Source of the DNA: an uncultured Acidimicrobiaceae bacterium
GTDB lineage: Bacteria; Actinomycetota; Acidimicrobiia; Spongiisociales; UBA5794
Assembly (NCBI GenBank): GCA_964416425.1
Contig: CAYQEC010000005.1
Location: 9,328-73,327 of the forward strand
Direction: 5' to 3'
DNA length: 64,000 bases
Shown here: positions 1 to 64,000 of the stretch, in pieces
How the letters are laid out: each line of letters begins with the position of its first letter
Numbering within the stretch: position 1 is the stretch's first letter
Notes under the pieces: model-generated
Databases searched by the model: none
What the model was told of the DNA's origin: nothing
Seen by the model: only the letters and a program-made list of their open reading frames with translations
Made by a program: the position numbers and the translations under genes

Positions 1-945
1 CCCGATCTCTTCGAGCGTGCGCGGAACGCCGTCGTAGAAGCCATAGCGCAGCGCCAGGATCCGCCCCTCCCGATCCGGGAGGCGCTCGATCGACTTGCGT
101 AGGCTGTCGGCGATGTCGAGCTCCTCGGTCACCTTGACCGGGTCGATCGCATCCTCGTCCTCGATGAAGTCACCGAGCTGGGCGCCGTCCTCGCCGACGG
201 GCTGTTCGAGCGAGACGGTGTCGGCGACACCGAGCGCCAGCTCGACCTTGTCGACGTTGACGCCGGCTTCCTCGGCGATCTCTTCCGGCCGGGGCTCACG
301 GCCCAGCTCGGCCTTGAGGCTCGCCTGGGCGGCCCGCACCGCAGCAAGGGTGTCGTGGAGGTGCACCGGGATGCGTACCGTGCGCGACTTGTCGGCGATG
401 GCACGAGTGATCGCCTGCCGGATCCACCACGTCGCATAGGTGGAGAACTTGAAGCCCTTGCGCCAGTCGAACTTCTCGACGGCGCGGATCAGGCCCAGGT
501 TGCCTTCCTGGATGAGGTCCAGGAAGTCGATGCCCGAGGTGTTGGCGTAGCGGCGGGCGTTGGCCACCACCAGCCGCAGGTTGGCGGTGAGGAAGGCATC
601 CTTCGCCTCCCGGCCCCGGCGCACCTTGCGGCGCAGCGCCACCTCGTCGGTCCGGCCGGCGAAGTCGCCGGCGTCGAGCTTGTCCTGTGCGTCCTGCCCC
701 GCTTCGATCTTCTGGGCGTACTCGACCTCGCGTTCGGCGGTGAGCAACTCGTACTCACCGATGGCGGTGAGGTACTGGCTGACGAGATCGGTGGTGAGGC
801 GACCGCGCTCGTCGGTGAGCTTGTTGCGGTCGCGGTCACGGCGCGAGCGCGACAACGTATCACGCTCCACGCGCTCCTTGGCCTCGAGGCGCTCTCTCAT
901 TGCCCGATCGAGCACCGAATCTCGCGCATTACCGCCTGTGGTCAT
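1..945 (-). CDS. RNA polymerase sigma-70 family sigma factor (SigA/SigB-like), 3' end cut by window edge
   Basis: Reverse-strand translation from the ATG at 945 gives [14 protein letters not shown]...; a GGAGG sits 7 nt upstream. The protein contains sigma-70 region 2 ([54 protein letters not shown]), region 3 and the start of region 4 (RTLEEIG), then runs off the window. It is absent from the ORF track because there is no stop codon in the window. Confidence 0.9.
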
Positions 946-1269
946 TCCGTGAATCCTCCAAGAGGTGCCGCCAGGCCTCGTCCGTCATACACCCCGACCC
1001 TATCGCGCCATCTCCACGATGCTTGTGAATGTCGTCACAAGTGGGGGCTCGCCTCACTATCACACAATGCAAGGGGTTTGTGAACCCCCCAAAGGCCTGT
1101 GACGACCGTTTTCCGTACCAGGACTGACAACGTTCCCGTTCTTGGATTCATTCCTTCGCATATGGCCTGGTGGCAATGCTGCCGGGCCATACCGCGCCCC
1201 TCCTCGCCTTCCTTCGTCCGGCGGCCCCGGACCGTCCTCGTGATTGCCGCCGCGGCGTAGGGTGCCCCC

Positions 1270-3315
1270 ATGCCCAACCGCCTCGCCCACGCCACCAGTC
1301 CCTACCTGCTCCAGCACGCCGCCAACCCGGTGGACTGGCACGAGTGGGGTGAGGAGGCATTCACCGAAGCGGCCCGCCGGCAGTGCCCGGTGCTGCTCTC
1401 GGTCGGCTACGCCGCCTGTCATTGGTGCCACGTGATGGCCCACGAGTCGTTCGAGGATCCTGCCACCGCCGCCCTCATGAACGAGCGGTTCGTCAATGTC
1501 AAGGTCGATCGGGAGGAACGACCCGACGTCGATCGCATCTACATGGACGCGGTCCAGGCCATGACCGGCCACGGCGGCTGGCCGATGACGGTGTTCCTCC
1601 TGCCGAGCGGCGAGCCCTTCCTCGCCGGCACCTACTTCCCGGCGGAGCCGCGCCGCGGCCTGCCGTCGTTCCGGCAGGTGCTCGAAGGCGTCGCGGCGGC
1701 GTGGGACACACAACGCCCCGAACTCGCCGGCCAGGGGCGGCGCATCGCCAAGGCCATCGCGGCGGGCCTCCCATCCGGGGAGGCGCCCCCGATCGAGGAG
1801 GCGATCGCCACCGCCGTCGAACGGCTCGGCCAGACCCATGACCCGGTCCACGGCGGCTTCGGGGGCGCCCCCAAGTTCCCGCAGGCGCCAGTGCTCGAGC
1901 TGCTGCTGCGGGTCGCGGCGCTCGACCGCCCCACCGGACTGGCCGGCGCCGCCGCCGCCCTGCTGGAGGCCACCCTCGACGGCATGGCCGCCGGCGGCAT
2001 CTACGACCACCTCGGTGGGGGGTTCGCCCGCTACTCGGTCGACGCGGCCTGGCAGATCCCCCACTTCGAGAAGATGCTCACCGACAACGCCCTGCTAGCC
2101 CGGATCTACCTCCGGGCTTCCCAGGTCACCGGCGATCCGGCCCGCCGCGCCACCTACCGGCGGGTGGCGATCGAAACCCTCGACTACCTGATGCGGGACA
2201 TGACCGATCCGCATGGCGGCCTGTCCTCGTCACAGGACGCCGACTCCGAAGGCGTCGAAGGCAAGTACTACATCTGGACGTGGGACGAGCTGGGCGAGGT
2301 GCTCGGCGACGATCAAGCGATCGTGGCCGCCCTCTACGGAGCAACACCTGCCGGAAACTTCGAAGGAGCGAACATCCTGCACCGGGCGGCGGCGCCGGAG
2401 AAGGTGGCGGCCGACCTCGGGATCACACCCGCCGCCGTGCTCGCCGTGGCGGACCGGGCTGGCGCCGCGCTGCGATCGGTCCGTTCGCGGCGGGTCCGCC
2501 CCGCCACCGACGACAAGGTCGTGGCCGCCTGGAACGGCCTGGCGTTGCGGGCCTTCGCCGAAGCCGGCGCGATCCTGCCGAGCGACCGGTACCTGGCGCA
2601 GGCGATCGGGATCGCCGAGTTCGCCACCACCATCCTGCGGCGGGCCGACGGCCGCCTGCTGCGGAGCTGGCGGCACGGCGCCGCCGGGGGGCCCGGGTTC
2701 TGCGACGACTACGGCGCCCTCGCCGTCGGTCTCTTCACGCTGTACCAGGCCACCGGCGACAAGCGATGGTTCCACGAAGGGGAGCGCCTCACCCGGGACC
2801 TGATCGACCTGTTCGCCGACGGCGACCACGGGTTCCACGCCACCGGATCGGACGCCGCTCCCCTCATCGCCCGGCCCAAGAACCTCATGGACGGCGCCAC
2901 CCCGTCGGACAACTCCCTCGCCGCCGAGGCCGTCCAGATCCTCACTGCCTATACCGGGGACGCCGCCCTCACGGGACTTCTCGACGGGATCGCCGCCGCC
3001 GCGGCGCTGCTGCTGGAACGCCACCCCACCGCGGTCGGGGGGCTGCTCGGGGTACTGGCGGTGGCGACGGAGGTCAAGGAGGTGGCGATCGTGGGCGCTG
3101 CCGCCGAACGGGAGCCCCTCACCGCGGTGCTGTGGGAGAGCTTCCGCCCCGACTGCGTGCTCGCCACCCATTCCCCGGGTGAGCCGACCCGGATCCCGCT
3201 GCTGGCGGGGAGGAACCTGCACGACGGCGCCGCAGCCGCCCATGTCTGCCGTCACTTCGCATGCCGCCTGCCGGTGACCACCCCGGAGGCGCTCCGGGCC
3301 GAGCTGGACGGTTGA
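1270..3315 (+). CDS. Thioredoxin-domain protein YyaL (DUF255 / N-acylglucosamine 2-epimerase-like)
   Basis: The 681 aa product has the DUF255 thioredoxin-like N-terminus ([13 protein letters not shown]...[19 protein letters not shown]...[14 protein letters not shown]) followed by a six-hairpin glycosidase-like domain. Confidence 0.9.
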
Positions 3316-3379
3316 GCACACGCGGCTCAGGCGAAGATACCTCGCCGGCGGCGGCGCGAGGAAAACCCTGCCATGATTC

Positions 3380-4594
3380 GTGGCATACTTCAGGGCTTCC
3401 GTAAGCTATCGAACCGTGAGCGACGAAACCCCCCAAGGCATCTGCATCTTCTGCGGGACGGCCCGGCCCGTCAACGTCGCCATCTGCCCGACGTGCAAAC
3501 GCACCTGGATCGACCGGAGGCTGACCGAAACGCCGCTGGCCGCCACCCCGCCGCCGGCCCCTGAGGCCGCACCCGACGCCACCATCCCCGTCCCGCCGGA
3601 GGGCGAAGCGCTGCCGGAACCGGAACCGATCGACACGATCTCCCTCGACGAGCTGAATGCCCGGCTCGCCCGGAGCGGGGAGGCTACGCCGCCTCCTCCC
3701 CCGCCGGAGCCGGCCATCCCTGCCGCACCGAGCCCGCCGCCGCCCGCCGTGGCGCCCCCGGCGCCGCCCGGCGAGCCGTCCTTCGCCGCCGGTCCTTCCG
3801 GGCCCGGCGAGCCCCCTGAGCCACCGCCCCCGGTGGCCCGCGACCGCCGCGGGTGGTGGGTGGCTCTCGCGGTCGCCGCTGCGGTGCTCTCCCTCTACCT
3901 CATCGTCTTCGTCTTGCTGCTGAACGACGGCAACGGCGAACCGGTCGCCATCACCTCGACGACCACCACCTCGTCGACCACCACGCCGGCCACCACCACG
4001 ACCACCTCGGCGACAACGACCACCACCTCCAGCACGACCACCACCACGACGATCCCGCCCATCGACCCGGTCGGCGATCCCATCCCGCTCACCGACCTCG
4101 AGCTGGGTGCCTTCGCCCTCGGGCCGCTCGACCTCGCCACCGACTCGACCGACGCCCTCGGACGGCTCGCCGCCACCTTGGGGCAGCCGGAGGCGACGGC
4201 GGAGGCCGGCGAGGCCGACGGGCTCTGCCCCGGCACCACCGGGAGCACGTATCGCTGGAGCGGGCTCACCACGATCTTCCTCGACGTCGACGGCGGCCAG
4301 GCCCTGGTGGGATACCGGCTGGCGCCCGCCCCCGACGGTGCGGCGGCCGACACCGACCAGCTTGCGACGCTCTCGGGGCTGCGCCTCGGCCAGACGGTGG
4401 GCGACATCCGGTCGATCTACGCCAACTCGCGGGTCACCATCATCGACCACGCCGGCACGCCCCACTTCGTGCTGCAGCGCTCCAGCGACGACCGCACCCT
4501 GCTGTGGGGCCCCGTCACGTCGTCGGACGACGCCGGAATCGTCGAAGGCATCTCGTCGCCGCTCTGGTGCGACGACGGCCCCAGTCCTTCTTGA
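3380..4594 (+). CDS. Membrane-anchored protein with an N-terminal zinc ribbon and a cysteine-containing extracytoplasmic domain; paralogue A
   Basis: It starts at a GTG, with an alternative in-frame GTG at 3416. The N-terminus carries C-x2-C-x11-C-x2-C (ICIFCGTARPVNVAICPTCKRTW). This is followed by a Pro-rich linker, one TM helix (WWVALAVAAAVLSLYLIVFVLLL), a poly-Thr linker, and a C-terminal domain ending LLWGPVTSSDDAGIVEGISSPLWCDDG. That C-terminal domain is shared with the 6672..7634 gene. Confidence 0.75.
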   Translation: MAYFRASVSYRTVSDETPQGICIFCGTARPVNVAICPTCKRTWIDRRLTETPLAATPPPAPEAAPDATIPVPPEGEALPEPEPIDTISLDELNARLARSGEATPPPPPPEPAIPAAPSPPPPAVAPPAPPGEPSFAAGPSGPGEPPEPPPPVARDRRGWWVALAVAAAVLSLYLIVFVLLLNDGNGEPVAITSTTTTSSTTTPATTTTTSATTTTTSSTTTTTTIPPIDPVGDPIPLTDLELGAFALGPLDLATDSTDALGRLAATLGQPEATAEAGEADGLCPGTTGSTYRWSGLTTIFLDVDGGQALVGYRLAPAPDGAAADTDQLATLSGLRLGQTVGDIRSIYANSRVTIIDHAGTPHFVLQRSSDDRTLLWGPVTSSDDAGIVEGISSPLWCDDGPSPS

Positions 4595-4682
4595 CGACCC
4601 CACCCCAAGCGCTTCCAGCCGCACGGTTCCCGAAGCGAGATAACATTGTGCGTCGTCCGGGCTGTTCGAGGATCCTGTCTCC

Positions 4683-6611
4683 ATGAACGCGAATCACAAA
4701 ACGGCCGCTCCGCCCTCCCTGCTGGGGCGGGTGCTCACGATTGCCAACATCGGCTCGGTGATCGTCGGCATCGTGGTGTTCCTGGTGCTGGTGCGCGCCT
4801 GGAACAGCCACGTCGGCGGCCTGCTCGCCGCCCTCGTCGCCGGGTTCGCCACCGCCGTCGCCTGGGTCTTGTGGAACCGCCTCTCCGCCGGTCCCCCGCT
4901 CGCCAAGATCATCCCCGGCACCCTGCTCGGCACCATCCCCTCCACCCCCGGCCTCCCCACCCCGACTCTCACCCAGCCGGCCTCCCCCACCGCCGAGGCC
5001 TATCGCGCCGCCTCGCGCCGCCTCGAATCGGCCACCACCGGCCAGGTGGTGCTGGTCTCCAGCGCGGGGCCGGGACAGGGTGCCAGCACCGTGGCGCTCA
5101 ACCTCGCCATCGGCGCCACCCAGGAGGGCCGCCGGGTTCTTCTCGTCGACGGCGACCTCTCCACCCAGGGCCTGTCCCGGTTCGGGCACACCGGCGCCGC
5201 CCCCGGGCTCACCGACCTCGCCGAGGGAACCGCCACCCTCGTCGAGGCGTCCCGGCTGTGGCTGATCGACTCCGCCAACCGGCTTCCCTTCGTGCCTGCC
5301 GGGAGCCGTCCCGACAATCCCACCGCCCTCCAGGGAACCCGCCTCGCCGACGCGGTGGACCAGATCACCGAACACGCCGACCTCATGCTCATCAACGCTG
5401 CCCCACCCGGCTGGGACGGCGACCAGCAAACCCTCGCCACCCACGCCGACGGGACGATCCTGGTCGTCACCGAGCGGGGTGACCGCACCGCCATCGCCGA
5501 GGCGTGCCGCCGCTTCGAAGAGATGGGGGCCCCGGTCGTCGGCTACGTCGTCAACCACAGCTCCCATCACCGCGCCGCCCCCGAGCACTGGCTGCGCCGC
5601 GCCCTGAAGCGGGCCTTCGCCACCGCCTCGATCATCATCGTCGCCTACACGGCGTGGACCGGCTACCAGCTGTGGCACTCCTGGAACAGTGTCGAGCGGG
5701 ACCAGTTCGACGTCGAGACCGCCCTCGGGGTACTGCCCCCGATTCCGCCGGACCTGTTCGAGACCGCCGACCTCTCCCCGGAGACCGCCTCGGCCATCAC
5801 CGCGGTGCCCTCCGACCGGGAGTTCACCACTTTCATGATCGTCGGCAGCGACCTCGGCGGGGAACGGGCCGACGTCATCATCCTCGCCCTCTTCCCCACC
5901 AACGGCGACCCACCACTCATGGTGTCGCTGCCACGGGACCTCTACGTCGTCAACCGCTGCACCCAGGGGTTCGACCGCCTCAACGCCAACCTCGGGGGCT
6001 GCGGGGACACCGTCAACGGGCCGACCCTGCTCGCCCTCGCGGTCGAGGATTTCACCGGCATCCCCGTCGACCACTTCGCCCTCTTCGATTTCGACGGTTT
6101 CCAGCGCATCATCGACCAGGTGAGTGGGGTCGAGATCTGCGTCGACCACGACGTGCGCGACCGCAAGTCCGGCCTGGACCTGCCGGCCGGCTGCACCAAC
6201 GCCAGCGGGGAACAGGCCCTCGCCTGGGTCCGGTCCCGCCACACCCTCGAGCTGGTGAACGGCCGGTGGCGGGTCATGCCCGGGGTCAACGACCTCGCCC
6301 GCAACGAACGCCAGCAAGACGTGATCCTCGCCATGTTCGACAAGATACGGGCCTTCAAGTCGTCGAACGACCTCACCCGCACCGTGCGCAGCGTGACCGA
6401 CGCCTTCACCCTCGACAACCAGCTCGGCGTGACCGAGGCGATCCGCCTCGCTTGGGACCTCAGGAACATCGATCCGGCGACGATCGTGCGGCTCCAGGTC
6501 CCGGTGGCGGACTACCTCACCGCCCAGGGCGCGGCCGTGCTCATCCCCACCGCCTCGTTCGACAGCGTCATCGCCGAGTACTACGGGATCGCCGCCGAGG
6601 AGGCGTCCTGA
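4683..6611 (+). CDS. Fusion protein: TM - degenerate CpsD/BY-kinase-like P-loop domain - TM - LytR-CpsA-Psr (LCP) domain
   Basis: The N-terminal cytoplasmic domain aligns to the CapB/CpsD fold, but its Walker A reads GPGQGAST (Lys replaced by Ala) and its Walker B-like stretch reads LMLINAAPP (Asp replaced by Asn). The Walker A' VLLVDGDL is intact. The C-terminal half has LCP motifs: FMIVGSDLGGERADVIILALF and SLPRDLYV. Confidence 0.8.
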   Translation: MNANHKTAAPPSLLGRVLTIANIGSVIVGIVVFLVLVRAWNSHVGGLLAALVAGFATAVAWVLWNRLSAGPPLAKIIPGTLLGTIPSTPGLPTPTLTQPASPTAEAYRAASRRLESATTGQVVLVSSAGPGQGASTVALNLAIGATQEGRRVLLVDGDLSTQGLSRFGHTGAAPGLTDLAEGTATLVEASRLWLIDSANRLPFVPAGSRPDNPTALQGTRLADAVDQITEHADLMLINAAPPGWDGDQQTLATHADGTILVVTERGDRTAIAEACRRFEEMGAPVVGYVVNHSSHHRAAPEHWLRRALKRAFATASIIIVAYTAWTGYQLWHSWNSVERDQFDVETALGVLPPIPPDLFETADLSPETASAITAVPSDREFTTFMIVGSDLGGERADVIILALFPTNGDPPLMVSLPRDLYVVNRCTQGFDRLNANLGGCGDTVNGPTLLALAVEDFTGIPVDHFALFDFDGFQRIIDQVSGVEICVDHDVRDRKSGLDLPAGCTNASGEQALAWVRSRHTLELVNGRWRVMPGVNDLARNERQQDVILAMFDKIRAFKSSNDLTRTVRSVTDAFTLDNQLGVTEAIRLAWDLRNIDPATIVRLQVPVADYLTAQGAAVLIPTASFDSVIAEYYGIAAEEAS

Positions 6612-6671
6612 CCCGACCTGACATGCGATTCGGCATAAGATGGCGATTGCGGCGGAGCGTCTGCGGGGGTC

Positions 6672-7634
6672 GTGGACACCGCGAATGACGAAGAGGGAAC
6701 CGTGACGGACTACTACGACCCGAATCGACCACCTCCCGACGAGCCGTTCGACCCCTACGAGGGCCTGCTCGATCTCTCCGGGGGCGAGCCCATCCCGCCC
6801 CTCGAGGATCCGCGCCTCCCGCCCGCCGGCCCTCCCCGCTCCCCGCTCCTCACCGGCCTCATCCTGGGACTGCTGCTGGTGGTGTTGAGCATCGCCCTCT
6901 TCCAGTTCGCCCGCGGCGACGACACCGCGGCCGGGCCCACCGAGACCACGGCCCCCGGCGACACCGTCGCCGGGGACGGGGGAACCACCGTGGCGGGTAG
7001 CGAAACCACCGCGCCCGACGACGGCTCCACGACATCCTCGACGACGCTCCCGAGTTCCGGACAGCCCTACGTGGCTGCAGGCGATCCGATCCCGATCGAG
7101 GACCTGACGCTCCAGGTCGACGGCATCGGCGAGGTCAAGCTAGGTCAGCCCGCCGCCGAGGCCATCGGGCGCCTCATCGCCAGCCTCGGGGAGCCCGACT
7201 CGGACAGCGGCAACATCGTCTCCTCAGGGACCTACGGGGCGTGCACCGGAGACGCGGTGCGGATCGTCACCTGGGGACCGCTCGCCGCCGTCGTCCTCGT
7301 CGACGACGACGGCACCGAGACCTTCGCCGGCTACCGGGTCGACTGGGACATCCCCACCACGGCGGGAGGAACCCTCGCCGATTCTCCCGCCAGTGACCTC
7401 GCCACCCTCAGCGGGCTCCAGGTGGGGAATTCGGTACGGGAGCTGAAGACCATCTACAACGGCTTCAACATCGACTTCGTCGATGACCCGCAGCTCCATA
7501 CGACCTTCGAGTTGCGGGGCGCCAACACCGACAACCTGCTGCTGTGGGGCCCGGTGACCGCCGACACCGACGCCGGCATCGTCACCGGTATCTACTCTCC
7601 CAACGCCTGCGAGCACTTCTCACTGAACGGGTGA
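6672..7634 (+). CDS. Membrane-anchored protein with the same extracytoplasmic domain as 3380..4594; paralogue B
   Basis: It has an acidic, Pro-rich N-terminus, one TM helix (LLTGLILGLLLVVLSIALF), a Thr-rich linker, and a C-terminal domain with ATLSGLQVG...LLWGPVTADTDAGIVTGIYSPNACEHF. This matches paralogue A, including two conserved Cys residues. Confidence 0.75.
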   Translation: MDTANDEEGTVTDYYDPNRPPPDEPFDPYEGLLDLSGGEPIPPLEDPRLPPAGPPRSPLLTGLILGLLLVVLSIALFQFARGDDTAAGPTETTAPGDTVAGDGGTTVAGSETTAPDDGSTTSSTTLPSSGQPYVAAGDPIPIEDLTLQVDGIGEVKLGQPAAEAIGRLIASLGEPDSDSGNIVSSGTYGACTGDAVRIVTWGPLAAVVLVDDDGTETFAGYRVDWDIPTTAGGTLADSPASDLATLSGLQVGNSVRELKTIYNGFNIDFVDDPQLHTTFELRGANTDNLLLWGPVTADTDAGIVTGIYSPNACEHFSLNG

Positions 7635-7685
7635 AGGTGGTCCGCTAGCATCGCCCCCACCCTCGACCAGGAGAACTCTCCGCCC

Positions 7686-8414
7686 ATGTGGCAGCGCACC
7701 CTGTCGGCCGCCTGGGGAGCCGCCGTCGGCTCCCTGCTCGCCCTTGGCGTCTTGGTGTTGTTCACCGGCCGCCAAGCCATCGGTTCGGTCGGAGCGGTGG
7801 TGCTGGACTACGACGCGGTCCGTGCCCGGCCCCAGTTCGCGGTGTCCAGCGGCGGGCTCTTCCTCTTGGTGGCGGGAATCGCCCTGCTCGGCGGGCTCGC
7901 CGTCGCCGCCCTCACCTACGCCCGCAGCCGAGAGCTGGATCCCACCAGCGAGCGGTTCCCGTTGCGTGCCGTGCTCCCGGTCGGTGCAGTGACCAGCCTC
8001 GTCGCCGGCTATGCCGTGTTGCGGGCCGGTCTCGGGGCGACTGCCGACATCGGCGGCGGCGTAGTCACCATCTCCGCCTTCCGCATGATCGTCGTCACCC
8101 TGCTCGCCGGTTTCGTCGCAGGCGCCGTCACCGCCGGCATCGTCGAACCCCTTGCCCGGAAGCGGGTCCTCGGCTTCGGGGGCGAGGCATGGCCGGCGGA
8201 TCGTGGCACGTTCCTGCGTGCCATGGCACGTGCGGTGGGGGCGCCGATGCTGGCCGCCATCACGATCGTGGCGCTGGCGATCGGTCTGTCCGAACTGCTG
8301 CTCGCCCTCGGCAAGGATGCCGCGGTGGCCGTCTTCGCCGTCGTGGCCGCGGTGGTGCTGGGCGGCGTTGCCCTGGTCGCCTACCGCCCCTGGGACCGAT
8401 CTAACGGCACCTGA
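7686..8414 (+). CDS. Hypothetical polytopic membrane protein (~6 TM)
   Basis: The product is hydrophobic throughout. The alternative frame 7688..8404 is Arg-rich and is rejected. Confidence 0.6.
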   Translation: MWQRTLSAAWGAAVGSLLALGVLVLFTGRQAIGSVGAVVLDYDAVRARPQFAVSSGGLFLLVAGIALLGGLAVAALTYARSRELDPTSERFPLRAVLPVGAVTSLVAGYAVLRAGLGATADIGGGVVTISAFRMIVVTLLAGFVAGAVTAGIVEPLARKRVLGFGGEAWPADRGTFLRAMARAVGAPMLAAITIVALAIGLSELLLALGKDAAVAVFAVVAAVVLGGVALVAYRPWDRSNGT

Positions 8415-8446
8415 CCGCTCGGATCGCGCCGGGGACGGTCGGTCAG
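8411..8446. terminator. Convergent stem-loop shared by the membrane-protein gene and ctaG
   Basis: CTGACCG...CGGTCAG inverted repeat lies between a + gene ending at 8414 and a - gene ending at 8443. Confidence 0.4.
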
Positions 8447-9258
8447 GAGGAGTGCACCACCGGGCGCGGCTCGGTGAACCGCTGTTCCTCATCCCACCAG
8501 CGGAAGAAGTAGACGGCGATGAAGCCCCACAGCAGCAATCCGCCGCCGATCTTCATGAGCAGGCCGCCGGCGACCTGGTCGGACAGCGCCGAGATCCCCC
8601 ACAGGCGGGGCATCGTCTCGTAGATGTGGTAGAGGGGACTCTCCCCCAGGGTGAGGAACGAGGCGGGGATGGTCGGCACCAGCGACTGGAGGAACAGGTA
8701 GCCCATGCGGGGGAACGGCTCCAGCCGGGGCAGGTCGGGGATGGGGCCGATCACCGGCCACCACATGAGGATGCCGGTGACGAACAGCGCCCCGTGGATG
8801 GCGAAGTGGGCGGCCTCGGAGGTGAGCATCAGATCGACCAGCGCCGGAGCGTGGATCAACGCCAGCACCCCGTTGAAGAGCACCAACGCAACCAGCGGCT
8901 TGGTGAGGATGCGGAGCGCCGGCAGGATCGGCTTGACCGCGAGCCGCAGCAGCCACCACGGGGTCCCGTAGAGCAGCAACGGCGGGGCAATCAGCCCGAA
9001 CGCCATGTGCTCGATCATGTGGAAAAGGAACAGGCTGTTCTCGCCGATGTCGTGGATCGGCCACGTCGACACCAGGAACAGCGACCCGACCCCGGAGTAG
9101 AAGGCGATCCGCTGCCGCCGGGTCACCACCGGCTCGCCGCGGGGGGCGTGGTCCGGGGCGAGCCGCCGGATCCCGTACTCGAACGCCAGGATCATGGCCG
9201 TCGCGACGCCGAGCACGTCGAGGTGGAGGTGGAAGCGGAGGACCTCCGACGCCGGCAT
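8443..9258 (-). CDS. ctaG: Caa3-type cytochrome c oxidase assembly factor CtaG
   Basis: The product is a polytopic membrane protein with the HMIEHMAFG motif, and it is the last gene of the cta operon. Confidence 0.8.
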   Translation of the reverse strand: MPASEVLRFHLHLDVLGVATAMILAFEYGIRRLAPDHAPRGEPVVTRRQRIAFYSGVGSLFLVSTWPIHDIGENSLFLFHMIEHMAFGLIAPPLLLYGTPWWLLRLAVKPILPALRILTKPLVALVLFNGVLALIHAPALVDLMLTSEAAHFAIHGALFVTGILMWWPVIGPIPDLPRLEPFPRMGYLFLQSLVPTIPASFLTLGESPLYHIYETMPRLWGISALSDQVAGGLLMKIGGGLLLWGFIAVYFFRWWDEEQRFTEPRPVVHSS

Positions 9259-9259
9259 G

Positions 9260-9541
9260 TCAGAGCGCCTCGAACGTCAGGAGCACGACCACGAAGAGCA
9301 GCAGCGCTCCGAGCAGACCGACGAAGAACACGTTCCGGTACAGCTTCCTGTCGAAACGGAGGTGCATGAAGAAGCCGATGACGGCGCCGAACTTGATCGC
9401 TCCCAGCCCGAGCAGCGCCGGCACCTTCACCCCGTCGAACGCGGAGACCTGGGGGATGGTGACCTCGATGGCGGTGAGGACCGCCAGGATGAGGGCGATC
9501 ATCCAGTAGACCCGGGGGGTGGGATGGGCTCGCTCGGTCAT
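9260..9541 (-). CDS. ctaF: Cytochrome c oxidase subunit IV (CtaF)
   Basis: The 93 aa two-TM product begins MTERAHPTPRVYWMIALILAVLT at the ATG at 9541. The track ORF 9260..9856 is an out-of-frame N-terminal extension. Confidence 0.8.
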   Translation of the reverse strand: MTERAHPTPRVYWMIALILAVLTAIEVTIPQVSAFDGVKVPALLGLGAIKFGAVIGFFMHLRFDRKLYRNVFFVGLLGALLLFVVVLLTFEAL

Positions 9542-9543
9542 GG

Positions 9544-10149
9544 TCACACCTGCAGCAGGTAGACGACGGTGAAGATGACGATCCAGACGATGTCGACGAA
9601 GTGCCAGTAGAGGCCCACCAGCTCGATGTTGAGGCCGCGCCGGGCGTAGATCCGGCCGTCGAGTGACAGGATGACCATGCCGAGCAGCATCAGCACCCCG
9701 ATGGCGACGTGGGCCCCGTGGAACCCGGTGAGCATGTAGAAAGCCGAGCCGAACGGGCTGGTCGACAGCTTGAGCCCGCCGTGGACGAACTCGGTGAACT
9801 CGAAGATCTGCCCGGAGAGGAACGTGATGCCGAGCAGCCCCGTGCCGGTGAGCCACACCCGGGCCTGGCGCAGGTCGCGGCGCTCATAGGCGTGGTGGGC
9901 GAGCACCATCGTCAGCGAGCTCATCAGCAGCACGAAGGAGCTGGCGGAGGTGAAGGCGAGGTTGAAGATCTCGGCGCCGGGCCCGTCACCGGTGGTGCTC
10001 CGGTAGAGCAGGAACGTCGAGATCATCGCCCCGAAGAACATGCATTCGGAGGCGAGGAAGACCCACACCGCCACCTTGCGGATCGGGATCACGTCGTGGT
10101 GTTCGGCCTCGTGGCCCGCCGTCCCGGCCGTCATCTCGCTCAGGGTCAT
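9544..10149 (-). CDS. ctaE: Cytochrome c oxidase subunit III (CtaE)
   Basis: The 201 aa product runs MTLSEMTAGTAGHEAEHHDVIP...FHGAHVAIG...YWHFVDIVWIVIF. The ATG at 10149 overlaps the ctaD stop (ATGA). Confidence 0.9.
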   Translation of the reverse strand: MTLSEMTAGTAGHEAEHHDVIPIRKVAVWVFLASECMFFGAMISTFLLYRSTTGDGPGAEIFNLAFTSASSFVLLMSSLTMVLAHHAYERRDLRQARVWLTGTGLLGITFLSGQIFEFTEFVHGGLKLSTSPFGSAFYMLTGFHGAHVAIGVLMLLGMVILSLDGRIYARRGLNIELVGLYWHFVDIVWIVIFTVVYLLQV

Positions 10150-12002
10150 GTCGCCGCCTCCCCGTCGATGGGCTCGAGGGACCAGCCGAACAGGCCCGAG
10201 ATGGTGATGAGGGCCCCGATCCAAGCCGCCACCAGCCCCGCCGGCAGGTAGACGAACCCGTAACCCATCGTCACCAGCCCGGCCGCCGCCACGATCGGGT
10301 AGAACGAGGGCGCCGGCAGGTGGATGTCGTGGTGCTCGGCGGCCGGGGCGGGGTCTTCCCGCTCTGCGATGCGGACCGCCCGCCCCTCCTCGTCGGTCGT
10401 GTACTTCTGGTGCCAGTAGTCGTCGAGCGAGGTGACATGGGGAATCTCGTCGAAGTTGTGGGGCGGCGGCGGGGACGGGATCGACCACTCGAGGGTGCGC
10501 CCGTCCCACGGGTCGGGGCCGGCGATGGCGCCGCGCCGGGCGCTGCGCACCACGTTGTAGAGGAAGATCAGGAACGAGAGCCCGATGATGAACGCCCCGA
10601 TCGAGGCGATGGCGTTCCAGAACCCCCAGCCGAGGCCCTCCGGGTAGGTGTAGGTGCGGCGCGGCATGCCGTTGAGGCCGAGGATGTGCATCGGGGCGAA
10701 GGTGAGGTTGAACCCGATCAGCATCAGCCAGAAGTGCCACAGCCCGAGCGTGCGGTTCAGCATGCGCCCGGTCCACTTCGGGAACCAGTAGTAGGCGCCG
10801 GCCACGAAACCGAAGATGGCGCCGCCGAACAGCACGTAGTGGAAGTGCCCGACGACGTAGTAGGTGTCGTGCTGCTGGGTGTCGGCCGGAACCACCGAGT
10901 GGGTCACCCCCGACAGGCCGCCGATGACGAACATGGCGATGAACCCGATGGCGAACAGCATCGGCACCTCGAACCGCACCCGTCCCCCCCAGATGGTGCC
11001 GATCCAGTTGAAGATCTTGACCCCGGTCGGCACCGCGATCATCAGCGTCGACACCCCGAACCCGGCTTCCGCCAGCGGCCCAAGGCCGGCGGTGTACATG
11101 TGGTGCACCCACACTCCGAAGCCCATGAAGCCGATGGCGATGCCGGAGAACACCACGAACGGGTATCCGAACAGCGGCTTGCGGGAGAAGGTGGGCAGGA
11201 TCTCCGAGACGATGCCCATGGCGGGCAGGATCAGCACGTACACCTCGGGATGGCCGAAGAGCCAGAACATGTGCTGCCAGAGCAGCGGGTCACCTCCCGA
11301 GGAGAAGAAGTGGGCGCCGAGGTTGCGGTCGAAGAAGAGCTGGAAGAGGCCGACGCCGAAGATCGGCAGCGAGAAGACGAGGAGGAAGGCGACCACCAGC
11401 GCCATCCAGACGAACACCGGCATCCGCAGCATGGTCATCCCGGGAGCCCGCATCGTGAAGATGGTGGCGATGAAGTTGATCGAGGCCGCGATCGAGGCGA
11501 CCCCGAGGAGCTGGGCGCCGACCGAGAAGAAGTCCATCCGCACCACCTCCCGCAGCTCGGTCGAGAGCGGGGCGTAGCCGAACCAGCCGCCGTCGGGGGC
11601 GCCGCCGAGCACGAACGACGACATCATCAGCACGATGCTGAAGGCGAACAGCCAGTAGCTGAAGGCGTTGAGGCGGGGAAAGGCCACGTCGCGGGCGCCG
11701 ATCATGATCGGCAGCAGGTAGTTCGTGAAGGCGGCGCCGATCGGCATCACCACGCCAAAGACCATGGTGAGCCCGTGCATGGTGAAGAGCTGGTTGTAGG
11801 CGTCGGCGCTGAGGAATTCCTGGTTGGGCCCGATGAGCTGGACCCGGATGAGCAGGGCCTCGAGACCGGCGATGAAGAGCGCGGCGAAGGCGGTGACGGC
11901 GTACATGATGCCGATCCGCTTGTGGTCGACCGTGGTGATCCAGCTCCAGATCCCGTTGGGACCGGTGCGGGGCAGCAGCTCCCGTTCGGCCGTCATCGTC
12001 AC
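10146..12002 (-). CDS. ctaD: Cytochrome c oxidase subunit I (CtaD) with a ~70 aa C-terminal extension containing an extra TM helix
   Basis: The product has the heme-copper oxidase subunit I signature (WLFGHPEVYVLILPAMGIVSE..., HHMYT, GHFHYVL) and a C-terminal tail HDIHLPAPSFYPIVAAAGLVTMGYGFVYL. Confidence 0.95.
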   Translation of the reverse strand: MTMTAERELLPRTGPNGIWSWITTVDHKRIGIMYAVTAFAALFIAGLEALLIRVQLIGPNQEFLSADAYNQLFTMHGLTMVFGVVMPIGAAFTNYLLPIMIGARDVAFPRLNAFSYWLFAFSIVLMMSSFVLGGAPDGGWFGYAPLSTELREVVRMDFFSVGAQLLGVASIAASINFIATIFTMRAPGMTMLRMPVFVWMALVVAFLLVFSLPIFGVGLFQLFFDRNLGAHFFSSGGDPLLWQHMFWLFGHPEVYVLILPAMGIVSEILPTFSRKPLFGYPFVVFSGIAIGFMGFGVWVHHMYTAGLGPLAEAGFGVSTLMIAVPTGVKIFNWIGTIWGGRVRFEVPMLFAIGFIAMFVIGGLSGVTHSVVPADTQQHDTYYVVGHFHYVLFGGAIFGFVAGAYYWFPKWTGRMLNRTLGLWHFWLMLIGFNLTFAPMHILGLNGMPRRTYTYPEGLGWGFWNAIASIGAFIIGLSFLIFLYNVVRSARRGAIAGPDPWDGRTLEWSIPSPPPPHNFDEIPHVTSLDDYWHQKYTTDEEGRAVRIAEREDPAPAAEHHDIHLPAPSFYPIVAAAGLVTMGYGFVYLPAGLVAAWIGALITISGLFGWSLEPIDGEAAT

Positions 12003-12024
12003 ACCGGATCACCCTCTCTCGTCG

Positions 12025-13182
12025 TCATTGCCAGCCCTCCAGCATCGCCGTCAGTCCTTCGATCTGTGCCTGGTCGAGCCCGAAGTTCGGCATGCCGAGC
12101 ACCCGGCCCGTGGTGAGGTCGTTGCGGTCGGGGTTCATCGGCTTCACCGCCGACGGGTCGGCTAGCCAGGTGGCGACGTGCTCGGGGGTGTTGTCGAAGA
12201 CGCTCCCGGCGAAGGTGGTGCGGCTCCCGAAGTGGGTGAGATCGGGGGCGAGGGAGGAGACGAAGGTCTCGCCGCGGACGTCGACGTGACGCTCAACGCC
12301 GACGACGCTCACGGTGCCGTCCTGAAGCATGGTGGCGCGGTGGCAGGCGGTGCAGGTGGTCGAGAACACCTCCCAGCCGGCGGCGGCGGGGTCGCCGGTC
12401 GGGACCGTGCCCGGCGTGAGCTGCTGGTCGGCCCAGGCCTGGAAGCCAGCGTCGGTCTCGACGAAGACCTTGAAGCGCATGTCGGCGTGGGAGAGGCCGC
12501 AGAACTCGGCGCACTGGCCGGGAAGCGGCTCCCCGGGCGGGGTGGGATCGTCGGCTTCGAGGGTGAGGTGGGAGATGCGGCCCGGGACGAGGTCCCGCTT
12601 CCCCGCCAGTGACGGCACCCAGAAGCTGTGGATGACGTCGGCCGAGGTCATCGTGAGGTTCACCTTGCGTCCGGCCGGGATGTGGAGCTCGTTGGCGGTG
12701 ACGAGGCTGCGCCCGTCGTCGCTCGTCAGATCGGGGTACGCGAACTCCCACCACCACTGGTGGCCGGTGACCTTCACCTGGACGACGTCGGGCCCCACGG
12801 GGATCTCGTGGATCTCGAAGATCCCCTTGATGATGGGAACGCCGATGCTGGCCAGGATGACGACCGGGATGATCGTCCACAGGATCTCGAGGCGGGTGTT
12901 GCCGTGGAGCTGGACCGGCTCACGGTCGTCGCCCTTGCGGGCCCGGTAGCGCCACAGCGAGTAGAGCAGGCCGACCTGGACGACCGTGAAGACGATGGCG
13001 GCGATGATGAAGACGAGTTGCCACAGGTTGTCGATGTCCCGTGACATCGGGCCCTTCGGGTTGAGCGAGGTCTGGGGCCCGGAGCCCGAACACGAAGCGA
13101 GCAGCAGTGCCGCCGCCACCAGCACGAGGGGTTGCCGGAGCCGGCGGGCGAGGGGCTTCGGGTGTAGGCGGTGCGATCTCAC
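12025..13182 (-). CDS. ctaC: Cytochrome c oxidase subunit II with a fused C-terminal cytochrome c domain (caa3-type); lipoprotein signal
   Basis: The CuA site is FCGLSHADMRF and the C-terminal heme motif is CTACH. The likely start is the GTG at 13182, giving a lipobox LLLASCSG; the track ORF extends to an ATG at 13266. Confidence 0.9.
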   Translation of the reverse strand: MRSHRLHPKPLARRLRQPLVLVAAALLLASCSGSGPQTSLNPKGPMSRDIDNLWQLVFIIAAIVFTVVQVGLLYSLWRYRARKGDDREPVQLHGNTRLEILWTIIPVVILASIGVPIIKGIFEIHEIPVGPDVVQVKVTGHQWWWEFAYPDLTSDDGRSLVTANELHIPAGRKVNLTMTSADVIHSFWVPSLAGKRDLVPGRISHLTLEADDPTPPGEPLPGQCAEFCGLSHADMRFKVFVETDAGFQAWADQQLTPGTVPTGDPAAAGWEVFSTTCTACHRATMLQDGTVSVVGVERHVDVRGETFVSSLAPDLTHFGSRTTFAGSVFDNTPEHVATWLADPSAVKPMNPDRNDLTTGRVLGMPNFGLDQAQIEGLTAMLEGWQ

Positions 13183-13400
13183 TTCATCGGCATGGGTCGG
13201 CGGACATACCCCGGGGGCCCGGGGCGTTGGGCACTGTAGTGGTGCCTTAGTCGCAAAGTCACGCACTTTTTGTCTAACTTTTTACATTTGCCGTCTATTC
13301 CGCCTGAATCCAGGGACCTGCGATACTCGGACGGCGCACCGGCGTCGGCCTCTTCGACGGAGCAGGTGCCCCCGCCTGCCACTGTGGAAACGAGCCCGCC
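13183..13400. promoter_or_regulatory. Divergent promoter region between ctaC and the TauE gene
   Basis: This is the only locally AT-richer stretch (ttagtcgcaaagtcacgcactttttgtctaactttttacatttgcc) and it lies between divergent starts. Confidence 0.5.
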
Positions 13401-14126
13401 ATGCCGGTATCGAACCTGCAACTCGTCATCGCCTTCACGGTGAGCGTGTTCGCCGCGGTGGTCCAGGGCACGATCGGCCTCGGCTTCGGCGTGGTCTCGG
13501 TCCCGCTGTTGACCCTGGTGAACCCGGTGCTCGCCCCGGTCCCCCAGCTCCTCGTGGTCTTCCCCATGACGCTGCTCATGGCGTGGCGGGAACGCCACGA
13601 CATCGACCGCCGCGGCATCCCGTGGATCATCGCGGGCAGGGTCCCGGGATCGGTGATCGGGGTCGGTCTCCTGGTGGTGGCGACGACCCGGGCGATCGAC
13701 GCCCTGATCGCGGCCGCGGTGCTGATCGCGATCATCGTCATCGCCGCCGGCCACAGCGTGCCCCGCACTCCGGGCAACCTGTTCGGCACCGGCGTGCTCT
13801 CCGGCATCATGGCGCTGGTGGCGTCGATCGGCGGACCGCCGGTGGCGCTGCTCTACAAGGACTCCGACGGCGCCGAGACCCGCTCCTCGCTGGCGGTGAT
13901 CTTCGCCATCGGCATCACCATCACCGCCACGACCCGGTTGCTCGCAGGGAAGATCACCGCCGACGACCTCGCCCTCGCCGCCTTCCTCTTTCCGGCGATG
14001 CTGATCGGCCTCGCCATGAGCTCGCGCCTCACCAGCCGGTTCGAGGGCGTGTGGATGCGGCGGGGGATCCTCACCGTGTCGACCGTGGCTGCGGTCTCGC
14101 TGTTGATCCGCTCGATGGTGGGCTGA
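13401..14126 (+). CDS. TauE/SafE (DUF81) family sulfite/anion exporter
   Basis: The product is a hydrophobic 241 aa protein of 7-8 TM with two internal repeats, as is typical of TauE. Confidence 0.8.
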   Translation: MPVSNLQLVIAFTVSVFAAVVQGTIGLGFGVVSVPLLTLVNPVLAPVPQLLVVFPMTLLMAWRERHDIDRRGIPWIIAGRVPGSVIGVGLLVVATTRAIDALIAAAVLIAIIVIAAGHSVPRTPGNLFGTGVLSGIMALVASIGGPPVALLYKDSDGAETRSSLAVIFAIGITITATTRLLAGKITADDLALAAFLFPAMLIGLAMSSRLTSRFEGVWMRRGILTVSTVAAVSLLIRSMVG

Positions 14127-14127
14127 G

Positions 14128-14958
14128 TCAGCCGGCTCCCCCGACAGCGGTGACGAGCCCGAGCACGTTGTCCCCGGTGTCGGTCGGCTCGATGGAGTGG
14201 AGGACCTCCGACAGCGCCGCGAACAGCTCCTTGACGGCCCAGGCCAGCACCAAGAACAGCACGATGATCACCACGATGGTGAGCACGGCCCGGATCCAGT
14301 AGAGCCAGCGCTTCTGCGGGTCGAACAAGGCCCGGAAGGGGTCGAACCAGGCGTCCCACGGCGACGGGGGTCTCCGGGGAGCGGTCATGGTGGCCACCGC
14401 GGCCGGTGCTTCGGCATACGGCTCGCGGGCGGGCTCGGGGAAGGGGGCGCCGACCGGGGGGAAGATCGCCTCGGTGGGGGCGTCGGCGAGATCGAGCACC
14501 GGAATCGGCGGCGGCGGATCGCCGACCTCGACAGGATCACCGACCTCGATGGCGGTGTCGGCCGCCGACCACAGATCCCCGAGGTCGAGGTCGTCGTCCA
14601 TCTGCGGCACATCGTCGTCGGCGGCCGGGGTGGCGGGAGCGGCCTCTGCCGGCACCGCAGCCGGGGCGGCAGGCGGCGCCACGGCTGGTGCCGCGGGTGC
14701 GGGCGGTTCCGGCTCCGGCGGAGGGGGTGGGACGGCCGCTTCGGGCGGTGGGAGCATGGCGGCGATGTCGCCGAGGTCGATCTCGAGGGTCTCGGCGAGC
14801 CGTTCCACCAGGTCCGGGTCGGGGTATCCTTCGCCGCGCTCCCACTCACGGACCACGGCGGCGGTCCGGCCCACCTTGCTGGCGAGCTGGCCGAGGGAGT
14901 AGCCCGCGGCGAGACGGCGCTCCCGCACCAGGTCGCCCAGTGTCGATTCCTCGGTCAT
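14128..14958 (-). CDS. XRE-family HTH protein with a Pro/Ala-rich linker and a C-terminal TM anchor
   Basis: The N-terminal HTH is LGDLVRERRLAAGYSLGQLASKVGRTAAVVREWERG. It is followed by a PPPPPEPEPPAPAAPAV low-complexity stretch and the C-terminal helix WIRAVLTIVVIIVLFLVLAWAV. Confidence 0.75.
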   Translation of the reverse strand: MTEESTLGDLVRERRLAAGYSLGQLASKVGRTAAVVREWERGEGYPDPDLVERLAETLEIDLGDIAAMLPPPEAAVPPPPPEPEPPAPAAPAVAPPAAPAAVPAEAAPATPAADDDVPQMDDDLDLGDLWSAADTAIEVGDPVEVGDPPPPIPVLDLADAPTEAIFPPVGAPFPEPAREPYAEAPAAVATMTAPRRPPSPWDAWFDPFRALFDPQKRWLYWIRAVLTIVVIIVLFLVLAWAVKELFAALSEVLHSIEPTDTGDNVLGLVTAVGGAG

Positions 14959-15049
14959 CTATCCCCTCGATCGGTGCGCGGCAGCCTATCCCACGTTCCC
15001 GCAGAACCAACGCCTCCGGGGTGCGGCGAGGTTCCCGAAACCTGTCCCG

Positions 15050-15127
15050 GCGGAGGCGGACGGGAATCGAACCCGCCAGGGAGCGTGCGCTCCCTCAACG
15101 GTTGTGCAGACCGTTCCGGGCGCCTTG
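15050..15127 (-). pseudogene. Degenerate partial duplicate of tRNA-Sec (no D-arm; anticodon loop mutated to CUGCACA; no CCA)
   Basis: It shares ~57 nt with selC at 15681..15775 with one mismatch, covering the T-arm, the variable-arm hairpin GGGAGCGCACGCUCCC and the acceptor 3' strand. The 5' acceptor strand and D-arm do not fold. Confidence 0.6.
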
Positions 15128-15256
15128 GGAGTGTATCGGCCTTCCAACGAGATCGGACGGAAACCCTTGCAGGACCGGGCATTCTATCGAGACTCGCCCG
15201 TATGGCGCGCTCGGGTGGGCAGGCAGGTCCGACCGTGCCATCATCTGGTGGTGAGC

Positions 15257-15640
15257 GTGACGCGTCGTCGGGTGACGTGGCTTGGAGGCGGATTGCTCGT
15301 CCTCGCCGCGCTCACGGCGTTTCTTTGGCTGGGTCCCCCCGGTTCGGCGTATCGCGCCAACGATGCCTATGCGGCTTGTGTCACCCGGGCCGAGTCGCTG
15401 GGCACCGCGGCTGCAGAAGGCGGACTCGACCCCGAGTACATCGCTGCGATGAGCGAGTGTGCGGAGCACTGCGAGCCGATCACTGATCCGTCATGGCTCG
15501 AGACGGTGGGGTTGTTCATGCAAACGAGGGTCTCGTCGAGCCGGGACGGGCCGTCGTGCCTGTGGCAGCAGCCCGGCTTCAGCGACATCATCCCGTTCCT
15601 TCCGGGCGATGACATGCACGACGTCGGGCCGCGGAACTGA
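15257..15640 (+). CDS. Small hypothetical secreted/membrane protein between the two selC copies
   Basis: A GTG start gives VTRRRVTWLGGGLLVLAALTAFLWLGPPGSAYRANDAYAACV..., a signal-peptide-like N-terminus. In-frame GTGs at 15248 and 15251 are alternative starts. Confidence 0.4.
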   Translation: MTRRRVTWLGGGLLVLAALTAFLWLGPPGSAYRANDAYAACVTRAESLGTAAAEGGLDPEYIAAMSECAEHCEPITDPSWLETVGLFMQTRVSSSRDGPSCLWQQPGFSDIIPFLPGDDMHDVGPRN

Positions 15641-15680
15641 TTCGACGGCCGCCCGACATCCTCTGGCACCCGGCGAGGGT

Positions 15681-15775
15681 TGGCGGAGGCGGACGGGAAT
15701 CGAACCCGCCAGGGAGCGTGCGCCCCCTCAACGGTTTTGAAGACCGCGGGACCCACCAGGCATCCGGACGCCTCC
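15681..15775 (-). tRNA. selC: tRNA-Sec (selC), anticodon UCA
   Basis: The reverse complement reads GGAGGCGU...CGGUCUUCAAAACCG...long variable arm AGGGGGCGCACGCUCCCUG, GCGGGUUCGAUUCCCGU, CCGCCUCC-G-CCA. The anticodon loop CUUCAAA is identical to E. coli selC. The acceptor stem is extended, the gene is 95 nt, and the CCA is encoded. Confidence 0.75.
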
Positions 15776-15846
15776 GGGTGTCAGGCTACCGGGCGATGCG
15801 GTTCTATGATCCAGGAGCGAGAGAGCGACCTGATACGGAGAACCCC

Positions 15847-16167
15847 ATGGACGCGACGAAGCTGATGGTGTGGATCGACCAGGATCTCTGCACCGGTGAC
15901 GGCATCTGCGAAGAGATCGCACCGGACGTGTTCCTCGGCCGCGACGACGGGCTCTGGGTCGTCAAGGAGGAGTCCTCGTTCTTCGGAACCACCACGATCT
16001 TCGACGGCGCCGAGGGTGACGGCCACGGCCCGGACGGGGCACAGGGCGTCGCCCGGGTCCCGGACAGCATCATCGACTCCGTGGTCGAGGCCGCCGAGGA
16101 ATGCCCCGGCGAATGCATCATGATCGAGCCGTACGACGCCGCCATCGTCGCCAACCGCGGCGTCTGA
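15847..16167 (+). CDS. Ferredoxin (single-cluster 3Fe-4S/4Fe-4S, FdxA-like)
   Basis: The product begins MDATKLMVWIDQDLCTGDGICEEIAPDVF and ends ...ECPGECI. The track ORF 15718..16167 is an upstream extension that overlaps the tRNA. Confidence 0.8.
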   Translation: MDATKLMVWIDQDLCTGDGICEEIAPDVFLGRDDGLWVVKEESSFFGTTTIFDGAEGDGHGPDGAQGVARVPDSIIDSVVEAAEECPGECIMIEPYDAAIVANRGV

Positions 16168-16352
16168 CGAGCCTGCGACGTCTCACCTCCCTCCGAAGCA
16201 AGAGGGCCGCCGAGGGCGCCGACGTACTCTGCACCGCGCGGGTGCGGTGGTAGCGCCACCCTGGAGGCGGTCGGCATGTCGCTCCGCAAGAACCACTGGA
16301 CGGACGGCGCCGCAGCCATGAAACTGTTCCCATGTCGACGCGGAGGAGTGAC

Positions 16353-16583
16353 ATGGAGGTGACGATCCATCTCTCCGAGGACGAGACCACCACGGTGGTG
16401 CGCACCGTGCTCAACCTCGCAGGGGAGCACTTCGAATCCACCGGCAAGGCCCGCCGCAGCCCGGACGATCCGATGGTCCCCGTCGTCGGGGAGGAGCTGG
16501 CGCTGTCCCGTGCCCTGCAGGATCTCTCGGCCCAGCTCACCGAGGCCGCCCGGCTCAAGCTCGAGCGCCTCGCCGGCGCCTGA
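16353..16583 (+). CDS. DUF1876-like small protein
   Basis: The product is MEVTIHLSEDETTTVVRTVLNLAGEHFESTGKARRSPDDPMVPVVGEELALSRALQDL. A GGAGGAG sits 6 nt upstream. Confidence 0.6.
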   Translation: MEVTIHLSEDETTTVVRTVLNLAGEHFESTGKARRSPDDPMVPVVGEELALSRALQDLSAQLTEAARLKLERLAGA

Positions 16584-16593
16584 TTCCCCGGGG

Positions 16594-16971
16594 TCAGGCA
16601 CCGCCGGCCGCTCGGGTGTGGTCGAGCGCGGTCCTGATCCGATCCACCACCTCGAGCACCGCTCCCGCTTCTTGCTCCGAGAGATGCCGGCCCCACAGGT
16701 CGTGCAACGCCTCGTCGAAGACGGCTTGTGACCGCCGCACCGCGCTGCGCCCCCGGGCCGTCAGCGCCACCATCACCAGCCTGCGGTCGGACGGTGACGG
16801 GCCCCGCGCCACGTAGCCGGCCTCCTCGAGGCGATCGACCAGCTTGGTGACCCCTCCCCGGGTCAGCACCAGCCGGTCGGCGATGTCGCTCATCCGCAGC
16901 GCCCCGCCCTCCTGCTCCAGGCTCGCCAACGCCTCGTGGTCCGCCAGCAGGATGCCGGTCGTCTCGCTCAT
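16594..16971 (-). CDS. MarR family transcriptional regulator
   Basis: The winged-helix region is LRMSDIADRLVLTRGGVTKLVDRLEEAGYVAR...DRRLVMVALT. The gene is divergent from an MFS pump. Confidence 0.85.
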   Translation of the reverse strand: MSETTGILLADHEALASLEQEGGALRMSDIADRLVLTRGGVTKLVDRLEEAGYVARGPSPSDRRLVMVALTARGRSAVRRSQAVFDEALHDLWGRHLSEQEAGAVLEVVDRIRTALDHTRAAGGA

Positions 16972-17122
16972 CCGGCCCTCGATCTCGGCCTTGAGCAGCA
17001 GCCCGAGATGGATGGTGTGTGTTCCCGCCTCGCGCCGGTGGTCGATTTGGTGCGAACCCATCCCGCCATGTTACTATCGTGGTTGATGATTTACTGGCAT
17101 ACTATCGACTGGTAGAGAACCG

Positions 17123-18475
17123 GTGGGAACCTCGTTCAGGACCTTCCTCGTCGTCTGGTTCGGCCAGCTCGTCTCCAACGTCGGATCCAGCCTCACCTCG
17201 TTCGCCCTCGGATTCTGGGTGTACGGCGAGACGGGATCGGCGACCCGCCTCGCCCTCGTGATCGTGGCGGCCCGCACCCCGATGCTGCTCATCTCCCCGT
17301 TCGCCGGCGCCCTGGTCGATCGCTGGAGCCGGCGCCGGGCCATGATCGTCGCCGACGCCGGGGCGGCCCTCGGAACCCTGGCCACCGCCATCCTGCTCGC
17401 CACCGGCCGCCTCGAGATCTGGCACCTCTACCTGACCCTCGGCTTCGCCGGGGTGTTCCGCGCCTTCCAATCCCCCGCCTACACCGCCTCGGCCACCCTG
17501 CTGGTGCCGAAGCGCCACTTCGGCCGGGCCGCCGGCCTGGTACAGCTCGCCGGCAGCGTCGGACTGGTGTTGGGCCCGACCCTCGGAGCGGTGCTGCTCG
17601 TGCTCGGCGGCCTCACCACCATCTTCCTCATCGACCTCGGCACGTTCCTCTTCGCCGTTCTCACCCTGCTCCTGGTGCGCTGGCCCGAACCGGAGCGCAC
17701 GATCCCGGATGAAGGCACCGGCCCCCGACCCGGCCTCTGGTCGGAGGCGAGAGAAGGCCTCCGCTTCGTCACGGCCCGACCCGGCCTGCTCGGCCTACTC
17801 ACCGCCTCCTCGCTCACCAACTTCGCCATCGGGTTCCACTCCGTGCTCATCTACCCCCTGCTGCTCGGGTTCGCCACCAAGACCACCGCCGGAGCCGTCA
17901 TCTCGACCGGCGCCCTCGGCATGGTGCTCGGCAGCGTCGTGATGAGCGCCTGGGGTGGGCCGCGGCGGCGGGTCGCCGGCACCCTCGGGGCGCTGGTGCT
18001 CGCCGGGGCGGGCTACGGGCTTGCCGGGCTCCGCCCCTCGGTGGCGGTCGCCGCCACCGGCCTCTTCGTGCTGCTGGTGTCCCTCCCGATCGCCGCCGGC
18101 ACCGGCCAGGCGATCTGGCAGGCCAAGGTGCCGCCGGATCTCCAGGGACGGGTCTTCTCCCTCCAGGCGATGCTCGGCCTCGCCGCCACCCCCCTCGCCT
18201 ACCTGCTGGCCGGTACCCTCGCCGACCGCGTGTTCGAACCGCTGCTTGCCGCCGGAGGCCCGCTGGCCGGCACGGTGGGACGGCTCACCGGCACCGGGCC
18301 CGGGCGCGGCGTCGGGCTCCTGTTCCTCGTGCTCGGCCTGTTCACGATCGTGGTGGCGGCCCTGGCATGCCTCCACGATCGAGTCCGCCACCTCGAAATC
18401 GAGATCCCCGACGCCTTCGTCGACGAAGTCGTCGACAGCAACGCGGCACACCCGGCGGCGGCGGTCAGCCGGTGA
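17123..18475 (+). CDS. MFS transporter (DHA3/EntS-like)
   Basis: The product is a 450 aa, 12-TM protein with the GALVDRWSRRRAM loop motif. Confidence 0.85.
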   Translation: MGTSFRTFLVVWFGQLVSNVGSSLTSFALGFWVYGETGSATRLALVIVAARTPMLLISPFAGALVDRWSRRRAMIVADAGAALGTLATAILLATGRLEIWHLYLTLGFAGVFRAFQSPAYTASATLLVPKRHFGRAAGLVQLAGSVGLVLGPTLGAVLLVLGGLTTIFLIDLGTFLFAVLTLLLVRWPEPERTIPDEGTGPRPGLWSEAREGLRFVTARPGLLGLLTASSLTNFAIGFHSVLIYPLLLGFATKTTAGAVISTGALGMVLGSVVMSAWGGPRRRVAGTLGALVLAGAGYGLAGLRPSVAVAATGLFVLLVSLPIAAGTGQAIWQAKVPPDLQGRVFSLQAMLGLAATPLAYLLAGTLADRVFEPLLAAGGPLAGTVGRLTGTGPGRGVGLLFLVLGLFTIVVAALACLHDRVRHLEIEIPDAFVDEVVDSNAAHPAAAVSR

Positions 18476-18896
18476 TGTAGCTCTCGAGCTGTGCGATCAG
18501 AAACGCCTGCTCGGAGATGACGGCCTTCACGATATCGCCGATCGAGACCAGGCCCACCAGTACGTCGTCCTCCACCACCGGCAGGTGGCGGATGTGGTGA
18601 TCGGTCATCAGCGTCATGCACTCGGTCACGGTCTGGTCACGCCTCACCGTGAAGACCCGACCCGTCATGATGTCCCGCACCGGGGTGTCCCGCGATCCTC
18701 GATCGTGCAGCGATACCTTGCGGGCGTAGTCACGCTCCGACAGGATCCCGGCCAGCCGCCCCTCGTCGAGCACCACAATCGCGCCGATGCCCTCGTCGGC
18801 CATGAGCCGCAGCGCCTCGAAGACGGTGGCGTCCGGGGCGATCGACCAGACGTCGCGCCCTTTGGCGGCCAGCAGGTGATCGACGGTCTTCTGCAT
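18465..18896 (-). CDS. CBS-pair domain protein
   Basis: The product begins MQKTVDHLLAAKGRDVWSIAP and includes IRHLPVVEDDVLVGLVSIGDIVKAV. The track ORF carries a spurious N-terminal extension. Confidence 0.8.
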   Translation of the reverse strand: MQKTVDHLLAAKGRDVWSIAPDATVFEALRLMADEGIGAIVVLDEGRLAGILSERDYARKVSLHDRGSRDTPVRDIMTGRVFTVRRDQTVTECMTLMTDHHIRHLPVVEDDVLVGLVSIGDIVKAVISEQAFLIAQLESYITG

Positions 18897-19002
18897 CGCT
18901 CCTCCTCGGTCACGTCTCAACCTACCCGCCGTGACGCCACCGTGCAGAGGGGACCTGGCCACGCCGAGCCGGGCGGAGACGTTTCCCGGGGGGTCTGCTT
19001 TC

Positions 19003-20322
19003 ATGGTGGCGATGACCGACGACTCCCGTGCCGGACGGCAGCGCCGGCGCCTCACCGCCACCGTCACCGACCTCGAGGTGGTGCGGCAGCGCGCCTATCT
19101 CGTCGGGCTGGTGACCCGAAGCGCCGAGGTGCCGGAGGCGGAGGCCAGCCTCGCCGAACTGGAGCTGCTCACCGACACCGCCGGGTCGGACCCGGTGGAG
19201 GCGCAGCTGGTGCGGCGGCCCCACCCGGACCCGGCCACCTTCATCGGCCGCGGCAAGGTCGAGGAGCTGGCCTCGGAGATCAAGGCGCTCGACATCGACG
19301 TCGCCGTGTTCGACAACGAGCTGAGCCCCGCCCAGCAGCGCAACCTGCAGCACCTCTTCCAGTGCGACGTGGTCGACCGGGTCGCCCTCATCCTCGACAT
19401 CTTCGCTCAGCACGCCACCAGCAAGGAGGGCATGCTCCAGGTCGAGCTCGCCCAGCACCGTTACCGGCTGCCCCGGCTGCGGGGACGGGGCGTCGAGATG
19501 TCCCGGCTCGGTGGCGGGATCGGCACCCGCGGCCCCGGCGAGACCCAGCTCGAGACCGATCGCCGGCGCATCCTCGACCGGATCCGCAAACTGGAACGCG
19601 CCATCACCGACCTCGGGAGGTCGCGGGCGACCCGCAGCAAGGCGCGGCGCCGCTCCCGCCTCCCGCTCATCGCCCTCGTCGGCTACACCAACGCCGGCAA
19701 GTCGACACTGTTCAACGCCCTCACCGGCGCCTCCGTGCTCGTCGAGAACCAGCTCTTCGCCACCCTCGACTCGACCGTACGCCGGGTCGAGCTGCCGTCA
19801 AACATGGCAGCGTTGGTGTCCGACACGGTCGGGTTCGTGCGCCGCCTCCCCCACGAGCTGGTGGAGGCGTTCCGCTCGACGCTGGAGGAGGTCAACCAGG
19901 CCGATCTGCTGCTGCACGTCGTCGACGGGGCCGACGAGAACCCCGACCGCCAGATCGAGGCCGTCCGCCAGGTGCTGTCGGAGATCGGCGCCGCCGCCAT
20001 CCCGGAGCTGATCGTCGTCAACAAGTGCGATGTCGCCGACGCCCCCGCGGTGGAGCGGCTGGTGCGGCTCCACCCCGGGGCGGTGGCCATCTCGGCGTCG
20101 CGGGGCGACGGCCTCGAGACGCTGGCGGAGGAGGCGGCCCGCGCCCTCAGCGCCCGGGTGGTCGAGGCGGACTTCACCGTCCCCTACGACCGGGGCGACG
20201 CCCTGGCGGCGCTGCACCGGGTGGGCGAGGTCATCGACGAACGCCATCTCGACGATGCCACCGCGGTGCGGGTCCGGCTGCCGCGCGAGGAACTCCACGC
20301 CTTCGCCGATTTCCGGGACTGA
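19003..20322 (+). CDS. hflX: GTPase HflX
   Basis: The G-domain motifs are LVGYTNAGKSTLFNALTG, DTVGF and VVNKCD, preceded by the HflX N-terminal domain. The start is uncertain; the track ORF begins at 18931. Confidence 0.9.
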   Translation: MVAMTDDSRAGRQRRRLTATVTDLEVVRQRAYLVGLVTRSAEVPEAEASLAELELLTDTAGSDPVEAQLVRRPHPDPATFIGRGKVEELASEIKALDIDVAVFDNELSPAQQRNLQHLFQCDVVDRVALILDIFAQHATSKEGMLQVELAQHRYRLPRLRGRGVEMSRLGGGIGTRGPGETQLETDRRRILDRIRKLERAITDLGRSRATRSKARRRSRLPLIALVGYTNAGKSTLFNALTGASVLVENQLFATLDSTVRRVELPSNMAALVSDTVGFVRRLPHELVEAFRSTLEEVNQADLLLHVVDGADENPDRQIEAVRQVLSEIGAAAIPELIVVNKCDVADAPAVERLVRLHPGAVAISASRGDGLETLAEEAARALSARVVEADFTVPYDRGDALAALHRVGEVIDERHLDDATAVRVRLPREELHAFADFRD

Positions 20323-20325
20323 CCG

Positions 20326-21570
20326 CTACATCAGATCCCACAGGGTCCGGGTGGAATCCGATTCCGCCTCACCGAGCATCTCGTCGTCGGCGGTTTGCCG
20401 GCGATGGGCCACCACCGGGATGAGGACCGCCGAGACGTACACGACCTGGATGGCGAGGGCGAGGACTCCGGCGGCGGTGAGCCCGAAGACGATCGGCACC
20501 ACCGGCACCACCGGGATGAGGGCCCCGAGCACCCAGGCGAACTGGAAGAACGTCTCGGAGTTAGTGAAGGCGCGGCCCCGCGACTCGACCGGCACCGTCG
20601 ACTGCAGCAGGCCGTCGAAACCGAACTTGGCGGTGCCCCAGGCGAAGCCGGCGGCGCCGGCCAGCGCCGCCGCGGCGGGGAGCCCGAACACCTGGGCGGC
20701 GATGAAGGCCGCCCCCGCTTCGATGGCGAGCCCGGCCACCACCATCGGCTCCTCGGACATGTGGCGGTCGAAGATGGGGGTGACGAAGGCGGCGACGAAG
20801 TAGCCGCCGCCGGCGGCGCCGAGCAGGGCGCCGAAGTCGAGGAACCCGGCGTCGCCGTGGAAGGCGAAGGTGACGAGCAGCAGGAGGAACCCGTTGAGGA
20901 ACCGCACCCCGGCCGTGGCAAAACGGGCCAGCCGCACCGAGCGGGGAGTGGCCACTGCCCGGCGTTCGCGGCGGGTCCGCCGGATCGCCCTCCCCACGGC
21001 GACTTTGGGGAGCTCGAAGGCACTCATCGCCGACCAGACGTAGACGGCGGCGGCGGACACCAGGGCGAACCAGGGCCATTCCATCGTCACGCTGATGACC
21101 CCGGCCGGGAGGATGGCGACGCTGGCGACGACGCCGACCCGGGCGAGCTGGGCGTTGCCGGCGATGAGGTCGCGCCGCCCTTCCAGCACCCCGGGCAGCA
21201 CGCTGCTGCGGGCGATGCCGTGGAACCGGGACAGCACGAGCAGCAGGAACGCCATCGGAAACAGCGCCAGCGACCCGACCCAGATCATCATCGCCACCGC
21301 CAGCAGCGCCCGCAGGGTGGCGCTCAGCACCAACCCGCCCCGGTAGGCGGAAGGAAACCGCTCGAAGACGCCGCCGAGGAACGGGCCGATCACCGCGAAG
21401 GGCGCCATTGTGATGAGCAGGTAGAGGGCGACGTTGGCCCGGGCCTCCGAAGACGGCACCGAGAAGAACAAGGTGCCGGCCAGCGCCATCGCCACCAGCG
21501 TGTCGCCGCCGACCGACCCGGCGTGGGATTCGGCAAGGCGCCGGAAGCCGGGCCCGCGCGAGCTGAACAT
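20326..21570 (-). CDS. Polytopic membrane protein, MFS-like transporter
   Basis: From MFSSRGPGFRR the product has ~12 hydrophobic segments. The upstream 75 codons of the track ORF are Arg-rich and rejected. Confidence 0.55.
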   Translation of the reverse strand: MFSSRGPGFRRLAESHAGSVGGDTLVAMALAGTLFFSVPSSEARANVALYLLITMAPFAVIGPFLGGVFERFPSAYRGGLVLSATLRALLAVAMMIWVGSLALFPMAFLLLVLSRFHGIARSSVLPGVLEGRRDLIAGNAQLARVGVVASVAILPAGVISVTMEWPWFALVSAAAVYVWSAMSAFELPKVAVGRAIRRTRRERRAVATPRSVRLARFATAGVRFLNGFLLLLVTFAFHGDAGFLDFGALLGAAGGGYFVAAFVTPIFDRHMSEEPMVVAGLAIEAGAAFIAAQVFGLPAAAALAGAAGFAWGTAKFGFDGLLQSTVPVESRGRAFTNSETFFQFAWVLGALIPVVPVVPIVFGLTAAGVLALAIQVVYVSAVLIPVVAHRRQTADDEMLGEAESDSTRTLWDLM

Positions 21571-21659
21571 GAGGCGGAGCCGCTCTGCGGCGAGGCGGGT
21601 CCCGGCCCGGGCCGATGCGCCCAGTCGAGAGCGTCCGGAGGGGCTCTCCTGGCGGTCGT

Positions 21660-21669
21660 GTGACGTCAC
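21660..21669. promoter_or_regulatory. Perfect palindrome GTGACGTCAC upstream of the MFS-like gene
   Basis: A 10 bp perfect palindrome lies ~90 nt upstream of the 21570 start. Confidence 0.3.
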
Positions 21670-21766
21670 CTTCGGCAAGTTAGCCGGGTGGGCGGTGGTC
21701 GTGACCCCAGGGAGCCGCTTCGGTCGATGGAACCTCAGAGGCCTCCTGATCCGGCCCCCGACGCGA

Positions 21767-21809
21767 CAGAACCCGCCGGGCCGTTGCCGTACCACGCCGA
21801 CGGGTTCTG
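21767..21809. terminator. Stem-loop CAGAACCCG-N25-CGGGTTCTG downstream of the HIT gene
   Basis: A 9 bp inverted repeat lies in the HIT-MFS intergenic region. Confidence 0.3.
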
Positions 21810-21906
21810 CAGGTCCGCGATCTGCCTCGCAATCCTCCCCCCTGCTATCGGCATTCGCCGTCGCGAAACTTGAGGCAACGCAGCCGATTTCTCGGCAGGG
21901 GCGGAC

Positions 21907-22329
21907 TCAGGCGACGAACTCGCCGTATCCCAGGTCGTGCAGCGCCGCCCGGATCGTCTCCGCCGCGGCGTCGAGGGCGCCCGGGTCCGGGGCGGGGTCG
22001 GCGTTCTCGAACCGGAGGTCCCGCTCCGAGTCGATCGGGACGAGATGGAGGTGGGTGTGCGGCACCTCCAGGCCGGCCACGATGACACCCACCTTCACCG
22101 GCGCGAAGCCCTGCTGCAGCGCCTGCCCGATGCGGCGGCACACCTCGGTGAGATGCGCCAGGAGGTCGGGGTCGAGGTCGATCCAGTGGTCGACCTCCTC
22201 CCGCGGCACGACGAGGGTGTGGCCGGGGGCGATCGGGTTGATGGAGAGGAAGGCGACGCACCGATCGTCCTTCCAGACGAACCGGCCCGGCAGGTCGCCG
22301 TCGATGATCATGGTGAACACCGATGCCAT
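21907..22329 (-). CDS. HIT family hydrolase
   Basis: The histidine triad is HTHLHLVP, and the N-terminus is FVWKDDRCVAFLSINPIAPGHTLVVP. Confidence 0.9.
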   Translation of the reverse strand: MASVFTMIIDGDLPGRFVWKDDRCVAFLSINPIAPGHTLVVPREEVDHWIDLDPDLLAHLTEVCRRIGQALQQGFAPVKVGVIVAGLEVPHTHLHLVPIDSERDLRFENADPAPDPGALDAAAETIRAALHDLGYGEFVA

Positions 22330-22346
22330 GGGGCGAGGTTACCGCC

Positions 22347-23660
22347 TCACAGCAGGTTGACGGCGAGTTCCGCCAGCGGGCTCCGCACCGAGCGCTCCAG
22401 GGTGATGTGCCCGAACAGGCGGTGGCCCTTCATCTTCTCGATGAGTGCCGCCAGCCCGCCGAACGGCGACACGTAGGGGTTGTCGACCTGGGTGAGGTCG
22501 CCGCAGAAGACGACCTTGGAGTCGACCCCCATGCGGGTGAGGATCACCTTGAGGGTCGGCAGCTCCAGGTTCTGCGCCTCGTCGATGATCACCAGCTCCC
22601 CGGTGATGGAACGGCCCCGCAGGTAGGTGATGGCCGCCATCTCGAGCACGTCCCGCTCCAGCAGCTCCTCGACCGCGTCGCGGGCTTCGGTGGTGTCGGC
22701 GCCCGAGAACAGGGCGTAGAGGTTGTCGTGCACCGCCGCCATCCACGGCTCGAGCTTCTCGTCGAGGTCGCCGGGGAGGAACCCGACCTCCTGCCGGCCC
22801 ACCGCCACCAGCGGGCGGTAGACCGAGACCCGGCGGTAGCGGCCCTGCTCGAGGGTCTGCTCGAGGGCGGCGGCGAGGGCGAGGAACGTCTTGCCGGTGC
22901 CGGCGGTGCCCATCATGCTCACCGCCGCGATGTCGGGGCCGAGCAGCAGGTCGAGGGCGAAGGCCTGGCGCACGTTCTTCGATTCGATCCCGAAGGCGTG
23001 CCGGGTGCCGGGCACCCGCACCAGGGTCGGCTCCGGACCGGCGTCGGCAACCCGGGCCACCGCCGATTGCGACCCGGGCCCGTGGAGGATGCAGAACTGG
23101 TTGACGAGCAGCTCGGGTCCCGGGAGTGTGATCTTGCCCTCGCCGTAGAGGCGGTCGATCGTGGCGGAGTCGGTGCTCATCTCGGTCACGCCGGAGTACC
23201 ACTCGTCCACCTGCACCGTGTCGGCCCGGTAGTCCTCCACCTCGACACCGAGCTGGGCGCCCTTGATCCGCAGCGCGGCGTCGCGGGTGACGAGCACGGT
23301 CTCGTGCCCGCCGTCGACCAGGTTGAGGCAGGTCGAAAGGATGCGGTGATCCGGGCTCGACGGGTCGAGGACTTCGGGAAGGCGATCGGAGTGGGTGCCG
23401 TTCAGCTCGATCCGCAGCGAGCCTCCACCCTCGAACCTGCGGGGCTGGGACAACCCGCCCGGCTGGGAGGCGCCGAGCTCTTCGAGGGTGCGGATGGCAG
23501 AGCGGGCGTTGGCGCCGATCTCGTCGAGGCGGCTCTTCTGGCGGTCGAGCTCCTCGACGACGGCGAGCGGCAGCACGACGTCGTGCTCGTCGAACCGGAA
23601 CACGCAGTGGGGATCGGCCAGCAAGACGCAGGTGTCGAGGACATAGGTCTTGCTGTCCAC
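22347..23660 (-). CDS. PhoH2: N-terminal PIN domain fused to PhoH-like P-loop ATPase
   Basis: The PIN domain begins YVLDTCVLLADPH and the Walker A is GTAGTGKT. A C-terminal PhoH domain follows. Confidence 0.9.
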   Translation of the reverse strand: MDSKTYVLDTCVLLADPHCVFRFDEHDVVLPLAVVEELDRQKSRLDEIGANARSAIRTLEELGASQPGGLSQPRRFEGGGSLRIELNGTHSDRLPEVLDPSSPDHRILSTCLNLVDGGHETVLVTRDAALRIKGAQLGVEVEDYRADTVQVDEWYSGVTEMSTDSATIDRLYGEGKITLPGPELLVNQFCILHGPGSQSAVARVADAGPEPTLVRVPGTRHAFGIESKNVRQAFALDLLLGPDIAAVSMMGTAGTGKTFLALAAALEQTLEQGRYRRVSVYRPLVAVGRQEVGFLPGDLDEKLEPWMAAVHDNLYALFSGADTTEARDAVEELLERDVLEMAAITYLRGRSITGELVIIDEAQNLELPTLKVILTRMGVDSKVVFCGDLTQVDNPYVSPFGGLAALIEKMKGHRLFGHITLERSVRSPLAELAVNLL

Positions 23661-23807
23661 CGGGTCGGGCTCCTCTCGACCGCTGAGCCGTCAGACTGAC
23701 CTCCGAGAGCGCGAAAAGCAAGGACCCGCCGCCGCCACCGGCGGTGGTCGCTCGTCGCGTTCGGGATCCGTGCCGTAGCCTTCCCCCGTCTGCGGAAGGA
23801 GTGGGCG

Positions 23808-24815
23808 GTGCGGGTGACGGTGATCGGGGCGGGATCGTGGGGTACCGCCATGTCGTCCCTCGTCGCCGCCAAGGGGCCGGTGTCTCTCTGGGCGCGGCGC
23901 CCGGTCCTGGCCGCCGCGATCGACGAGCAGCGGCGCAACCCGGCCTACCTGCCCGAGGTTCGGCTCCCCGCGGCGGTGCACGCCACTTCCGATCTGAGCG
24001 CTGCCCTCGACGGCGCCGACGTCGTCGTCATGGCGGTTCCGTCGCACGGCTTCCGCGCCGTGCTGGAGCAGGTGGCGGGGTTCGTGGCGCCCGAGGTGCC
24101 GATCGTCAGCCTCACCAAGGGCATCGAGCAGGACACGCTGCTGCGGATGACTGAGGTCGTGGCCGCGGTGCTGCCGGGCCATTCCCCCGACCGTGTCGGG
24201 GTGCTTACCGGACCGAACCTGGCGGCCGAGGTCGCCGCCGGCCAGCCGACCGCGGCGGTGGTCGCTCTCGGCGACGCCGCCACCGCAGCCCGGCTCCAGG
24301 AGCTCTTCATGACCCCGACGTTCCGGGTGTACACGAACGACGACGTCGTGGGCTGTGAGGCGGCGGGGGCCCTCAAGAACGTGATGGCGATCGCCGCCGG
24401 CATGGCCCACGGGCTCGGCCTCGGCGACAACACCATGGCGACGCTCATCACCCGGGCACTGGCCGAGATCACCAGGGTCGGGGTCGTTCTCGGCGGGCGG
24501 CCGCTCACGTTCTCCGGTCTGGCGGGAATGGGTGACCTCATCGCCACCTGCGTCAGCACCAAGAGCCGCAACCACCGGGTCGGGTTCGGGCTGGGGAGCG
24601 GCCGCACCCTGGACGACGTCGTCGGCGAGATGCACATGGTCGCCGAGGGGGTGAAGTCAACCCGGGCCATCCTGGCGCTGGCACGGCGTCACGGGATCGA
24701 GATGCCGATCGCCGAACAGGTCGGCAAGGTGCTCTACGAGCAGGGCGATCCGGTCACCGCGGTCGCCACCCTGATGGGGCGGCGTGCCCGGCGGGAGCTG
24801 CACGGCATCGACTGA
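23808..24815 (+). CDS. gpsA: NAD(P)H-dependent glycerol-3-phosphate dehydrogenase
   Basis: A GTG start follows GGAAGGAG. The Rossmann motif is VTVIGAGSWGTA and the catalytic region includes GALKNVMAIAAG. Confidence 0.95.
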   Translation: MRVTVIGAGSWGTAMSSLVAAKGPVSLWARRPVLAAAIDEQRRNPAYLPEVRLPAAVHATSDLSAALDGADVVVMAVPSHGFRAVLEQVAGFVAPEVPIVSLTKGIEQDTLLRMTEVVAAVLPGHSPDRVGVLTGPNLAAEVAAGQPTAAVVALGDAATAARLQELFMTPTFRVYTNDDVVGCEAAGALKNVMAIAAGMAHGLGLGDNTMATLITRALAEITRVGVVLGGRPLTFSGLAGMGDLIATCVSTKSRNHRVGFGLGSGRTLDDVVGEMHMVAEGVKSTRAILALARRHGIEMPIAEQVGKVLYEQGDPVTAVATLMGRRARRELHGID

Positions 24816-24916
24816 CGCTCCCGCTCCGGTGGAGGCCATCGGACAGATTCGGACAGGATGGCGAGAATCCCCTCTCTGTCCGTTCCTGTCCGATCGGATC
24901 TGACAGACTACGGGTC

Positions 24917-26338
24917 ATGGCAGCACTGCAAGGCGTGGCGACCACCGGCATCTACTGCCGCAGCACCTGCGCCGCCCAACCTGATCCCCGCAACGTCACC
25001 CCCTACGCCACCAGTGTCGCCGCCGAAGCGGCCGGCTACCGCCCCTGCCTGCGCTGCCGGCCCGACCGGCTCCCGGAGCCGCACCTCCCCGAGGTGGCCC
25101 CGCCGGCGGTCGCCCACGCCCTCGTCCTCATCTCCGACGGCTACCTCGACTCCCACACCGAGGACGCCCTCGCCCGCGCCGTCGGCTACAGCGGGCGCCA
25201 GCTGCGCCGGCTGTTCCTGACCCACGTCGGCGCCAGCCCGGCGTTTGTGGCCCGGTCGCGGCGGGCGCACTTCGCCCGGCGCCTCCTCGACGAGACCGAC
25301 CTGCCGCTCGCCGCGGTGGCGGCCGCCGCCGGCTACCGGTCGACCCGCCAGCTGCACCGGGCGGTCACCGCCACGTTCGCCTTCCCGCCGCGTGAGCTGC
25401 GGGCGAAGCGCCGCCGGCCCGACCGGCCGATCGACGACGGCGGCCTCACGCTGCACGTCCCGTACCACGGCCCGCTCGACCGGGCCCGGCTCCGCCGCCA
25501 CCTCGGGCCGCGTACGGTTCCCGGCGTCGACCACCTCGACGGCGCCGGCGGCTACCGGCGCACGTTCGAGACCTGCGGCTTCGCCGGCCTCATCGATCTC
25601 GATCTGAGCGATGCAACCTCCGACACCGACGGGATGACGCTCACCGCCCACCTGCCGACGATGGCGACGTTGATCGACGACGTCGCCCGCTGCCGCCATC
25701 TGCTCGGGCTCGACGAGCCGGCCACCTCGGGACGGGCGCTGGCCGGCGACGATCTCCTCGGCCCCGAGCTGCAGGCCCGCCCCGGCCTGCGGGTCCCGGG
25801 GTGCTGGGACCGGTTCGAGAGCTTGATCCGCATCGTGATCGGGCAGCAGGTCTCGCTGCGGGGAGCGTCGACGCTGACGAGCCGGGTGGCGGCGGCGGCC
25901 GGGCGCCGCATCCCCGGCGCCGACGACCGCGCCAACCTGGTCTTCCCGGACCCGGCGGCCCTCGCCGCGGCCGACCTCGCAGGGCTCGGCCTCCCTGCCC
26001 GGCGGGCCGCCACGATCCGCACCGTCGCCAACGCCGTCGCCGGGGGCTCGCTCGACCTGTTCCGGTTCGCCCCGCTCGACGACCTCGTCGCCGGGTACTG
26101 CGAGCTGCCCGGCATCGGACCGTGGACGGCCCACATGGCCGCGCTGCGTCTCCACCGCCACCCCGACGCCTTCCCCGCCGGGGACCTGGGACTCCGCAAG
26201 GGGGCGGCGCGGCTGCTCGGCCTCGCCGACCCGATGCCGGCCGTCGACCTCACCGCGCTCGCCGAGCGGTGGCGCCCCCATCGTTCGCTCGCCGCCCAGC
26301 TCCTGTGGACCATCGCCGAGGAAGGACCCCTGACATGA
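24917..26338 (+). CDS. alkA: Ada-AlkA fusion: Ada Zn-binding domain + AraC HTH + AlkA N-terminal + HhH-GPD DNA glycosylase
   Basis: The Ada Zn-binding region is YCRSTCAAQ...CLRCRP, the AraC-type HTH is mid-protein, and the HhH is ELPGIGPWTAHMAALR. The stop overlaps the ogt start. Confidence 0.85.
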   Translation: MAALQGVATTGIYCRSTCAAQPDPRNVTPYATSVAAEAAGYRPCLRCRPDRLPEPHLPEVAPPAVAHALVLISDGYLDSHTEDALARAVGYSGRQLRRLFLTHVGASPAFVARSRRAHFARRLLDETDLPLAAVAAAAGYRSTRQLHRAVTATFAFPPRELRAKRRRPDRPIDDGGLTLHVPYHGPLDRARLRRHLGPRTVPGVDHLDGAGGYRRTFETCGFAGLIDLDLSDATSDTDGMTLTAHLPTMATLIDDVARCRHLLGLDEPATSGRALAGDDLLGPELQARPGLRVPGCWDRFESLIRIVIGQQVSLRGASTLTSRVAAAAGRRIPGADDRANLVFPDPAALAAADLAGLGLPARRAATIRTVANAVAGGSLDLFRFAPLDDLVAGYCELPGIGPWTAHMAALRLHRHPDAFPAGDLGLRKGAARLLGLADPMPAVDLTALAERWRPHRSLAAQLLWTIAEEGPLT

Positions 26339-26832
26339 ACGAGACGCACTTCTCCACCGTGATGCCGTCGCCGGTGGGCGACCTCACGATCGTGGCCACC
26401 GATCGGGGCCTGCGGGCCATCCTCTGGCCCGGCGACGACGACGCCCGGGTGGCGCTGCCGGAGACGACGCCGGATCCCCGGCGGGACCATCCGGTGCTGG
26501 CGGCGACCGTGGCCCAGCTCGGCGAGTACTTCGCCGGTGCCCGCACCACGTTCGATCTCCCCCTCGACCTGCGGGGCACCGACTTCCAGGTGGCGTCGTG
26601 GCGGGCGCTGGCCGAGATCCCGTTCGGCGCCACCACCACCTACGGGGACCAGGCCCGCCGCCTCGGGCGGCCGGCCGCGGCTCGGGCGGTGGGCGCCGCC
26701 ACCGGCCGGAATCCGGTGTCGATCGTGCTGCCCTGCCACCGGGTGGTCGGCAGCGACGGGTCGCTCACCGGCTTCGCCGGCGGCCTCGACACCAAGGCCT
26801 GGTTGCTGCGCCACGAGGGAGCGATCGGTTGA
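26335..26832 (+). CDS. ogt: Methylated-DNA-protein-cysteine methyltransferase
   Basis: The active site is IVLPCHRVVGSDGSLTGF. It is translationally coupled to alkA by ATGA. Confidence 0.9.
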   Translation: MNETHFSTVMPSPVGDLTIVATDRGLRAILWPGDDDARVALPETTPDPRRDHPVLAATVAQLGEYFAGARTTFDLPLDLRGTDFQVASWRALAEIPFGATTTYGDQARRLGRPAAARAVGAATGRNPVSIVLPCHRVVGSDGSLTGFAGGLDTKAWLLRHEGAIG

Positions 26833-27120
26833 CCCCCCTCGACCGTCTTCTCACCCTCCCTGGGACCAGGGAGGTTTCCTCCGCCAAAGGCGGAGGCGTC
26901 GCAGAGGGAGCCGAAGGCGACCGATCCGGGGAGGGTCGCGGCTCACCACGGCACCGCGACCCCCCTCGACCGTCTTCTCACCCTCCCTGGGACCAGGGAG
27001 GGTCGGAGAGCCGTCACCGCAGGTGGCGGCGATCCGGGGAGGGTCGCGGCTCACCACATCACCGCGACCCCCCTCGGGTCGCTCCGCTCCCCGGTCCCCC
27101 CTGATCCCAGGGGGGACGAG
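26831..27120. repeat. Tandem hairpin-rich repeats: unit 1 26831-26957 (127 bp), unit 2 26958-27065 (108 bp), partial unit 3 27066-27120
   Basis: The units share a 5' core gacccccctcgaccgtcttctcaccctccctgggaccagggagg with a perfect 10 bp hairpin CCCTCCCTGG/CCAGGGAGGG. They also share a 3' core gatccggggagggtcgcggctcaccac..caccgc, and the middles vary. Unit junctions form GGGTCGCGG...CCGCGACCC inverted repeats. Confidence 0.85.
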
Positions 27121-27131
27121 AAAGGAGACGC

Positions 27132-27746
27132 TCAGCGGTCTCGGCGCACCGGACGTACGAACGCGGCCCGGGCCGCCTCGACCCGGGCGAAGGTGTCGCA
27201 CTGCGGCTCGTGGTCGTTGACGATCCCCATCGCCTGCATGAAGGCGTACACGGTGGTGGCACCGACGAACGTGAAGCCGCGCCGCTTCAGGTCCTTGGCG
27301 AGAGCGGTCGATTCGGGGGTGACGGGGGCGACGACCCGGTGCTCCGGGTCGGGCTCGTAGCTCCACACCAGCCCCGCCAGCGAGCCGACCTCGTCGATGA
27401 CCTCCCGGGTCCGGGCCGCGTTGTTGATCGTCGACACGATCTTCCCCCGGTGCCGGATGATCCCCTCGTCGTGGAGTAGACGCTCGACGTCGGCCTCGGT
27501 CATGCCGGCGACGGTGTCGATGGCGAAGCCGGAGAACGCCGCCCGGAAGGCGGCCCGGCGCCGCAGGATCGTCAGCCAGCTCAGCCCGGCCTGGAACCCC
27601 TCGAGGCAGAGCTTCTCGAACAGGAGCCGATCGTCGGCCACGGGGAACCCCCACTCGTCGTCGTGGTATGGCTGATAGTCCTCGGCGGAGGCACCCCACC
27701 TGCACCGGGTCACTCCGTCCGTGCCGACGACGAGCGAGGGGTTCAC
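27132..27746 (-). CDS. tag: DNA-3-methyladenine glycosylase I
   Basis: The product begins YHDDEWGFPVADDRLLFEKLCLEGFQAGLSWLTIL and has the C-terminal Zn-site residues. Confidence 0.9.
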   Translation of the reverse strand: MNPSLVVGTDGVTRCRWGASAEDYQPYHDDEWGFPVADDRLLFEKLCLEGFQAGLSWLTILRRRAAFRAAFSGFAIDTVAGMTEADVERLLHDEGIIRHRGKIVSTINNAARTREVIDEVGSLAGLVWSYEPDPEHRVVAPVTPESTALAKDLKRRGFTFVGATTVYAFMQAMGIVNDHEPQCDTFARVEAARAAFVRPVRRDR

Positions 27747-28834
27747 ACGTCCGCCGCCTCGGGAGGTTCGGCGGTAATCGCCGCCTCCTGGGCGACTCGA
27801 CTGTGGTCGAGCACCAGGGTCATCAACTTCTCGATGTAGCCGGGATCGACGCCGAGGGAGATGGCGTCTTCCCGCGCCTCCTGGATCAGCTCGGCCTCAC
27901 GGTCGGGCGACCGCATCGAGAGGCCGCGCGACGCTTTGATGCGGGCGATCTCGATCGAGCTCTGGAGGCGCCGGCCCACCAGCTTGACGAGCTGACGGTC
28001 GATGCGGTCGATCTCGTCCCGCAGCGTCGGGATGCCGAGATCCTCCATGAGCCGTTCGAAGGCGGCGAGGTCGAGCTGGTTGCCGTTCCCGGCGAGAGCA
28101 TGGGCCGGGTCGGGGTGGACCGCCACCACGAGCCCGTCGGCTCCAACCGAGCGGCCCGCCAGCGCCAGCGGGCGCATCAGGTCGTCGCCCGCCATCGCCG
28201 GAGCCGGGTCGATCACCACCGGGAGATGCGACAGGTGCTGCACCACCGGGACGGCGGTGATGTCGAGCGAGTCGGAGGTGCGGGGATCGAAGGTGCGGCT
28301 GCCCCGCTCGCACAGCAGCACCCGCGGGTTGTCCTCGGCGAGGATGTACTCGGCGGCCAGCAACCACTCGTCGATGGTGGCGGCGGCGGCCCGGTGCAGC
28401 ATCACCGGCTTGCCCGCCCGGCCCGCGTCCCGCAGCAGCACGAAGTTCTGCATGTTGTCCGGGCCAACCTCGATCATGTCGATGTGCTCGGCGACGATCT
28501 CGACGTGGCCGGGCTCGATGACCTCGGTGACGGTGGGAAGGCCGGTCTCGTAACCCGCCTTCTCCAGGAGCCAGAGGCCCTCGCGACCCAGTCCCTTGAA
28601 CGAGTATGGCGAGGTCTCCGCCCGGAACGTCCCGGCCCGCAACATCGACGCGCCCGACGCGGCAGCTGTCTCGGCCACCGCCATGATCTGGTCTTCGCTC
28701 TCGACGGCGCTCGGCCCGGCGATCACCGGATACGAGCCGTCGCCGAACTTGACGTTGCCGACGGCGAAGACGGTGGTCTCGACGTCGGGGCGGCGGTGAC
28801 TCTTCAGGATCGGTTCCGGACGCTCGCTGCTCAT
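27743..28834 (-). CDS. Bifunctional DAHP synthase (type I-beta, KDO8PS-like) with a C-terminal AroQ chorismate mutase domain
   Basis: The start is at MSSERPEPIL. The TIM-barrel DAHPS region is followed by the CM helix ...DEIDRIDRQLVKLVGRRLQSSIEIARIKASRGL. Confidence 0.85.
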   Translation of the reverse strand: MSSERPEPILKSHRRPDVETTVFAVGNVKFGDGSYPVIAGPSAVESEDQIMAVAETAAASGASMLRAGTFRAETSPYSFKGLGREGLWLLEKAGYETGLPTVTEVIEPGHVEIVAEHIDMIEVGPDNMQNFVLLRDAGRAGKPVMLHRAAAATIDEWLLAAEYILAEDNPRVLLCERGSRTFDPRTSDSLDITAVPVVQHLSHLPVVIDPAPAMAGDDLMRPLALAGRSVGADGLVVAVHPDPAHALAGNGNQLDLAAFERLMEDLGIPTLRDEIDRIDRQLVKLVGRRLQSSIEIARIKASRGLSMRSPDREAELIQEAREDAISLGVDPGYIEKLMTLVLDHSRVAQEAAITAEPPEAADV

Positions 28835-28861
28835 GGTGCTCTCCTGTGGCGGCGGCCCCGG

Positions 28862-28898
28862 GCACAAAGAAACCCGAAGCCTCTGCCGGCTTCGGGTT
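28862..28898 (-). terminator. Intrinsic terminator for the 29045..29581 gene, 28-64 nt upstream of the DAHPS-CM start
   Basis: On the minus strand an 11 bp perfect stem AACCCGAAGCC/GGCTTCGGGTT with a 6 nt loop is followed by UUUCUUUGUG. Confidence 0.5.
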
Positions 28899-29044
28899 GG
28901 GGGGTTCTCGTGTGCGGCTTCTGCTACCGCGTGCCCTCCACCCGGGCCGACAGCCCGGTAAAGGGATACGCGAAAGAGAAGCCGTATGTCATCGCCGCGA
29001 CAACATACCGGGCCGCGGCCGTCGACGCAATACCGGGGGACCCG

Positions 29045-29581
29045 CTACTGGGCGGAAGGGCCCTTGCGGCGCACGTCTTCGACCTGCACCAGCGCCTGCC
29101 GCAGCTCGCCGAGCCACTCGTCGAGGTTGTGGCCGACCAGCCGGACGCACCAGGCGAGGGCTTCGCTGCGGCTGCGCGCCACCCCGGCGTCGACGAGGGT
29201 GTCGAGCACCTTGCGCTCCCGAAGGCGGAGCCGGGTCATCGCCGGGATCGAGAGGTGGGTGAACAGCATGGCGAACTCCCCGGCCCGAGCACCCCACGAC
29301 ACCTTGCGCTCGAACCGGGCCTCGGCGGCGGTGGCGATCTCGATCCGGCGCTGCCGGGTCTCCTCCCGGTGAGTGGTGATACGCGCCTCACACCGTTCCC
29401 GCCGCACCGGCGCCGCCAGATCGGCGCCGCCTTCCTCGGCGGGGAGGGTGCCGATCACGAGGATCTCGTCGCGATCGACGGCGATCCGCACCGGGCCGCT
29501 GAACCAGCCCTCGGGGATCCGATCCGCGAACCAGGCTTGCAGCTCGGCCTCGTCGATCTCGGGGGGCTTGTCGTGGCCCAT
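29045..29581 (-). CDS. Hypothetical cytoplasmic protein
   Basis: The 178 aa ORF has a protein-like composition and I recognise no motif in it. Confidence 0.5.
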   Translation of the reverse strand: MGHDKPPEIDEAELQAWFADRIPEGWFSGPVRIAVDRDEILVIGTLPAEEGGADLAAPVRRERCEARITTHREETRQRRIEIATAAEARFERKVSWGARAGEFAMLFTHLSIPAMTRLRLRERKVLDTLVDAGVARSRSEALAWCVRLVGHNLDEWLGELRQALVQVEDVRRKGPSAQ

Positions 29582-29844
29582 GGCTGCAGGCTACCGGGCC
29601 ACCCAGAGCCACACGAGCAGGGCGACCCCGGCCACGATCGGCATCCCCACCTCGACGGCATCCCGCAGCCGCCCCACCACCCGGCGTTGCGGCGATCCGA
29701 CCTCGCGCCACACGACGGCCGCCAAGCCCGCCGCGACGAGCACGGTCCCGATCGTCAACACCAGGGTGTGCCACCCGTCCACGGGCCGGAGGTTACCGGC
29801 GCGGCGCCGCCTTCCCGCTTCCCCGCCACCCGTACACTGGCTCG

Positions 29845-30072
29845 ATGGCCACACCACCCGAATCCCTGCTCCGCCGCAGCGCCTGGGTGATGCTGCTCGC
29901 CGCCGCCTGGACCGCCTTCGTGTGGCTCAACCGCATCGTGAACCTGATCGGCGACGATCGTTCCCTCGGATTCCTCGTGGTTCACTACGTCATCGCCGCC
30001 ATCTCCCTGGGCATCGCCGCCGCTCTCGGCTGGTACGGCTGGGGTCTGCTGCGCCGGGCCCGCAGCGGCTGA
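29845..30072 (+). CDS. Small two-TM membrane protein
   Basis: The product is MATPPESLLRRSAWVMLLAAAWTAFVWLNRIVNLIG...VVHYVIAAISLGIAAALGWYGW. Confidence 0.4.
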   Translation: MATPPESLLRRSAWVMLLAAAWTAFVWLNRIVNLIGDDRSLGFLVVHYVIAAISLGIAAALGWYGWGLLRRARSG

Positions 30073-30159
30073 CAACACGCCCGCCACTCACGACGGGTTT
30101 CCTCCCATTCGGGCCATACTGCGTGTCACCCACGGGGGACGACGCCTGCAGGAGGCGAC

Positions 30160-30726
30160 ATGATGGGAAGCCGGTTGCTGCGGATCGCCACGGTCGCGGT
30201 GGCGTGCGTCCTGGTGCTCGCCGGATGCGCCACCGGACCAGATGCGGAGACGGCGACCACCACGTCGGAGGCCGTACCGTCACCGGGACCGATCACCGCG
30301 GAGGTGGAAGCCGACCTCACCGCGCGGGCATTGCAGTCGTATTGTGCGGCGCACTGTGACGACCTGGACCGTTTCGTCTACAACACGACGCTCACCGCCA
30401 CCATGCCGGAGAGCGCCCACCACGCCATGCCTGCCTCGGTGCGGGAGGCCATCGAAGCGGCCGACGACCGGTTCGACTTCGTCACCGGCGCCGAGGCCGA
30501 TGCTCTGTTCGGGCCGGACGGGTTGGTGGACGGAGGGCGGGGCATCCTGCTCAGCGTCGGGCCGGTGCAGTCCCTCACCGACCGTGTCGTCGGCATCGAG
30601 GTCGGTGGCGTCACCGGTCGCGACGGAGGCCTCGGCATCGTCATGCAGTTCGAATGGGACGGTGACTGCTGGACCGCCGTCACACCCGAGCAGAGCGGTG
30701 TCACGGTGACGAGCTGGGTCGCCTGA
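30160..30726 (+). CDS. Lipoprotein, hypothetical
   Basis: The signal peptide and lipobox are VAVACVLVLAGCATG. Confidence 0.65.
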   Translation: MMGSRLLRIATVAVACVLVLAGCATGPDAETATTTSEAVPSPGPITAEVEADLTARALQSYCAAHCDDLDRFVYNTTLTATMPESAHHAMPASVREAIEAADDRFDFVTGAEADALFGPDGLVDGGRGILLSVGPVQSLTDRVVGIEVGGVTGRDGGLGIVMQFEWDGDCWTAVTPEQSGVTVTSWVA

Positions 30727-30813
30727 AAGGAAGCGGCATGACCGTTCAACAGCTCGTCACCGGATTCATCAGCGACGACCTCGGGCTGGAACGCGAGGAG
30801 AACCGGTCTCGCC

Positions 30814-31236
30814 CTACCCGTCGAGGCGTTTCACGAAGAAGTTGCTGGTGACGGTGAACCCGAGCCGCTCGTAGAAGCGACGGGCCTCGGCCCGGGCCAG
30901 GTTGCTGTGTAGGTCCACCATGACGGCGCCGCGGGCCCGGGCCGCCCCCACCACCTCGGCCACCAGCGCCGCCCCGATCCCGGCGGAACGGCGTCCCTCA
31001 TCGACGACGAGGGCGTCGATCGAGGTCACCTTCGCTCCCTGGTGGAGGTGATGACGGGTGTGGAAGGAGACGAAGCCGATCACCTCCCCGTCCTCGGCCA
31101 CGATCGTCTCCGCGCCCGGCTCGGCAGCCAGCCCACGTCGTACCTCGTCCGGCGTCCGTTGGTAACCGAGTTGGCCGAGCAGGGAGACGAGAGCGTCGAT
31201 ATCACCCTCGCGCGCCGGTCGGAAGCTCACCGCCAT
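30814..31236 (-). CDS. GNAT family N-acetyltransferase
   Basis: The acetyl-CoA-binding motif is VVDEGRRSAGIGAALV, followed by YERLGF. Confidence 0.85.
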   Translation of the reverse strand: MAVSFRPAREGDIDALVSLLGQLGYQRTPDEVRRGLAAEPGAETIVAEDGEVIGFVSFHTRHHLHQGAKVTSIDALVVDEGRRSAGIGAALVAEVVGAARARGAVMVDLHSNLARAEARRFYERLGFTVTSNFFVKRLDG

Positions 31237-31328
31237 GTCGCCATGATGGTCCGACTCGTCTCGTGTGAGATCCCCAATATCCCTCAATGACTATTGACGC
31301 AATGGAGGTTGAGGCTTAGGGTGCCGGC

Positions 31329-31994
31329 ATGGCACCACCAGACCTCACCCGGCGAGCCGACCAGTACGCGGCACTCGGAGATGTCGCCCGCCTCGCCATC
31401 GTCGACGACCTCGCCCTCTCCGACCGCTCCCCGACCGAACTGGGATCACGCCACGGGCTCCCCTCCAACCTGCTCGCCCACCACCTCGGCGTGCTGGATC
31501 GGGCCGGGCTCATCGAACGCCACGAGTCGTCCGGCGACCGGAGACGCCGCTACGTGCGCCTCCGTTTCGAGGCCCTCGCCGACCTCCGCATCGGGCTCGC
31601 CATCCCCGACGGCCCGGTACTCTTCATCTGCACCCAGAACTCGGCCCGCTCCCAGCTCGCCGCCGAGCTGTGGAAGCGCCGCACCGGACGCCCGGCGGAG
31701 AGCGCCGGCACCCACCCCGCCGCCCGGGTGCATCCCGGAGCGGTGGCGGCCGCCGCCCGCGCCGGTCTCGACCTCTCCCGAGCCCACCCCCGCCGCCTCG
31801 ACGAGGTGAAGCGCGACCCCGCCCTGGTCGTGACCGTGTGCGATCAGGCCCACGAGGAGCTCACGCCCGGCGAGTCGTGGTGGCACTGGTCGATCCCCGA
31901 CCCGGTCGACTCGTCCCGCTCCGACTCCTTCGACCTCGCCCTCTCCCAGCTCCAGCACCGTGTCGACGCCCTCACAGGAGGCTCCCGCTCATGA
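31329..31994 (+). CDS. ArsR-family HTH fused to LMW-PTP-type arsenate reductase (ArsR-ArsC)
   Basis: The N-terminal ArsR HTH includes LGDVARLAIVDDL...PTELGSRHGLPSNLLAHHLGVL. The C-terminal CX5R P-loop is FICTQNSARSQ. Confidence 0.8.
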   Translation: MAPPDLTRRADQYAALGDVARLAIVDDLALSDRSPTELGSRHGLPSNLLAHHLGVLDRAGLIERHESSGDRRRRYVRLRFEALADLRIGLAIPDGPVLFICTQNSARSQLAAELWKRRTGRPAESAGTHPAARVHPGAVAAAARAGLDLSRAHPRRLDEVKRDPALVVTVCDQAHEELTPGESWWHWSIPDPVDSSRSDSFDLALSQLQHRVDALTGGSRS

Positions 31995-32644
31995 CCGACG
32001 TCACCGGCACCAACCTCACCACCGAGCAGCTCTACCTCGTCAAGCAGTCGGCCCGCCGCCTCCAGGACGAGTTCAGCGGCGTCTTCTCCACCGAGACCGT
32101 GGAACGCTTCATCGCCGAATCCCACCACGACCTCGAGACGCGGGCCTCCGTGACGAGCTGGCTCCCCATCCTCATCGAGCGCTTCACCCGGGACCGCCTC
32201 AAGGCGCTCGCTCGGGTGGAGGGCCTCTCCGCCGACACCAACCCCGCCGTGCTCTTCCTCTGCGTCCACAACGCCGGCCGCTCCCAGATGGCCGCCGGAT
32301 GGCTCCGCCACCTCGCCGGCGACGCCGTCGACGTCTACTCCGGCGGATCGGACCCGGGGTCCGAGATCAACGCCGCGGCGGTCGAGGCGATGGCCGAGAT
32401 CGGCATCGACATCCGCTCCGAGTTCCCCAAACCGTGGACCGACGAGATCGTGCGCGCCGCCGACGTCGTCGTCACCATGGGCTGCGGCGACGCCTGCCCG
32501 CTGTTCCCCGGCAAGCGCTACGAGGACTGGGAGCTCACCGACCCGGCCGGCCAGCCACTCGAGGTGGTCCGCACCGTGCGGGACGACATCGAGCAGCGGG
32601 TCCGCACCCTCATGGAGAGCCTGGACGTGCCGGCCCGGGTGTGA
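31991..32644 (+). CDS. LMW-PTP-family arsenate reductase-like protein with an N-terminal helical extension
   Basis: The ATG overlaps the upstream stop (ATGA). The P-loop is LFLCVHNAGRSQ, and CGDACP lies downstream. Confidence 0.8.
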   Translation: MTDVTGTNLTTEQLYLVKQSARRLQDEFSGVFSTETVERFIAESHHDLETRASVTSWLPILIERFTRDRLKALARVEGLSADTNPAVLFLCVHNAGRSQMAAGWLRHLAGDAVDVYSGGSDPGSEINAAAVEAMAEIGIDIRSEFPKPWTDEIVRAADVVVTMGCGDACPLFPGKRYEDWELTDPAGQPLEVVRTVRDDIEQRVRTLMESLDVPARV

Positions 32645-32657
32645 CCGCCCGACCGGC

Positions 32658-33569
32658 TCAGCCCAACAGCAGCGGATCGATCGCGATGGCGAGGAAGAGC
32701 ACCGCCAGGTAGACGTTGGAGTAGCCGAAGAAGCGCATTGCCTCCCCCGGGTCGCGCCGTAGCCGCCACGTCCCGTACACCAACCAGGCGCCCAGCTCCG
32801 CCGCCGTCGCCAGGTAGATCCATCCCACCGCCCCGGTGGCGAAGAGGAGCAGCGAGACCCCCACCAGCACCACGCTGTAGGCCAGGATGTGGTCGAGGGC
32901 CCGCTCCACCCCCACCACCACCGGCAGCATCGGCACCCCGGCGGCGGCGTAGTCGTCGCGGTAGCGGATCGCCAGTGCCCAGAAATGCGGCGGGGTCCAG
33001 AAGAACACGATGGCGAACATGACCCAGGCCGGCAGCGCCAGCGTGCCGGTGACGGCCGCCCACCCGACCAACGTGGGAACCGAACCGGCGGCCCCGCCGA
33101 TCACGATGTTCTGGGTCGTGGTGCGCTTCAAGGCAATCGAATAGACGAGAACGTAGAACAGCAACGCCGAGGTGGAGAGCAGGGCGACGAGCAGGTTCAC
33201 CGTGAGCCACAGCCAGGCGAACCCGGCAGCGCCCAGCACCATCCCGAAGCCGACCGCGGCCCGCTCCGACACCCGCCCGGTCGGCAGTGGCCGCCGCCGG
33301 GTGCGACCCATCACCCGGTCGATGTCACGGTCGATCACCTGGTTCATGGCGTTGGCCCCGCCCGAGGAGAGGGTGCCGCCGACGAGGGTGGCGAGCACCA
33401 GCCAGGTGTCGGGCCAACCGCCGGCGGCGACGACCATGGCGGGCACGGTGGTGGTGAGCAGCAGCTCGATGATCCGCGGCTTCGTCAGCTCGAGGTAGGC
33501 CTTCGCCTTCTGCGGGAACGTCGCCGCCGGAGCCCGCGGGTCGGTGATCCGGATCTGGGGGGTGCTCAC
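32658..33569 (-). CDS. ctaB: Protoheme IX farnesyltransferase (heme O synthase)
   Basis: A GTG at 33569 overlaps the ctaA stop (GTGA). The UbiA-family motifs are NQVIDRDIDRVM...RTRRRPLP. The 700 aa track ORF is a fusion artefact. Confidence 0.9.
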   Translation of the reverse strand: MSTPQIRITDPRAPAATFPQKAKAYLELTKPRIIELLLTTTVPAMVVAAGGWPDTWLVLATLVGGTLSSGGANAMNQVIDRDIDRVMGRTRRRPLPTGRVSERAAVGFGMVLGAAGFAWLWLTVNLLVALLSTSALLFYVLVYSIALKRTTTQNIVIGGAAGSVPTLVGWAAVTGTLALPAWVMFAIVFFWTPPHFWALAIRYRDDYAAAGVPMLPVVVGVERALDHILAYSVVLVGVSLLLFATGAVGWIYLATAAELGAWLVYGTWRLRRDPGEAMRFFGYSNVYLAVLFLAIAIDPLLLG

Positions 33570-34549
33570 ACCGGATCCGCCACCGGATGGCGGGAGGCCG
33601 GCTCCAGCCCACGGGCGGCGGCGGGCACCGCCAGCACCTGGGCGCCGAGGAGCACGAACAGCACCCAGAGGGCGTCGGCGGCGAGCAAGTGCACCAGCTG
33701 GGCCTCCAAGGGGGTCAGCAAAGCGATGTTGACGACGCCGATCACGAACTGGGCCCACACCACCACCTGCACCGCCAGTGCCAACCTCCGTATCGCCGGC
33801 CCTCCGAGCACCGCGAGACGCCGGGCGAGGACGTAGACGGCGATGCCGCCGGCGATGGCGATGAGCGGGTGCACGGTGCGGAGCCGCAGCAGGAACGGGG
33901 CCGCCGGCCCGAACTCGGCGCGGATGCCTCCCACCACCGACTCGGCCTCGTGGAGCGTGTCGGCCAGAGCGTTGAGCGCCCCGGAGGCGGCGACGGCGAG
34001 GATGATCACCAGGCCGCCCAGCACCCGGCGGTCCCACGGTCGCTCCGGATGCACCTCGAACCCCTTCCCGCCCCCGGCGAAATACGCCACCAGAGCCAAG
34101 GCGCCCAGCAGCAGGAACGTGTTCGTGAGGTGGAGTGGCACCACGAAGGCCCGCCCCACCGAGGCGTTGGTGTCGACCCATCCGAAGACGACGAGTGAGG
34201 CCCCGATCAGCGACTCGATCACGAAGAGCGCCAGCGCGGTCCACAGGGCACGCCGCACCCGGTGCCGGGGCGGGAAGAGGCGCCGGGTCCACACGATGAG
34301 AACGACGATGGCGACCGCCAGTGCCACCGTCGTCATCCGGTGCGTGAACTCGATGAGCGTCTCCGACGTGGCCGAGAACGGGATGATGTGGCCCCGGCAA
34401 CGCGGCCACGTTTCCCCGCAGCCGGCACCCGAACCCGTGGCGCGCACCACCGCGCCGCCCAGGATCACCACCACGGTCAGCGCCAGGACGCTCCACGAGA
34501 GGGCCGTGTACGCGCGAGGAGATGGGGCATCGCGCGAGACTTCTGCCAT
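33566..34549 (-). CDS. ctaA: Heme A synthase (COX15/CtaA)
   Basis: The product is an 8-TM protein with the Cys pair CGETWPRC and conserved His in TM helices (FTHRMTT). Confidence 0.85.
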   Translation of the reverse strand: MAEVSRDAPSPRAYTALSWSVLALTVVVILGGAVVRATGSGAGCGETWPRCRGHIIPFSATSETLIEFTHRMTTVALAVAIVVLIVWTRRLFPPRHRVRRALWTALALFVIESLIGASLVVFGWVDTNASVGRAFVVPLHLTNTFLLLGALALVAYFAGGGKGFEVHPERPWDRRVLGGLVIILAVAASGALNALADTLHEAESVVGGIRAEFGPAAPFLLRLRTVHPLIAIAGGIAVYVLARRLAVLGGPAIRRLALAVQVVVWAQFVIGVVNIALLTPLEAQLVHLLAADALWVLFVLLGAQVLAVPAAARGLEPASRHPVADPV

Positions 34550-34760
34550 GTGCGAAGGCTACCCTTGGTGGCGGCCCATCGGTGTGACGGGCCGTTCGAA
34601 GCGGAGCAAGCGAAGCGACTGCGGCCGGTTCCGGCCGGGAGGACTCGACATTGGGCGGCGAATCCGTCTGGTTTCGGCGTGCTGGTCGTGGAGGTTGTTC
34701 CGGTGCCGAACGTGGAGAGGCACGACGTAAGAGAAGGATCCCCCTTTGGAGGCACCCCAC

Positions 34761-36470
34761 ATGAGTTCATTTGCGAAACGATCGCGATTGCTCGTGGTGA
34801 TCGCCCTCTTTGCACTCATCGCAGCCGCCTGCGGTGACAGCACAGAGGAGACCAGCACGACAGTCGCGGCAACCACCACGACGACGACAGAAGCCGCCAC
34901 GCCCGACGAGACCACTACCACGACGGAAGCGGCCCCAGAGGTGCCCACCGAGCTGGCCGGCCTGACGGTCGTCGACGACACCACCTTCACGGTCGAGCTG
35001 ACCACCGCCGACCCCGAGTTCCCGCTTCGCTTGGCCTACGCAGCGTACTTCCCGCTGCCGGATGCCTTCTTCGACGATCCAGACGCCTACGAAGAGGCCC
35101 CCATTGGGAACGGCCCCTTCATGATGGACGGCACCTGGAACCACGATCAGAACATCCTGCTGACCAAGTGGGAGGATTACCCGGGCTCGAACCCTGCACA
35201 GGTCGGCCAGATCGAGTTCATGATCTTTGCCGACATGGCTACGGCCTATAACGAGGCCCTCGCCGGCAACCTCGATGTCGTGGACACGGTGCTGCCCGAT
35301 TTCCTCGCCGTCTACAAGGACGACTTCCCGGGAAGGAACGCTGAGGCAGGCACCACGAGCTTCGGCTACCTCGGTATCCCCTCCTACGTGGAGGCGTACA
35401 CCAAGGACGTGCGACAGGCCCTGAACATGGCCGTTGACATCGACCTCGTCGTCGAGACGGTCTTCCAGGGTGCCCGTGATCCGGCGCACTCGGTGATCCC
35501 ACCGAACCTCGCCGGGGCGCGGGAGTTCGTCTGCGACAGCTGGAGCTTCGACCCAGCTGCGGCGAAGGCACTGTGGGATGCAGCCGGCTTCGAGGATGAC
35601 ATCGTTGTCTGGTTCAACGAAGGCTCGGGCCACGAACTGTGGGTCGAGGCCATCGTGAACCAGTGGGGCGAGAACCTCGGGATCGACACGTCCGCAGTCC
35701 AATTCGAGCAGATGGAGTGGTCGGAGTATCTGCCGCTGCTCGACGAGCAGGGCGCCACCGGTCCGTTCCGGCTTGGTTGGGGCATGGACTATCCGTCGCC
35801 CTACAACTTCCTGCAGCCGCTGTTCGCTACCGAGAGCACTCCTGACGTTGGCGGGTCGAACAACACGTTCTACAGCAACCCGGACTTCGATCAGGCTCTG
35901 GCCGATGGCGTAGATGCCTTCGCAGCCAGTGGCTCCCTGAGCGACGCCATTCCGTTCTACCAGCATGCTGAGGACATCCTCTGTGAGGATGCCCAGATCA
36001 TCCCGGTGTACTTCGGCAAGAGCCAGTACGTCTGGAACGAGGGCGTCGACAACATCGTGATCGATGCGTTCGCAGACCTCGGCTACACCCTGGCCACTTC
36101 AGACGACGACCACGTGTCGACTGCGCTCGTTGAGCCTGAGCACCTGATGCCTACGAACTCCAACGAGTCCGAGGGCATCGCCGTGCTTCGGGCGCTCTTC
36201 GCGCCGCTCGTCCAGTACGACCCGGCCACGATGGAGCAGTTCCTCTTGTCCGCCGAGTCGGTCTCGTCGGACGACGGAGGCACGACCTGGACCATCGTGC
36301 TGAAGCCTGACTGGACGTTCCACAATGGCGAGCCGGTGACGGCGTCGTCGTTCGTGAACGCCTGGAACTACGGGGCGTACGGCCCGAACGGTCAGCAGAA
36401 CAACAGCTTCTACAACAACATCGTCGGCTACGCCGAGATGAACCCGGCCCCCGAGGAGGAATCCGAGTAG
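34761..36470 (+). CDS. ABC transporter substrate-binding lipoprotein, family 5 (peptide/nickel)
   Basis: A GGAGG precedes the ATG. The lipobox is LIAAACGD and a Thr-rich linker follows. The body is an SBP_bac_5-like domain. Confidence 0.85.
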   Translation: MSSFAKRSRLLVVIALFALIAAACGDSTEETSTTVAATTTTTTEAATPDETTTTTEAAPEVPTELAGLTVVDDTTFTVELTTADPEFPLRLAYAAYFPLPDAFFDDPDAYEEAPIGNGPFMMDGTWNHDQNILLTKWEDYPGSNPAQVGQIEFMIFADMATAYNEALAGNLDVVDTVLPDFLAVYKDDFPGRNAEAGTTSFGYLGIPSYVEAYTKDVRQALNMAVDIDLVVETVFQGARDPAHSVIPPNLAGAREFVCDSWSFDPAAAKALWDAAGFEDDIVVWFNEGSGHELWVEAIVNQWGENLGIDTSAVQFEQMEWSEYLPLLDEQGATGPFRLGWGMDYPSPYNFLQPLFATESTPDVGGSNNTFYSNPDFDQALADGVDAFAASGSLSDAIPFYQHAEDILCEDAQIIPVYFGKSQYVWNEGVDNIVIDAFADLGYTLATSDDDHVSTALVEPEHLMPTNSNESEGIAVLRALFAPLVQYDPATMEQFLLSAESVSSDDGGTTWTIVLKPDWTFHNGEPVTASSFVNAWNYGAYGPNGQQNNSFYNNIVGYAEMNPAPEEESE

Positions 36471-36525
36471 TCGGTTTCATCCATCTGAAGACGCGGAAGG
36501 GCGCTCCGATGGGGCGCCCTTCGGC

Positions 36526-37512
36526 GTGGACCGGATCGATCCGCTAGATTCCTACCGCCCGACCCTGGTGAAGAAGGAGACGCTCTTGGGGCGGTATCTG
36601 GTACGACGAATCCTCCAGTTCATCCCGGTGTTCTTCGTTGCCACCGCCATCATCTTCCTCTTCGTGTACCTGATGCCGGGAGACCCCATCCGGGCACTGG
36701 CTGGTGACCGGCAGATGTCGCCGTCGACCCGCCAGGCGCTGCGGGACCGCTACGACCTCGACGACCCATTTCACGTTCAGTACGTCAAGTACATGGGCCG
36801 GCTCTTCACCGGGGATCTCGGTGAGGATTTCCGCGGCCAACAGGTGACCGAGAAGCTGGCCGCCAAGCTGCCCGTGACCATGCGGCTCGCTCTCATGGCT
36901 TTCGTCTTCGAGGTGGTGATAGGGATCCTCGCCGGGATCCTTGCCGGCGTCCGCAAGAACGGCTTCATGGACAACCTGGTCTTAGCAAGCACGCTGGTGG
37001 TGATTGCGATCCCGATCTTCGTGCTGGGCTTCATAGCCCAGTACATGCTGGGGGTGAGGTTGGGAGTCATGCCGATCTCCTACAACCCCAGTCGTCCGAC
37101 CTTCAGTCTCCTCATGCCTGCGCTGGTACTGGGCTCGGTGTCGCTGGCCTACATCGCCCGCCTCACACGAACCAGCCTGGTAGAGAACCTGCGTGCCGAC
37201 TACGTGCGCACTGCGACTTCGAAGGGACTTTCGCGGCGGCGTGTGGTGGGCATACACACCCTGCGCAATTCGATGATCCCGGTGGTCACCTACCTCGCCA
37301 TCGATCTCGGCGCCCTGATGGGAGGCGCCATCATCACCGAGACCATCTTCAATGTGCCCGGCATCGGCAGAGAGGTGTACAACGCGGTGCGGAGCCAGGA
37401 GAACGCCGTCGTGGTGGGCATCGTCACCTTCCTCGTCGTCGTGTACATGGTCGCCAATCTGGTCGTGGACGTGCTCTACGCCGTGCTCGATCCGAGGATC
37501 CGCTATGACTGA
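36526..37512 (+). CDS. ABC transporter permease (DppB/OppB-like)
   Basis: The product is a BPD_transp_1 permease with 6 TM helices. Confidence 0.9.
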   Translation: MDRIDPLDSYRPTLVKKETLLGRYLVRRILQFIPVFFVATAIIFLFVYLMPGDPIRALAGDRQMSPSTRQALRDRYDLDDPFHVQYVKYMGRLFTGDLGEDFRGQQVTEKLAAKLPVTMRLALMAFVFEVVIGILAGILAGVRKNGFMDNLVLASTLVVIAIPIFVLGFIAQYMLGVRLGVMPISYNPSRPTFSLLMPALVLGSVSLAYIARLTRTSLVENLRADYVRTATSKGLSRRRVVGIHTLRNSMIPVVTYLAIDLGALMGGAIITETIFNVPGIGREVYNAVRSQENAVVVGIVTFLVVVYMVANLVVDVLYAVLDPRIRYD

Positions 37513-38422
37513 ACCGATGACCAGCGCCGCACTGGTAGGGGCGGAGGCGATCGAGGAGATACCGATTGGGCCGGAAGGAAGCTTGTGGTCGGACGCGTGG
37601 CGCCTGCTACGGCGGCGTCCCATCTTCATCATCTCGTCACTGCTGGTGATTCTCATGGTTCTCATCGCTCTCTTCCCAGGCCTCTTCAACTTCCCCGGCT
37701 ACAACCCGCGCGATTGCCCGTTGCAGGATGCGCGGCTGCGGCCGAGCGCCGAGCACTGGTTCGGTACGGATCTGCTTGGCTGCGATTACTACGCCCGTGT
37801 CCTCTACGGGACACGGGTGTCGATCGCCATCGGAATCATCGTCACCACCGTCGCCACCGTTGTTGCCCTCATCTTCGGATCAATCGCCGGCTACTACGGG
37901 GGTCTCGTCGACACGCTCATCGCTCGCGCCACCGACGTGGTGTTCGCCATCCCCCTCATCCTGGGCGGCATCCTCATCCTCAGCCTCGTCGGGCAGCGTG
38001 GGATCATGCAGGTGAGCGCGGTACTCATCCTCTTGGGATGGCCGACGATGCTCCGCCTGGCGCGCTCGTCGGTCCTGGCGGTCAAGGAGAACGACTACGT
38101 CGATGCGGCTCGTGCTCTGGGGGCGAGCAGCTTCCGGATCATCCGCCGTCACATCCTCCCCAATGCGCTGGCTCCGGTGATCGTCTACGCCACCATCACC
38201 GTGGGAACGATCATCGCGGCGGAAGCGGCGCTCTCGTTCCTCGGTGTCGGCCTCCAGCTCCCCGCTATCTCCTGGGGCCTCATGATCAGCGTTGCCCAAA
38301 ACCGGCTACGCACCGATCCCCACCTGCTGTTCTTCCCCGGGCTCTTCCTCTCCATCACGGTGTTCGCCTTCATCTTGATGGGTGACGCCCTGCGCGACGC
38401 TCTCGATCCGAAGCTCCGCTGA
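37505..38422 (+). CDS. ABC transporter permease (DppC/OppC-like)
   Basis: The ATG at 37505 overlaps the upstream stop. The EAA-like loop is ARALGASSFRIIRRHILPNA. Confidence 0.9.
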   Translation: MTEPMTSAALVGAEAIEEIPIGPEGSLWSDAWRLLRRRPIFIISSLLVILMVLIALFPGLFNFPGYNPRDCPLQDARLRPSAEHWFGTDLLGCDYYARVLYGTRVSIAIGIIVTTVATVVALIFGSIAGYYGGLVDTLIARATDVVFAIPLILGGILILSLVGQRGIMQVSAVLILLGWPTMLRLARSSVLAVKENDYVDAARALGASSFRIIRRHILPNALAPVIVYATITVGTIIAAEAALSFLGVGLQLPAISWGLMISVAQNRLRTDPHLLFFPGLFLSITVFAFILMGDALRDALDPKLR

Positions 38423-39465
38423 TGACAGCCGTGGATACCTACAAGAAGAACACGATCGGTGATCGAGCGCTCGATCCCTCGGCGCCGCTGCTCACCGTTG
38501 ATGATCTCCACGTCGAGTTCCGCATGGACATGGGCACGGTGAAGGCGGTCAATGGCCTCACCTACAGCCTGGACCGGCATGAGACGCTGGCCATCCTCGG
38601 TGAGTCCGGAAGCGGAAAGAGCGTGAATGCCCAGGCGGTGATGGGCATCATCGACACCCCTCCCGGCTACGTCACTCGAGGGAGCGTGAAGTTCCGCGGC
38701 GCCGAGCTCCTCGACCTTCCGGAGTCACAGCGACGCACGGTGCGCGGAGAGCGCATCGCGATGATCTTCCAGGATGCTCTCACCGCCCTCAACCCGGTCT
38801 TCTCTGTCGGATGGCAGATCGCCGAGATGTTCCGCATCCATCGGGGCGCGACCAAGAAAGAGGGCTTCGAGAGGGCGATCGGGTTGATGGACCGAGCCAA
38901 GATCCCCATGGCCCGAGAGCGGGTGAACTCCTACCCGCACGAGTTCTCCGGGGGGATGCGTCAGCGGGTGATGATCGCCATGGCGCTGGCGCTCGACCCT
39001 GACATCCTCATCGCCGACGAGCCGACGACGGCCCTCGACGTCACCGTACAGGCCCAGATCATGCAGCTGCTCGCCGATCTCCAGCAGGAGACCGGCATGG
39101 GCCTCATCCTCATCACCCACGACCTCGGCGTCGTCGCCGAAGTGGCCGACAACGTCGTCGTGATGTATGCCGGGCGGGAGGTCGAGACGGGGGAGATCAA
39201 CCAGGTGTACCACGATCCGACCCATCCCTACACGCTCGGGCTCATGCAGTCGATTCCACGGCCTGACGTGCACACCGACCGCCTCAACCCCATCAAGGGA
39301 TCTCCTCCCGACCTCATGCACATCCCGTCGGGGTGCCCGTTCCATCCCCGCTGCCCCTATGCCAGGGAGAAGTGCGTCATCGAGGAGCCGTCCCTGCATG
39401 AGGTCGCTCCGGGGCGAGTGAGCGCTTGCCACTTCTGGAAGGAGGTCCGCGGTGACCGCGCCTGA
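38422..39465 (+). CDS. ABC transporter ATP-binding protein (DppD/OppD-like)
   Basis: The Walker A is GESGSGKS, the signature is FSGGMRQR and the Walker B is [12 protein letters not shown]. An oligopeptide C-terminal domain follows. Confidence 0.95.
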
Positions 39466-40477
39466 TCAGACCCCGACCTCAAACGAGGTGGTGCTGAAGG
39501 TCGAAAACCTCGTCAAGTACTTCCCCATCACACGAGGGATCCTCTTCCAGCACCAGATCGGCACGGTCAAGGCCGTCGATGACATCAGCTTCGATTTGCG
39601 CCGCGGCGAGACACTCGGCCTGGTGGGAGAGTCGGGCTGCGGCAAGACCACGACGGCGCGCACCATCCTGCGCCTGGAGAACCCGACCAGCGGCCACGCC
39701 TCCTACATGGGCCGCGACATCTTCGAGCTGTCCCGATCGGAGATGCGGGAACTGCGACGGAGAATCCAGGTGATCTTCCAGGACCCCTACGCCTCACTCA
39801 ACCCGCGGATGACGATCGGCGACATCATCACCGAGGGATGGAGGGTTCACAAGGGCGTCGTCGCCAAGCCGAAACAGCGGGCCCGAGTCCATGAGCTGCT
39901 GGAGTTGGTGGGCCTCAACCCGGATCACATCAATCGCTATCCGCATCAGTTCTCCGGCGGGCAGCGCCAGCGTATCGGCGTCGCCCGTGCCTTGGCACTC
40001 GAGCCGCGCATCATCATCTGTGACGAGCCGGTTTCGGCACTCGACGTGTCGGTGCAGGCGCAGGTGGTCAACCTGCTGGAGGACATCCAGGACGAGCTTG
40101 GCCTGTCGTACCTGTTCATCGCCCACGACCTGTCGGTCGTGCGCCACATCTGCGACCACATCGCCGTGATGTACCTGGGGAAGATCGTCGAGATCGGCAA
40201 CGAGTACGACGTGTACGACAACAGCGCCCACCCCTACACGGAAGCGCTGCTGTCGGCCGTCCCGATCCCCGATCCGGCTCTCAGGGACAAGGAGCGGAGG
40301 ATCTTGCTGGAGGGCGACGTGCCGAGCCCCGCCGACCCGCCGAGTGGCTGTCGCTTCCGGACGCGCTGCTGGAAGGCGCAGGACGTGTGCGCCACCGATC
40401 CGCCCGAGTTGGTGGAGCGAGGCCAGGGGCACCCGGTGGCGTGCCATTTCCCCCAGGTGGAATTCGCCAGGCCTTAG
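39452..40477 (+). CDS. ABC transporter ATP-binding protein (DppF/OppF-like)
   Basis: The Walker A is GESGCGKT, the signature is FSGGQRQR and the Walker B is [12 protein letters not shown]. Confidence 0.95.
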
Positions 40478-40504
40478 CCACGGCAAGGAGCCCCCCTCAG
40501 CGCC

Positions 40505-40975
40505 ATGAGCGTCCCGCCGTTCGCTCGCCGCTTCGCTCTTTCGGTCCTGGTACTCGCGCTGCCCTGCGCCGCCTGCTCGTCGTCGGGCGACACCACCACG
40601 ACGACGACCGAGGGGGTCGCTCCCGGGGAGTTCGCCTTCGTCACCTACACGCCGGAGGAGGGCGACCAGGCCATCGCCAACATGCCGGCGACGTTGGTGC
40701 TCGACAACGGGTGCACCTGGCTCGACGTGGGCCCGAACGACCGGCCGCTCCTCGCACTGTGGCCTGCAGACTGGACGGCCGAGGTGGTGGGGGACGGGAT
40801 CGAGATCCGCAAGTCCGACGGGACGGTGATACCGTTCGGCGAGCCTCTCTTGTTCCCGGGTGGAGGCACGACGCACGAGAGCGCCGCCGAGGTGGTGACC
40901 TCCCCCATCCCGATGCGATGCCTCGACTTCATGGAGTATCTGGTCTTCGACGTGTTGCCGGCGACCCTGGATTGA
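40505..40975 (+). CDS. Lipoprotein, hypothetical
   Basis: The lipobox is LALPCAACSSSG and a poly-Thr stretch follows. Confidence 0.6.
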   Translation: MSVPPFARRFALSVLVLALPCAACSSSGDTTTTTTEGVAPGEFAFVTYTPEEGDQAIANMPATLVLDNGCTWLDVGPNDRPLLALWPADWTAEVVGDGIEIRKSDGTVIPFGEPLLFPGGGTTHESAAEVVTSPIPMRCLDFMEYLVFDVLPATLD

Positions 40976-41026
40976 GGCGAACGTCCGGGAAGTACGAGGA
41001 GGGCTGCCCTCGGCCGCGGAACGACC

Positions 41027-42022
41027 TCAGGATTCGGGGAGGTCGGTGACGATCTGCGGCGGCTGGTAGGTGACTTCGCTCACCACCGTGCCGGGAGGGA
41101 TGCCCAGCTCCGTGTCGCCGTCGACGTCGGTCCCGGTCCGGTCGATCAGTGTCCCGTCCGGTCCCAGGGTGATGGCGTCACGCTGGATCCCTCCGTTCTG
41201 CTCGTAGGTGACGGCGAGGGTGATCGCGCCGTCGGGCCGGCGCTCCACGAGATCGAGCGGCAGGCCGGCCAGCATCTCGGCGATGGCGGCCCGCAGCTCG
41301 GGGCCGGCGACGCCGGTTTCGAGGATTTCACCGGCCTTGTCGAACAGCTCGACGTGGAGCGGCCGCTCGCCAGAGCCGAGGGCGAGCTGGGTCTCCAAGG
41401 CCTCTCGGAGCCGGTCGGCGTCGGCGGGCCAGTCGGTGGTGGCGTTGTCGTTCTCGATGCCGGTGTAGCGCCCGAACACCACCTCTCCCACCTGGTCCCG
41501 CTCAGCGCCGCCGTTGGCCTCCCAGGCGGCACGCACCTCGTCATCGAAGAAGATCGGCTCGCCGGCGATGCTCCGACGCTGGTAGAACGAGGTGGCCGGC
41601 TGGTACCAGACCTCGACGTGCTCGGGCAGGAGGTAGCCGACGCTGGCGCGGTCAAGCCCGAATTCCTCACCTGGCCTCACTCCGAGGTTGGTCGCGTCGT
41701 ACTCGAGGGAGATGAAAGAGCCCGTGGGAATGTCGAGTGGCGTTGCGTCGCGGGCGGCGTGAGCGATCTCGGTGAGTGCCGCCTCGGCGGCTCCCGGCTG
41801 GAGGGCGGCAACGCCGACGAAGAGGGCGGCGACGATGGCCATGGCCGCGGCGGGGACCGCCCAACGCCATCCGATGCGCCACCGCCGGCGGGTGGCGAGG
41901 GCCCCATCGGCGGCGATGACTCGTTCCAGGCGCGTGAAGGCGGCCCGCTCCTCTTCGGGAGTGGGTGCGGGGTCGCCGGCGAGGCGGCGGAGGTGCTCGA
42001 ATGGATCGAAGGGATCACTCAT
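41027..42022 (-). CDS. Membrane-spanning anti-sigma factor, cognate to the ECF sigma
   Basis: The start is at MSDPFDPFEHL. One TM helix (WAVPAAAMAIVAALFVGV) precedes a ~250 aa extracytoplasmic domain. It lies immediately downstream of the ECF sigma gene. Confidence 0.7.
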   Translation of the reverse strand: MSDPFDPFEHLRRLAGDPAPTPEEERAAFTRLERVIAADGALATRRRWRIGWRWAVPAAAMAIVAALFVGVAALQPGAAEAALTEIAHAARDATPLDIPTGSFISLEYDATNLGVRPGEEFGLDRASVGYLLPEHVEVWYQPATSFYQRRSIAGEPIFFDDEVRAAWEANGGAERDQVGEVVFGRYTGIENDNATTDWPADADRLREALETQLALGSGERPLHVELFDKAGEILETGVAGPELRAAIAEMLAGLPLDLVERRPDGAITLAVTYEQNGGIQRDAITLGPDGTLIDRTGTDVDGDTELGIPPGTVVSEVTYQPPQIVTDLPES

Positions 42023-42644
42023 CGGATCGTCCTGGAGGTTCACTAGGTGATTGGTCGTCTTCTGCAAAAAGGTTCCGGAGCCGGTCCCGGGCGCGGGAGA
42101 GTCGGGACCGCACCGTGCCCACCGGGATGCCCAAGGTCTCGCCGATCTCCTGGTAGCTGAGGTCGGCAAGCAGGTGCAGGCCCACCACGTCCCGTTCCTC
42201 GGGCCGCAGCCGCTCCAGGACACGGCGCAGCTCGGCATGGGCGGTCGCGGCGTCGACCCGGTCGATGAGGTCGTCCTCGAACCCGGGCTCTACCCAGCCC
42301 GACGGATTCGCCGCTTCCAGGCTGTCGTCGGTGACGGGAAGGAGCCGGATCCGCCGGGCCCGCTTCCGGTAGTGGGCAAAGACGAGGTGGCCGGCGATTC
42401 CGTAGAGCCAAGGCAGCGCCGTTGGTCGGGTGAGGTCGTAGGTGTGCCGTGATTTGAAGGCCTGTTCGAACACCTCGGCCGCCAAGTCGTTGCCGTCGCC
42501 GGGGCCGACCGCCCGGACCAGGTAGCGGTAGATGGCGTGGTAGTGGCGGTGGAAGAGCGCGCCGAACTCTTCCGGGTCGGCCAAGGAGGCCTCGATGAGT
42601 TCGGCATCGCTCCGGTCGCCCGTCATTGCGGCACATCTTGCCAC
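42015..42644 (-). CDS. ECF (sigma-70 family) sigma factor
   Basis: Region 2 is HYHAIYRYLVR...ALPWLYGIAGHLVFAHYRK and region 4 is LSYQEIGETLGIPVGTVRSRLSRARDRL. The start may be the internal MTGDRSD. Confidence 0.9.
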   Translation of the reverse strand: MARCAAMTGDRSDAELIEASLADPEEFGALFHRHYHAIYRYLVRAVGPGDGNDLAAEVFEQAFKSRHTYDLTRPTALPWLYGIAGHLVFAHYRKRARRIRLLPVTDDSLEAANPSGWVEPGFEDDLIDRVDAATAHAELRRVLERLRPEERDVVGLHLLADLSYQEIGETLGIPVGTVRSRLSRARDRLRNLFAEDDQSPSEPPGRSDE

Positions 42645-42670
42645 GTGCCGGCGATCGGAGTCTGCCGGCG

Positions 42671-43234
42671 TCAGCTACTCAGGTAGGCGACGGATTCCGT
42701 TCGGTTGTTGAGGGTCGACAGGTTGTCGGTGGTGCCTGACCCGTAGGTGTCCTGCGACGCACCGCCCTTGTTCGGGTAGTCGTAGTGCCTCAGCCGGGTG
42801 CAGCCGTTCCACGACGACGAGATCTGGTTGTCCCACGCCGCGCTCGTGTTCCACCAGCCGCCGGTGCACGACGAGCCCCGGATCGTCACCGAACTGCCGG
42901 AGCCGTTGAAGCCGTCGTAGTGGGTGCCGAGAGCGAAGCCGGACAGCAGCACCTGCAGGTCGGGATCGGTCCACAGCGCCGCCGCCGGCGTCCCCGGGTC
43001 GACCCTCACCGCGCCTCCGCTGGCGTCGGCGACCGCCTCGGCAAAGCTGGCAAAGCACCGCGCCGGGGCCATCACCAGCTCCCCGTCGGGCTTCTGATAC
43101 CGCACCTGGAGCACGCAGTGGGTCTCGGGCTCCGGTGTGTCCGCCGTCGCGGCGGGTGACGGCGCCAGGGTCGCCGCCCCTGCTACTCCCACCAGCAGCG
43201 CCATGAGCCATCGCGCCGAATGATGCATGGACAT
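42671..43234 (-). CDS. Secreted hypothetical protein
   Basis: The signal peptide is MSMHHSARWLMALLVGVAGAATLAPSPAATA. The product has several Cys and Trp/Gly-rich C-terminal repeats (CTGGWWNTSAAWDNQISSSWNGC). Confidence 0.55.
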   Translation of the reverse strand: MSMHHSARWLMALLVGVAGAATLAPSPAATADTPEPETHCVLQVRYQKPDGELVMAPARCFASFAEAVADASGGAVRVDPGTPAAALWTDPDLQVLLSGFALGTHYDGFNGSGSSVTIRGSSCTGGWWNTSAAWDNQISSSWNGCTRLRHYDYPNKGGASQDTYGSGTTDNLSTLNNRTESVAYLSS

Positions 43235-44041
43235 GGGAACCTCCACAGATCGACCTCTCTCATTGTCCCCCGTCCCTCTGACATTTCCATCCCCGGAACC
43301 GGGAATCTGCTCGCGGCCAAGAGCAGCACGGGGGTCCCGGAGGGGCACGACCTCCACAGATCACCACTCCGGGGCCCAACGGGGCCCGCCTCGCTACCAA
43401 GACGATCGGCGACTACTCGCTGGGTTCGGTGATCGACTCGCTCCCGGAGATGGACCCGGCGGTGGTCCTCGGTGAACCGACCGGCGCCGGCCCGTGAGGA
43501 CCGCATTCCTCCCCCGCCACGGCGACGGGACGGCGACCGTGTCCGCCCGGTGGACCCCATGGTTGGTGGCCGGCATCTCCTGGCCAGATGGGCTCTCCAC
43601 ACTGTGCGGTCCTTGGCACAAGACGGCTGGCAGCAGCGCGAGCCTGCTCGCGGCGTATCGGGAGGACGTCTACTGGCCAGGCCGGTGGCGTCTTCCAAGG
43701 GGAGGAAGCATGACGATCGTGACCGATCCCCGAGCGATCCGGACCCACCGATGCGGAGCGCCAGTGGCGGTGCTCGTGGTGATGGCCCCCGCTCGCCGGC
43801 TGCGGAGAGGAATCCATGAGGGTGGCGCCTACCGAAAGGTCGCCGGGCGAGCCGGCGACCACCATCTCCCGCGCCGGCGATGGCCCGAGCGTGCTCTGGC
43901 TGCGGTGCTCCGGCCCCTGGGCGGCGATCGACACATCCGGTGCCGTGAACCCTTGATGGCCGGAAGCCAAGCGACTGTGATCATCGTGCAGGCGTCGTTT
44001 CGCTCACCTGTGACACGCTCGCGTGTGGGCCCGGCGACTCC

Positions 44042-45385
44042 CTAGCGGGAGCCGAGACGGAGCTGGTGGGCGACGAGCATCGCCATCTCCATGGATTGCT
44101 CGTAGTTGAGCCGGGGATCGAGCGTCGACCGGTACTCCCGCCCGAGGTCGGCGTCGGAGAGTCCCCTGGCGCCTCCCGTGCATTCGGTGACGTTCTCGCC
44201 GGTGAGCTCGAAGTGGATGCCCCCCAGTACGGACCCCATCTCGTGGTGGATGCGGAAGGTCGCCTCGACTTCCTCGAGGATCGTCTCGAAGCGTCGCGTC
44301 TTGATGCCGCCGGCGGTGATCTCGGTATTGCCGTGCATCGGGTCGACGGTCCAGTTGACCGTCTTGCCCGTCGCCCGCACCGTCTCGATCGCCATCGGCA
44401 ACATCTCGGTGACGTGGGCGGCTCCGAAGCGGCAGATGAAGGTGATGCGCCCCGGCTCGTCGACGGGGTGGAGGACGTCGAGCAGCCGGGTGATGCGCTC
44501 GGGGGTGGTCGCCGGCCCGAGTTTCATCCCGATGGGGTTGCGGATCCCCCGGAAGTACTCGACGTGGGCACCGTCGGGATCGGCCGTGCGCATCCCGATC
44601 CAGGGGAAATGGGTGGAGAGGTTGTAGTAGCCGTCGCTGCGGGGGACTCGTTGGGTCTGCGCCTGCTCGTAGAGGAGGGCGAGACCCTCGTGGCTGGTGA
44701 AGAACTCGGCCCGGGTGGTGCTGGGAGACCGGGCGTCGAGCACGTTCTCCATGAACTCCATCGAGTCGCGGATCGCGTCGATGATGCGCTCGTAGTCTTT
44801 GCGCATCGGTGCCCGTGTGACGAAGTCGAGGTCCCAGTACTCGGGGTGGTGCAGGTCGGTGAACCCGCCGTCGACGAGGGCTCGGATGAAGTTGATGGTG
44901 AGGCCGGCCCGCTCGTAGCCGCGCAGCAGGAGTTCCGGGTCGGGGGTGCGGTCCTCCCGGGTGAAGGGGGTGCGGTTGAGTAGGTCTCCCCGGTACGACG
45001 GGAGCGCCACGTCGCCTTGCAGCTCCTGGTCGTCGGAGCGCGGCTTGGCGTACTGGCCGGCGATGCGTCCCACCCGCACCACCTTGCGGCGGGTGCCGTG
45101 GACGAGCACCAGGCTCATCTGCAGCAGGATCTTCAGCTTGGAAGTGATCTCGTCGGCGTTGCAGGAGTCGAACGTCTCGGCACAGTCGCCTCCCTGGAGC
45201 AGGAACGCCTCTCCACGGGCGCATGCGGCGAGCTGCGCTCTTAGCGATTCGATCTCCATCGACGTCACCAGTGGAGGCAATGCGGTGAGCTGGGCGACGA
45301 CCTCGTCGACCTTCGCCGCATCGGGATACACCGGCTGCTGCAAGGCGATCTTGGTTTGCCACGAATCTGGAGACCAGTCGGTCAT
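44042..45385 (-). CDS. DAHP synthase class II (plant/AroH-like)
   Basis: The 447 aa product has the conserved type II motifs (GRIAGQYAKPRS, HGNTE). Confidence 0.9.
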   Translation of the reverse strand: MTDWSPDSWQTKIALQQPVYPDAAKVDEVVAQLTALPPLVTSMEIESLRAQLAACARGEAFLLQGGDCAETFDSCNADEITSKLKILLQMSLVLVHGTRRKVVRVGRIAGQYAKPRSDDQELQGDVALPSYRGDLLNRTPFTREDRTPDPELLLRGYERAGLTINFIRALVDGGFTDLHHPEYWDLDFVTRAPMRKDYERIIDAIRDSMEFMENVLDARSPSTTRAEFFTSHEGLALLYEQAQTQRVPRSDGYYNLSTHFPWIGMRTADPDGAHVEYFRGIRNPIGMKLGPATTPERITRLLDVLHPVDEPGRITFICRFGAAHVTEMLPMAIETVRATGKTVNWTVDPMHGNTEITAGGIKTRRFETILEEVEATFRIHHEMGSVLGGIHFELTGENVTECTGGARGLSDADLGREYRSTLDPRLNYEQSMEMAMLVAHQLRLGSR

Positions 45386-45642
45386 GAGGGGCCCTCTGCC
45401 GAGCTGGGGGCGAGCATACCGCGCACGCCGGGGCGTCCAATCTCGAGGAGGTCGATCACCTTCGACGGGACGGAGGCTGCCCGACCGGGACCCGGGCTGC
45501 TTGAGAACCCTCGAGCAACTACTCGATCCCGACTACATCAATGCCATGTGCGACGGATTCGAGGAGATCAAGGCGCAATACGGCGAGTCAGACGAGTGAG
45601 ATACGCTGGCCAGCGTTGATCACGACGGGAAGGTACCGGCGA

Positions 45643-45915
45643 ATGGCGAAGAACGAGAGCTTGCCCCTTCGCCGCGTCGTCCAAGTCGATCGTCGTGGCC
45701 GTGTGTCGCTCGCCCGGTTCGGAATCAGCGACACCCAGCTCGTCGTGGAGGAGCTGGAGGACGGTGGCGTCGCCTTGCATCCGGCCATCGTGATGACGCC
45801 GGCCGAGGCACGCCACTACGGCAACCCGGAGGCGGCCGCAGCCCTCGATCAGGCACTGGCCTCGGCGCGGGAGGGTGCCATCCGCCGATTCGAGCTTCGG
45901 CCTCGCCGGGACTGA
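45643..45915 (+). CDS. AbrB/MazE/SpoVT-fold small DNA-binding protein
   Basis: The product begins MAKNESLPLRRVVQVDRRGRVSLARFGI, a looped-hinge-helix motif. GGGAAGG lies upstream. Confidence 0.55.
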   Translation: MAKNESLPLRRVVQVDRRGRVSLARFGISDTQLVVEELEDGGVALHPAIVMTPAEARHYGNPEAAAALDQALASAREGAIRRFELRPRRD

Positions 45916-45985
45916 TCTGCTCCCACCGTCCGCGCATGAGCCTGGGTGGGATCGCCGGCTCTATGTTCACCGTTCCGTACCGAGC

Positions 45986-46582
45986 CTACGAGGCACGTGT
46001 GACTGAGCTTCGTTGCGCACTTACGACGCGGTCGGCGCGCCGCGCCAGGAACCGCTCGATATTATCCCGCTCAACGAGGTCGAGGAACGCCACATACCTG
46101 CGGAAGGCGGTACCGGCGTTGAAGGCGCTCACCCATTGCGTGACACCCGGATCGTCCACCACCACGGCCGCCCCGAGGTTCTCGGCGAGCCACGGCGCCA
46201 CCGCCGACCAGCGCCACATGCGATGCCGGCTCCGCAGGTGGGTCTCAGGGGCCGGGAAGCCGCCGGGTCCTCGCGCCCCGGTGATGTAGAGCCGGATGCT
46301 CTCACGGGTGCGGCCGACCCGCTGGGCGATCTCGGCCATGGTGACCAGGTCGTCGGGCTCGAGGTGCACCACCTGCGCCCCGGGGACCGCACCCTCGACC
46401 GCATCGACGGCCTCCTCGACAGCGGCCGGGAACGACTCGGCCTCCCGGTCGAAGTCGAGGTACTGCACGGTGCCGACCCGTCCCGCGGTGGCGTCGTCGC
46501 ATCCCGCCGCGTACAAAGCCGCCAGATTGGCGTCGTCCTGCAGGTCCGGACCATCCACGATGAGGGTGAACTGGGATCTCAT
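45986..46582 (-). CDS. Hypothetical protein with a predicted HTH
   Basis: The central HTH-like segment is TMAEIAQRVGRTRESIRLYITG. Confidence 0.5.
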   Translation of the reverse strand: MRSQFTLIVDGPDLQDDANLAALYAAGCDDATAGRVGTVQYLDFDREAESFPAAVEEAVDAVEGAVPGAQVVHLEPDDLVTMAEIAQRVGRTRESIRLYITGARGPGGFPAPETHLRSRHRMWRWSAVAPWLAENLGAAVVVDDPGVTQWVSAFNAGTAFRRYVAFLDLVERDNIERFLARRADRVVSAQRSSVTRAS

Positions 46583-46603
46583 CGCTGGTGACGCTACGAG
46601 ACA

Positions 46604-46623
46604 GTGTTGGCTATTGTCAACAC
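46604..46623. promoter_or_regulatory. Inverted repeat GTGTTG-N8-CAACAC between the Tad locus end and the HTH gene start
   Basis: A 6 bp perfect inverted repeat lies 22 nt upstream of the 46582 start codon. Confidence 0.3.
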
Positions 46624-46658
46624 CTCAGACCCCACGACCACCATCGGTGTCACGCGCT

Positions 46659-47090
46659 TCACGACCCGATGCGGGGCGTCGACGTCCCGCTGATCTGCAC
46701 CAGCACCGGGTCCTCGCCTGCCAGCAGCCCGCTGAGCAAGGCGAACTCGACCTCCCGTTCCAGGTACACGGTGACCTCGGTCTCGGTCGCCGCCACCATC
46801 GTCACCACCTCGGCCGGGTCGTAGCCGTCCTGGCGATCCAGGTACTCCAATGCCCGCGCCTCGGCCACACCCGGCACCAGGCGGGCCTCCCCGGTGGCCC
46901 GGAAGTGGCCCTCGTCGACGGCGGTGGCGCCCGCCACCGCGGCGGCGTCGGCCCACCCCGCCACCTCCTGCCGCTCGCTGAACGCCCGGTACAGGTCGAA
47001 GACGATCGACCCCAGCACGAACAGCACCAGGCAGAACCCGAGCACCCACAGCGTCACCGACCCCGCCTCGCCGGCGGCCCGGCGCCTCAC
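46659..47090 (-). CDS. TadE/TadG-like pseudopilin
   Basis: The N-terminal hydrophobic TadE segment is SVTLWVLGFCLVLFVLGSIVFD. Confidence 0.7.
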   Translation of the reverse strand: MRRRAAGEAGSVTLWVLGFCLVLFVLGSIVFDLYRAFSERQEVAGWADAAAVAGATAVDEGHFRATGEARLVPGVAEARALEYLDRQDGYDPAEVVTMVAATETEVTVYLEREVEFALLSGLLAGEDPVLVQISGTSTPRIGS

Positions 47091-47539
47091 GGGAAGCTCC
47101 GGAAGTCATCGACCCGTTCGGTGTGCTCCCGGGTGATCGTGAACGACTCCCACAGCGGGCCCACCAGCGGCACCGTGACGATCGGGAACCCGATCTCGAC
47201 CCGGGCGGTCACCGTCCCGCCCCGGGTCAACTCCCCCACCGGCGGGTCGAGTTCGAAGTCGACCGACACCACGTCGGGGTCGAGCCCGTGGTTGGCGGCG
47301 ATGGAACGGGCGATCTGGATGCCTGCCTCCTGCCCGGCGGCGGCGTCGTCGGCCAGCACCATCACCCGGGCCGCCTCCTGGGCCGCCAGGTTCGCCACCC
47401 CGTTGCGCTCCAGCATCCCCGGCACCTGGGCCAGCACCATGATCGTCGGGAACAGCAGCAACCCGACGCCGAGCAGCATCTCGATCACGGCATAGGCGCC
47501 GACCTCTTCGCGCCGCAGGCGCCGCAGCAGCACCCTCAC
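47087..47539 (-). CDS. TadE-like pseudopilin
   Basis: The N-terminus is GAYAVIEMLLGVGLLLFPTIMVLAQ. Confidence 0.7.
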   Translation of the reverse strand: MRVLLRRLRREEVGAYAVIEMLLGVGLLLFPTIMVLAQVPGMLERNGVANLAAQEAARVMVLADDAAAGQEAGIQIARSIAANHGLDPDVVSVDFELDPPVGELTRGGTVTARVEIGFPIVTVPLVGPLWESFTITREHTERVDDFRSFP

Positions 47540-47895
47540 GGCGCCACCTCCTGCACCGCCTCACCTCGCAGGCTGAACGACCATGCCGGCAACCCGGGCA
47601 GCGGGCTGTGGAGAGTGGCGTCGGCCACCGCCACCAGATTCCCGGACACCGGGTCGATCTCACAGGTGATCGACACCTCGTCTCCGAGGGGCCCGCCCAG
47701 TAGCGCATCGAGGGCGTTCTCGGCCCGAGCGTCGCACGCCACGACCCCGGCGCCGGCCCGCGACCCGGCCCGCACCGCCTCGTCGGCGGCAGACCGCACC
47801 ACGCTACGGGCATACAGGAAGGTGAGGACGTTGACGAGCACCATCGCCGTGAGCACGGTGAAGGCGATGGCGAGCAGCGTCGTCACCGTCGTCAT
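47536..47895 (-). CDS. TadE-like pseudopilin
   Basis: The start is at MTTVTTLLAIAFTVLTAMVLVNV. Confidence 0.65.
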   Translation of the reverse strand: MTTVTTLLAIAFTVLTAMVLVNVLTFLYARSVVRSAADEAVRAGSRAGAGVVACDARAENALDALLGGPLGDEVSITCEIDPVSGNLVAVADATLHSPLPGLPAWSFSLRGEAVQEVAP

Positions 47896-47941
47896 CCCGG
47901 CCTCGTCCCGTCGCAGGCGGCAGCCGCCCGCCTGAGACGGC

Positions 47942-48148
47942 TCAGGGACAGGCACCACCGATCCCGATCTGGTCCCGGATCCAGCACAGCACATCGACGC
48001 CGAGGGCCTGCATGATGCCGACGGTCGCCATGATGGCGATCACCGTCACCACGATCCAGGCGAAGATCTGGGCGCTCTCCACCGCGCCCCGCTGCTCGGC
48101 GCCGACCCTGCCGGCGATTCGTCCCATTCGTCTCCACACGGTTCTCAT
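47942..48148 (-). CDS. flp: Flp-family type IVb pilin
   Basis: The 68 aa product has a G/AVE cleavage-like motif (EQRGAVESAQIF) followed by a hydrophobic helix (AWIVVTVIAIMATVGIM). Confidence 0.65.
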   Translation of the reverse strand: MRTVWRRMGRIAGRVGAEQRGAVESAQIFAWIVVTVIAIMATVGIMQALGVDVLCWIRDQIGIGGACP

Positions 48149-48197
48149 TGGCTCCCTCCTGCACGGTCGGCATCGGACGTCACGGTTGGATTCACGG

Positions 48198-49160
48198 TCA
48201 ACCCCCTTGGAAGATCAGGCTCGGGATCGGCGCCCCGATGAACAGCAGCACGATCGGGGCCAGCACCACGACGATGGGAATCACCATCATCAGGCGCCGG
48301 CGAGAAGCGGCCCTTTGCAGGTCCTCGCGGCGGGCGGCCCGCAGGTCGCGGCTCAGGTCGAGCAGCGTCTCCCCCAGGTCGGCGCCGCGGTCCTGGGCGG
48401 TCGCCAGCACCGAGTAGGTGCGGGCCGCTTCCGGCTCGGGCGTGAGACGGATCGCCCGCTGCAGGGCGCGCGACAGCGCCATCCCCGACTCGTGGAGACG
48501 CAGCACCTCGGCCAGCTCGTCGACGAAGGCGCCGTGACCGCGCACCACGACGTGGCGGATGGCGTCGAGCACCCCGCCACCGACCCTGGTCCGCATCGCG
48601 ATGAGCTGGTTGATCGTGTACAACTCGCCCCGGATCCGTTCCCGCCGCGCCAGGATCGCCTTGTCGACCCGGCTCCGGGCCTGCAGCACCCCGAGCACGA
48701 AGCCCGCCCCGCCGAAGATCACCATCCAGGCCGGGTCGCGGATCAGCAGCCCGAGGAACCCGAGACCGACCGCCATAGCCACGGCCCGCACGAACGCCCG
48801 GATGCGGAACTCCTGGACTCGCTGCACCTCGGGGAGGTCGGGGTAGAGGCCGGCCTGGCGTAGCCGCACCGCGAGGCGCTCGACGTTGGAGGCCGAGATG
48901 AGCCGGGCGAACCCACGCACCATGCCGTCGAGCACCGGCCCGAACAGCCGGCGCAGCGTCCCGTCGCCGAGGACCGGCCCGGCCGTCGCCGCGCCGTGCA
49001 CGTCGGCGGGGCGGGTCAGCCTCACCCGGGTGACCGTCGTGTAGGGGCGGACCCGCCCGGCGAGGGGACGCAGCGGTCGCGCCACCACCCACACCGCCGA
49101 GGCGACGAACAGCAGCGAGGAGGCGATCGCGACCAGCTCGAGTGGGGTGAGGTCGGTCAT
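48198..49160 (-). CDS. tadC: Tad pilus assembly inner-membrane protein TadC (T2SSF family)
   Basis: The ATG at 49160 overlaps the tadB stop (ATGA). A T2SSF domain is present. Confidence 0.8.
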   Translation of the reverse strand: MTDLTPLELVAIASSLLFVASAVWVVARPLRPLAGRVRPYTTVTRVRLTRPADVHGAATAGPVLGDGTLRRLFGPVLDGMVRGFARLISASNVERLAVRLRQAGLYPDLPEVQRVQEFRIRAFVRAVAMAVGLGFLGLLIRDPAWMVIFGGAGFVLGVLQARSRVDKAILARRERIRGELYTINQLIAMRTRVGGGVLDAIRHVVVRGHGAFVDELAEVLRLHESGMALSRALQRAIRLTPEPEAARTYSVLATAQDRGADLGETLLDLSRDLRAARREDLQRAASRRRLMMVIPIVVVLAPIVLLFIGAPIPSLIFQGG

Positions 49161-50065
49161 CGCGCCCCCGCCTTGTCCCGCTCGGCGGTGAGGGTCGACC
49201 CGCCGCCGAAGACCCGCACCTCCTCGGTGCGGCGGGAGATAACCCGCAGCAACACCCACCCCACCACCGCCCATGCCCCGGCGAGCAGCACTACGAAGCG
49301 GCCCTGGGGAGAGCGGTAGAACTCGCGGTACGCCTCGGGCACCGTCGCCAGGAACAGCAGGATCACCCACGGGGCCACCGCCACGACGACACTCTCCAGC
49401 CGCTGCTCGAGACCGGCGGTGCGGATCTGCTCGGCGGTGAGCTGGTCGGCCACCATCGTCTCGATGAGGTCGCGCAGCACCACCTGGAGGGTTTCCCCGC
49501 CATGCTGGTGGGCCAGCACCAGCACCTCGATCACCTTGTCGGAGGAGGGATCGGCCAGTTCCTCCTTGATGATCTCCAGCGCCGGCACCACCCCGAGCAT
49601 GCGGGCCTGCATCGGGAAGCGGGCGAACGCCTCCTGCAACGGCGCCGGACCGCGGTCGGCCAGCGCCTCGATGCCGTTCGCCAGCGTCGCTCCCGAGTTG
49701 ACGTGGGCCAGGATCTCGCGCAAGCCGTCGGGCCACGACCGCTGCACCTCGGCGAGGCGACGGGCCCGTTGCCGGCCGTACTGCAGGTAAGGGGCGCAGG
49801 ACACGGCGACGGCCGGGATCAAGGCCACCCACCAGGTGCCTGCCAGCACCAGGAAGGCGAGGAAGGCGACCAGTCCGGCACCGATCGAGCCGACCCAGAA
49901 CTGGCGGGGGGTGAGGTCGGATCCCGCCTGGAGCAGCCAGAGTTGGCGGCGCGACACCTGGGGGCGGCGGGTGGTCCGGGCGGTCGGGTTGGGGGCCAAC
50001 CCGGCGAGGTGGGCCACCGCCAGGTAGGCGAACGCCGCCGAGCTGAGCGCAGCCAGCAGCCTCAC
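49157..50065 (-). CDS. tadB: Tad pilus assembly inner-membrane protein TadB (T2SSF family)
   Basis: A GTG at 50065 gives VRLLAALSSAAFAYLAV, with a GTGA overlap onto cpaF. The 751 aa track ORF is an artefact. Confidence 0.8.
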   Translation of the reverse strand: MRLLAALSSAAFAYLAVAHLAGLAPNPTARTTRRPQVSRRQLWLLQAGSDLTPRQFWVGSIGAGLVAFLAFLVLAGTWWVALIPAVAVSCAPYLQYGRQRARRLAEVQRSWPDGLREILAHVNSGATLANGIEALADRGPAPLQEAFARFPMQARMLGVVPALEIIKEELADPSSDKVIEVLVLAHQHGGETLQVVLRDLIETMVADQLTAEQIRTAGLEQRLESVVVAVAPWVILLFLATVPEAYREFYRSPQGRFVVLLAGAWAVVGWVLLRVISRRTEEVRVFGGGSTLTAERDKAGAR

Positions 50066-51369
50066 AGCCCCGGCCTCCAGGCGCCGTTCAGGATGTTGGC
50101 CACCGAGGCACCTTCGGGCAGCGCCCGGTCGATGCGGTCGACCATCGGCTCGGGCGGGAAGGTGCCGGTCCAGCGCATCGGCTCGCCGAGGGCGGCCCGA
50201 CGGAAGACCGGCTCGGTGGTGAAGTCGTCGGTCGCCAGCGACGGGGTGACCGCCAGGATCTCGGCGACTTGGCGGCGGATGCCCCGGTCGCCGTTCTCGG
50301 GCCGGCGCATGTCCCGTTCCAGGTGTACCACGAAGTCGATCGAGCCGGCGAAGACCTTGCGCACGATCGGCTCGGTGACGTTCTCGCCGGCCATGATGGC
50401 GGCGTTGACGATGGCGGCGAGGGCGTCGCGGGCCGAGTTGGCGTGCACGGTGCAGGCGAAGCCGCAGCCGGCGTTGACCGCCCGGGTCAGCTCGAATGCT
50501 TCGGCGCCCCGCACCTCGCCGACGCAGAGCAGGTCGACCCGTTGTGCCAGGCTCACCTTCACCAGGTCCCGCAACGAGTAGCGGCGCGATCCCTCCAGGG
50601 TCACCGGCGACGCCTCGTAGTAGCTGCTGTGGGGTGAGAGCGGGATGTGCAGCTCGCGCACCTCCTCGCAGATGCGGATGCATTGGTCGTCGGGCACGGC
50701 GCGCAGCCAGGCGCTCATGAAGGTGCTCTTGCCGGCGCCGGTCGCTCCCGAGAACAGGATCGAGGTCGAGGCCTGCGCCGCCGCCCACAGGAACGCCGCC
50801 GCGGTGCGACTCACCGACCCCAGCTCCACCATCGAGGCCAGGGTCTCGTCGGCGACGGTGTACTTGCGGATCGTCGCCGAGAGGCGGGCCGACACCGGCG
50901 GCACCACCGCGGTGAGGCGGGCGGTGCCGTCGAGCACGTGGGCTTGCTCGATGGCGTTGGAGCTGTCGAGGCGCCGGTTGGTGCCGGCGAGGAGGCGGTC
51001 GACGACCTGACGCAGCTCCGCCTCCGAGGTCGACGCGATGAGGGAGCGGAGCTCCCCGGAGTCGTCGATGTAGGAGACCCGGTCGCCCTCGAGGAACACC
51101 TCCTCCACCGCCGGGTTCTCCAGCAGCTCGGTGAGCGGTCCGAACCCGGCGACCGCCTGCCACAGGCGGCGCTCCATGTCGGCCGGGTCGCGCAGCGGCT
51201 CGGCGAGGCCCTTGTGGGCGTTCGACTGGTAGTCGCCGACGACGCCGCGGATCACCTGCTGCACCCCGTCGGATTGACTCCGGACGTCGAGCTTGCGGTC
51301 CTCGATCCGCTCCACCGCCTGCTCCCGCAGCCGCTCGTAGGCGCTCGGGGCCCTGGTCGGCGGGGTCAC
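50062..51369 (-). CDS. cpaF: CpaF/TadA secretion ATPase
   Basis: The Walker A is GATGAGKST, and T2SSE motifs are present. A GTG start overlaps the cpaE stop. Confidence 0.9.
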   Translation of the reverse strand: MTPPTRAPSAYERLREQAVERIEDRKLDVRSQSDGVQQVIRGVVGDYQSNAHKGLAEPLRDPADMERRLWQAVAGFGPLTELLENPAVEEVFLEGDRVSYIDDSGELRSLIASTSEAELRQVVDRLLAGTNRRLDSSNAIEQAHVLDGTARLTAVVPPVSARLSATIRKYTVADETLASMVELGSVSRTAAAFLWAAAQASTSILFSGATGAGKSTFMSAWLRAVPDDQCIRICEEVRELHIPLSPHSSYYEASPVTLEGSRRYSLRDLVKVSLAQRVDLLCVGEVRGAEAFELTRAVNAGCGFACTVHANSARDALAAIVNAAIMAGENVTEPIVRKVFAGSIDFVVHLERDMRRPENGDRGIRRQVAEILAVTPSLATDDFTTEPVFRRAALGEPMRWTGTFPPEPMVDRIDRALPEGASVANILNGAWRPGL

Positions 51370-52631
51370 GCCGGAGTCTCCGAGGGCGGTGCGGTGGCAC
51401 GGCGCCCGGCACCGAGGGTCGCCACCAGCACGTCGAGCGCCCTGGTGAACCGTCGCGCCGCCACCACCTCGCCCTGCCAGGCGGCCGTGCGCACCCGCGG
51501 CTCGTCGGGGAGAAAGCTCACCGAAGCGGCGGGGAAGGTACGGGTGATCTCCTCGATGAGCTCCCCCCGCTGGTAGATGCTGCGGGCGCACCGGTTCATC
51601 ACCACGTGGACCGGCGCCGGCGACAGGGTCCGGGCGTCCCCGATCCAGGCCAGGGTGGCGGTGACGCCAGTGGGGGACGGCTCGCCGACGACGACCAGAT
51701 GGTCAGCGGTCCCCACCAGGACCCGGGACACCCCGAAGCGGCCGGCCCCGGCCCCGAACGTGGTCAGGTCCTCCAGGTGGCGCCCGACCCGCACCACCAC
51801 GTGGCGGAAGGCCGCCGCCAGCTCGGTCACGAGATCCAGCGCCTCGTCATCCCGGCACGCCTCCCATTCCCGCGGGCTGGGAAGCCCTCCGATGACGGCG
51901 AAGCCCTCCGGGTGGGAGGTGAAGGAGCCGTCGAGCGTGCCGCCGAAACGGAGACTCTCGACCGCGGTGAACACGTTGGGGGTGAGGTCGAGGCCGAGCC
52001 GCTGGCACACCGCCGGTTCCAGGGTGTCGAAGTCGACCAGTACCGTCGACTGGGCACGGCGGGCGAAGCGGGCGGCGAGGCCGACGGCTACCTCGGTGGC
52101 GCCGCCCTGCCCACTCACGACCACGACGCCGCGGGCCCCGGCCTCGGACTCGGAGCGGATCGGGGACCCGGTGTCGTGCGGCCCCGAGGACTGGCCGCCC
52201 GGTGGCGTATCGTCCCGGCCCTCGACCGTCACGATCCCGGTGAAGGCCCGGTCGAACTGACGCTGCTCGGTGATCGAGCGGATCCGGGCCAGGAAGTCGC
52301 GGGGGGAGGCGTCGGCCCGCAGGGTGTCGTCGACCCCCATGGCGAGCAACTTGTCCCGGCCCAGCTCGCCCCGCTCCCCGTCGTAGACGCCGATCACGAT
52401 GCGGTGGCGTCCCTGCACCCGGGCCACCAGCCGCTGGCTGAGGAAGCTCGACGAGTCGTCGATGACGAGCACGTCGTAGTCGCTCTCGAGTGCGTCGCGG
52501 GTCGACAGCACCGTGCCGACCACCCGCACCCCGGCGTGGTCGCGGGCGTAGCTCATGAGATCGGCCACCCAGGGACGCTGCGACGAGCTGAGGGCGACCG
52601 CCGGCTCCCGCTGCATCGGCCGCGCCGTCAC
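51366..52631 (-). CDS. CpaE/TadZ-like pilus assembly ATPase (receiver-like N-terminus + atypical ParA/MinD domain)
   Basis: The product has VVVVSGQGGATEVAVGLAARFA, the atypical Walker A typical of TadZ. Confidence 0.75.
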   Translation of the reverse strand: MTARPMQREPAVALSSSQRPWVADLMSYARDHAGVRVVGTVLSTRDALESDYDVLVIDDSSSFLSQRLVARVQGRHRIVIGVYDGERGELGRDKLLAMGVDDTLRADASPRDFLARIRSITEQRQFDRAFTGIVTVEGRDDTPPGGQSSGPHDTGSPIRSESEAGARGVVVVSGQGGATEVAVGLAARFARRAQSTVLVDFDTLEPAVCQRLGLDLTPNVFTAVESLRFGGTLDGSFTSHPEGFAVIGGLPSPREWEACRDDEALDLVTELAAAFRHVVVRVGRHLEDLTTFGAGAGRFGVSRVLVGTADHLVVVGEPSPTGVTATLAWIGDARTLSPAPVHVVMNRCARSIYQRGELIEEITRTFPAASVSFLPDEPRVRTAAWQGEVVAARRFTRALDVLVATLGAGRRATAPPSETPA

Positions 52632-53380
52632 GACCCACCCTCTTCCGATGGCTCCGGCGCGGGGTCGCCGCCGGCGGTGGCCTGCTCCAAGGTGGGATCG
52701 GGCGCCCCGGTGGAGCGGATGAGATGAACCTCCCCCGAGTCGAGGGCGGCGGCGATCCGCAAGGCGTCCTCGTCGGTGACCGCCAGGGTCGGGGTCCAGC
52801 TCGAGGTGGCCCCGAGAGCCCGGGAGTCGACCGTGGGGGTGTCGATCACTTCGACGTCGACGGCGACGAAGCGGGCCAGGCCCGCCTCGACCACGACCAC
52901 GTCGACCCGGTCGCCGCGGCGGAGGCTCCCTGCGACCGCCCGGCCCTTGTCGACGGGGACGCTCATCGCCCGAAGGCCGTCCTGGGTCTCCACCGCCCGG
53001 ACGTCGGAGACCAGGATCGGCTCACCGGGAGCGATGGTACGGGTGGCGACGCTGCCGACCGCCGCCTCGATCTGGTCGGCAGCGAGCAGGTGGTCGGAGA
53101 GGAGCCGGTCGGCGGGGATGCGTCGCACGGTGACGAGACCGTCGGTGATCGCCATGCCGGAGCGGATCTCCCCGCCGGCGACGGCGACGGCGATCGTGGC
53201 CTGGTTGCCGCGGATCACCGCCAAGTTGAAGACGAGGGCGAGCAGCCCGGCGAGCACCATCAGCACGTGGCCCAACTTGACCCGCGACAGCGGGTTGCGT
53301 TTTGGCGGCTCCTGCTCTTCGAGCGCAGTCAGGCGGCCGCCAGTTCCGGTCGATCGCTCAGCCACTTCCCCCTCCCCCAC
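52628..53380 (-). CDS. cpaB: Flp pilus assembly protein CpaB/RcpC (SAF domain)
   Basis: The product has an N-terminal TM helix followed by SAF/RcpC-like beta domains. Confidence 0.75.
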   Translation of the reverse strand: MGEGEVAERSTGTGGRLTALEEQEPPKRNPLSRVKLGHVLMVLAGLLALVFNLAVIRGNQATIAVAVAGGEIRSGMAITDGLVTVRRIPADRLLSDHLLAADQIEAAVGSVATRTIAPGEPILVSDVRAVETQDGLRAMSVPVDKGRAVAGSLRRGDRVDVVVVEAGLARFVAVDVEVIDTPTVDSRALGATSSWTPTLAVTDEDALRIAAALDSGEVHLIRSTGAPDPTLEQATAGGDPAPEPSEEGGS

Positions 53381-53510
53381 TCGGACTCATGGGTCCGCGG
53401 AGCCCGTCAGAATCGGCGCTGCGGCGGACCATACCAAGCCATGGAAAAGGCCACCAATCCGCAATGCCACCCTCGGTGGTCGCGTGACTCATTGTGAGGC
53501 AATGCTATCC

Positions 53511-53526
53511 AACGTTAGAATACGTT
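53511..53526. promoter_or_regulatory. Palindrome AACGT-TAGAAT-ACGTT in the Tad operon upstream region
   Basis: A perfect 5 bp inverted repeat flanks a TAGAAT hexamer, ~130 nt upstream of cpaB, in the only AT-richer patch of the region. Confidence 0.35.
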
Positions 53527-53764
53527 ATCATGTCTTGCATGCGCCAGGCAATTCGTGGATAGCGAAAGGCGGCAGACCCGCTGCGGCCAGATGCGCCCCG
53601 GGGTGGGTCAGGAGTGAGCATCCATCAGCTGTCCGTACGATGCGCCTTCGCCACGTCGAGAAGTGATGGCCACAGGAGCGCGAGACGAACGATGGAGCTT
53701 CCGCGTCACGCCGCGGAGCGGCACACTCGTGCGCCAAGCCGCCACTCGGCCCAACGCCAGGCCC

Positions 53765-54259
53765 TCAGTAGCGTTCCTGGTGCACCAGCTCGGCGAGCGG
53801 CTTGCGGCCTCCTGCCCGGCGCGGACCCGCCGTGGGCTCCCGGTAGCCGAGGGCGACGGCGTAGCGGCAGCGCCGCCCCTCCCCCAGTCCCAGCACCTCG
53901 GCGGCGACCTCGGAGTGGTGCAGGGTGACCGGACAGCTCGCCACACCGATGGCGTCGGCGGCCAGCATGATGTTCTGCGCCAACCGGCCCGAGTCGAACT
54001 CGTTTCCTTCCGGCTCCTCGACGATGGCGATCACGGTCGGGGCATCGTGGACGGGCCGGGTGTAGTTGCCGGCCCGGCACAACTGCTCCTTCTGCTCCGG
54101 GTCCTGTATGACCACGAAGGCCCACTCCTGCCGGTTCTTCGAACTCCCGGTCCAGCGTGCCGCCTCCAGGATGGCCGTCAGGTCGTCGTCGGTGAGCTGG
54201 TCGGGGCGAAAGCCGCGGATTGCCCGTAGATGGAGGATCCGCCGGTACGTGTCGTTCAT
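53765..54259 (-). CDS. Nitroreductase family protein
   Basis: The product includes RAIRGFRPDQLTDDDLTAILEAARWTGSSKNRQEW. Confidence 0.85.
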   Translation of the reverse strand: MNDTYRRILHLRAIRGFRPDQLTDDDLTAILEAARWTGSSKNRQEWAFVVIQDPEQKEQLCRAGNYTRPVHDAPTVIAIVEEPEGNEFDSGRLAQNIMLAADAIGVASCPVTLHHSEVAAEVLGLGEGRRCRYAVALGYREPTAGPRRAGGRKPLAELVHQERY

Positions 54260-54269
54260 GGCACCGAGG

Positions 54270-55004
54270 CTACCCGCTGCCGTCGCCCTTCGACCCCCGC
54301 GATCGCATCGAGCGCGACTCGAGCGGGCGCAAGACGAGCAGGGCGGTCAACATCCCGAGCAACGCCGCCGGCAGCAGGTTCAGGCGCATTTCCTCCACGA
54401 TTCCGAGGAAGGCGAACCCGACCACCTCCAACGGAGTCGTCGGGTAGGACGCGGCACCCGCCCCGGTGACGAAGGACACCGGCGGCAGAGTGGGAACGGA
54501 CGGTCGGGCATCTTCGGCCGGGGCCTCGCCCGCCGGAGGGTCAGCCCCCGGCGGTGGGGCCTCGTCGCCGACCAGCGTGGTGGTGGTGGTCATGGTGGTG
54601 GTCGTGGTCGCCGGGGGTGGGGCGGTAGTCGTGGGGGACGCCGGCGGGACCGTCGTAGTCGTGGTCGTCACCGGCGGGACCGTCGTGGTCGTGGTCGTCA
54701 CCGGCGGGACCGTCGTGGTCGTGGTCGTCACCGGCGGGACCGTCGTGGTCGTGTCGCCCGGCTCCGGGTCGTCCTTGACGTCCTTTGGCTTCTTCGGCTT
54801 CTTCACGTCCGGGGCTCCGTCGCCTTCGCCGTCGTCGTACCAGAAGAACGCCGCAACGACCGAGGTCGCCTCGCTCCCAGCGCCGATGGAGAGGATGCCC
54901 TGCGCCGCGGTGCCCGTGGCAGGCTGGGCCGCCGCCGGGGAACCAACGCCGACGACGAGGCCGAACACGAGCCAGAGGCCGACGATGGCAGGCCACCGCC
55001 TCAT
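54270..55004 (-). CDS. Thr/Pro-repeat protein with a signal peptide and a C-terminal TM anchor
   Basis: The product begins MRRWPAIVGLWLVFGLVVGVGSPAAA and contains KKPKKPKDVKDDPEPGDTTTTVPPV followed by three (TTTTTVPPV) repeats. A C-terminal helix follows. The start overlaps the histidine kinase stop (ATGA). Confidence 0.7.
   Translation of the reverse strand: MRRWPAIVGLWLVFGLVVGVGSPAAAQPATGTAAQGILSIGAGSEATSVVAAFFWYDDGEGDGAPDVKKPKKPKDVKDDPEPGDTTTTVPPVTTTTTTVPPVTTTTTTVPPVTTTTTTVPPASPTTTAPPPATTTTTMTTTTTLVGDEAPPPGADPPAGEAPAEDARPSVPTLPPVSFVTGAGAASYPTTPLEVVGFAFLGIVEEMRLNLLPAALLGMLTALLVLRPLESRSMRSRGSKGDGSG
54637..54756. repeat. About four 30 bp tandem repeats (gtcaccggcgggaccgtcgtggtcgtggtc) inside the Thr/Pro-repeat gene
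   Basis: There are three perfect copies and one degenerate copy, all in-frame. Confidence 0.85.
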
Positions 55005-56458
55005 TCGCCCACCTCCTCGCCGACCATCGCCCGCGGCCAGCCGTGCTCCTCCTCGAACCCCGGGGCGAGGCCGAGCCGCACCCGGAACTCGCTCCAACCC
55101 TCCACCCGGGTGTACTCCAGCTCGCCGCCCATCCGCTCGACCAGGCCCCGCGCCACCGCCAAGCCCATGCCGAGGCTGCCGGCGAGCAGCGCCCGGTTCC
55201 CGTGATTCACGAAGGGCTCGAAGAGGTGGCCGACGATCTCCGGGTCCACCCCGGGCCCGTCGTCGGCCACGGTGATCTCGAACCACTCCCCGGCGACAAT
55301 CCCGGTCAGTTTGGTGGTGGGCCCGCCATGGCGGCGGGCGTTCGACAGCAGGTTGCGGATGACATGAGGAATGTAGATCGCCGCTCCCAGCACGAAGGCA
55401 GGCGGGCAGTCGAGCTCCACGTAGTGGCCGATGCCCGATGCGTCGTCACACAATTCCCGGAGCAGCGGGCGCACCGCGATCGTCCGGATCGGCGCCGGCC
55501 CGGCATCCCGGCTCAACCGGGTGAAGGCGAGGGCGTCCTCTACCAGGCGGGTCAGCTCCGTCGCCTCAGTGTGCAGAGTGCCGATGAGGTCGCGCTGCAG
55601 AACGGGTATCTCCGGATCATCTCGCAGCAGGTCCCCGATCCCGACGATTCCGGTGAGCGGCGTGCGCAGCTGGTGCGACAGGCCGGCGAGCAGATCCTCC
55701 TTCGCCCGGCTCACCTCACGCTGGGCGCCCAGTTCGCTCGCCGACCGAATCGCCTGCTCCCGCAACTTCTTGCGGGCGTAGCGCCGGTAGCCCAGCATCG
55801 CCAGCGCCGGGATCACCAGCAGCAGCAGCCAGCGCAACACGCCGGCGACCCTGCCGGCAGCCGCCTCGGAGACGGCGATGGCAGAGGCGACCTCGTCCTG
55901 GCGCGCCGTGCCCAGCTCGACGAGGTCGAGGCGCCGCGGCGCGAGCTGGACGACCCGGGTTTCGGAGGCAGCCGCGAGGTCTCCCGTCGTGATCAGCGCC
56001 AGCGTTTGGCCCGCAGTAGCGAGGTACTCGGAAACGGCGGCGTCGAGGTCGCCGCCCGGATTGCCGGCCCCATCCCGCCAGGCGGAGACTTCGTCGAGGT
56101 GAAGGCGCGTCGCATCCGCCGCGGCCGCCACGTCCTCCGGGGTCGCGGCGCCCTCCTCCTCGAGCCGTGCCTCGCTGAGGGTGGCGCCGACCGACTCCCA
56201 GGAGATCTCGGTGTAGCCCAGCATCCCGTTGGCCCAGTGCAGCGCTTCGGCGTTGGTGGCGACTCGCTGGGCGGCGTTGGTAGACGAGAAGGCAACCGCG
56301 GTGACCAGGAGCAGGGTGGCGCCGAGCGTCGCCAAGGCGAATGCGCCGGCGCGTCGCCGACGCTCGACGGCGCCTTCCTCCCGGTTACGGTATTCCACCC
56401 TTGCATATCGGCACGAGGAGGCGAAACCCTTAAGGCGCCAACCAGGTTCTGTGAACAA
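55001..56458 (-). CDS. Sensor histidine kinase (two TM, extracytoplasmic sensor)
   Basis: The H-box is LAGLSHQLRTPLTGI, the N-box is IRNLLSNARRHG, and the G-boxes are DDGPGV and GMGLAVARGLV. Confidence 0.9.
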   Translation of the reverse strand: MFTEPGWRLKGFASSCRYARVEYRNREEGAVERRRRAGAFALATLGATLLLVTAVAFSSTNAAQRVATNAEALHWANGMLGYTEISWESVGATLSEARLEEEGAATPEDVAAAADATRLHLDEVSAWRDGAGNPGGDLDAAVSEYLATAGQTLALITTGDLAAASETRVVQLAPRRLDLVELGTARQDEVASAIAVSEAAAGRVAGVLRWLLLLVIPALAMLGYRRYARKKLREQAIRSASELGAQREVSRAKEDLLAGLSHQLRTPLTGIVGIGDLLRDDPEIPVLQRDLIGTLHTEATELTRLVEDALAFTRLSRDAGPAPIRTIAVRPLLRELCDDASGIGHYVELDCPPAFVLGAAIYIPHVIRNLLSNARRHGGPTTKLTGIVAGEWFEITVADDGPGVDPEIVGHLFEPFVNHGNRALLAGSLGMGLAVARGLVERMGGELEYTRVEGWSEFRVRLGLAPGFEEEHGWPRAMVGEEVGE

Positions 56459-56578
56459 ACAGCCGGCGGGGACCCGATCTCCTAGCTCAAACCGGCCGGT
56501 GCCGGGTCAGCGTTTGCCCCATCGACCGGCCCGCGAGACGCGACCCGGGAGGGCAGGCGGTACGGTAGCGATCCGAAG

Positions 56579-56950
56579 ATGAACGAACCCGTACGCGCGC
56601 TCGTCGTCGAGGACACCCAGATCCTCGGTCGGCTCATCACATCGAGTCTGCGAGGGCTCGGATGCGAGATCGAAAGCTCGGCGCGCTACGCCGACGCTCT
56701 CCGCCGGCTCCAGACGGGAACCGCCGACCTGGCCATCATCGACATCTACCTTCCCGACGGCTCCGGCATCGAACTGGTGCGCCAGGCCCGCAAGCTGGAC
56801 ACCTCGCCGGCCATCATCGTGCTCACCGCCGATGCTCGCCTCGGCACCCTCCAGGAGGCGAAGGAAGCCGGCGCCGACGTGGTCATGACCAAACCGTTCC
56901 GCCGCGACGAGTTACGGGAGGCGGTGCAGCAGCTCATCGACAGGGACTGA
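56579..56950 (+). CDS. Single-domain response regulator (CheY-like receiver only)
   Basis: The receiver motifs are LVVEDTQ, DLAIIDIYLPDGSG and VVMTKPF. No output domain is present. Confidence 0.9.
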   Translation: MNEPVRALVVEDTQILGRLITSSLRGLGCEIESSARYADALRRLQTGTADLAIIDIYLPDGSGIELVRQARKLDTSPAIIVLTADARLGTLQEAKEAGADVVMTKPFRRDELREAVQQLIDRD

Positions 56951-56987
56951 AGACCTCCGCGGGAGGAGGAATGCTCCCCCAACGAGC

Positions 56988-57017
56988 AACGGGCCGGCGC
57001 GGGCACGCCGGCCCGTT
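56988..57017. terminator. Bidirectional terminator hairpin between the response-regulator gene and fadE
   Basis: An 11 bp perfect stem AACGGGCCGGC/GCCGGCCCGTT with an 8 nt loop lies between convergent genes. Confidence 0.5.
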
Positions 57018-57134
57018 GCGTTGTGGCGGTGGCGCCGGTCCGTCTCGGATACACCGGGACGGTCGTCGCCGGGGCCCGGGGACGACCCGTCTCTTCTCGT
57101 CGCCCGGTCCCCTGCGGCTTCGAGCCGCAACCTC

Positions 57135-58940
57135 CTAGAACGCCTCGTCGTCCATCGTCATCAGGGCCCCGTCCTCCCGTTCGGCCCTCTCCCTCCGCAG
57201 CTTCGCCTTGGGAAGGGCATGGAACGCGAAGAAGTGGGCCGCAGCCACCTTCCCCTCGTAGAACCCGCGGTCCCTGTCACTCGCCTCGGGAAGCGCCTCA
57301 AGGGCGACCTCGGCCTGGCGCAGCAGCAGCCAGCCGATCACGACCTCGGAGATGCTCTCCAGCAGGGCGTTGGCATGGAGCCCGAGCTCGTAGAGCTGGG
57401 CCGGGTCCTCCCGGGCCGCCATGAGCTGGGTCACCATCACACCGAGGTGGGCCTGGGTGTCGTCGAGGGCCGACCCGAGCAGCTCCCGTTCGGTGGCCAG
57501 TTCCTCGGTCCCGCCCTTGATCAACTCGACGATCTCGGCGGCGAGCGCCGTCAACGCCTGGCCCTGGTCGCGGGCGATCTTGCGGAAGAACAGGTCGAGC
57601 GACTGGATCCCGGTGGTGCCCTCGTAGAGGGTGTCGATCTTGGTGTCGCGGATGTACTGCTCGATCGGGTAGTCCTTGGTGAACCCGGCACCACCGAACA
57701 CCTGGAGCGACAGGGCAAGCATCTCGTAGGCCTTCTCCGACGAGTACCCCTTGACCATGGGGAGCAGCAGGTCCTCACGGCGGGCCCACGTCTCGTCCTC
57801 GGGATGCAGCCTGATCTGGTCCTGCACCCACGCGGTGTAGTAGAGGAGGGCCCGCATCCCCTCCACGTGGCATTTCTGCAGCATGAGCATGCGGCGCACG
57901 TCGGGGTGGCGGATGATCGGCACCCGGGGGGCGGTCTTGTCGGTCATCTGGGTCATGTCGGCGCCCTGGAGGCGTTCCCGGGCGTAGGCGAGGGCGTTGA
58001 GGTACCCGGTCGAGAGGGTGGACGTCGCCTTGGTCCCGATCAGCATGCGAGCCCGCTCGATGATGCGGAACATCTGGTGGATGCCGTCGTGGACCCCGCC
58101 GGCGAGGTATCCGACGCAGGGGGTGTCCGCCCCGAAGGTGAGGTCGCAGGTCGTCGACCCCTTGATTCCCATCTTCTTCTCGATGGAGGTGCACACCACC
58201 CCGTTGCGCTCCCCCAGCGAGCCGTCCTCGTTCACGAGGTACTTGGGCACGATGAACATCGACAGGCCCGAGGTGCCGGGGCGGGCCCCGACGGGGCGGG
58301 CCAGCACGAGGTGGACGATGTTCTCGGCCATGTCGTGCTCGCCGCTGGTGATGAACCGCTTGACGCCCTCGAGGTGGTAGACGCCCGCCGCTTCGTCCAC
58401 CGCGATCGCCTTGGTGACGGCGGCTCCGACGTCGGACCCTGCGTCGGGCTCGGTGAGGACCATCGTGCCGCCCCAGTGCCGCTCCAGCGCCGGCTTCACG
58501 AACCGGTCGATCTGCTCGGGGGTGCCGACCTCGTTGAGCACGATCGGCATCAGCGTCCCGACGTAGAGGTAGACGGCGGGGTTGGCGCCGATGAGCAGTT
58601 CCTGGGCCGCCCACCGCAGCGTGTCCGTGGTGGCGACCCCACCCCGCTCGGGGGGCCAGAACAGCGTGTCCCAACCGCCGTCCATGTAGGCGGCGAGGGA
58701 GCGCTTCATCGGCTCGGGAATCTTCACCTCGCCGTCGACCAGGGTGAGATCGGCCCGATCGGCATCGACGAAGGAGGCGGCGAGGTCCTCGACGGAGAGC
58801 CGTTCGATCTCGCCGAGCATCTGGCGGGCGGTGTCCTCGTCGACGTCGCCGAAGGGCGCGGCGCCCATGTACTCCTGGATCCTGAGCACCTCGAAGAGGT
58901 TGAACTCGATGTCACGGAGGTTCGTCTTGTAGTGGCTCAT
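57135..58940 (-). CDS. Large acyl-CoA dehydrogenase (FadE-type with a C-terminal extension)
   Basis: The product is a 601 aa ACAD with N/M/C domains. The start is MSHYKTNLRDIEFNLFE. Confidence 0.9.
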   Translation of the reverse strand: MSHYKTNLRDIEFNLFEVLRIQEYMGAAPFGDVDEDTARQMLGEIERLSVEDLAASFVDADRADLTLVDGEVKIPEPMKRSLAAYMDGGWDTLFWPPERGGVATTDTLRWAAQELLIGANPAVYLYVGTLMPIVLNEVGTPEQIDRFVKPALERHWGGTMVLTEPDAGSDVGAAVTKAIAVDEAAGVYHLEGVKRFITSGEHDMAENIVHLVLARPVGARPGTSGLSMFIVPKYLVNEDGSLGERNGVVCTSIEKKMGIKGSTTCDLTFGADTPCVGYLAGGVHDGIHQMFRIIERARMLIGTKATSTLSTGYLNALAYARERLQGADMTQMTDKTAPRVPIIRHPDVRRMLMLQKCHVEGMRALLYYTAWVQDQIRLHPEDETWARREDLLLPMVKGYSSEKAYEMLALSLQVFGGAGFTKDYPIEQYIRDTKIDTLYEGTTGIQSLDLFFRKIARDQGQALTALAAEIVELIKGGTEELATERELLGSALDDTQAHLGVMVTQLMAAREDPAQLYELGLHANALLESISEVVIGWLLLRQAEVALEALPEASDRDRGFYEGKVAAAHFFAFHALPKAKLRRERAEREDGALMTMDDEAF

Positions 58941-59034
58941 TGTGACCCCTGTGTTGCCTCTCGTCCCGGCGGATCGTGGGACGGAATCGTGGACCTGGGT
59001 ACTCTCTGATTCGTTTTTGACTCTACACTCTATT

Positions 59035-59050
59035 TTGAGCAACCGCTCAA
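59035..59050. promoter_or_regulatory. Candidate TetR operator TTGAGC-AACC-GCTCAA in the fadE-tetR divergent intergenic region
   Basis: A perfect 6 bp inverted repeat lies midway between divergent starts, in a locally AT-richer region. Confidence 0.5.
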
Positions 59051-59100
59051 GTTCTCCGAGGCAAGGCTGCTCCTTGCCGGGGATAGGAAGAGAGCACGGC

Positions 59101-59673
59101 GTGGCCCGCTACCAGGCAGGCATCCGAACCGAGGGGCGCATCGTCGAGGCGACGCGTCAGCTCCTCGGCGAGGTCGGCCTCGAGGGCACCACCCTCAAGG
59201 CGATCTGCGAGCGCGCCGAGGTCCGCGCCGGGAGCTTCTACAACCTCTTCGAGTCCAAGGAGGAGGTGGTGCTCCGGATCGTCAAGGAAGCGATCCGCGC
59301 CGTCGACCCCCGCCCCTCCGGTGGCGGCGACGACTCCCTCGCAGAGCTGGTCGAGGCCTACATCAGCTTCATCACCGGCGAATCCACCTTGGCCCGGGTC
59401 TACCTCAAGATCGCCATCAGCGGGGCGGTCAACGAGGACGGCCTCGGCGCCCGGGTGGCTCGGCACCACCGCCGGCGCACCCAGCGCTTCGCCGAGGCCA
59501 TGGCCCGGGAGCATCCCGAACTCGGCGCCGAGGAGGTGCTGGCGCACACCGAAGTCCTCCTCGCCGCCCTCAACGGCCTCGCCTTCGCCTGGCTGGTGAA
59601 CCCCGACTTCGACTTCCGGCGTCACGCCGTGCTCGCCGCCGGCCTCGAGACATCGGTCGTTCCCCCAGCCTGA
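59101..59673 (+). CDS. TetR/AcrR family transcriptional regulator
   Basis: The GTG start gives VARYQAGIR. The TetR HTH is TTLKAICERAEVRAGSFYNLFESKEE. Confidence 0.85.
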   Translation: MARYQAGIRTEGRIVEATRQLLGEVGLEGTTLKAICERAEVRAGSFYNLFESKEEVVLRIVKEAIRAVDPRPSGGGDDSLAELVEAYISFITGESTLARVYLKIAISGAVNEDGLGARVARHHRRRTQRFAEAMAREHPELGAEEVLAHTEVLLAALNGLAFAWLVNPDFDFRRHAVLAAGLETSVVPPA

Positions 59674-59741
59674 GCGACGGGCCGTGACGTCTCCCGCCGC
59701 TACCGGGGCACCATCCGGGAGGCGCTGTCCGGCCTCCCCGA

Positions 59742-62171
59742 CTAGGACGCGGCCGGCTGGGCCCTCACCCCCGCCTCGCGGATACCGGCGGACCGCAGGT
59801 GGAAGGGAACGCTCGTGACGGCGATCCCCGGTTCCGGAGCGAGCATGCCCTTGATGAGGAGACCAGTCTGGTTGTGGAGCAGGTGGGCGATGCGGCCCGG
59901 AACCACGAACTCCGGGATCACCACGTTGATGATCGTTCCCGGAAGCGCCCGGCGTCGCCGGTCGCGCAGGTAGATGACGAGGGGCTCGACGATCGCCCGG
60001 TAGGGGGACGGCACGACGTCGAGCGGCATGTCGAACCCGGTGTTCGGCCAGTCGCGGAGAATGCGATCTCGCTGCTCCTCCTCGACGTCGACGTGCACCG
60101 CGCTCACCGGCGTACCCAATCCGACGGCATAGGAGAGCGCCTCCCGCACCGGGCGGGTGAGATCCGAGATGAGCACGACGGTCTCGAGACGGCGCAGCGG
60201 CACGGGCGTGATGCCGCGCCTACGGAGGCGCCGCAACAGCGTGAGGTCGGTGACCGCCACGTTCTGGGCGAACAGGAGGCGCGCCCTGATGGCGAGGCTG
60301 TGGCGGTGACGGAACATCTCGGTCATGGTCCGGTTCCGGAACCGATCGGACATGACGACGGTGACCCGGTCGGCAGGGTGGGCGTCGCGGAGCGACAGCA
60401 CATGGTCGACGATCCGGCCCGTGATGGGCCGCCCCTCGCCGTACAGGAGCGTGAGCGGATGGTCGGGGTGCAAGCTCTGCCAGCTGAACATCACGGCATC
60501 CGAGCCGGCCTCCTCGGCGTGGACGCACTCCACGCTGGCGGACCGAATCAGGAGGGCGTAGAGGAGCGCCCGCTCGGTTGCCTCGTCGGCGTGGTTGACG
60601 AGAAGCACGACCCGATTCGGCCGGGGCTCGGCATCGAGCGGGATCTCCCGCAGCTGGCCTGCCACCGCCAGGTAGTGGCGCCGCACCGCCATCATCGCCG
60701 CCACGATGAACGGCACCGCCACGATGACGATCCAGGCCCCGTGCGCGAACTTGACGCTCGCCACCACCACCAGCACCACCGCGGTCGTGACCGACCCGGC
60801 TGCGTTGATCGCCACCGAACGACGCCACCCCGCCTCGCGGGTCCTGAGCCAGTGGCGGACCATTCCCGCCTGGCTGAGGGTGAAGCTGGTGAACACCCCC
60901 ACCACGTAGAGCTGGATGAGGTGGGTCACCTCGGCGCCGAACACGATGAGGAGGAGGGAGGCGAGGGCGGCGAGGGCGATGACACCGTTGGAGAAGACGA
61001 GGCGGTCGCCCTGGTTGCGGAACTGGCGCGGGAAGACACGGTGGTTGGCGAGGATCGCCGAGAGGCGCGGAAAGTCCTGATATGCGGTGTTGGCGGCGAG
61101 CACCAGGATGGCCGCGGTGAACACCTGGAGCATCCAGAACGCGGCGCCGCCGCCGAAGACCACCCGCCCAATCTGCGAGATGACCGTCCCGTGGGTGTCG
61201 AGGATCTCGTCGCTCACCCGCACTCCGAACAGGTGAGCGAGCGTCGAGATCCCCAAGAACATGGTGATGGCGATCCCGCCCATGACCGTCAGGGTGACGG
61301 CGGCGTTCTTCGCCTTCGGCTCGCGGAACGCCTGCACGCCGTTGGCGATCGCCTCGACCCCGGTGAGCGCCGTTGACCCCGAGGCGAATGCCCGCAGGAT
61401 GAGGAAGAGACCCACCGCCCCCACCTCGGGCGCGAGGTCGAGATGCGCGGTCGCCGCCTGCGGGCACACTCCGTCGAGGCACCTGGAGAAGCCCATGACG
61501 AGCATCACCATGACGGTGACGACGAAGGCGTACGTCGGGACGGCGAACAGCGTCGATGCCTCCCGTACGCCGCGCAGGTTGGCAACGGTGAGAAGTAGAA
61601 CGAAGCCGAGCGCGAGGGCGACACGATGGCCGAGGAGGGAGGGCGCCGCCGAGGTGATGGCGGCCACACCGGCGGCAACGGACACCGCGACCGTGAGGGT
61701 GTAGTCGACGAGCAGGGCGGCCGCCGCGGTCGCTCCGGCGCCCAGGCCGAGGTTCTCGGAAGCGACGATGAACGCTCCGCCGCCGCCCGGATAGGCACGG
61801 ATGGTCTGGCGGTACGAGATGATGACGATCACCAGCAGCACCGCCACCGCGAGACTGATCGGCGTCACCAGCGACAGCGCCCCGGCGCCGGCGAGCGCCA
61901 GCACGAGCATCGTCTCCTCGGTGGCGTAGGCCACCGAGGAGAGCGGGTCGGAGGCGAAGATCGGCAGGGCGAAGCGCTTGGGCAGCAGCTGGTGCACGGC
62001 CTCGTGGCTGGCGAGACGTCGCCCGAGGAGGAAAGCCTTGAGCCGGCTGGGAGTCACGTCACGTTCCTGACCGTCTGCCGCGCCGTCGGCGAAAGTCTCC
62101 AGACGGAACTCGATCGGAGTCGCTCGTACACTATCGGCCGGACACGGTGCCGATGCCGCGGCCCGGGACAC
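59742..62171 (-). CDS. APC-superfamily permease with a large C-terminal cytoplasmic domain
   Basis: The N-terminal conserved region is RLKAFLLGRRLASHEAVHQLLPKRFALPIFASDPLSSVAYATEE. About 12 TM helices follow, then a ~330 aa soluble domain. Confidence 0.75.
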   Translation of the reverse strand: MSRAAASAPCPADSVRATPIEFRLETFADGAADGQERDVTPSRLKAFLLGRRLASHEAVHQLLPKRFALPIFASDPLSSVAYATEETMLVLALAGAGALSLVTPISLAVAVLLVIVIISYRQTIRAYPGGGGAFIVASENLGLGAGATAAAALLVDYTLTVAVSVAAGVAAITSAAPSLLGHRVALALGFVLLLTVANLRGVREASTLFAVPTYAFVVTVMVMLVMGFSRCLDGVCPQAATAHLDLAPEVGAVGLFLILRAFASGSTALTGVEAIANGVQAFREPKAKNAAVTLTVMGGIAITMFLGISTLAHLFGVRVSDEILDTHGTVISQIGRVVFGGGAAFWMLQVFTAAILVLAANTAYQDFPRLSAILANHRVFPRQFRNQGDRLVFSNGVIALAALASLLLIVFGAEVTHLIQLYVVGVFTSFTLSQAGMVRHWLRTREAGWRRSVAINAAGSVTTAVVLVVVASVKFAHGAWIVIVAVPFIVAAMMAVRRHYLAVAGQLREIPLDAEPRPNRVVLLVNHADEATERALLYALLIRSASVECVHAEEAGSDAVMFSWQSLHPDHPLTLLYGEGRPITGRIVDHVLSLRDAHPADRVTVVMSDRFRNRTMTEMFRHRHSLAIRARLLFAQNVAVTDLTLLRRLRRRGITPVPLRRLETVVLISDLTRPVREALSYAVGLGTPVSAVHVDVEEEQRDRILRDWPNTGFDMPLDVVPSPYRAIVEPLVIYLRDRRRRALPGTIINVVIPEFVVPGRIAHLLHNQTGLLIKGMLAPEPGIAVTSVPFHLRSAGIREAGVRAQPAAS

Positions 62172-62189
62172 ACACGCCCGTTACGCTCT

Positions 62190-64000
62190 CTACGCCCCTG
62201 CCGCCTCTCCGCGTCGTGCCGCCCGGCGTCGTGCCGCCTTCTCCAGCTCCACCACCCAGAACACCCCCGTCGACGCCGCCAGCACCAGCACCAGCTCGAA
62301 GATCGAGAGCGGGTCGATGGTGAACATGGTCTGGGTGAACGGCAGGTAGATCACGAGGATCTGCACCACGGCCGTGCCCGCCACCGCCCATAGCAGCGCG
62401 AGGTTGGTGCGGATGCCGAGCGACCACAGCGATTCCCGCTCGGAGCGCACCGCCATGGCGTTGCCGAGCTGGAGCAGGGCCAGCGACACGAACACCATCG
62501 TCTGCCAGGGTCGGTCGGCCGCCTTCCCCCACACGCCGAGGCCGAGCGGGATGCCGCCCATGAGCAGGCCGACCAGCAGGATGTGCGGCACCATGCCGTG
62601 GGCGAAGATGCTCTCCGACGGCGGGCGCGGCGGTCGGCTCATCACGTTGCGCTCAGCCGGTTCCACCGCCAGGGCGAGGCCGGGCAGCCCGTCGGTGACG
62701 AGGTTCACCCACAGGATGTGGACCGGGAGCAGCGGCAGCGGCAACCCGAGGAACGGGCCGAGGAGCATCACCCAGATCTCGCCCGAGTTCGACGTCAGGG
62801 TGTAGCGCACGAAGCGGCGGATGTTGTCGTAAATGCGGCGCCCCTCGCCGGCGGCGGCGACGATCGAGGCAAAATCATCGTCGGTGAGCACCATGTCGGC
62901 GGCTTCCTTGGCCACCTCGGTGCCGGCCACCCCCATGGCGACACCGATGTCGGCGGCCCGCAGCGCCGGGGCGTCGTTCACCCCGTCGCCGGTCATGGCG
63001 ACGATGTCCCCCCGTCGCTTCCATGCCTGCACGATGTCGAGTTTCTGCTCCGGCGAGGTGCGGGCGTAGACCCCGACCTGGTCGACGTGGGCGGCGAGGC
63101 CCGCGGTGTGCTCCCGGGCCAGATCGGCGCCGGTCATGATCTCCTGGTCGACGAGGATCCCGAGCCGGGTGGCGATGGCGGCACCGGTCGCGGGGTGGTC
63201 GCCGGTGATCATCACCGGGGTGATGCCGGCGGCGCGGCACGCCGCCACTGCGGCGGCCGATTCGGCCCGGGGAGGATCGGCCATGGCCACCAGCCCGTAC
63301 AGGACGAGATCGCCCTCGGCGCCGTCCGCGCGGTCGGCCGCCCCGTCGTCGATCCTCCCGGCGACGGCGAGCACCCGATAGCCGGCGGCGGAGTAACCCT
63401 CGGCGCGTGCCAGGGCCTCCTCACGGTCGGCGTCGCCCATTGGGCGCGGCCCGCCCTCCGTGGCGAGGGACGACACGGTCTCCAGCACCGCCTCCAGAGC
63501 GCCCTTCGAGGCAATGAGGCGGCCGTGGTGATCCGGTCCCCGGTGCACCGTGGTCATACGCTTGCGTTCCGAGTCGAAGGGGACCTCGGCGAGACGGGGG
63601 TGGCGGTGCTGCAGCTCGTCGCGCTCCACCCCGCCCTTGGCGGCGAACGCCAGCAGGGCGCCTTCGGTCGGGTCGCCGGCCACCCCCCAGTCGCCGCCTA
63701 CCGCCGCCGGCGCCACCAACACCGCGTCGTTGCAGAGGGCGGCGGCCACCATGAGCGAGCCGAGCGGGCCGCGGCTCGGATCCACTTCGAGCGGCTCCCC
63801 GTCTCCGAGGATCCGGCCTCCCGGCTCGTAGCCGGAGCCGTCGGCGGTTACCTCGCCGGCGGCGGTCCATGCCTTCTCGATGAGCATCCGGCCTTGGGTG
63901 AGGGTGCCGGTCTTGTCGGTGCAGATCACGGTCACCGAGCCAAGCGTCTCCACCGCCGGAAGCTTGCGGATGAGGGCGTGCTGCCGGACCATGCGCTGCG
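62190..64000 (-). CDS. P-type cation-transporting ATPase (type II), N-terminus beyond window
   Basis: The phosphorylation motif is [10 protein letters not shown] and the hinge motifs are [10 protein letters not shown] and [14 protein letters not shown]. The frame is still open at the window edge. Confidence 0.9.

Follow-up and report, generated by a model that had tools for sequence, protein, structure and literature searches.

A decayed tyrosine-integrase element as the likely source of a partial second selC copy in an uncultured Acidimicrobiaceae bacterium

In the 64,000-nt stretch of Acidimicrobiaceae DNA analyzed here (the window, ∼69.5% G+C), a complete selC gene for tRNA-Sec is accompanied downstream by a same-orientation fragment of its own 3′ part, with a gap of 567 bp between the two. 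We consider it very likely, at a probability of about 0.9, that the locus is the scar left in selC by an integrated tyrosine-integrase element that has since decayed to these 567 bp. Of the two origins that the initial annotation had offered, a decayed element or a local duplication, the former is borne out by relatives, which have complete and partial integrase-bearing elements at selC with att repeats of the same extent, as well as empty or decayed sites at which the outer flanks are joined. The feature is of an ordinary, known kind, and nothing about it is mechanistically new.

The gene order around the locus is cox/ctaG operon (−), TauE (+), HTH_31 regulator (−), partial selC copy, small open reading frame (ORF; +), selC, ferredoxin (+), Rv2632c-like, MarR, MFS, CBS and HflX, and contigs identical to this region are present in several JGI and Logan metagenome assemblies. 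The chromosomal flank on the side of the partial copy is represented by the HTH_31/XRE-type regulator gene at 14128..14958 (−; Pfam), which is syntenic in the related loci L011–L013 and L017, and the flank on the 5′ side of selC by a single-cluster ferredoxin gene at 15847..16167 (+; Pfam Fer4_15/Fer4_13), whose ortholog has selC directly upstream in L021, L035, L043, L044, L089 and L100–L103. About 30 kb from the selC locus, and unrelated to it, a Tad/Flp pilus-type cluster (TadE-like, T2SSE ATPase, RcpC/CpaB) occupies 46659-53386 (−).

On the minus strand at 15681..15775, ARAGORN calls tRNA-SeC (anticodon tca), the sole tRNA gene across the 64 kb, and the Rfam model RF01852 scores the interval at 70.3 bits against a cut-off of 47, in agreement with the tRNA fold that had been proposed there from the letters. 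The other traits ascribed to the gene were seen as well: the UCA anticodon lies in a CUUCAAA loop, the variable arm is long and GC-rich, and the discriminator G73 is followed by an encoded CCA. RNAfold adds an acceptor/T branch of 7+6 = 13 bp, which together with the anticodon loop, the variable arm and G73 is what is expected of a tRNA-Sec, the list of criteria for which also includes a 6-bp D-stem with a tetraloop. The gene is 90–95% identical to selC of relatives, its 5′ 29 nt being the same or almost the same as theirs, and since the differences are limited to the variable arm, where pairing is preserved, it looks functional as far as its sequence can tell. A Pfam scan of about 50 window ORFs found no SelA, SelB, SelD, formate dehydrogenase, integrase or recombinase domain, so that the reported lack of selA, selB and selD in the window holds. 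The statement that the 64 kb contain no obvious selenoprotein gene also survived a check of two pairs of same-frame ORFs separated by TGA, at 6639-8414 (+) and 20326-22338 (−): in the JGI annotation each ORF is a gene of its own, and no Pfam domain of selenoprotein type turned up in any of them. Both pairs have high GC3 and a single TGA between their ORFs, and the second includes a HIT-family gene.

A BLAST self-comparison places the partial copy (copy 2) at 15049..15113 (−) against 15682..15746 (−) within selC, a direct repeat of 65 nt with a start-to-start distance of 633 bp and three mismatches (62 of 65 positions identical, 95.4%; E about 1e-25). The repeat corresponds to selC nt 30–94: it opens at the first base of the anticodon-stem 5′ strand and spans the anticodon loop, variable arm, T arm and 3′ acceptor strand, ending with GCC, the discriminator and two C's. 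Its 3′-most 55 nt contain a single mismatch (A versus G, in the variable arm), and the remaining two lie in the anticodon loop, which reads CUGCACA in copy 2 versus CUUCAAA in selC, while the trailer after the discriminator G is CCG in copy 2 versus CCA in selC. The initial annotation had thus read the GCA-bearing loop and the missing CCA of copy 2 correctly, and the repeat that it described is real, but the span that it gave, 15050..15127, overshoots the significant match by about 14 nt. Nor is the D-arm of copy 2 'deleted', as had been proposed; it was rather never homologous. Similarity between the copies 5′ of the repeat is at chance level, with a local alignment score that is reached by 412 of 2000 shuffles and a global score equal to the shuffle mean, and no further selC fragments were found in the 64-kb window. 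An intact tRNA gene with a same-orientation 3′ fragment downstream is the configuration of a tRNA-gene island, in which the copy within selC would be the attL core and copy 2 attR.

Relatives of the locus were gathered by means of two anchors, the HTH protein and the ferredoxin, which gave 3 genome loci and 80 metagenome loci. Among the 72 ferredoxin-anchored metagenome loci with >300 nt of upstream sequence, five have an intact single selC upstream of the ferredoxin gene, and in four of these (L021, L035, L043, L044) an orthologous tyrosine integrase gene converges on selC and ends about 10 nt from its 3′ end. Longer contigs retrieved via close integrase homologs (L100–L103) show the order TrwC relaxase, integrase, selC, ferredoxin, CBS, HflX; here, too, as in those four loci, the integrase adjoining the selC 3′ end is an ortholog with a PF00589 domain, and the integrases of the four metagenome loci have a SAM-like N domain besides. 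The intact selC-integrated island for which the initial annotation had proposed to look in related genomes was found in L097 (GCA_024641245.1, a 232-kb contig), which carries a complete ∼9-kb integrase and relaxase element at selC. There the integrase gene (10001-11221) ends 10 nt from selC (11231-11323), and 9049 bp away a partial selC copy at 2180-2245 repeats selC nt 30–95 with a single mismatch. The left boundary of this repeat, CGGTCTTCAAAACCG, falls on the same base in L097 and in the window. Besides the integrase, the L097 element encodes a TrwC relaxase and an ABC-2 membrane protein, has two ORFs of unknown function, and carries adjoining genes for a TacA1 antitoxin and an acetyltransferase. 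Because it has a TrwC relaxase and no visible T4SS genes, the L097 element looks, from its gene content, like an integrative mobilizable element. The TacA1-family antitoxin gene and the 163-aa GNAT acetyltransferase gene (PHROG 1758) at L097:2431-3233 form a TacAT-like toxin–antitoxin pair.

A further integrase, at L099:8670-9989, is 87% identical to the selC-associated one and lies 45 nt from a tRNA-Ser(tga) gene, whose anticodon arm, CGGTCTTGAAAACCGTT, differs from that of selC solely at the middle anticodon base. The near-identity of the two arms suggests that the core site of recombination is the anticodon arm, and the pair gives the impression that members of one integrase clade have switched targets between tRNA-Sec and tRNA-Ser(UGA). 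The trailers after the discriminator add a polarity to the insertion. In copy 2 and in the selC remnants of L012, L013 and L017 the trailer is CCG, followed by conserved chromosomal flank; in the relatives' integrase-adjacent selC genes it is CGA or CTA, followed by element DNA; and the window selC alone has CCA, followed by sequence not seen elsewhere. This pattern of trailers and flanks indicates that the 3′ part of selC came with the inserted DNA and that copy 2 is the original chromosomal 3′ end, and it supports reading the window selC as a regenerated target gene on the attL side, with nt 1–29 chromosomal and nt 30 to the 3′ end from the inserted DNA. The element-side DNA itself is less informative. 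Next to attR, a homology to the end of the L097 element is suggestive by eye and fails the shuffle test (scores reached by 251 of 3000 and 2917 of 3000 shuffles), the attL-side junction is unlike the integrase end of the L097 and L100 elements, and the small ORF of the window was not found in the L097 element.

The complementary evidence comes from loci without the insert. In L012, L013 and L017 the ferredoxin and HTH genes lie 184–275 bp apart, and in L012 and L013 they are divergent neighbours with gaps of 184 and 275 bp. The L013 gap holds one full-length but decayed selC-like sequence, and the L012 gap contains a short 3′ remnant along with the 5′ flank of selC (CCCGGTAGCCTGACA); in both, the DNA 3′ of the remnant matches that which follows copy 2 in the window (CCGGGACAGGTTTCGGGAACC...). 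In all three loci, then, a single decayed selC remnant lies between the 5′ flank of selC and the 3′ flank of copy 2, and the outer flanks of the window locus are contiguous, as is expected of the empty site of a tRNA-gene island. In L017, nt 1–15 of selC run directly into the final ∼35 nt of a 3′ half, and what is lost comprises the remainder of selC, the small ORF and the 5′ part of copy 2. L011, from a sister species of the window's, keeps an ortholog of copy 2 and a small ORF with its 5′ part deleted, the counterpart of window 15246-15463 being missing; L011 and L017, at 98–99% identity, are one species. Taken together, these four loci indicate that the place of selC between the ferredoxin and HTH genes is the ancestral one, and that the window has an insertion of ∼0.6 kb inside selC.

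The decayed remnants at the ferredoxin/HTH spot (L012:375-560, L013:5725-6001, L017:974-1182) are of interest beyond the insertion. Selenocysteine tRNA genes seem to have been lost repeatedly in this Acidimicrobiaceae clade, and since selC decayed independently in several relatives, selenocysteine use has presumably been lost repeatedly as well, leaving a patchy distribution. The deleted selC at L017:1064-1111, which consists of nt 1–15 with the T arm and 3′ acceptor strand, is an acceptor/T-arm minihelix that Rfam rates as resembling tmRNA (RF00023, 33.8 bits, under the 47-bit cut-off), probably a meaningless curiosity. Within the window's own population there is no variation to follow: ten contigs that share the ferredoxin sequence do not differ anywhere in the locus (100% identity). 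The same strain was assembled independently five times in Logan (L003, L004, L005, L007, L009) with contigs that start at window 15694, inside selC at the 65-nt repeat, which shows that the repeat suffices to fragment short-read assemblies at this locus.

What remains of the inserted DNA in the window is the 567-bp stretch at 15114..15680, which is missing in L012, L013 and L017, has 66.5% GC compared with 69.5% for the window, and encodes neither integrase nor relaxase. Its only surviving cargo is the small ORF at 15293..15640 (+), which converges on selC, has a GC3 of 0.81, is called on JGI contigs, and encodes 115 aa from a TTG start or 127 aa from a GTG at 15257. The product has an N-terminal hydrophobic segment and four Cys residues and belongs to no Pfam or PHROG family; its homologs, at 59–65% identity, lie in unrelated contexts in other contigs. 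That the window has no integrase, as the initial annotation had it, was confirmed by three approaches: no PF00589 domain was found with Pfam, tblastn at E<=10 detected no integrase remnant in the spacer or the rest of the window, and a profile built from 116 family integrases gave a best E of 0.65 over all six frames. Since an integrase is absent here yet present in relatives at the same tRNA gene, the window holds a remnant and not a complete island.

We propose the following course of events. A tyrosine-integrase element of about 9 kb with integrase and TrwC relaxase genes, like those in related Acidimicrobiia, would have integrated site-specifically into selC by a crossover at or near the anticodon stem-loop, presumably in the loop itself. 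Since the element would itself have carried everything in selC from nt 30 onwards, in this case including the CCA, its integration would have restored a complete tRNA-Sec gene at 15681..15775; the original 3′ 65 nt would have been displaced downstream and would persist at 15049..15113 as a fragment without function, still abutting its former chromosomal flank. Deletions that presumably followed would have taken out the integrase gene and almost all of the cargo, so that 567 bp remain, with a single small ORF of secreted-protein-like character. The lost element presumably belonged to the same integrase family as the elements of the relatives; its family is deduced from them, as the window retains no integrase remnant and its junctions are not significantly similar to those of L097. 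One observation sits uneasily with such a scar, namely that two of the three repeat mismatches fall within the 7-nt anticodon loop, which is uneven for neutral decay, and these mismatches may be what fixed the remnant in place.

Two other accounts of the repeat have to be weighed against a decayed element. If selC had been duplicated locally, in tandem or as a segment, with subsequent decay of the 5′ half of the downstream copy and no mobile element involved, Rfam's alignment of copy 2 over the entire model (1–91) would fit, as would short motifs that the eye can pick out as common to the two copies, TAGAA and GCCCGGT in the DNA upstream and GGAGGC versus GGAAGGC in the 5′ acceptor strand. However, the shuffle tests given above leave these 5′ resemblances without significance, and a whole-gene duplication including the promoter was rejected on that ground; neither flank has a duplicate, and the rest of the window contains no further match. 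The repeat moreover ends sharply at the anticodon stem, exactly where the att repeats of a real element end, which is unexpected from uniform decay, and the spacer contains a foreign ORF with homologs in unrelated contexts. A local duplication, the other option of the initial annotation, is thus very unlikely.

The second account accepts the element and differs in its present state: the 0.57-kb unit could be a still-mobilizable cis-mobilizable element (CIME) that has kept its att sites and is served by an integrase acting in trans, or in cis from an incoming L097-type element. By the definition in PMC6323972, a CIME is flanked by attL and attR and has lost its integration and transfer genes, and the window unit does have both att sites in direct orientation and lacks these genes. 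Elements with a matching att extent circulate in relatives, and the remnant is present in L011 and absent from L017 of the same species. Yet the anticodon loop of attR, the presumed crossover, bears two substitutions here and three in L011, a likely obstacle to recombination; L017 shows a hybrid with an internal deletion and no clean excision product; and neither circular forms nor empty sites were seen in the window's population, in which all 10 contigs are identical. Continued mobility is therefore unlikely, and the locus is a CIME-like remnant in the terms of PMC6323972, probably, as far as its att sequences allow one to say, one immobilized by the mutations in the attR anticodon loop. Quite unlikely, too, is a pair of bolder ideas, that the attL–ORF–attR unit is a minimal hitch-hiking CIME-like cassette movable by the selC-targeting integrase/relaxase elements of Acidimicrobiia, or that copy 2 is transcribed into a D-armless, tRNA-Sec-like RNA with a GCA anticodon. 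Were the cassette real, it would spread a small secreted cysteine-containing protein; the D-armless RNA is even less likely than the cassette.

The possibility that copy 2 is itself a functional non-canonical tRNA or tRNA-like RNA, either a tRNA-Sec(GCA) that would read Cys codons as Ser or Sec or a tRNA-Cys of the selC* type, deserves separate treatment on account of Rfam, which matches RF01852 to 15052..15144 at 47.0 bits, exactly the gathering score. The copy also has a perfect 6-bp anticodon stem and intact variable and T arms, and both sense-codon tRNA-Sec and selC* tRNA-Cys are known in other phyla, the latter having been reported from Firmicutes, Thermodesulfobacteria, Nitrospirae and delta-proteobacteria (Mukai et al. 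2017, PMC5389517). Inspection of the alignment shows, though, that it spans model positions 1–91 with a 16-nt insert in place of the D-arm and two non-standard acceptor pairs. The stretch at 15114..15144 (−), which supplies the alignment with its pseudo 5′ acceptor strand and 'D-arm insert', is element-side DNA and not homologous to selC, as judged from the alignment, the shuffle test and the L097 attR. That genuine attR (L097 2187-2290) yields the same kind of 'full-length' RF01852 alignment, at 41.2 bits and with a 33-nt insert replacing the D-arm; the match of copy 2 is accordingly an artefact of a displaced tRNA fragment. The initial annotation had named a valid tRNA fold of this copy with covariance support as a finding that would speak against it; the borderline score formally touches this point, but the attR control removes its force. 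Its statement that the copy does not fold into a cloverleaf is shared by RNAfold, which finds none (z = −0.67), and by ARAGORN, which calls neither a Sec nor a Cys tRNA in copy 2, relaxed thresholds included.

Comparison with relatives argues in the same direction. Between the window and L011, identity is 98.6% at the HTH coding start, 94.4% in the flank between HTH and copy 2, 89.2% in the repeat part of copy 2, 87.1% in its 5′ extension and 96.0% in the DNA upstream of it, so that copy 2, at 87–89% versus 94–96% in both flanks, is the least constrained stretch. In the Rfam register, one acceptor position has changed from G:C to C:G relative to L011, a compensatory-type change that would favour a functional RNA, but because pairs are lost to two other changes in that stem and to one in the T-stem, we treat it as chance. 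The L011 ortholog scores 23.2 bits on RF01852 with its T-stem broken, and copy 2 is found only in the window's species and L011, its 5′ part being absent from L017. The selC* tRNA-Cys are defined by U73, a complete cloverleaf and a GCA or UCA anticodon (PMC5389517). Copy 2 resembles these tRNAs, allo-tRNAs and sense-codon tRNA-Sec in its match to the tRNA-Sec model and its GCA triplet; unlike selC* tRNA-Cys it has G73, C37, two acceptor mismatches and no D-arm, it has no selB* or cysS* nearby, and its divergence, which exceeds that of the intergenic DNA on either side, is that of neutral DNA and not of a conserved gene. On these grounds we rejected the tRNA(GCA)/selC* reading, which is extremely improbable: the 'GCA anticodon' of copy 2 is two point mutations in dead sequence and no recoding device.

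The decayed element that we favour has counterparts among known systems. In Enterobacteriaceae, selC is a tyrosine-integrase hotspot for large virulence islands such as LEE and SHI-2. The target gene and its role as such a hotspot are the same here, whereas the phylum is another, the integrase lineage presumably unrelated, and the insertion a tiny one-ORF remnant instead of a large island. Among tRNA-gene islands collected by Islander, an anticodon-centred attP is the commonest class (2083 of 3919 islands; PMC4383910). The window locus shares with islands of this type ('A' att sites) the intact regenerated tRNA gene with a same-orientation 3′ fragment, an identity block running from the anticodon stem to the 3′ end and, in relatives, a tyrosine integrase against the tRNA 3′ end. 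It differs in measuring 567 bp, in having no integrase and in its target, selC of an Acidimicrobiaceae bacterium, and Islander's integrase and length filters would reject it for the first two reasons. With CIMEs and decayed ICE or IME remnants it has in common the attL and attR flanks, the loss of integration and transfer genes and the existence of related full elements with an integrase and TrwC relaxase; unlike CIMEs, which by definition keep intact att sites, its attR is substituted in the presumed crossover loop.

With its relatives, the locus marks selC in uncultured Acidimicrobiia as a hotspot of active integration by a family of integrase/relaxase elements. In practice it serves mostly as a caution that copy 2 should not be annotated as a second tRNA-Sec or a tRNA(GCA): since Rfam scores the fragment at exactly the gathering cut-off, automated annotation may report selC twice in this genome, or a tRNA-Sec whose anticodon is that of Cys.

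The small ORF of the remnant leads to an uncharacterized protein family of ∼115–150 aa with an N-terminal hydrophobic segment, of which L014:10001-10354, L015:10001-10390 and L016:270-719 are members. No tRNA, att-like sequence or integrase was found near these three homologs, so that their contexts are uninformative about the element. The homologs in L014 and L015 adjoin toxin–antitoxin genes. The L014 contig, 4.16 Mb in length, also carries a SAM riboswitch (RF00162, 68 bits) at L014:17882-17962, which is unrelated to the selC locus.

Follow-up and report, generated by a model that had tools for sequence, protein, structure and literature searches.

The question raised by this locus is what the conspicuous repeats between the genes ogt and tag are, and whether they serve these two genes in particular or belong to a more widely distributed element. 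The stretch of DNA analysed here (64,000 nucleotides, hereafter the window) comes from an uncultured Acidimicrobiaceae bacterium. In it, the ORF listing and Pfam place ogt, the terminal gene of an ada/alkA-ogt pair, and tag on opposite strands, both pointing into an intergenic spacer of 299 bp. This spacer holds three copies of a REP/BIME-like palindromic repeat that is dispersed in related uncultured Acidimicrobiaceae. The complete explanation, in which a mosaic of dispersed repeats is combined with gain and loss of units, spread in intergenic DNA and an effect at gene 3' ends, is considered quite likely. The flanking genes are as follows:

26335 to 26832, plus strand: ogt, O6-alkylguanine-DNA methyltransferase, 165 aa; PF02870 and PF01035 found on an identical protein
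27132 to 27746, minus strand: tag, DNA-3-methyladenine glycosylase I, 204 aa; Pfam PF03352 and ORF listing

Repeat units in the ogt-tag spacer

A repeat search of the spacer recovers two pairs of direct blocks, one of 44 nt (26831-26874 and 26958-27001, 100% identical, spacing 127) and one of 47 nt (26922-26968 and 27030-27076, 96% identical, spacing 108), together with 14 inverted repeats. The first block begins on the GA of the ogt stop codon TGA (26830-26832) and thus overlaps it, in agreement with the initial annotation, which had placed the start of the array at this stop codon. The conserved core pointed out there was also recovered, as a 27-nt sequence present exactly twice where shuffled sequences give an expectation of 0. 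Head palindrome sites occur in the window only at 26854-26874 and 26981-27001, with none expected by chance. Moreover, the predicted folds of both strands far exceed those of shuffled sequences in stability (z = -7.7 and -7.55). The array escapes Tandem Repeats Finder, its units being unequal in length by 19 nt. When the spacer is resolved with a covariance model of the repeat (described below), it contains a T-long unit (plus strand), a T-medium unit (plus strand), a C-short unit (minus strand) and two tail remnants:

26831 to 26841, minus strand: C-type tail-box remnant; its plus-strand sequence GACCCCCCTCG is the reverse complement of CGAGGGGGGTC and is identical to 26958-26968 and 27066-27076
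26843 to 26943, plus strand: T-type unit, long form (covariance-model match of 67.4 bits, E = 1.6e-16), with 5' tag motif TTCTCAC (26848-26854), head hairpin (26854-26874), extra hairpin CCTCCGCC-AAA-GGCGGAGG (26878-26896), middle segment (26898-26921) and tail box GATCCGGGGAGGGTCGCGG (26923-26941)
26942 to 26968: 12-nt loop (26942-26953), then C-type tail remnant CCGCGACCCCCCTCG (26954-26968); inverted repeat, 15 nt at 87%
26970 to 27051, plus strand: T-type unit, medium form (covariance-model match of 79.3 bits, E = 7.6e-20), with 5' tag motif (26975-26981), head hairpin with a stem of 10-11 bp (26981-27001), middle hairpin GCCGTCACC-GCA-GGTGGCGGC (27010-27030) and tail box (27031-27049)
27050 to 27061: 12-nt spacer CTCACCACATCA between the T tail and the inverted C tail, forming the loop of the doublet hairpin
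27060 to 27127, minus strand: C-type unit of the short form, sharing the sense of tag (covariance-model match of 74.2 bits, E = 2e-18), with 5' tag motif TTCTCGT, head hairpin GTCCCCCCTG-GGAT-CAGGGGGGAC with perfect 10-nt arms (27094-27117), middle GCGGAGC mini-hairpin and tail CGAGGGGGGTCGCGG (27062-27076)

This layout preserves most of the earlier description and corrects it in part. The two and a half tandem units described initially comprise two genuine T-type units, while the supposed half is the complete inverted C-type unit at 27060-27127 of the minus strand, which lies 4 nt from the tag stop codon. Similarly, the perfect 10-bp hairpin ascribed to each unit is found in unit 2, whereas the head stem of unit 1 reaches 9 bp because position 26875 is a T. 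The additional hairpin of unit 1, CCTCCGCC-AAA-GGCGGAGG, was located as described, and unit 2 was found to carry a middle hairpin of its own, GCCGTCACC-GCA-GGTGGCGGC, absent from the earlier description. The inverted repeat at the unit junction, GGGTCGCGG/CCGCGACCC, is likewise present and its arms reach 15-21 nt at 86-87%. It corresponds to pairing between the C-type tail remnant at 26954-26968 and the T-unit tail that precedes it, and the junction region 26942-26968 yields a DNA fold of -15.4 kcal/mol (z = -2.96). On the minus strand, a covariance-model match of 38 bits covers 26952-27013 as a remnant overlapping the complete units, which score 67-79 bits, and the next best match in the window falls to 14 bits. 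The T-medium unit (26970-27051, plus) and the C-short unit (27060-27127, minus) form a tail-to-tail doublet, and the DNA fold of 27030-27084 reaches -20.0 kcal/mol (z = -4.9).

Each of the three units has counterparts at other loci. The T-long architecture is also found in L046, L037 and L052, the T-medium architecture is shared with L050, L052 and L067, and the C-short unit can be aligned to its counterparts, likewise C-short, in L039, L042, L054 and L060. The T-long and T-medium forms each recur in other genomes, and the two T units of the window are distinct variants of the family and not copies of one another. In the T-long form, the arms of the extra hairpin are CCTCCGCC/GGCGGAGG in the window versus CCTCTGCC/GGCAGAGG elsewhere, a compensatory change. 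A CRISPR array, in which identical direct repeats of 23-50 nt alternate with unique spacers of comparable length, as a rule near cas genes, was rejected, as it had been in the initial annotation: the repeated block is 80 nt long, the two apparent spacers of 47 and 28 nt are conserved modules of the repeat family, and one unit is inverted.

An identical spacer is present in an independent JGI assembly (L013, the same as L087) of a strain with a different Tag protein, and an assembly artefact is therefore excluded. In the Logan collection, six contigs terminate just past the tag-side hairpin and others 28 nt past the ogt stop codon. Since repeated sequence would behave in this way, the repeat accounts for the breaks that short-read assemblies of these Acidimicrobiaceae show at such sites.

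Modules, subtypes and dispersal of the family

The alignment of 19 complete units, from which the covariance model was built, defines a composite unit of 66-105 nt. In 5' to 3' order, this unit is composed of a tag motif (TTCTC in the window organism, YCTGTC elsewhere), a head hairpin (10 bp, GGAY loop), a middle part of one or two hairpins and a G-rich tail box, GRGGRGGGTCGCGG. The head hairpin, with its 10-bp stem and 4-nt loop, has 100% of cells paired across the 19 units and three covarying pairs. These are the three base pairs in which the T and C heads differ, all of them compensatory (A-U/G-C, C-G/U-A and U-A/C-G). Across the full structure, the proportion of paired cells is 92.4% versus 39-58% in slid-partner controls, both-sided changes occur at eight pairs, and the observed covariation score was reached by 0 of 500 shuffles.

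The middle of the unit is variable. Three length classes can be distinguished, namely the T-long class with its extra hairpin at the foot of the head, a medium class with a 7-9-bp hairpin and a short class with a mini-hairpin of 2-3 bp, and the stems of the middle hairpins vary among copies both in sequence and in length. A GNA triloop closed by C-G is nevertheless found in 23 of 31 distinct middle hairpins (GAA 9, GGA 7, GCA 5, GTA 2), on at least 10 different stems. Loops of the d(GNA) type closed by C-G are unusually stable in DNA (PMC3201870, PMC13037366). An apparent strand asymmetry of G-T versus A-C mismatches in the middle hairpins was discarded, since the raw ratio of 15:1 came from the extension rule and the remaining counts, about 3 internal G-T versus 1 A-C, are too few.

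After the tail box there is almost invariably a loop of 10-17 nt and then the reverse complement of the tail of the other subtype. Therefore, the basic arrangement of the family is a T/C tail-to-tail doublet, 150-200 nt long, whose two heads constitute imperfect inverted ends of about 28 nt. Clusters hold 2-4 units in mixed orientation, arranged in alternating or tandem arrays, and single and partial units are frequent. Runs of "stuttered" half-heads are seen upstream of some copies.

The distribution of these modules was assessed by scanning the head palindrome CCYCCCTGGGAYCAGGGRGG against 185,579 species-representative genomes. The exact 20-nt scan returned 46 loci, many of the matches lying less than 100 nt from a contig end, with the following distribution:

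MAG CAZQUB01, uncultured Acidimicrobiaceae: 17 loci
MAG CAYUDA01, uncultured Acidimicrobiaceae: 10 loci
MAG CAZMSN01, uncultured Acidimicrobiaceae: 3 loci
MAG JASFUV01, Acidimicrobiia: 1 locus
Thermoplasmata MAG: 6 loci
other phyla, scattered: 9 loci

In 31 contigs of the four Acidimicrobiaceae/Acidimicrobiia MAGs, the head is accompanied by the same modules on both flanks. The matches in the Thermoplasmata MAG and in other phyla were tried as family members and rejected: since these loci share nothing beyond the palindrome and score at most 32 bits, they are chance matches that fall outside the family. In 183 kb of MAG loci picked by exact head match, the covariance model gives 87 matches at E <= 0.1, of which 46 reach at least 45 bits, and metagenome contigs add 35 further matches. 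When metagenomes were scanned with an extended head pattern, 15 contigs of the same JGI sample series were recovered, with arrays of up to three units. The T-head variant of the window, with its GGGACC loop, occurs in the single metagenome scan only at the ogt-tag locus. Plasmid, phage and IMG/VR viral collections contain nothing that matches the repeat. The present covariance model could also be applied to mask such repeats in MAGs or to take a census of them.

These data bear directly on the alternative that a terminator-like hairpin region was duplicated in tandem at this site, giving a spacer of no wider significance, as the initial annotation had allowed should the core be found only here. 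Such a duplication would account for blocks that are 96-100% identical and for a 64-kb window in which neither blastn-short nor the covariance model with filters off detects a further copy. However, dozens of unrelated loci, spread over at least four other genomes, carry these modules, units 1 and 2 are different variants, each matched elsewhere, and the third unit belongs to the other subtype and lies on the opposite strand. A merely local origin is thus contradicted by the family copies in related genomes and is scarcely tenable. For the window organism itself, the 64 kb examined contain one cluster, and the evidence for dispersal comes from the related genomes and the metagenomes of the source environment. 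It is on the head palindrome with its flanking modules, in both of these sources, that the answer to whether the repeat is dispersed depends.

Gene neighbourhoods and changes in array content

All 80 of the 80 elements placed, in 50 clusters, are intergenic. Among the 15 clusters for which both neighbouring genes are known, these neighbours are convergent in 6 cases, tandem in 8 and divergent in 1. Gene 3' ends account for 44 of 63 known flanks, at a median distance of about 45 nt from the stop codon. Genes were called with a GC3-based script of our own after removal of redundant loci, and the context statistics are approximate because of this procedure and because the loci were found via an exact head match. 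Elsewhere, the genes flanked by the elements include those for a deaminase, ribF, an amidase, an ABC transporter and an HNH protein. The view of the spacer as a REP/MITE-like intergenic palindromic element, put forward in the initial annotation, is thus supported by a family that is dispersed in related genomes and of which every copy is intergenic.

That annotation had also proposed a structured small RNA, and a more specific form of this proposal would be a non-coding RNA gene or a cis-regulatory RNA dedicated to ogt and tag. The very stable folds predicted for both strands and the compensatory changes in the stems would be expected of such an RNA. However, a search of Rfam at E values up to 10 found no family, its best match (mir-61, 29.1 bits) remaining far below the gathering threshold of 77 and the others, weaker still, being chance microRNA-like similarities. 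Moreover, no promoter-like site was found in the elements, which adjoin genes unrelated to ogt and tag and differ in unit number and orientation from locus to locus, and the species represented by L021 has both genes without any spacer. A rule by which the units would be oriented head-first towards the adjacent gene was dropped, the bias (26 head-first versus 18 tail-first) not being significant; a strictly strand-specific RNA function is weakened by this lack of preference. An RNA dedicated to ogt and tag is accordingly unsupported and highly implausible, and the conspicuous spacer is accounted for by a repeat family rather than by a locus-specific regulator.

The orthologous loci of related organisms, in which the nearest Tag homologues are 79-83% identical, differ in their repeat content. 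In the species of L021-L023, tag and ogt overlap by 4 bp and the spacer is absent. In L017-L020 (MAG CAZMSN01), a spacer of 137 bp holds one diverged C-type unit adjoining tag; in L017, this unit has a variant head and was missed by blast and by the covariance model, being revealed by direct alignment. Array length also varies at another locus, where L080 has a lone T-short unit versus a T-short unit, an inverted unit and a second T-short unit in L077 and L045, a difference that is consistent with recombination between units. Gain and loss of units through such recombination would be the likely cause of the differences in content, in a family that probably represents non-autonomous repeated DNA and that either spreads to intergenic DNA near gene 3' ends or survives only there.

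The position of the units also suggests a consequence for the neighbouring genes. The converging transcripts of ogt and tag would both end in very stable predicted stem-loops, which would block 3' exonucleases as well as read-through into the opposing gene, a role that would be passive. These stem-loops would not act as canonical hairpin-plus-U terminators. Intrinsic terminators were considered and rejected, since the elements contain no G+C-rich hairpin followed by a U tract. The consensus scan found no hairpin-plus-U terminator inside the elements, and its sole match is at 27142-27125 of the minus strand, where a weak stem of 5 bp spans the stop codon of tag and the tag motif of the element supplies the T-rich tail. 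In bacteria of high G+C content, which have few canonical terminators, the family could be used to test for a barrier function at transcript 3' ends.

Relation to known repeats and possible mobilisation

REPs and BIMEs are small extragenic palindromes located 3' of genes, between unidirectional or convergent ORFs (PMC2817692, PMC3733652). Frequently two units of opposite orientation form a pair that folds into a larger structure, and roles in termination and mRNA stabilisation have been hypothesised (PMC3733652, PMC2817692, PMC3337134, PMC3116915). The present repeats resemble the REPs and BIMEs of Enterobacteria and Pseudomonas as short imperfect extragenic palindromes near the stop codons of convergent or co-directional genes, with two subtypes, alternating orientation, variable linkers and a variable number of copies per cluster. 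They differ from them in that the sequence is unrelated, the host belongs to the Acidimicrobiia (Actinomycetota), the GTAG tag is missing, and the unit is a composite of 66-105 nt rather than a single REP palindrome of 20-40 nt. Beside the copy number typical of REPs, more than 100 per genome, the counts obtained here are 17 and 10 contigs with the exact 20-mer in two MAGs, and one cluster in the 64 kb of the window.

A closer comparison is offered by REPs with an unpaired CGTC tag, or its variants TGTC and CCTC, at one end of the stem (PMC3733652). As in these elements, the stem is immediately preceded in most copies outside the window by an unpaired tag with TGTC at its end, the loop is of 4 nt, no dedicated transposase is known, and the units often form pairs of opposite orientation. 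CGTC-tagged REPs, however, have stems of 8-9 bp in which the first two pairs are A-T, 4-5-nt loops and a tail of CCA (PMC3733652), whereas the present stems are of 10 bp and G+C-rich, with an A-T first pair only in the T subtype and with CGR/CGG after the stem, and the copies of the window carry TCTC instead of TGTC. As these rules of stem and tail do not hold here and the tag is not GTAG, the repeat is assigned to no named family. It is apparently a previously unrecorded family of the REP/BIME/REPIN type. The survey of tagged REPs does not include Actinobacteria among the phyla it reports (PMC3733652), and the present family adds an actinobacterial lineage to the carriers of REP/BIME-like mosaics. 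In the library searched, no publication was found that connects Acidimicrobiia with such repeats.

The modular construction of the unit also has parallels outside the REP group. BOX elements of Streptococcus pneumoniae (boxA-boxB(n)-boxC) are modular and intergenic as well, with conserved ends, a variable number of middle modules and a stable predicted fold, although they are unrelated in sequence and host and are not known to have the organisation in inverted doublets of two subtypes. Among actinobacteria, the mycobacterial MIRU/VNTR loci resemble the present units as intergenic tandem units of about 50-100 bp whose copy number varies between strains. MIRUs are arranged head-to-tail within operons, are mostly non-palindromic and contain small ORFs that overlap the neighbouring genes; in contrast, the present units are palindromic and occur in both orientations at gene 3' ends.

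The T/C doublets recall miniature inverted-repeat elements (MITEs), which carry terminal inverted repeats and target-site duplications and are moved by the transposase of a parent IS. The heads of a doublet, on an element of 150-200 nt, could be taken for terminal inverted repeats, imperfect and about 28 nt long, which speaks in favour of this reading. Nevertheless, the flanks of 40 units contain no direct repeats that could represent target-site duplications, no IS bearing T or C head ends was seen in any locus, and single and partial units are common, and the plasmid, phage and viral collections hold no match. A MITE was therefore rejected as the nature of the repeat and is very improbable.

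The strict REPIN-RAYT model would have the T/C doublets moved as single-stranded DNA hairpins by a dedicated HUH Y1 transposase whose single-copy gene would lie at another genomic site; RAYT genes are usually bracketed by REPs. Two inverted units with a spacer correspond to the definition of REPINs in PMC3337134 and PMC3116915. Like REPINs, the present doublets join inverted related units through a short variable spacer into one long predicted hairpin, and the singlets resemble decayed doublets. The head stem is immediately preceded by a short conserved tag, and the C(GNA)G triloops, unusually stable as DNA, are compatible with folding as single strands (PMC3201870, PMC13037366). The halves of the present doublets differ from those of REPINs in being distinct T and C subtypes, joined tail-to-tail via G-rich boxes. 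The tag, moreover, differs from GTAG, and for REPs with non-GTAG tags (CGTC/TGTC) Di Nocera et al. found no dedicated transposase and listed no Actinobacteria (PMC3733652). Furthermore, no RAYT was found: PF01797 and Y1-HUH transposases are absent among the 20 proteins encoded beside or between clusters, no IS200-like gene was found in the window or in the loci examined, which are genome fragments, and tblastn with E. coli RayT gives no relevant match in 527 kb of fragments that include the window and the Acidimicrobiaceae loci. Mobilisation by a dedicated RAYT is consequently considered unlikely.

Under the preferred explanation, that of a dispersed, non-autonomous repeat, the units would be mobilised in trans, possibly as single-stranded DNA. 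A more specific and rather doubtful version holds that the doublets are the substrates of a RAYT-independent REPIN-like system, folded as single strands and copied by another enzyme of the Acidimicrobiia; it is proposed because C(GNA)G triloops are kept on changing stems, the tag motif lies at the foot of the head, and half-heads are stuttered. With its defined modules, two covarying subtypes and DNA-type triloops, the family lends itself to the question of which agent copies REP-like elements lacking a RAYT. The 20 cluster-neighbour proteins examined with Pfam are housekeeping gene products together with one DUF559 protein and one DUF222-HNH protein. The gene for the DUF222-HNH nuclease lies between two triple arrays in L070, and its orthologue is arranged likewise in L027; this nuclease is perhaps a candidate for the enzyme that copies the T/C doublets.

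Head variants, half-heads and a look-alike repeat

Beyond the two heads that define the T-type and C-type units, a third head variant keeps the family tag and flanks and differs in its centre, which reads GTCCCCCCTT-TTGGCA/TCGACA-AAGGGGGGAC. It is found at L034, L044, L045 (for example, at about 3940-4030), L046, L057 and L068, all of them loci from other assemblies. Since this variant would escape the 20-mer scan for the head palindrome, the scans underestimate the size of the family.

Upstream of complete head hairpins, runs of three to six "stuttered" half-heads were also observed, which contain the tag and the left arm only (e.g., TCTCGTCCCCCCT) and recur every 17-20 nt. These runs, which lie as follows, may have arisen by slippage or by abortive copying that recurred at the hairpin:

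L070, about 6125-6330, - strand: half-head run
L070, about 7680-7843, - strand: half-head run
L072, L075 and L081, upstream of the head: half-head runs

A separate repeat is common to six contigs of the Thermoplasmata archaeon MAG BP_742 (L025, L036, L051, L053, L062 and L064), where the same 20-nt palindrome, CCCCCCTGGGATCAGGGGGG, is followed by TTGGGGGGTCGATGGTCACCGG and the flanks are conserved. This repeat was considered as a member of the family and rejected, because its score against the family model is 32 bits or less, and it is thus a different element.

Genes bracketed by element clusters

A cytidine/deoxycytidylate deaminase gene has element clusters on both sides in two different assemblies:

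L037, 2-224 and 1723-1827: clusters around the deaminase gene
L074, 4287-4449 and 4965-5238: clusters around the deaminase gene

Therefore, some cluster positions appear to be inherited rather than newly inserted. In L070, a DUF222-HNH endonuclease gene (6318-7439, - strand) is flanked by two arrays (5861-6124 and 7518-7797), each composed of three units, all in the same orientation. Its orthologue in another MAG (L027, 2668-3789), with 76% identity to the L070 gene, is likewise flanked on either side by family units, and the contig end truncates one of them.

Alkylation-repair genes and the transporter operon

Three alkylation-repair genes are clustered in the window and correspond to loci in two related species:

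Window, 24917-27746: Ada-AraC-AlkA fusion, ogt, and tag converging on those two
L017, 6001-8810: corresponding locus
L021, 6001-8509: corresponding locus

Both ada/alkA and the neighbouring gpsA-like gene are missing from the L017 species, and the L021 species retains ada/alkA. The sole match to a terminator-like consensus (window 27125-27142, - strand) has a 5-bp stem with the tag stop codon inside the loop, and the 5' tag of the C-type unit, CTTTCTCGT, provides its T-rich tail.

An oligopeptide-type ABC transporter operon (window 34504-39120; domains SBP_bac_5, two BPD_transp_1 and ABC_tran) corresponds to L017 1-4619 with 97% identity between the two species, while the surrounding syntenic genes share just 82-84%. 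The DAHP synthase gene directly adjoins this operon in L017; in the window, the two are separated by 5.4 kb of other genes (29034-34503). The operon looks like a case of recent interspecies transfer or recombination.

Other tandem repeats in the window

A near-perfect tandem repeat (54641-54753; 30 bp x 3.8 copies, 98%) looks ordinary. It most likely lies within an ORF (54270-55286, - strand); its product there would be a Thr/Pro-rich linker of TTTTTTVPPV repeats. Positions 3948-4052 hold an imperfect, ACC/CCA-rich repeat tract whose periods range from 3 to 36 nt.
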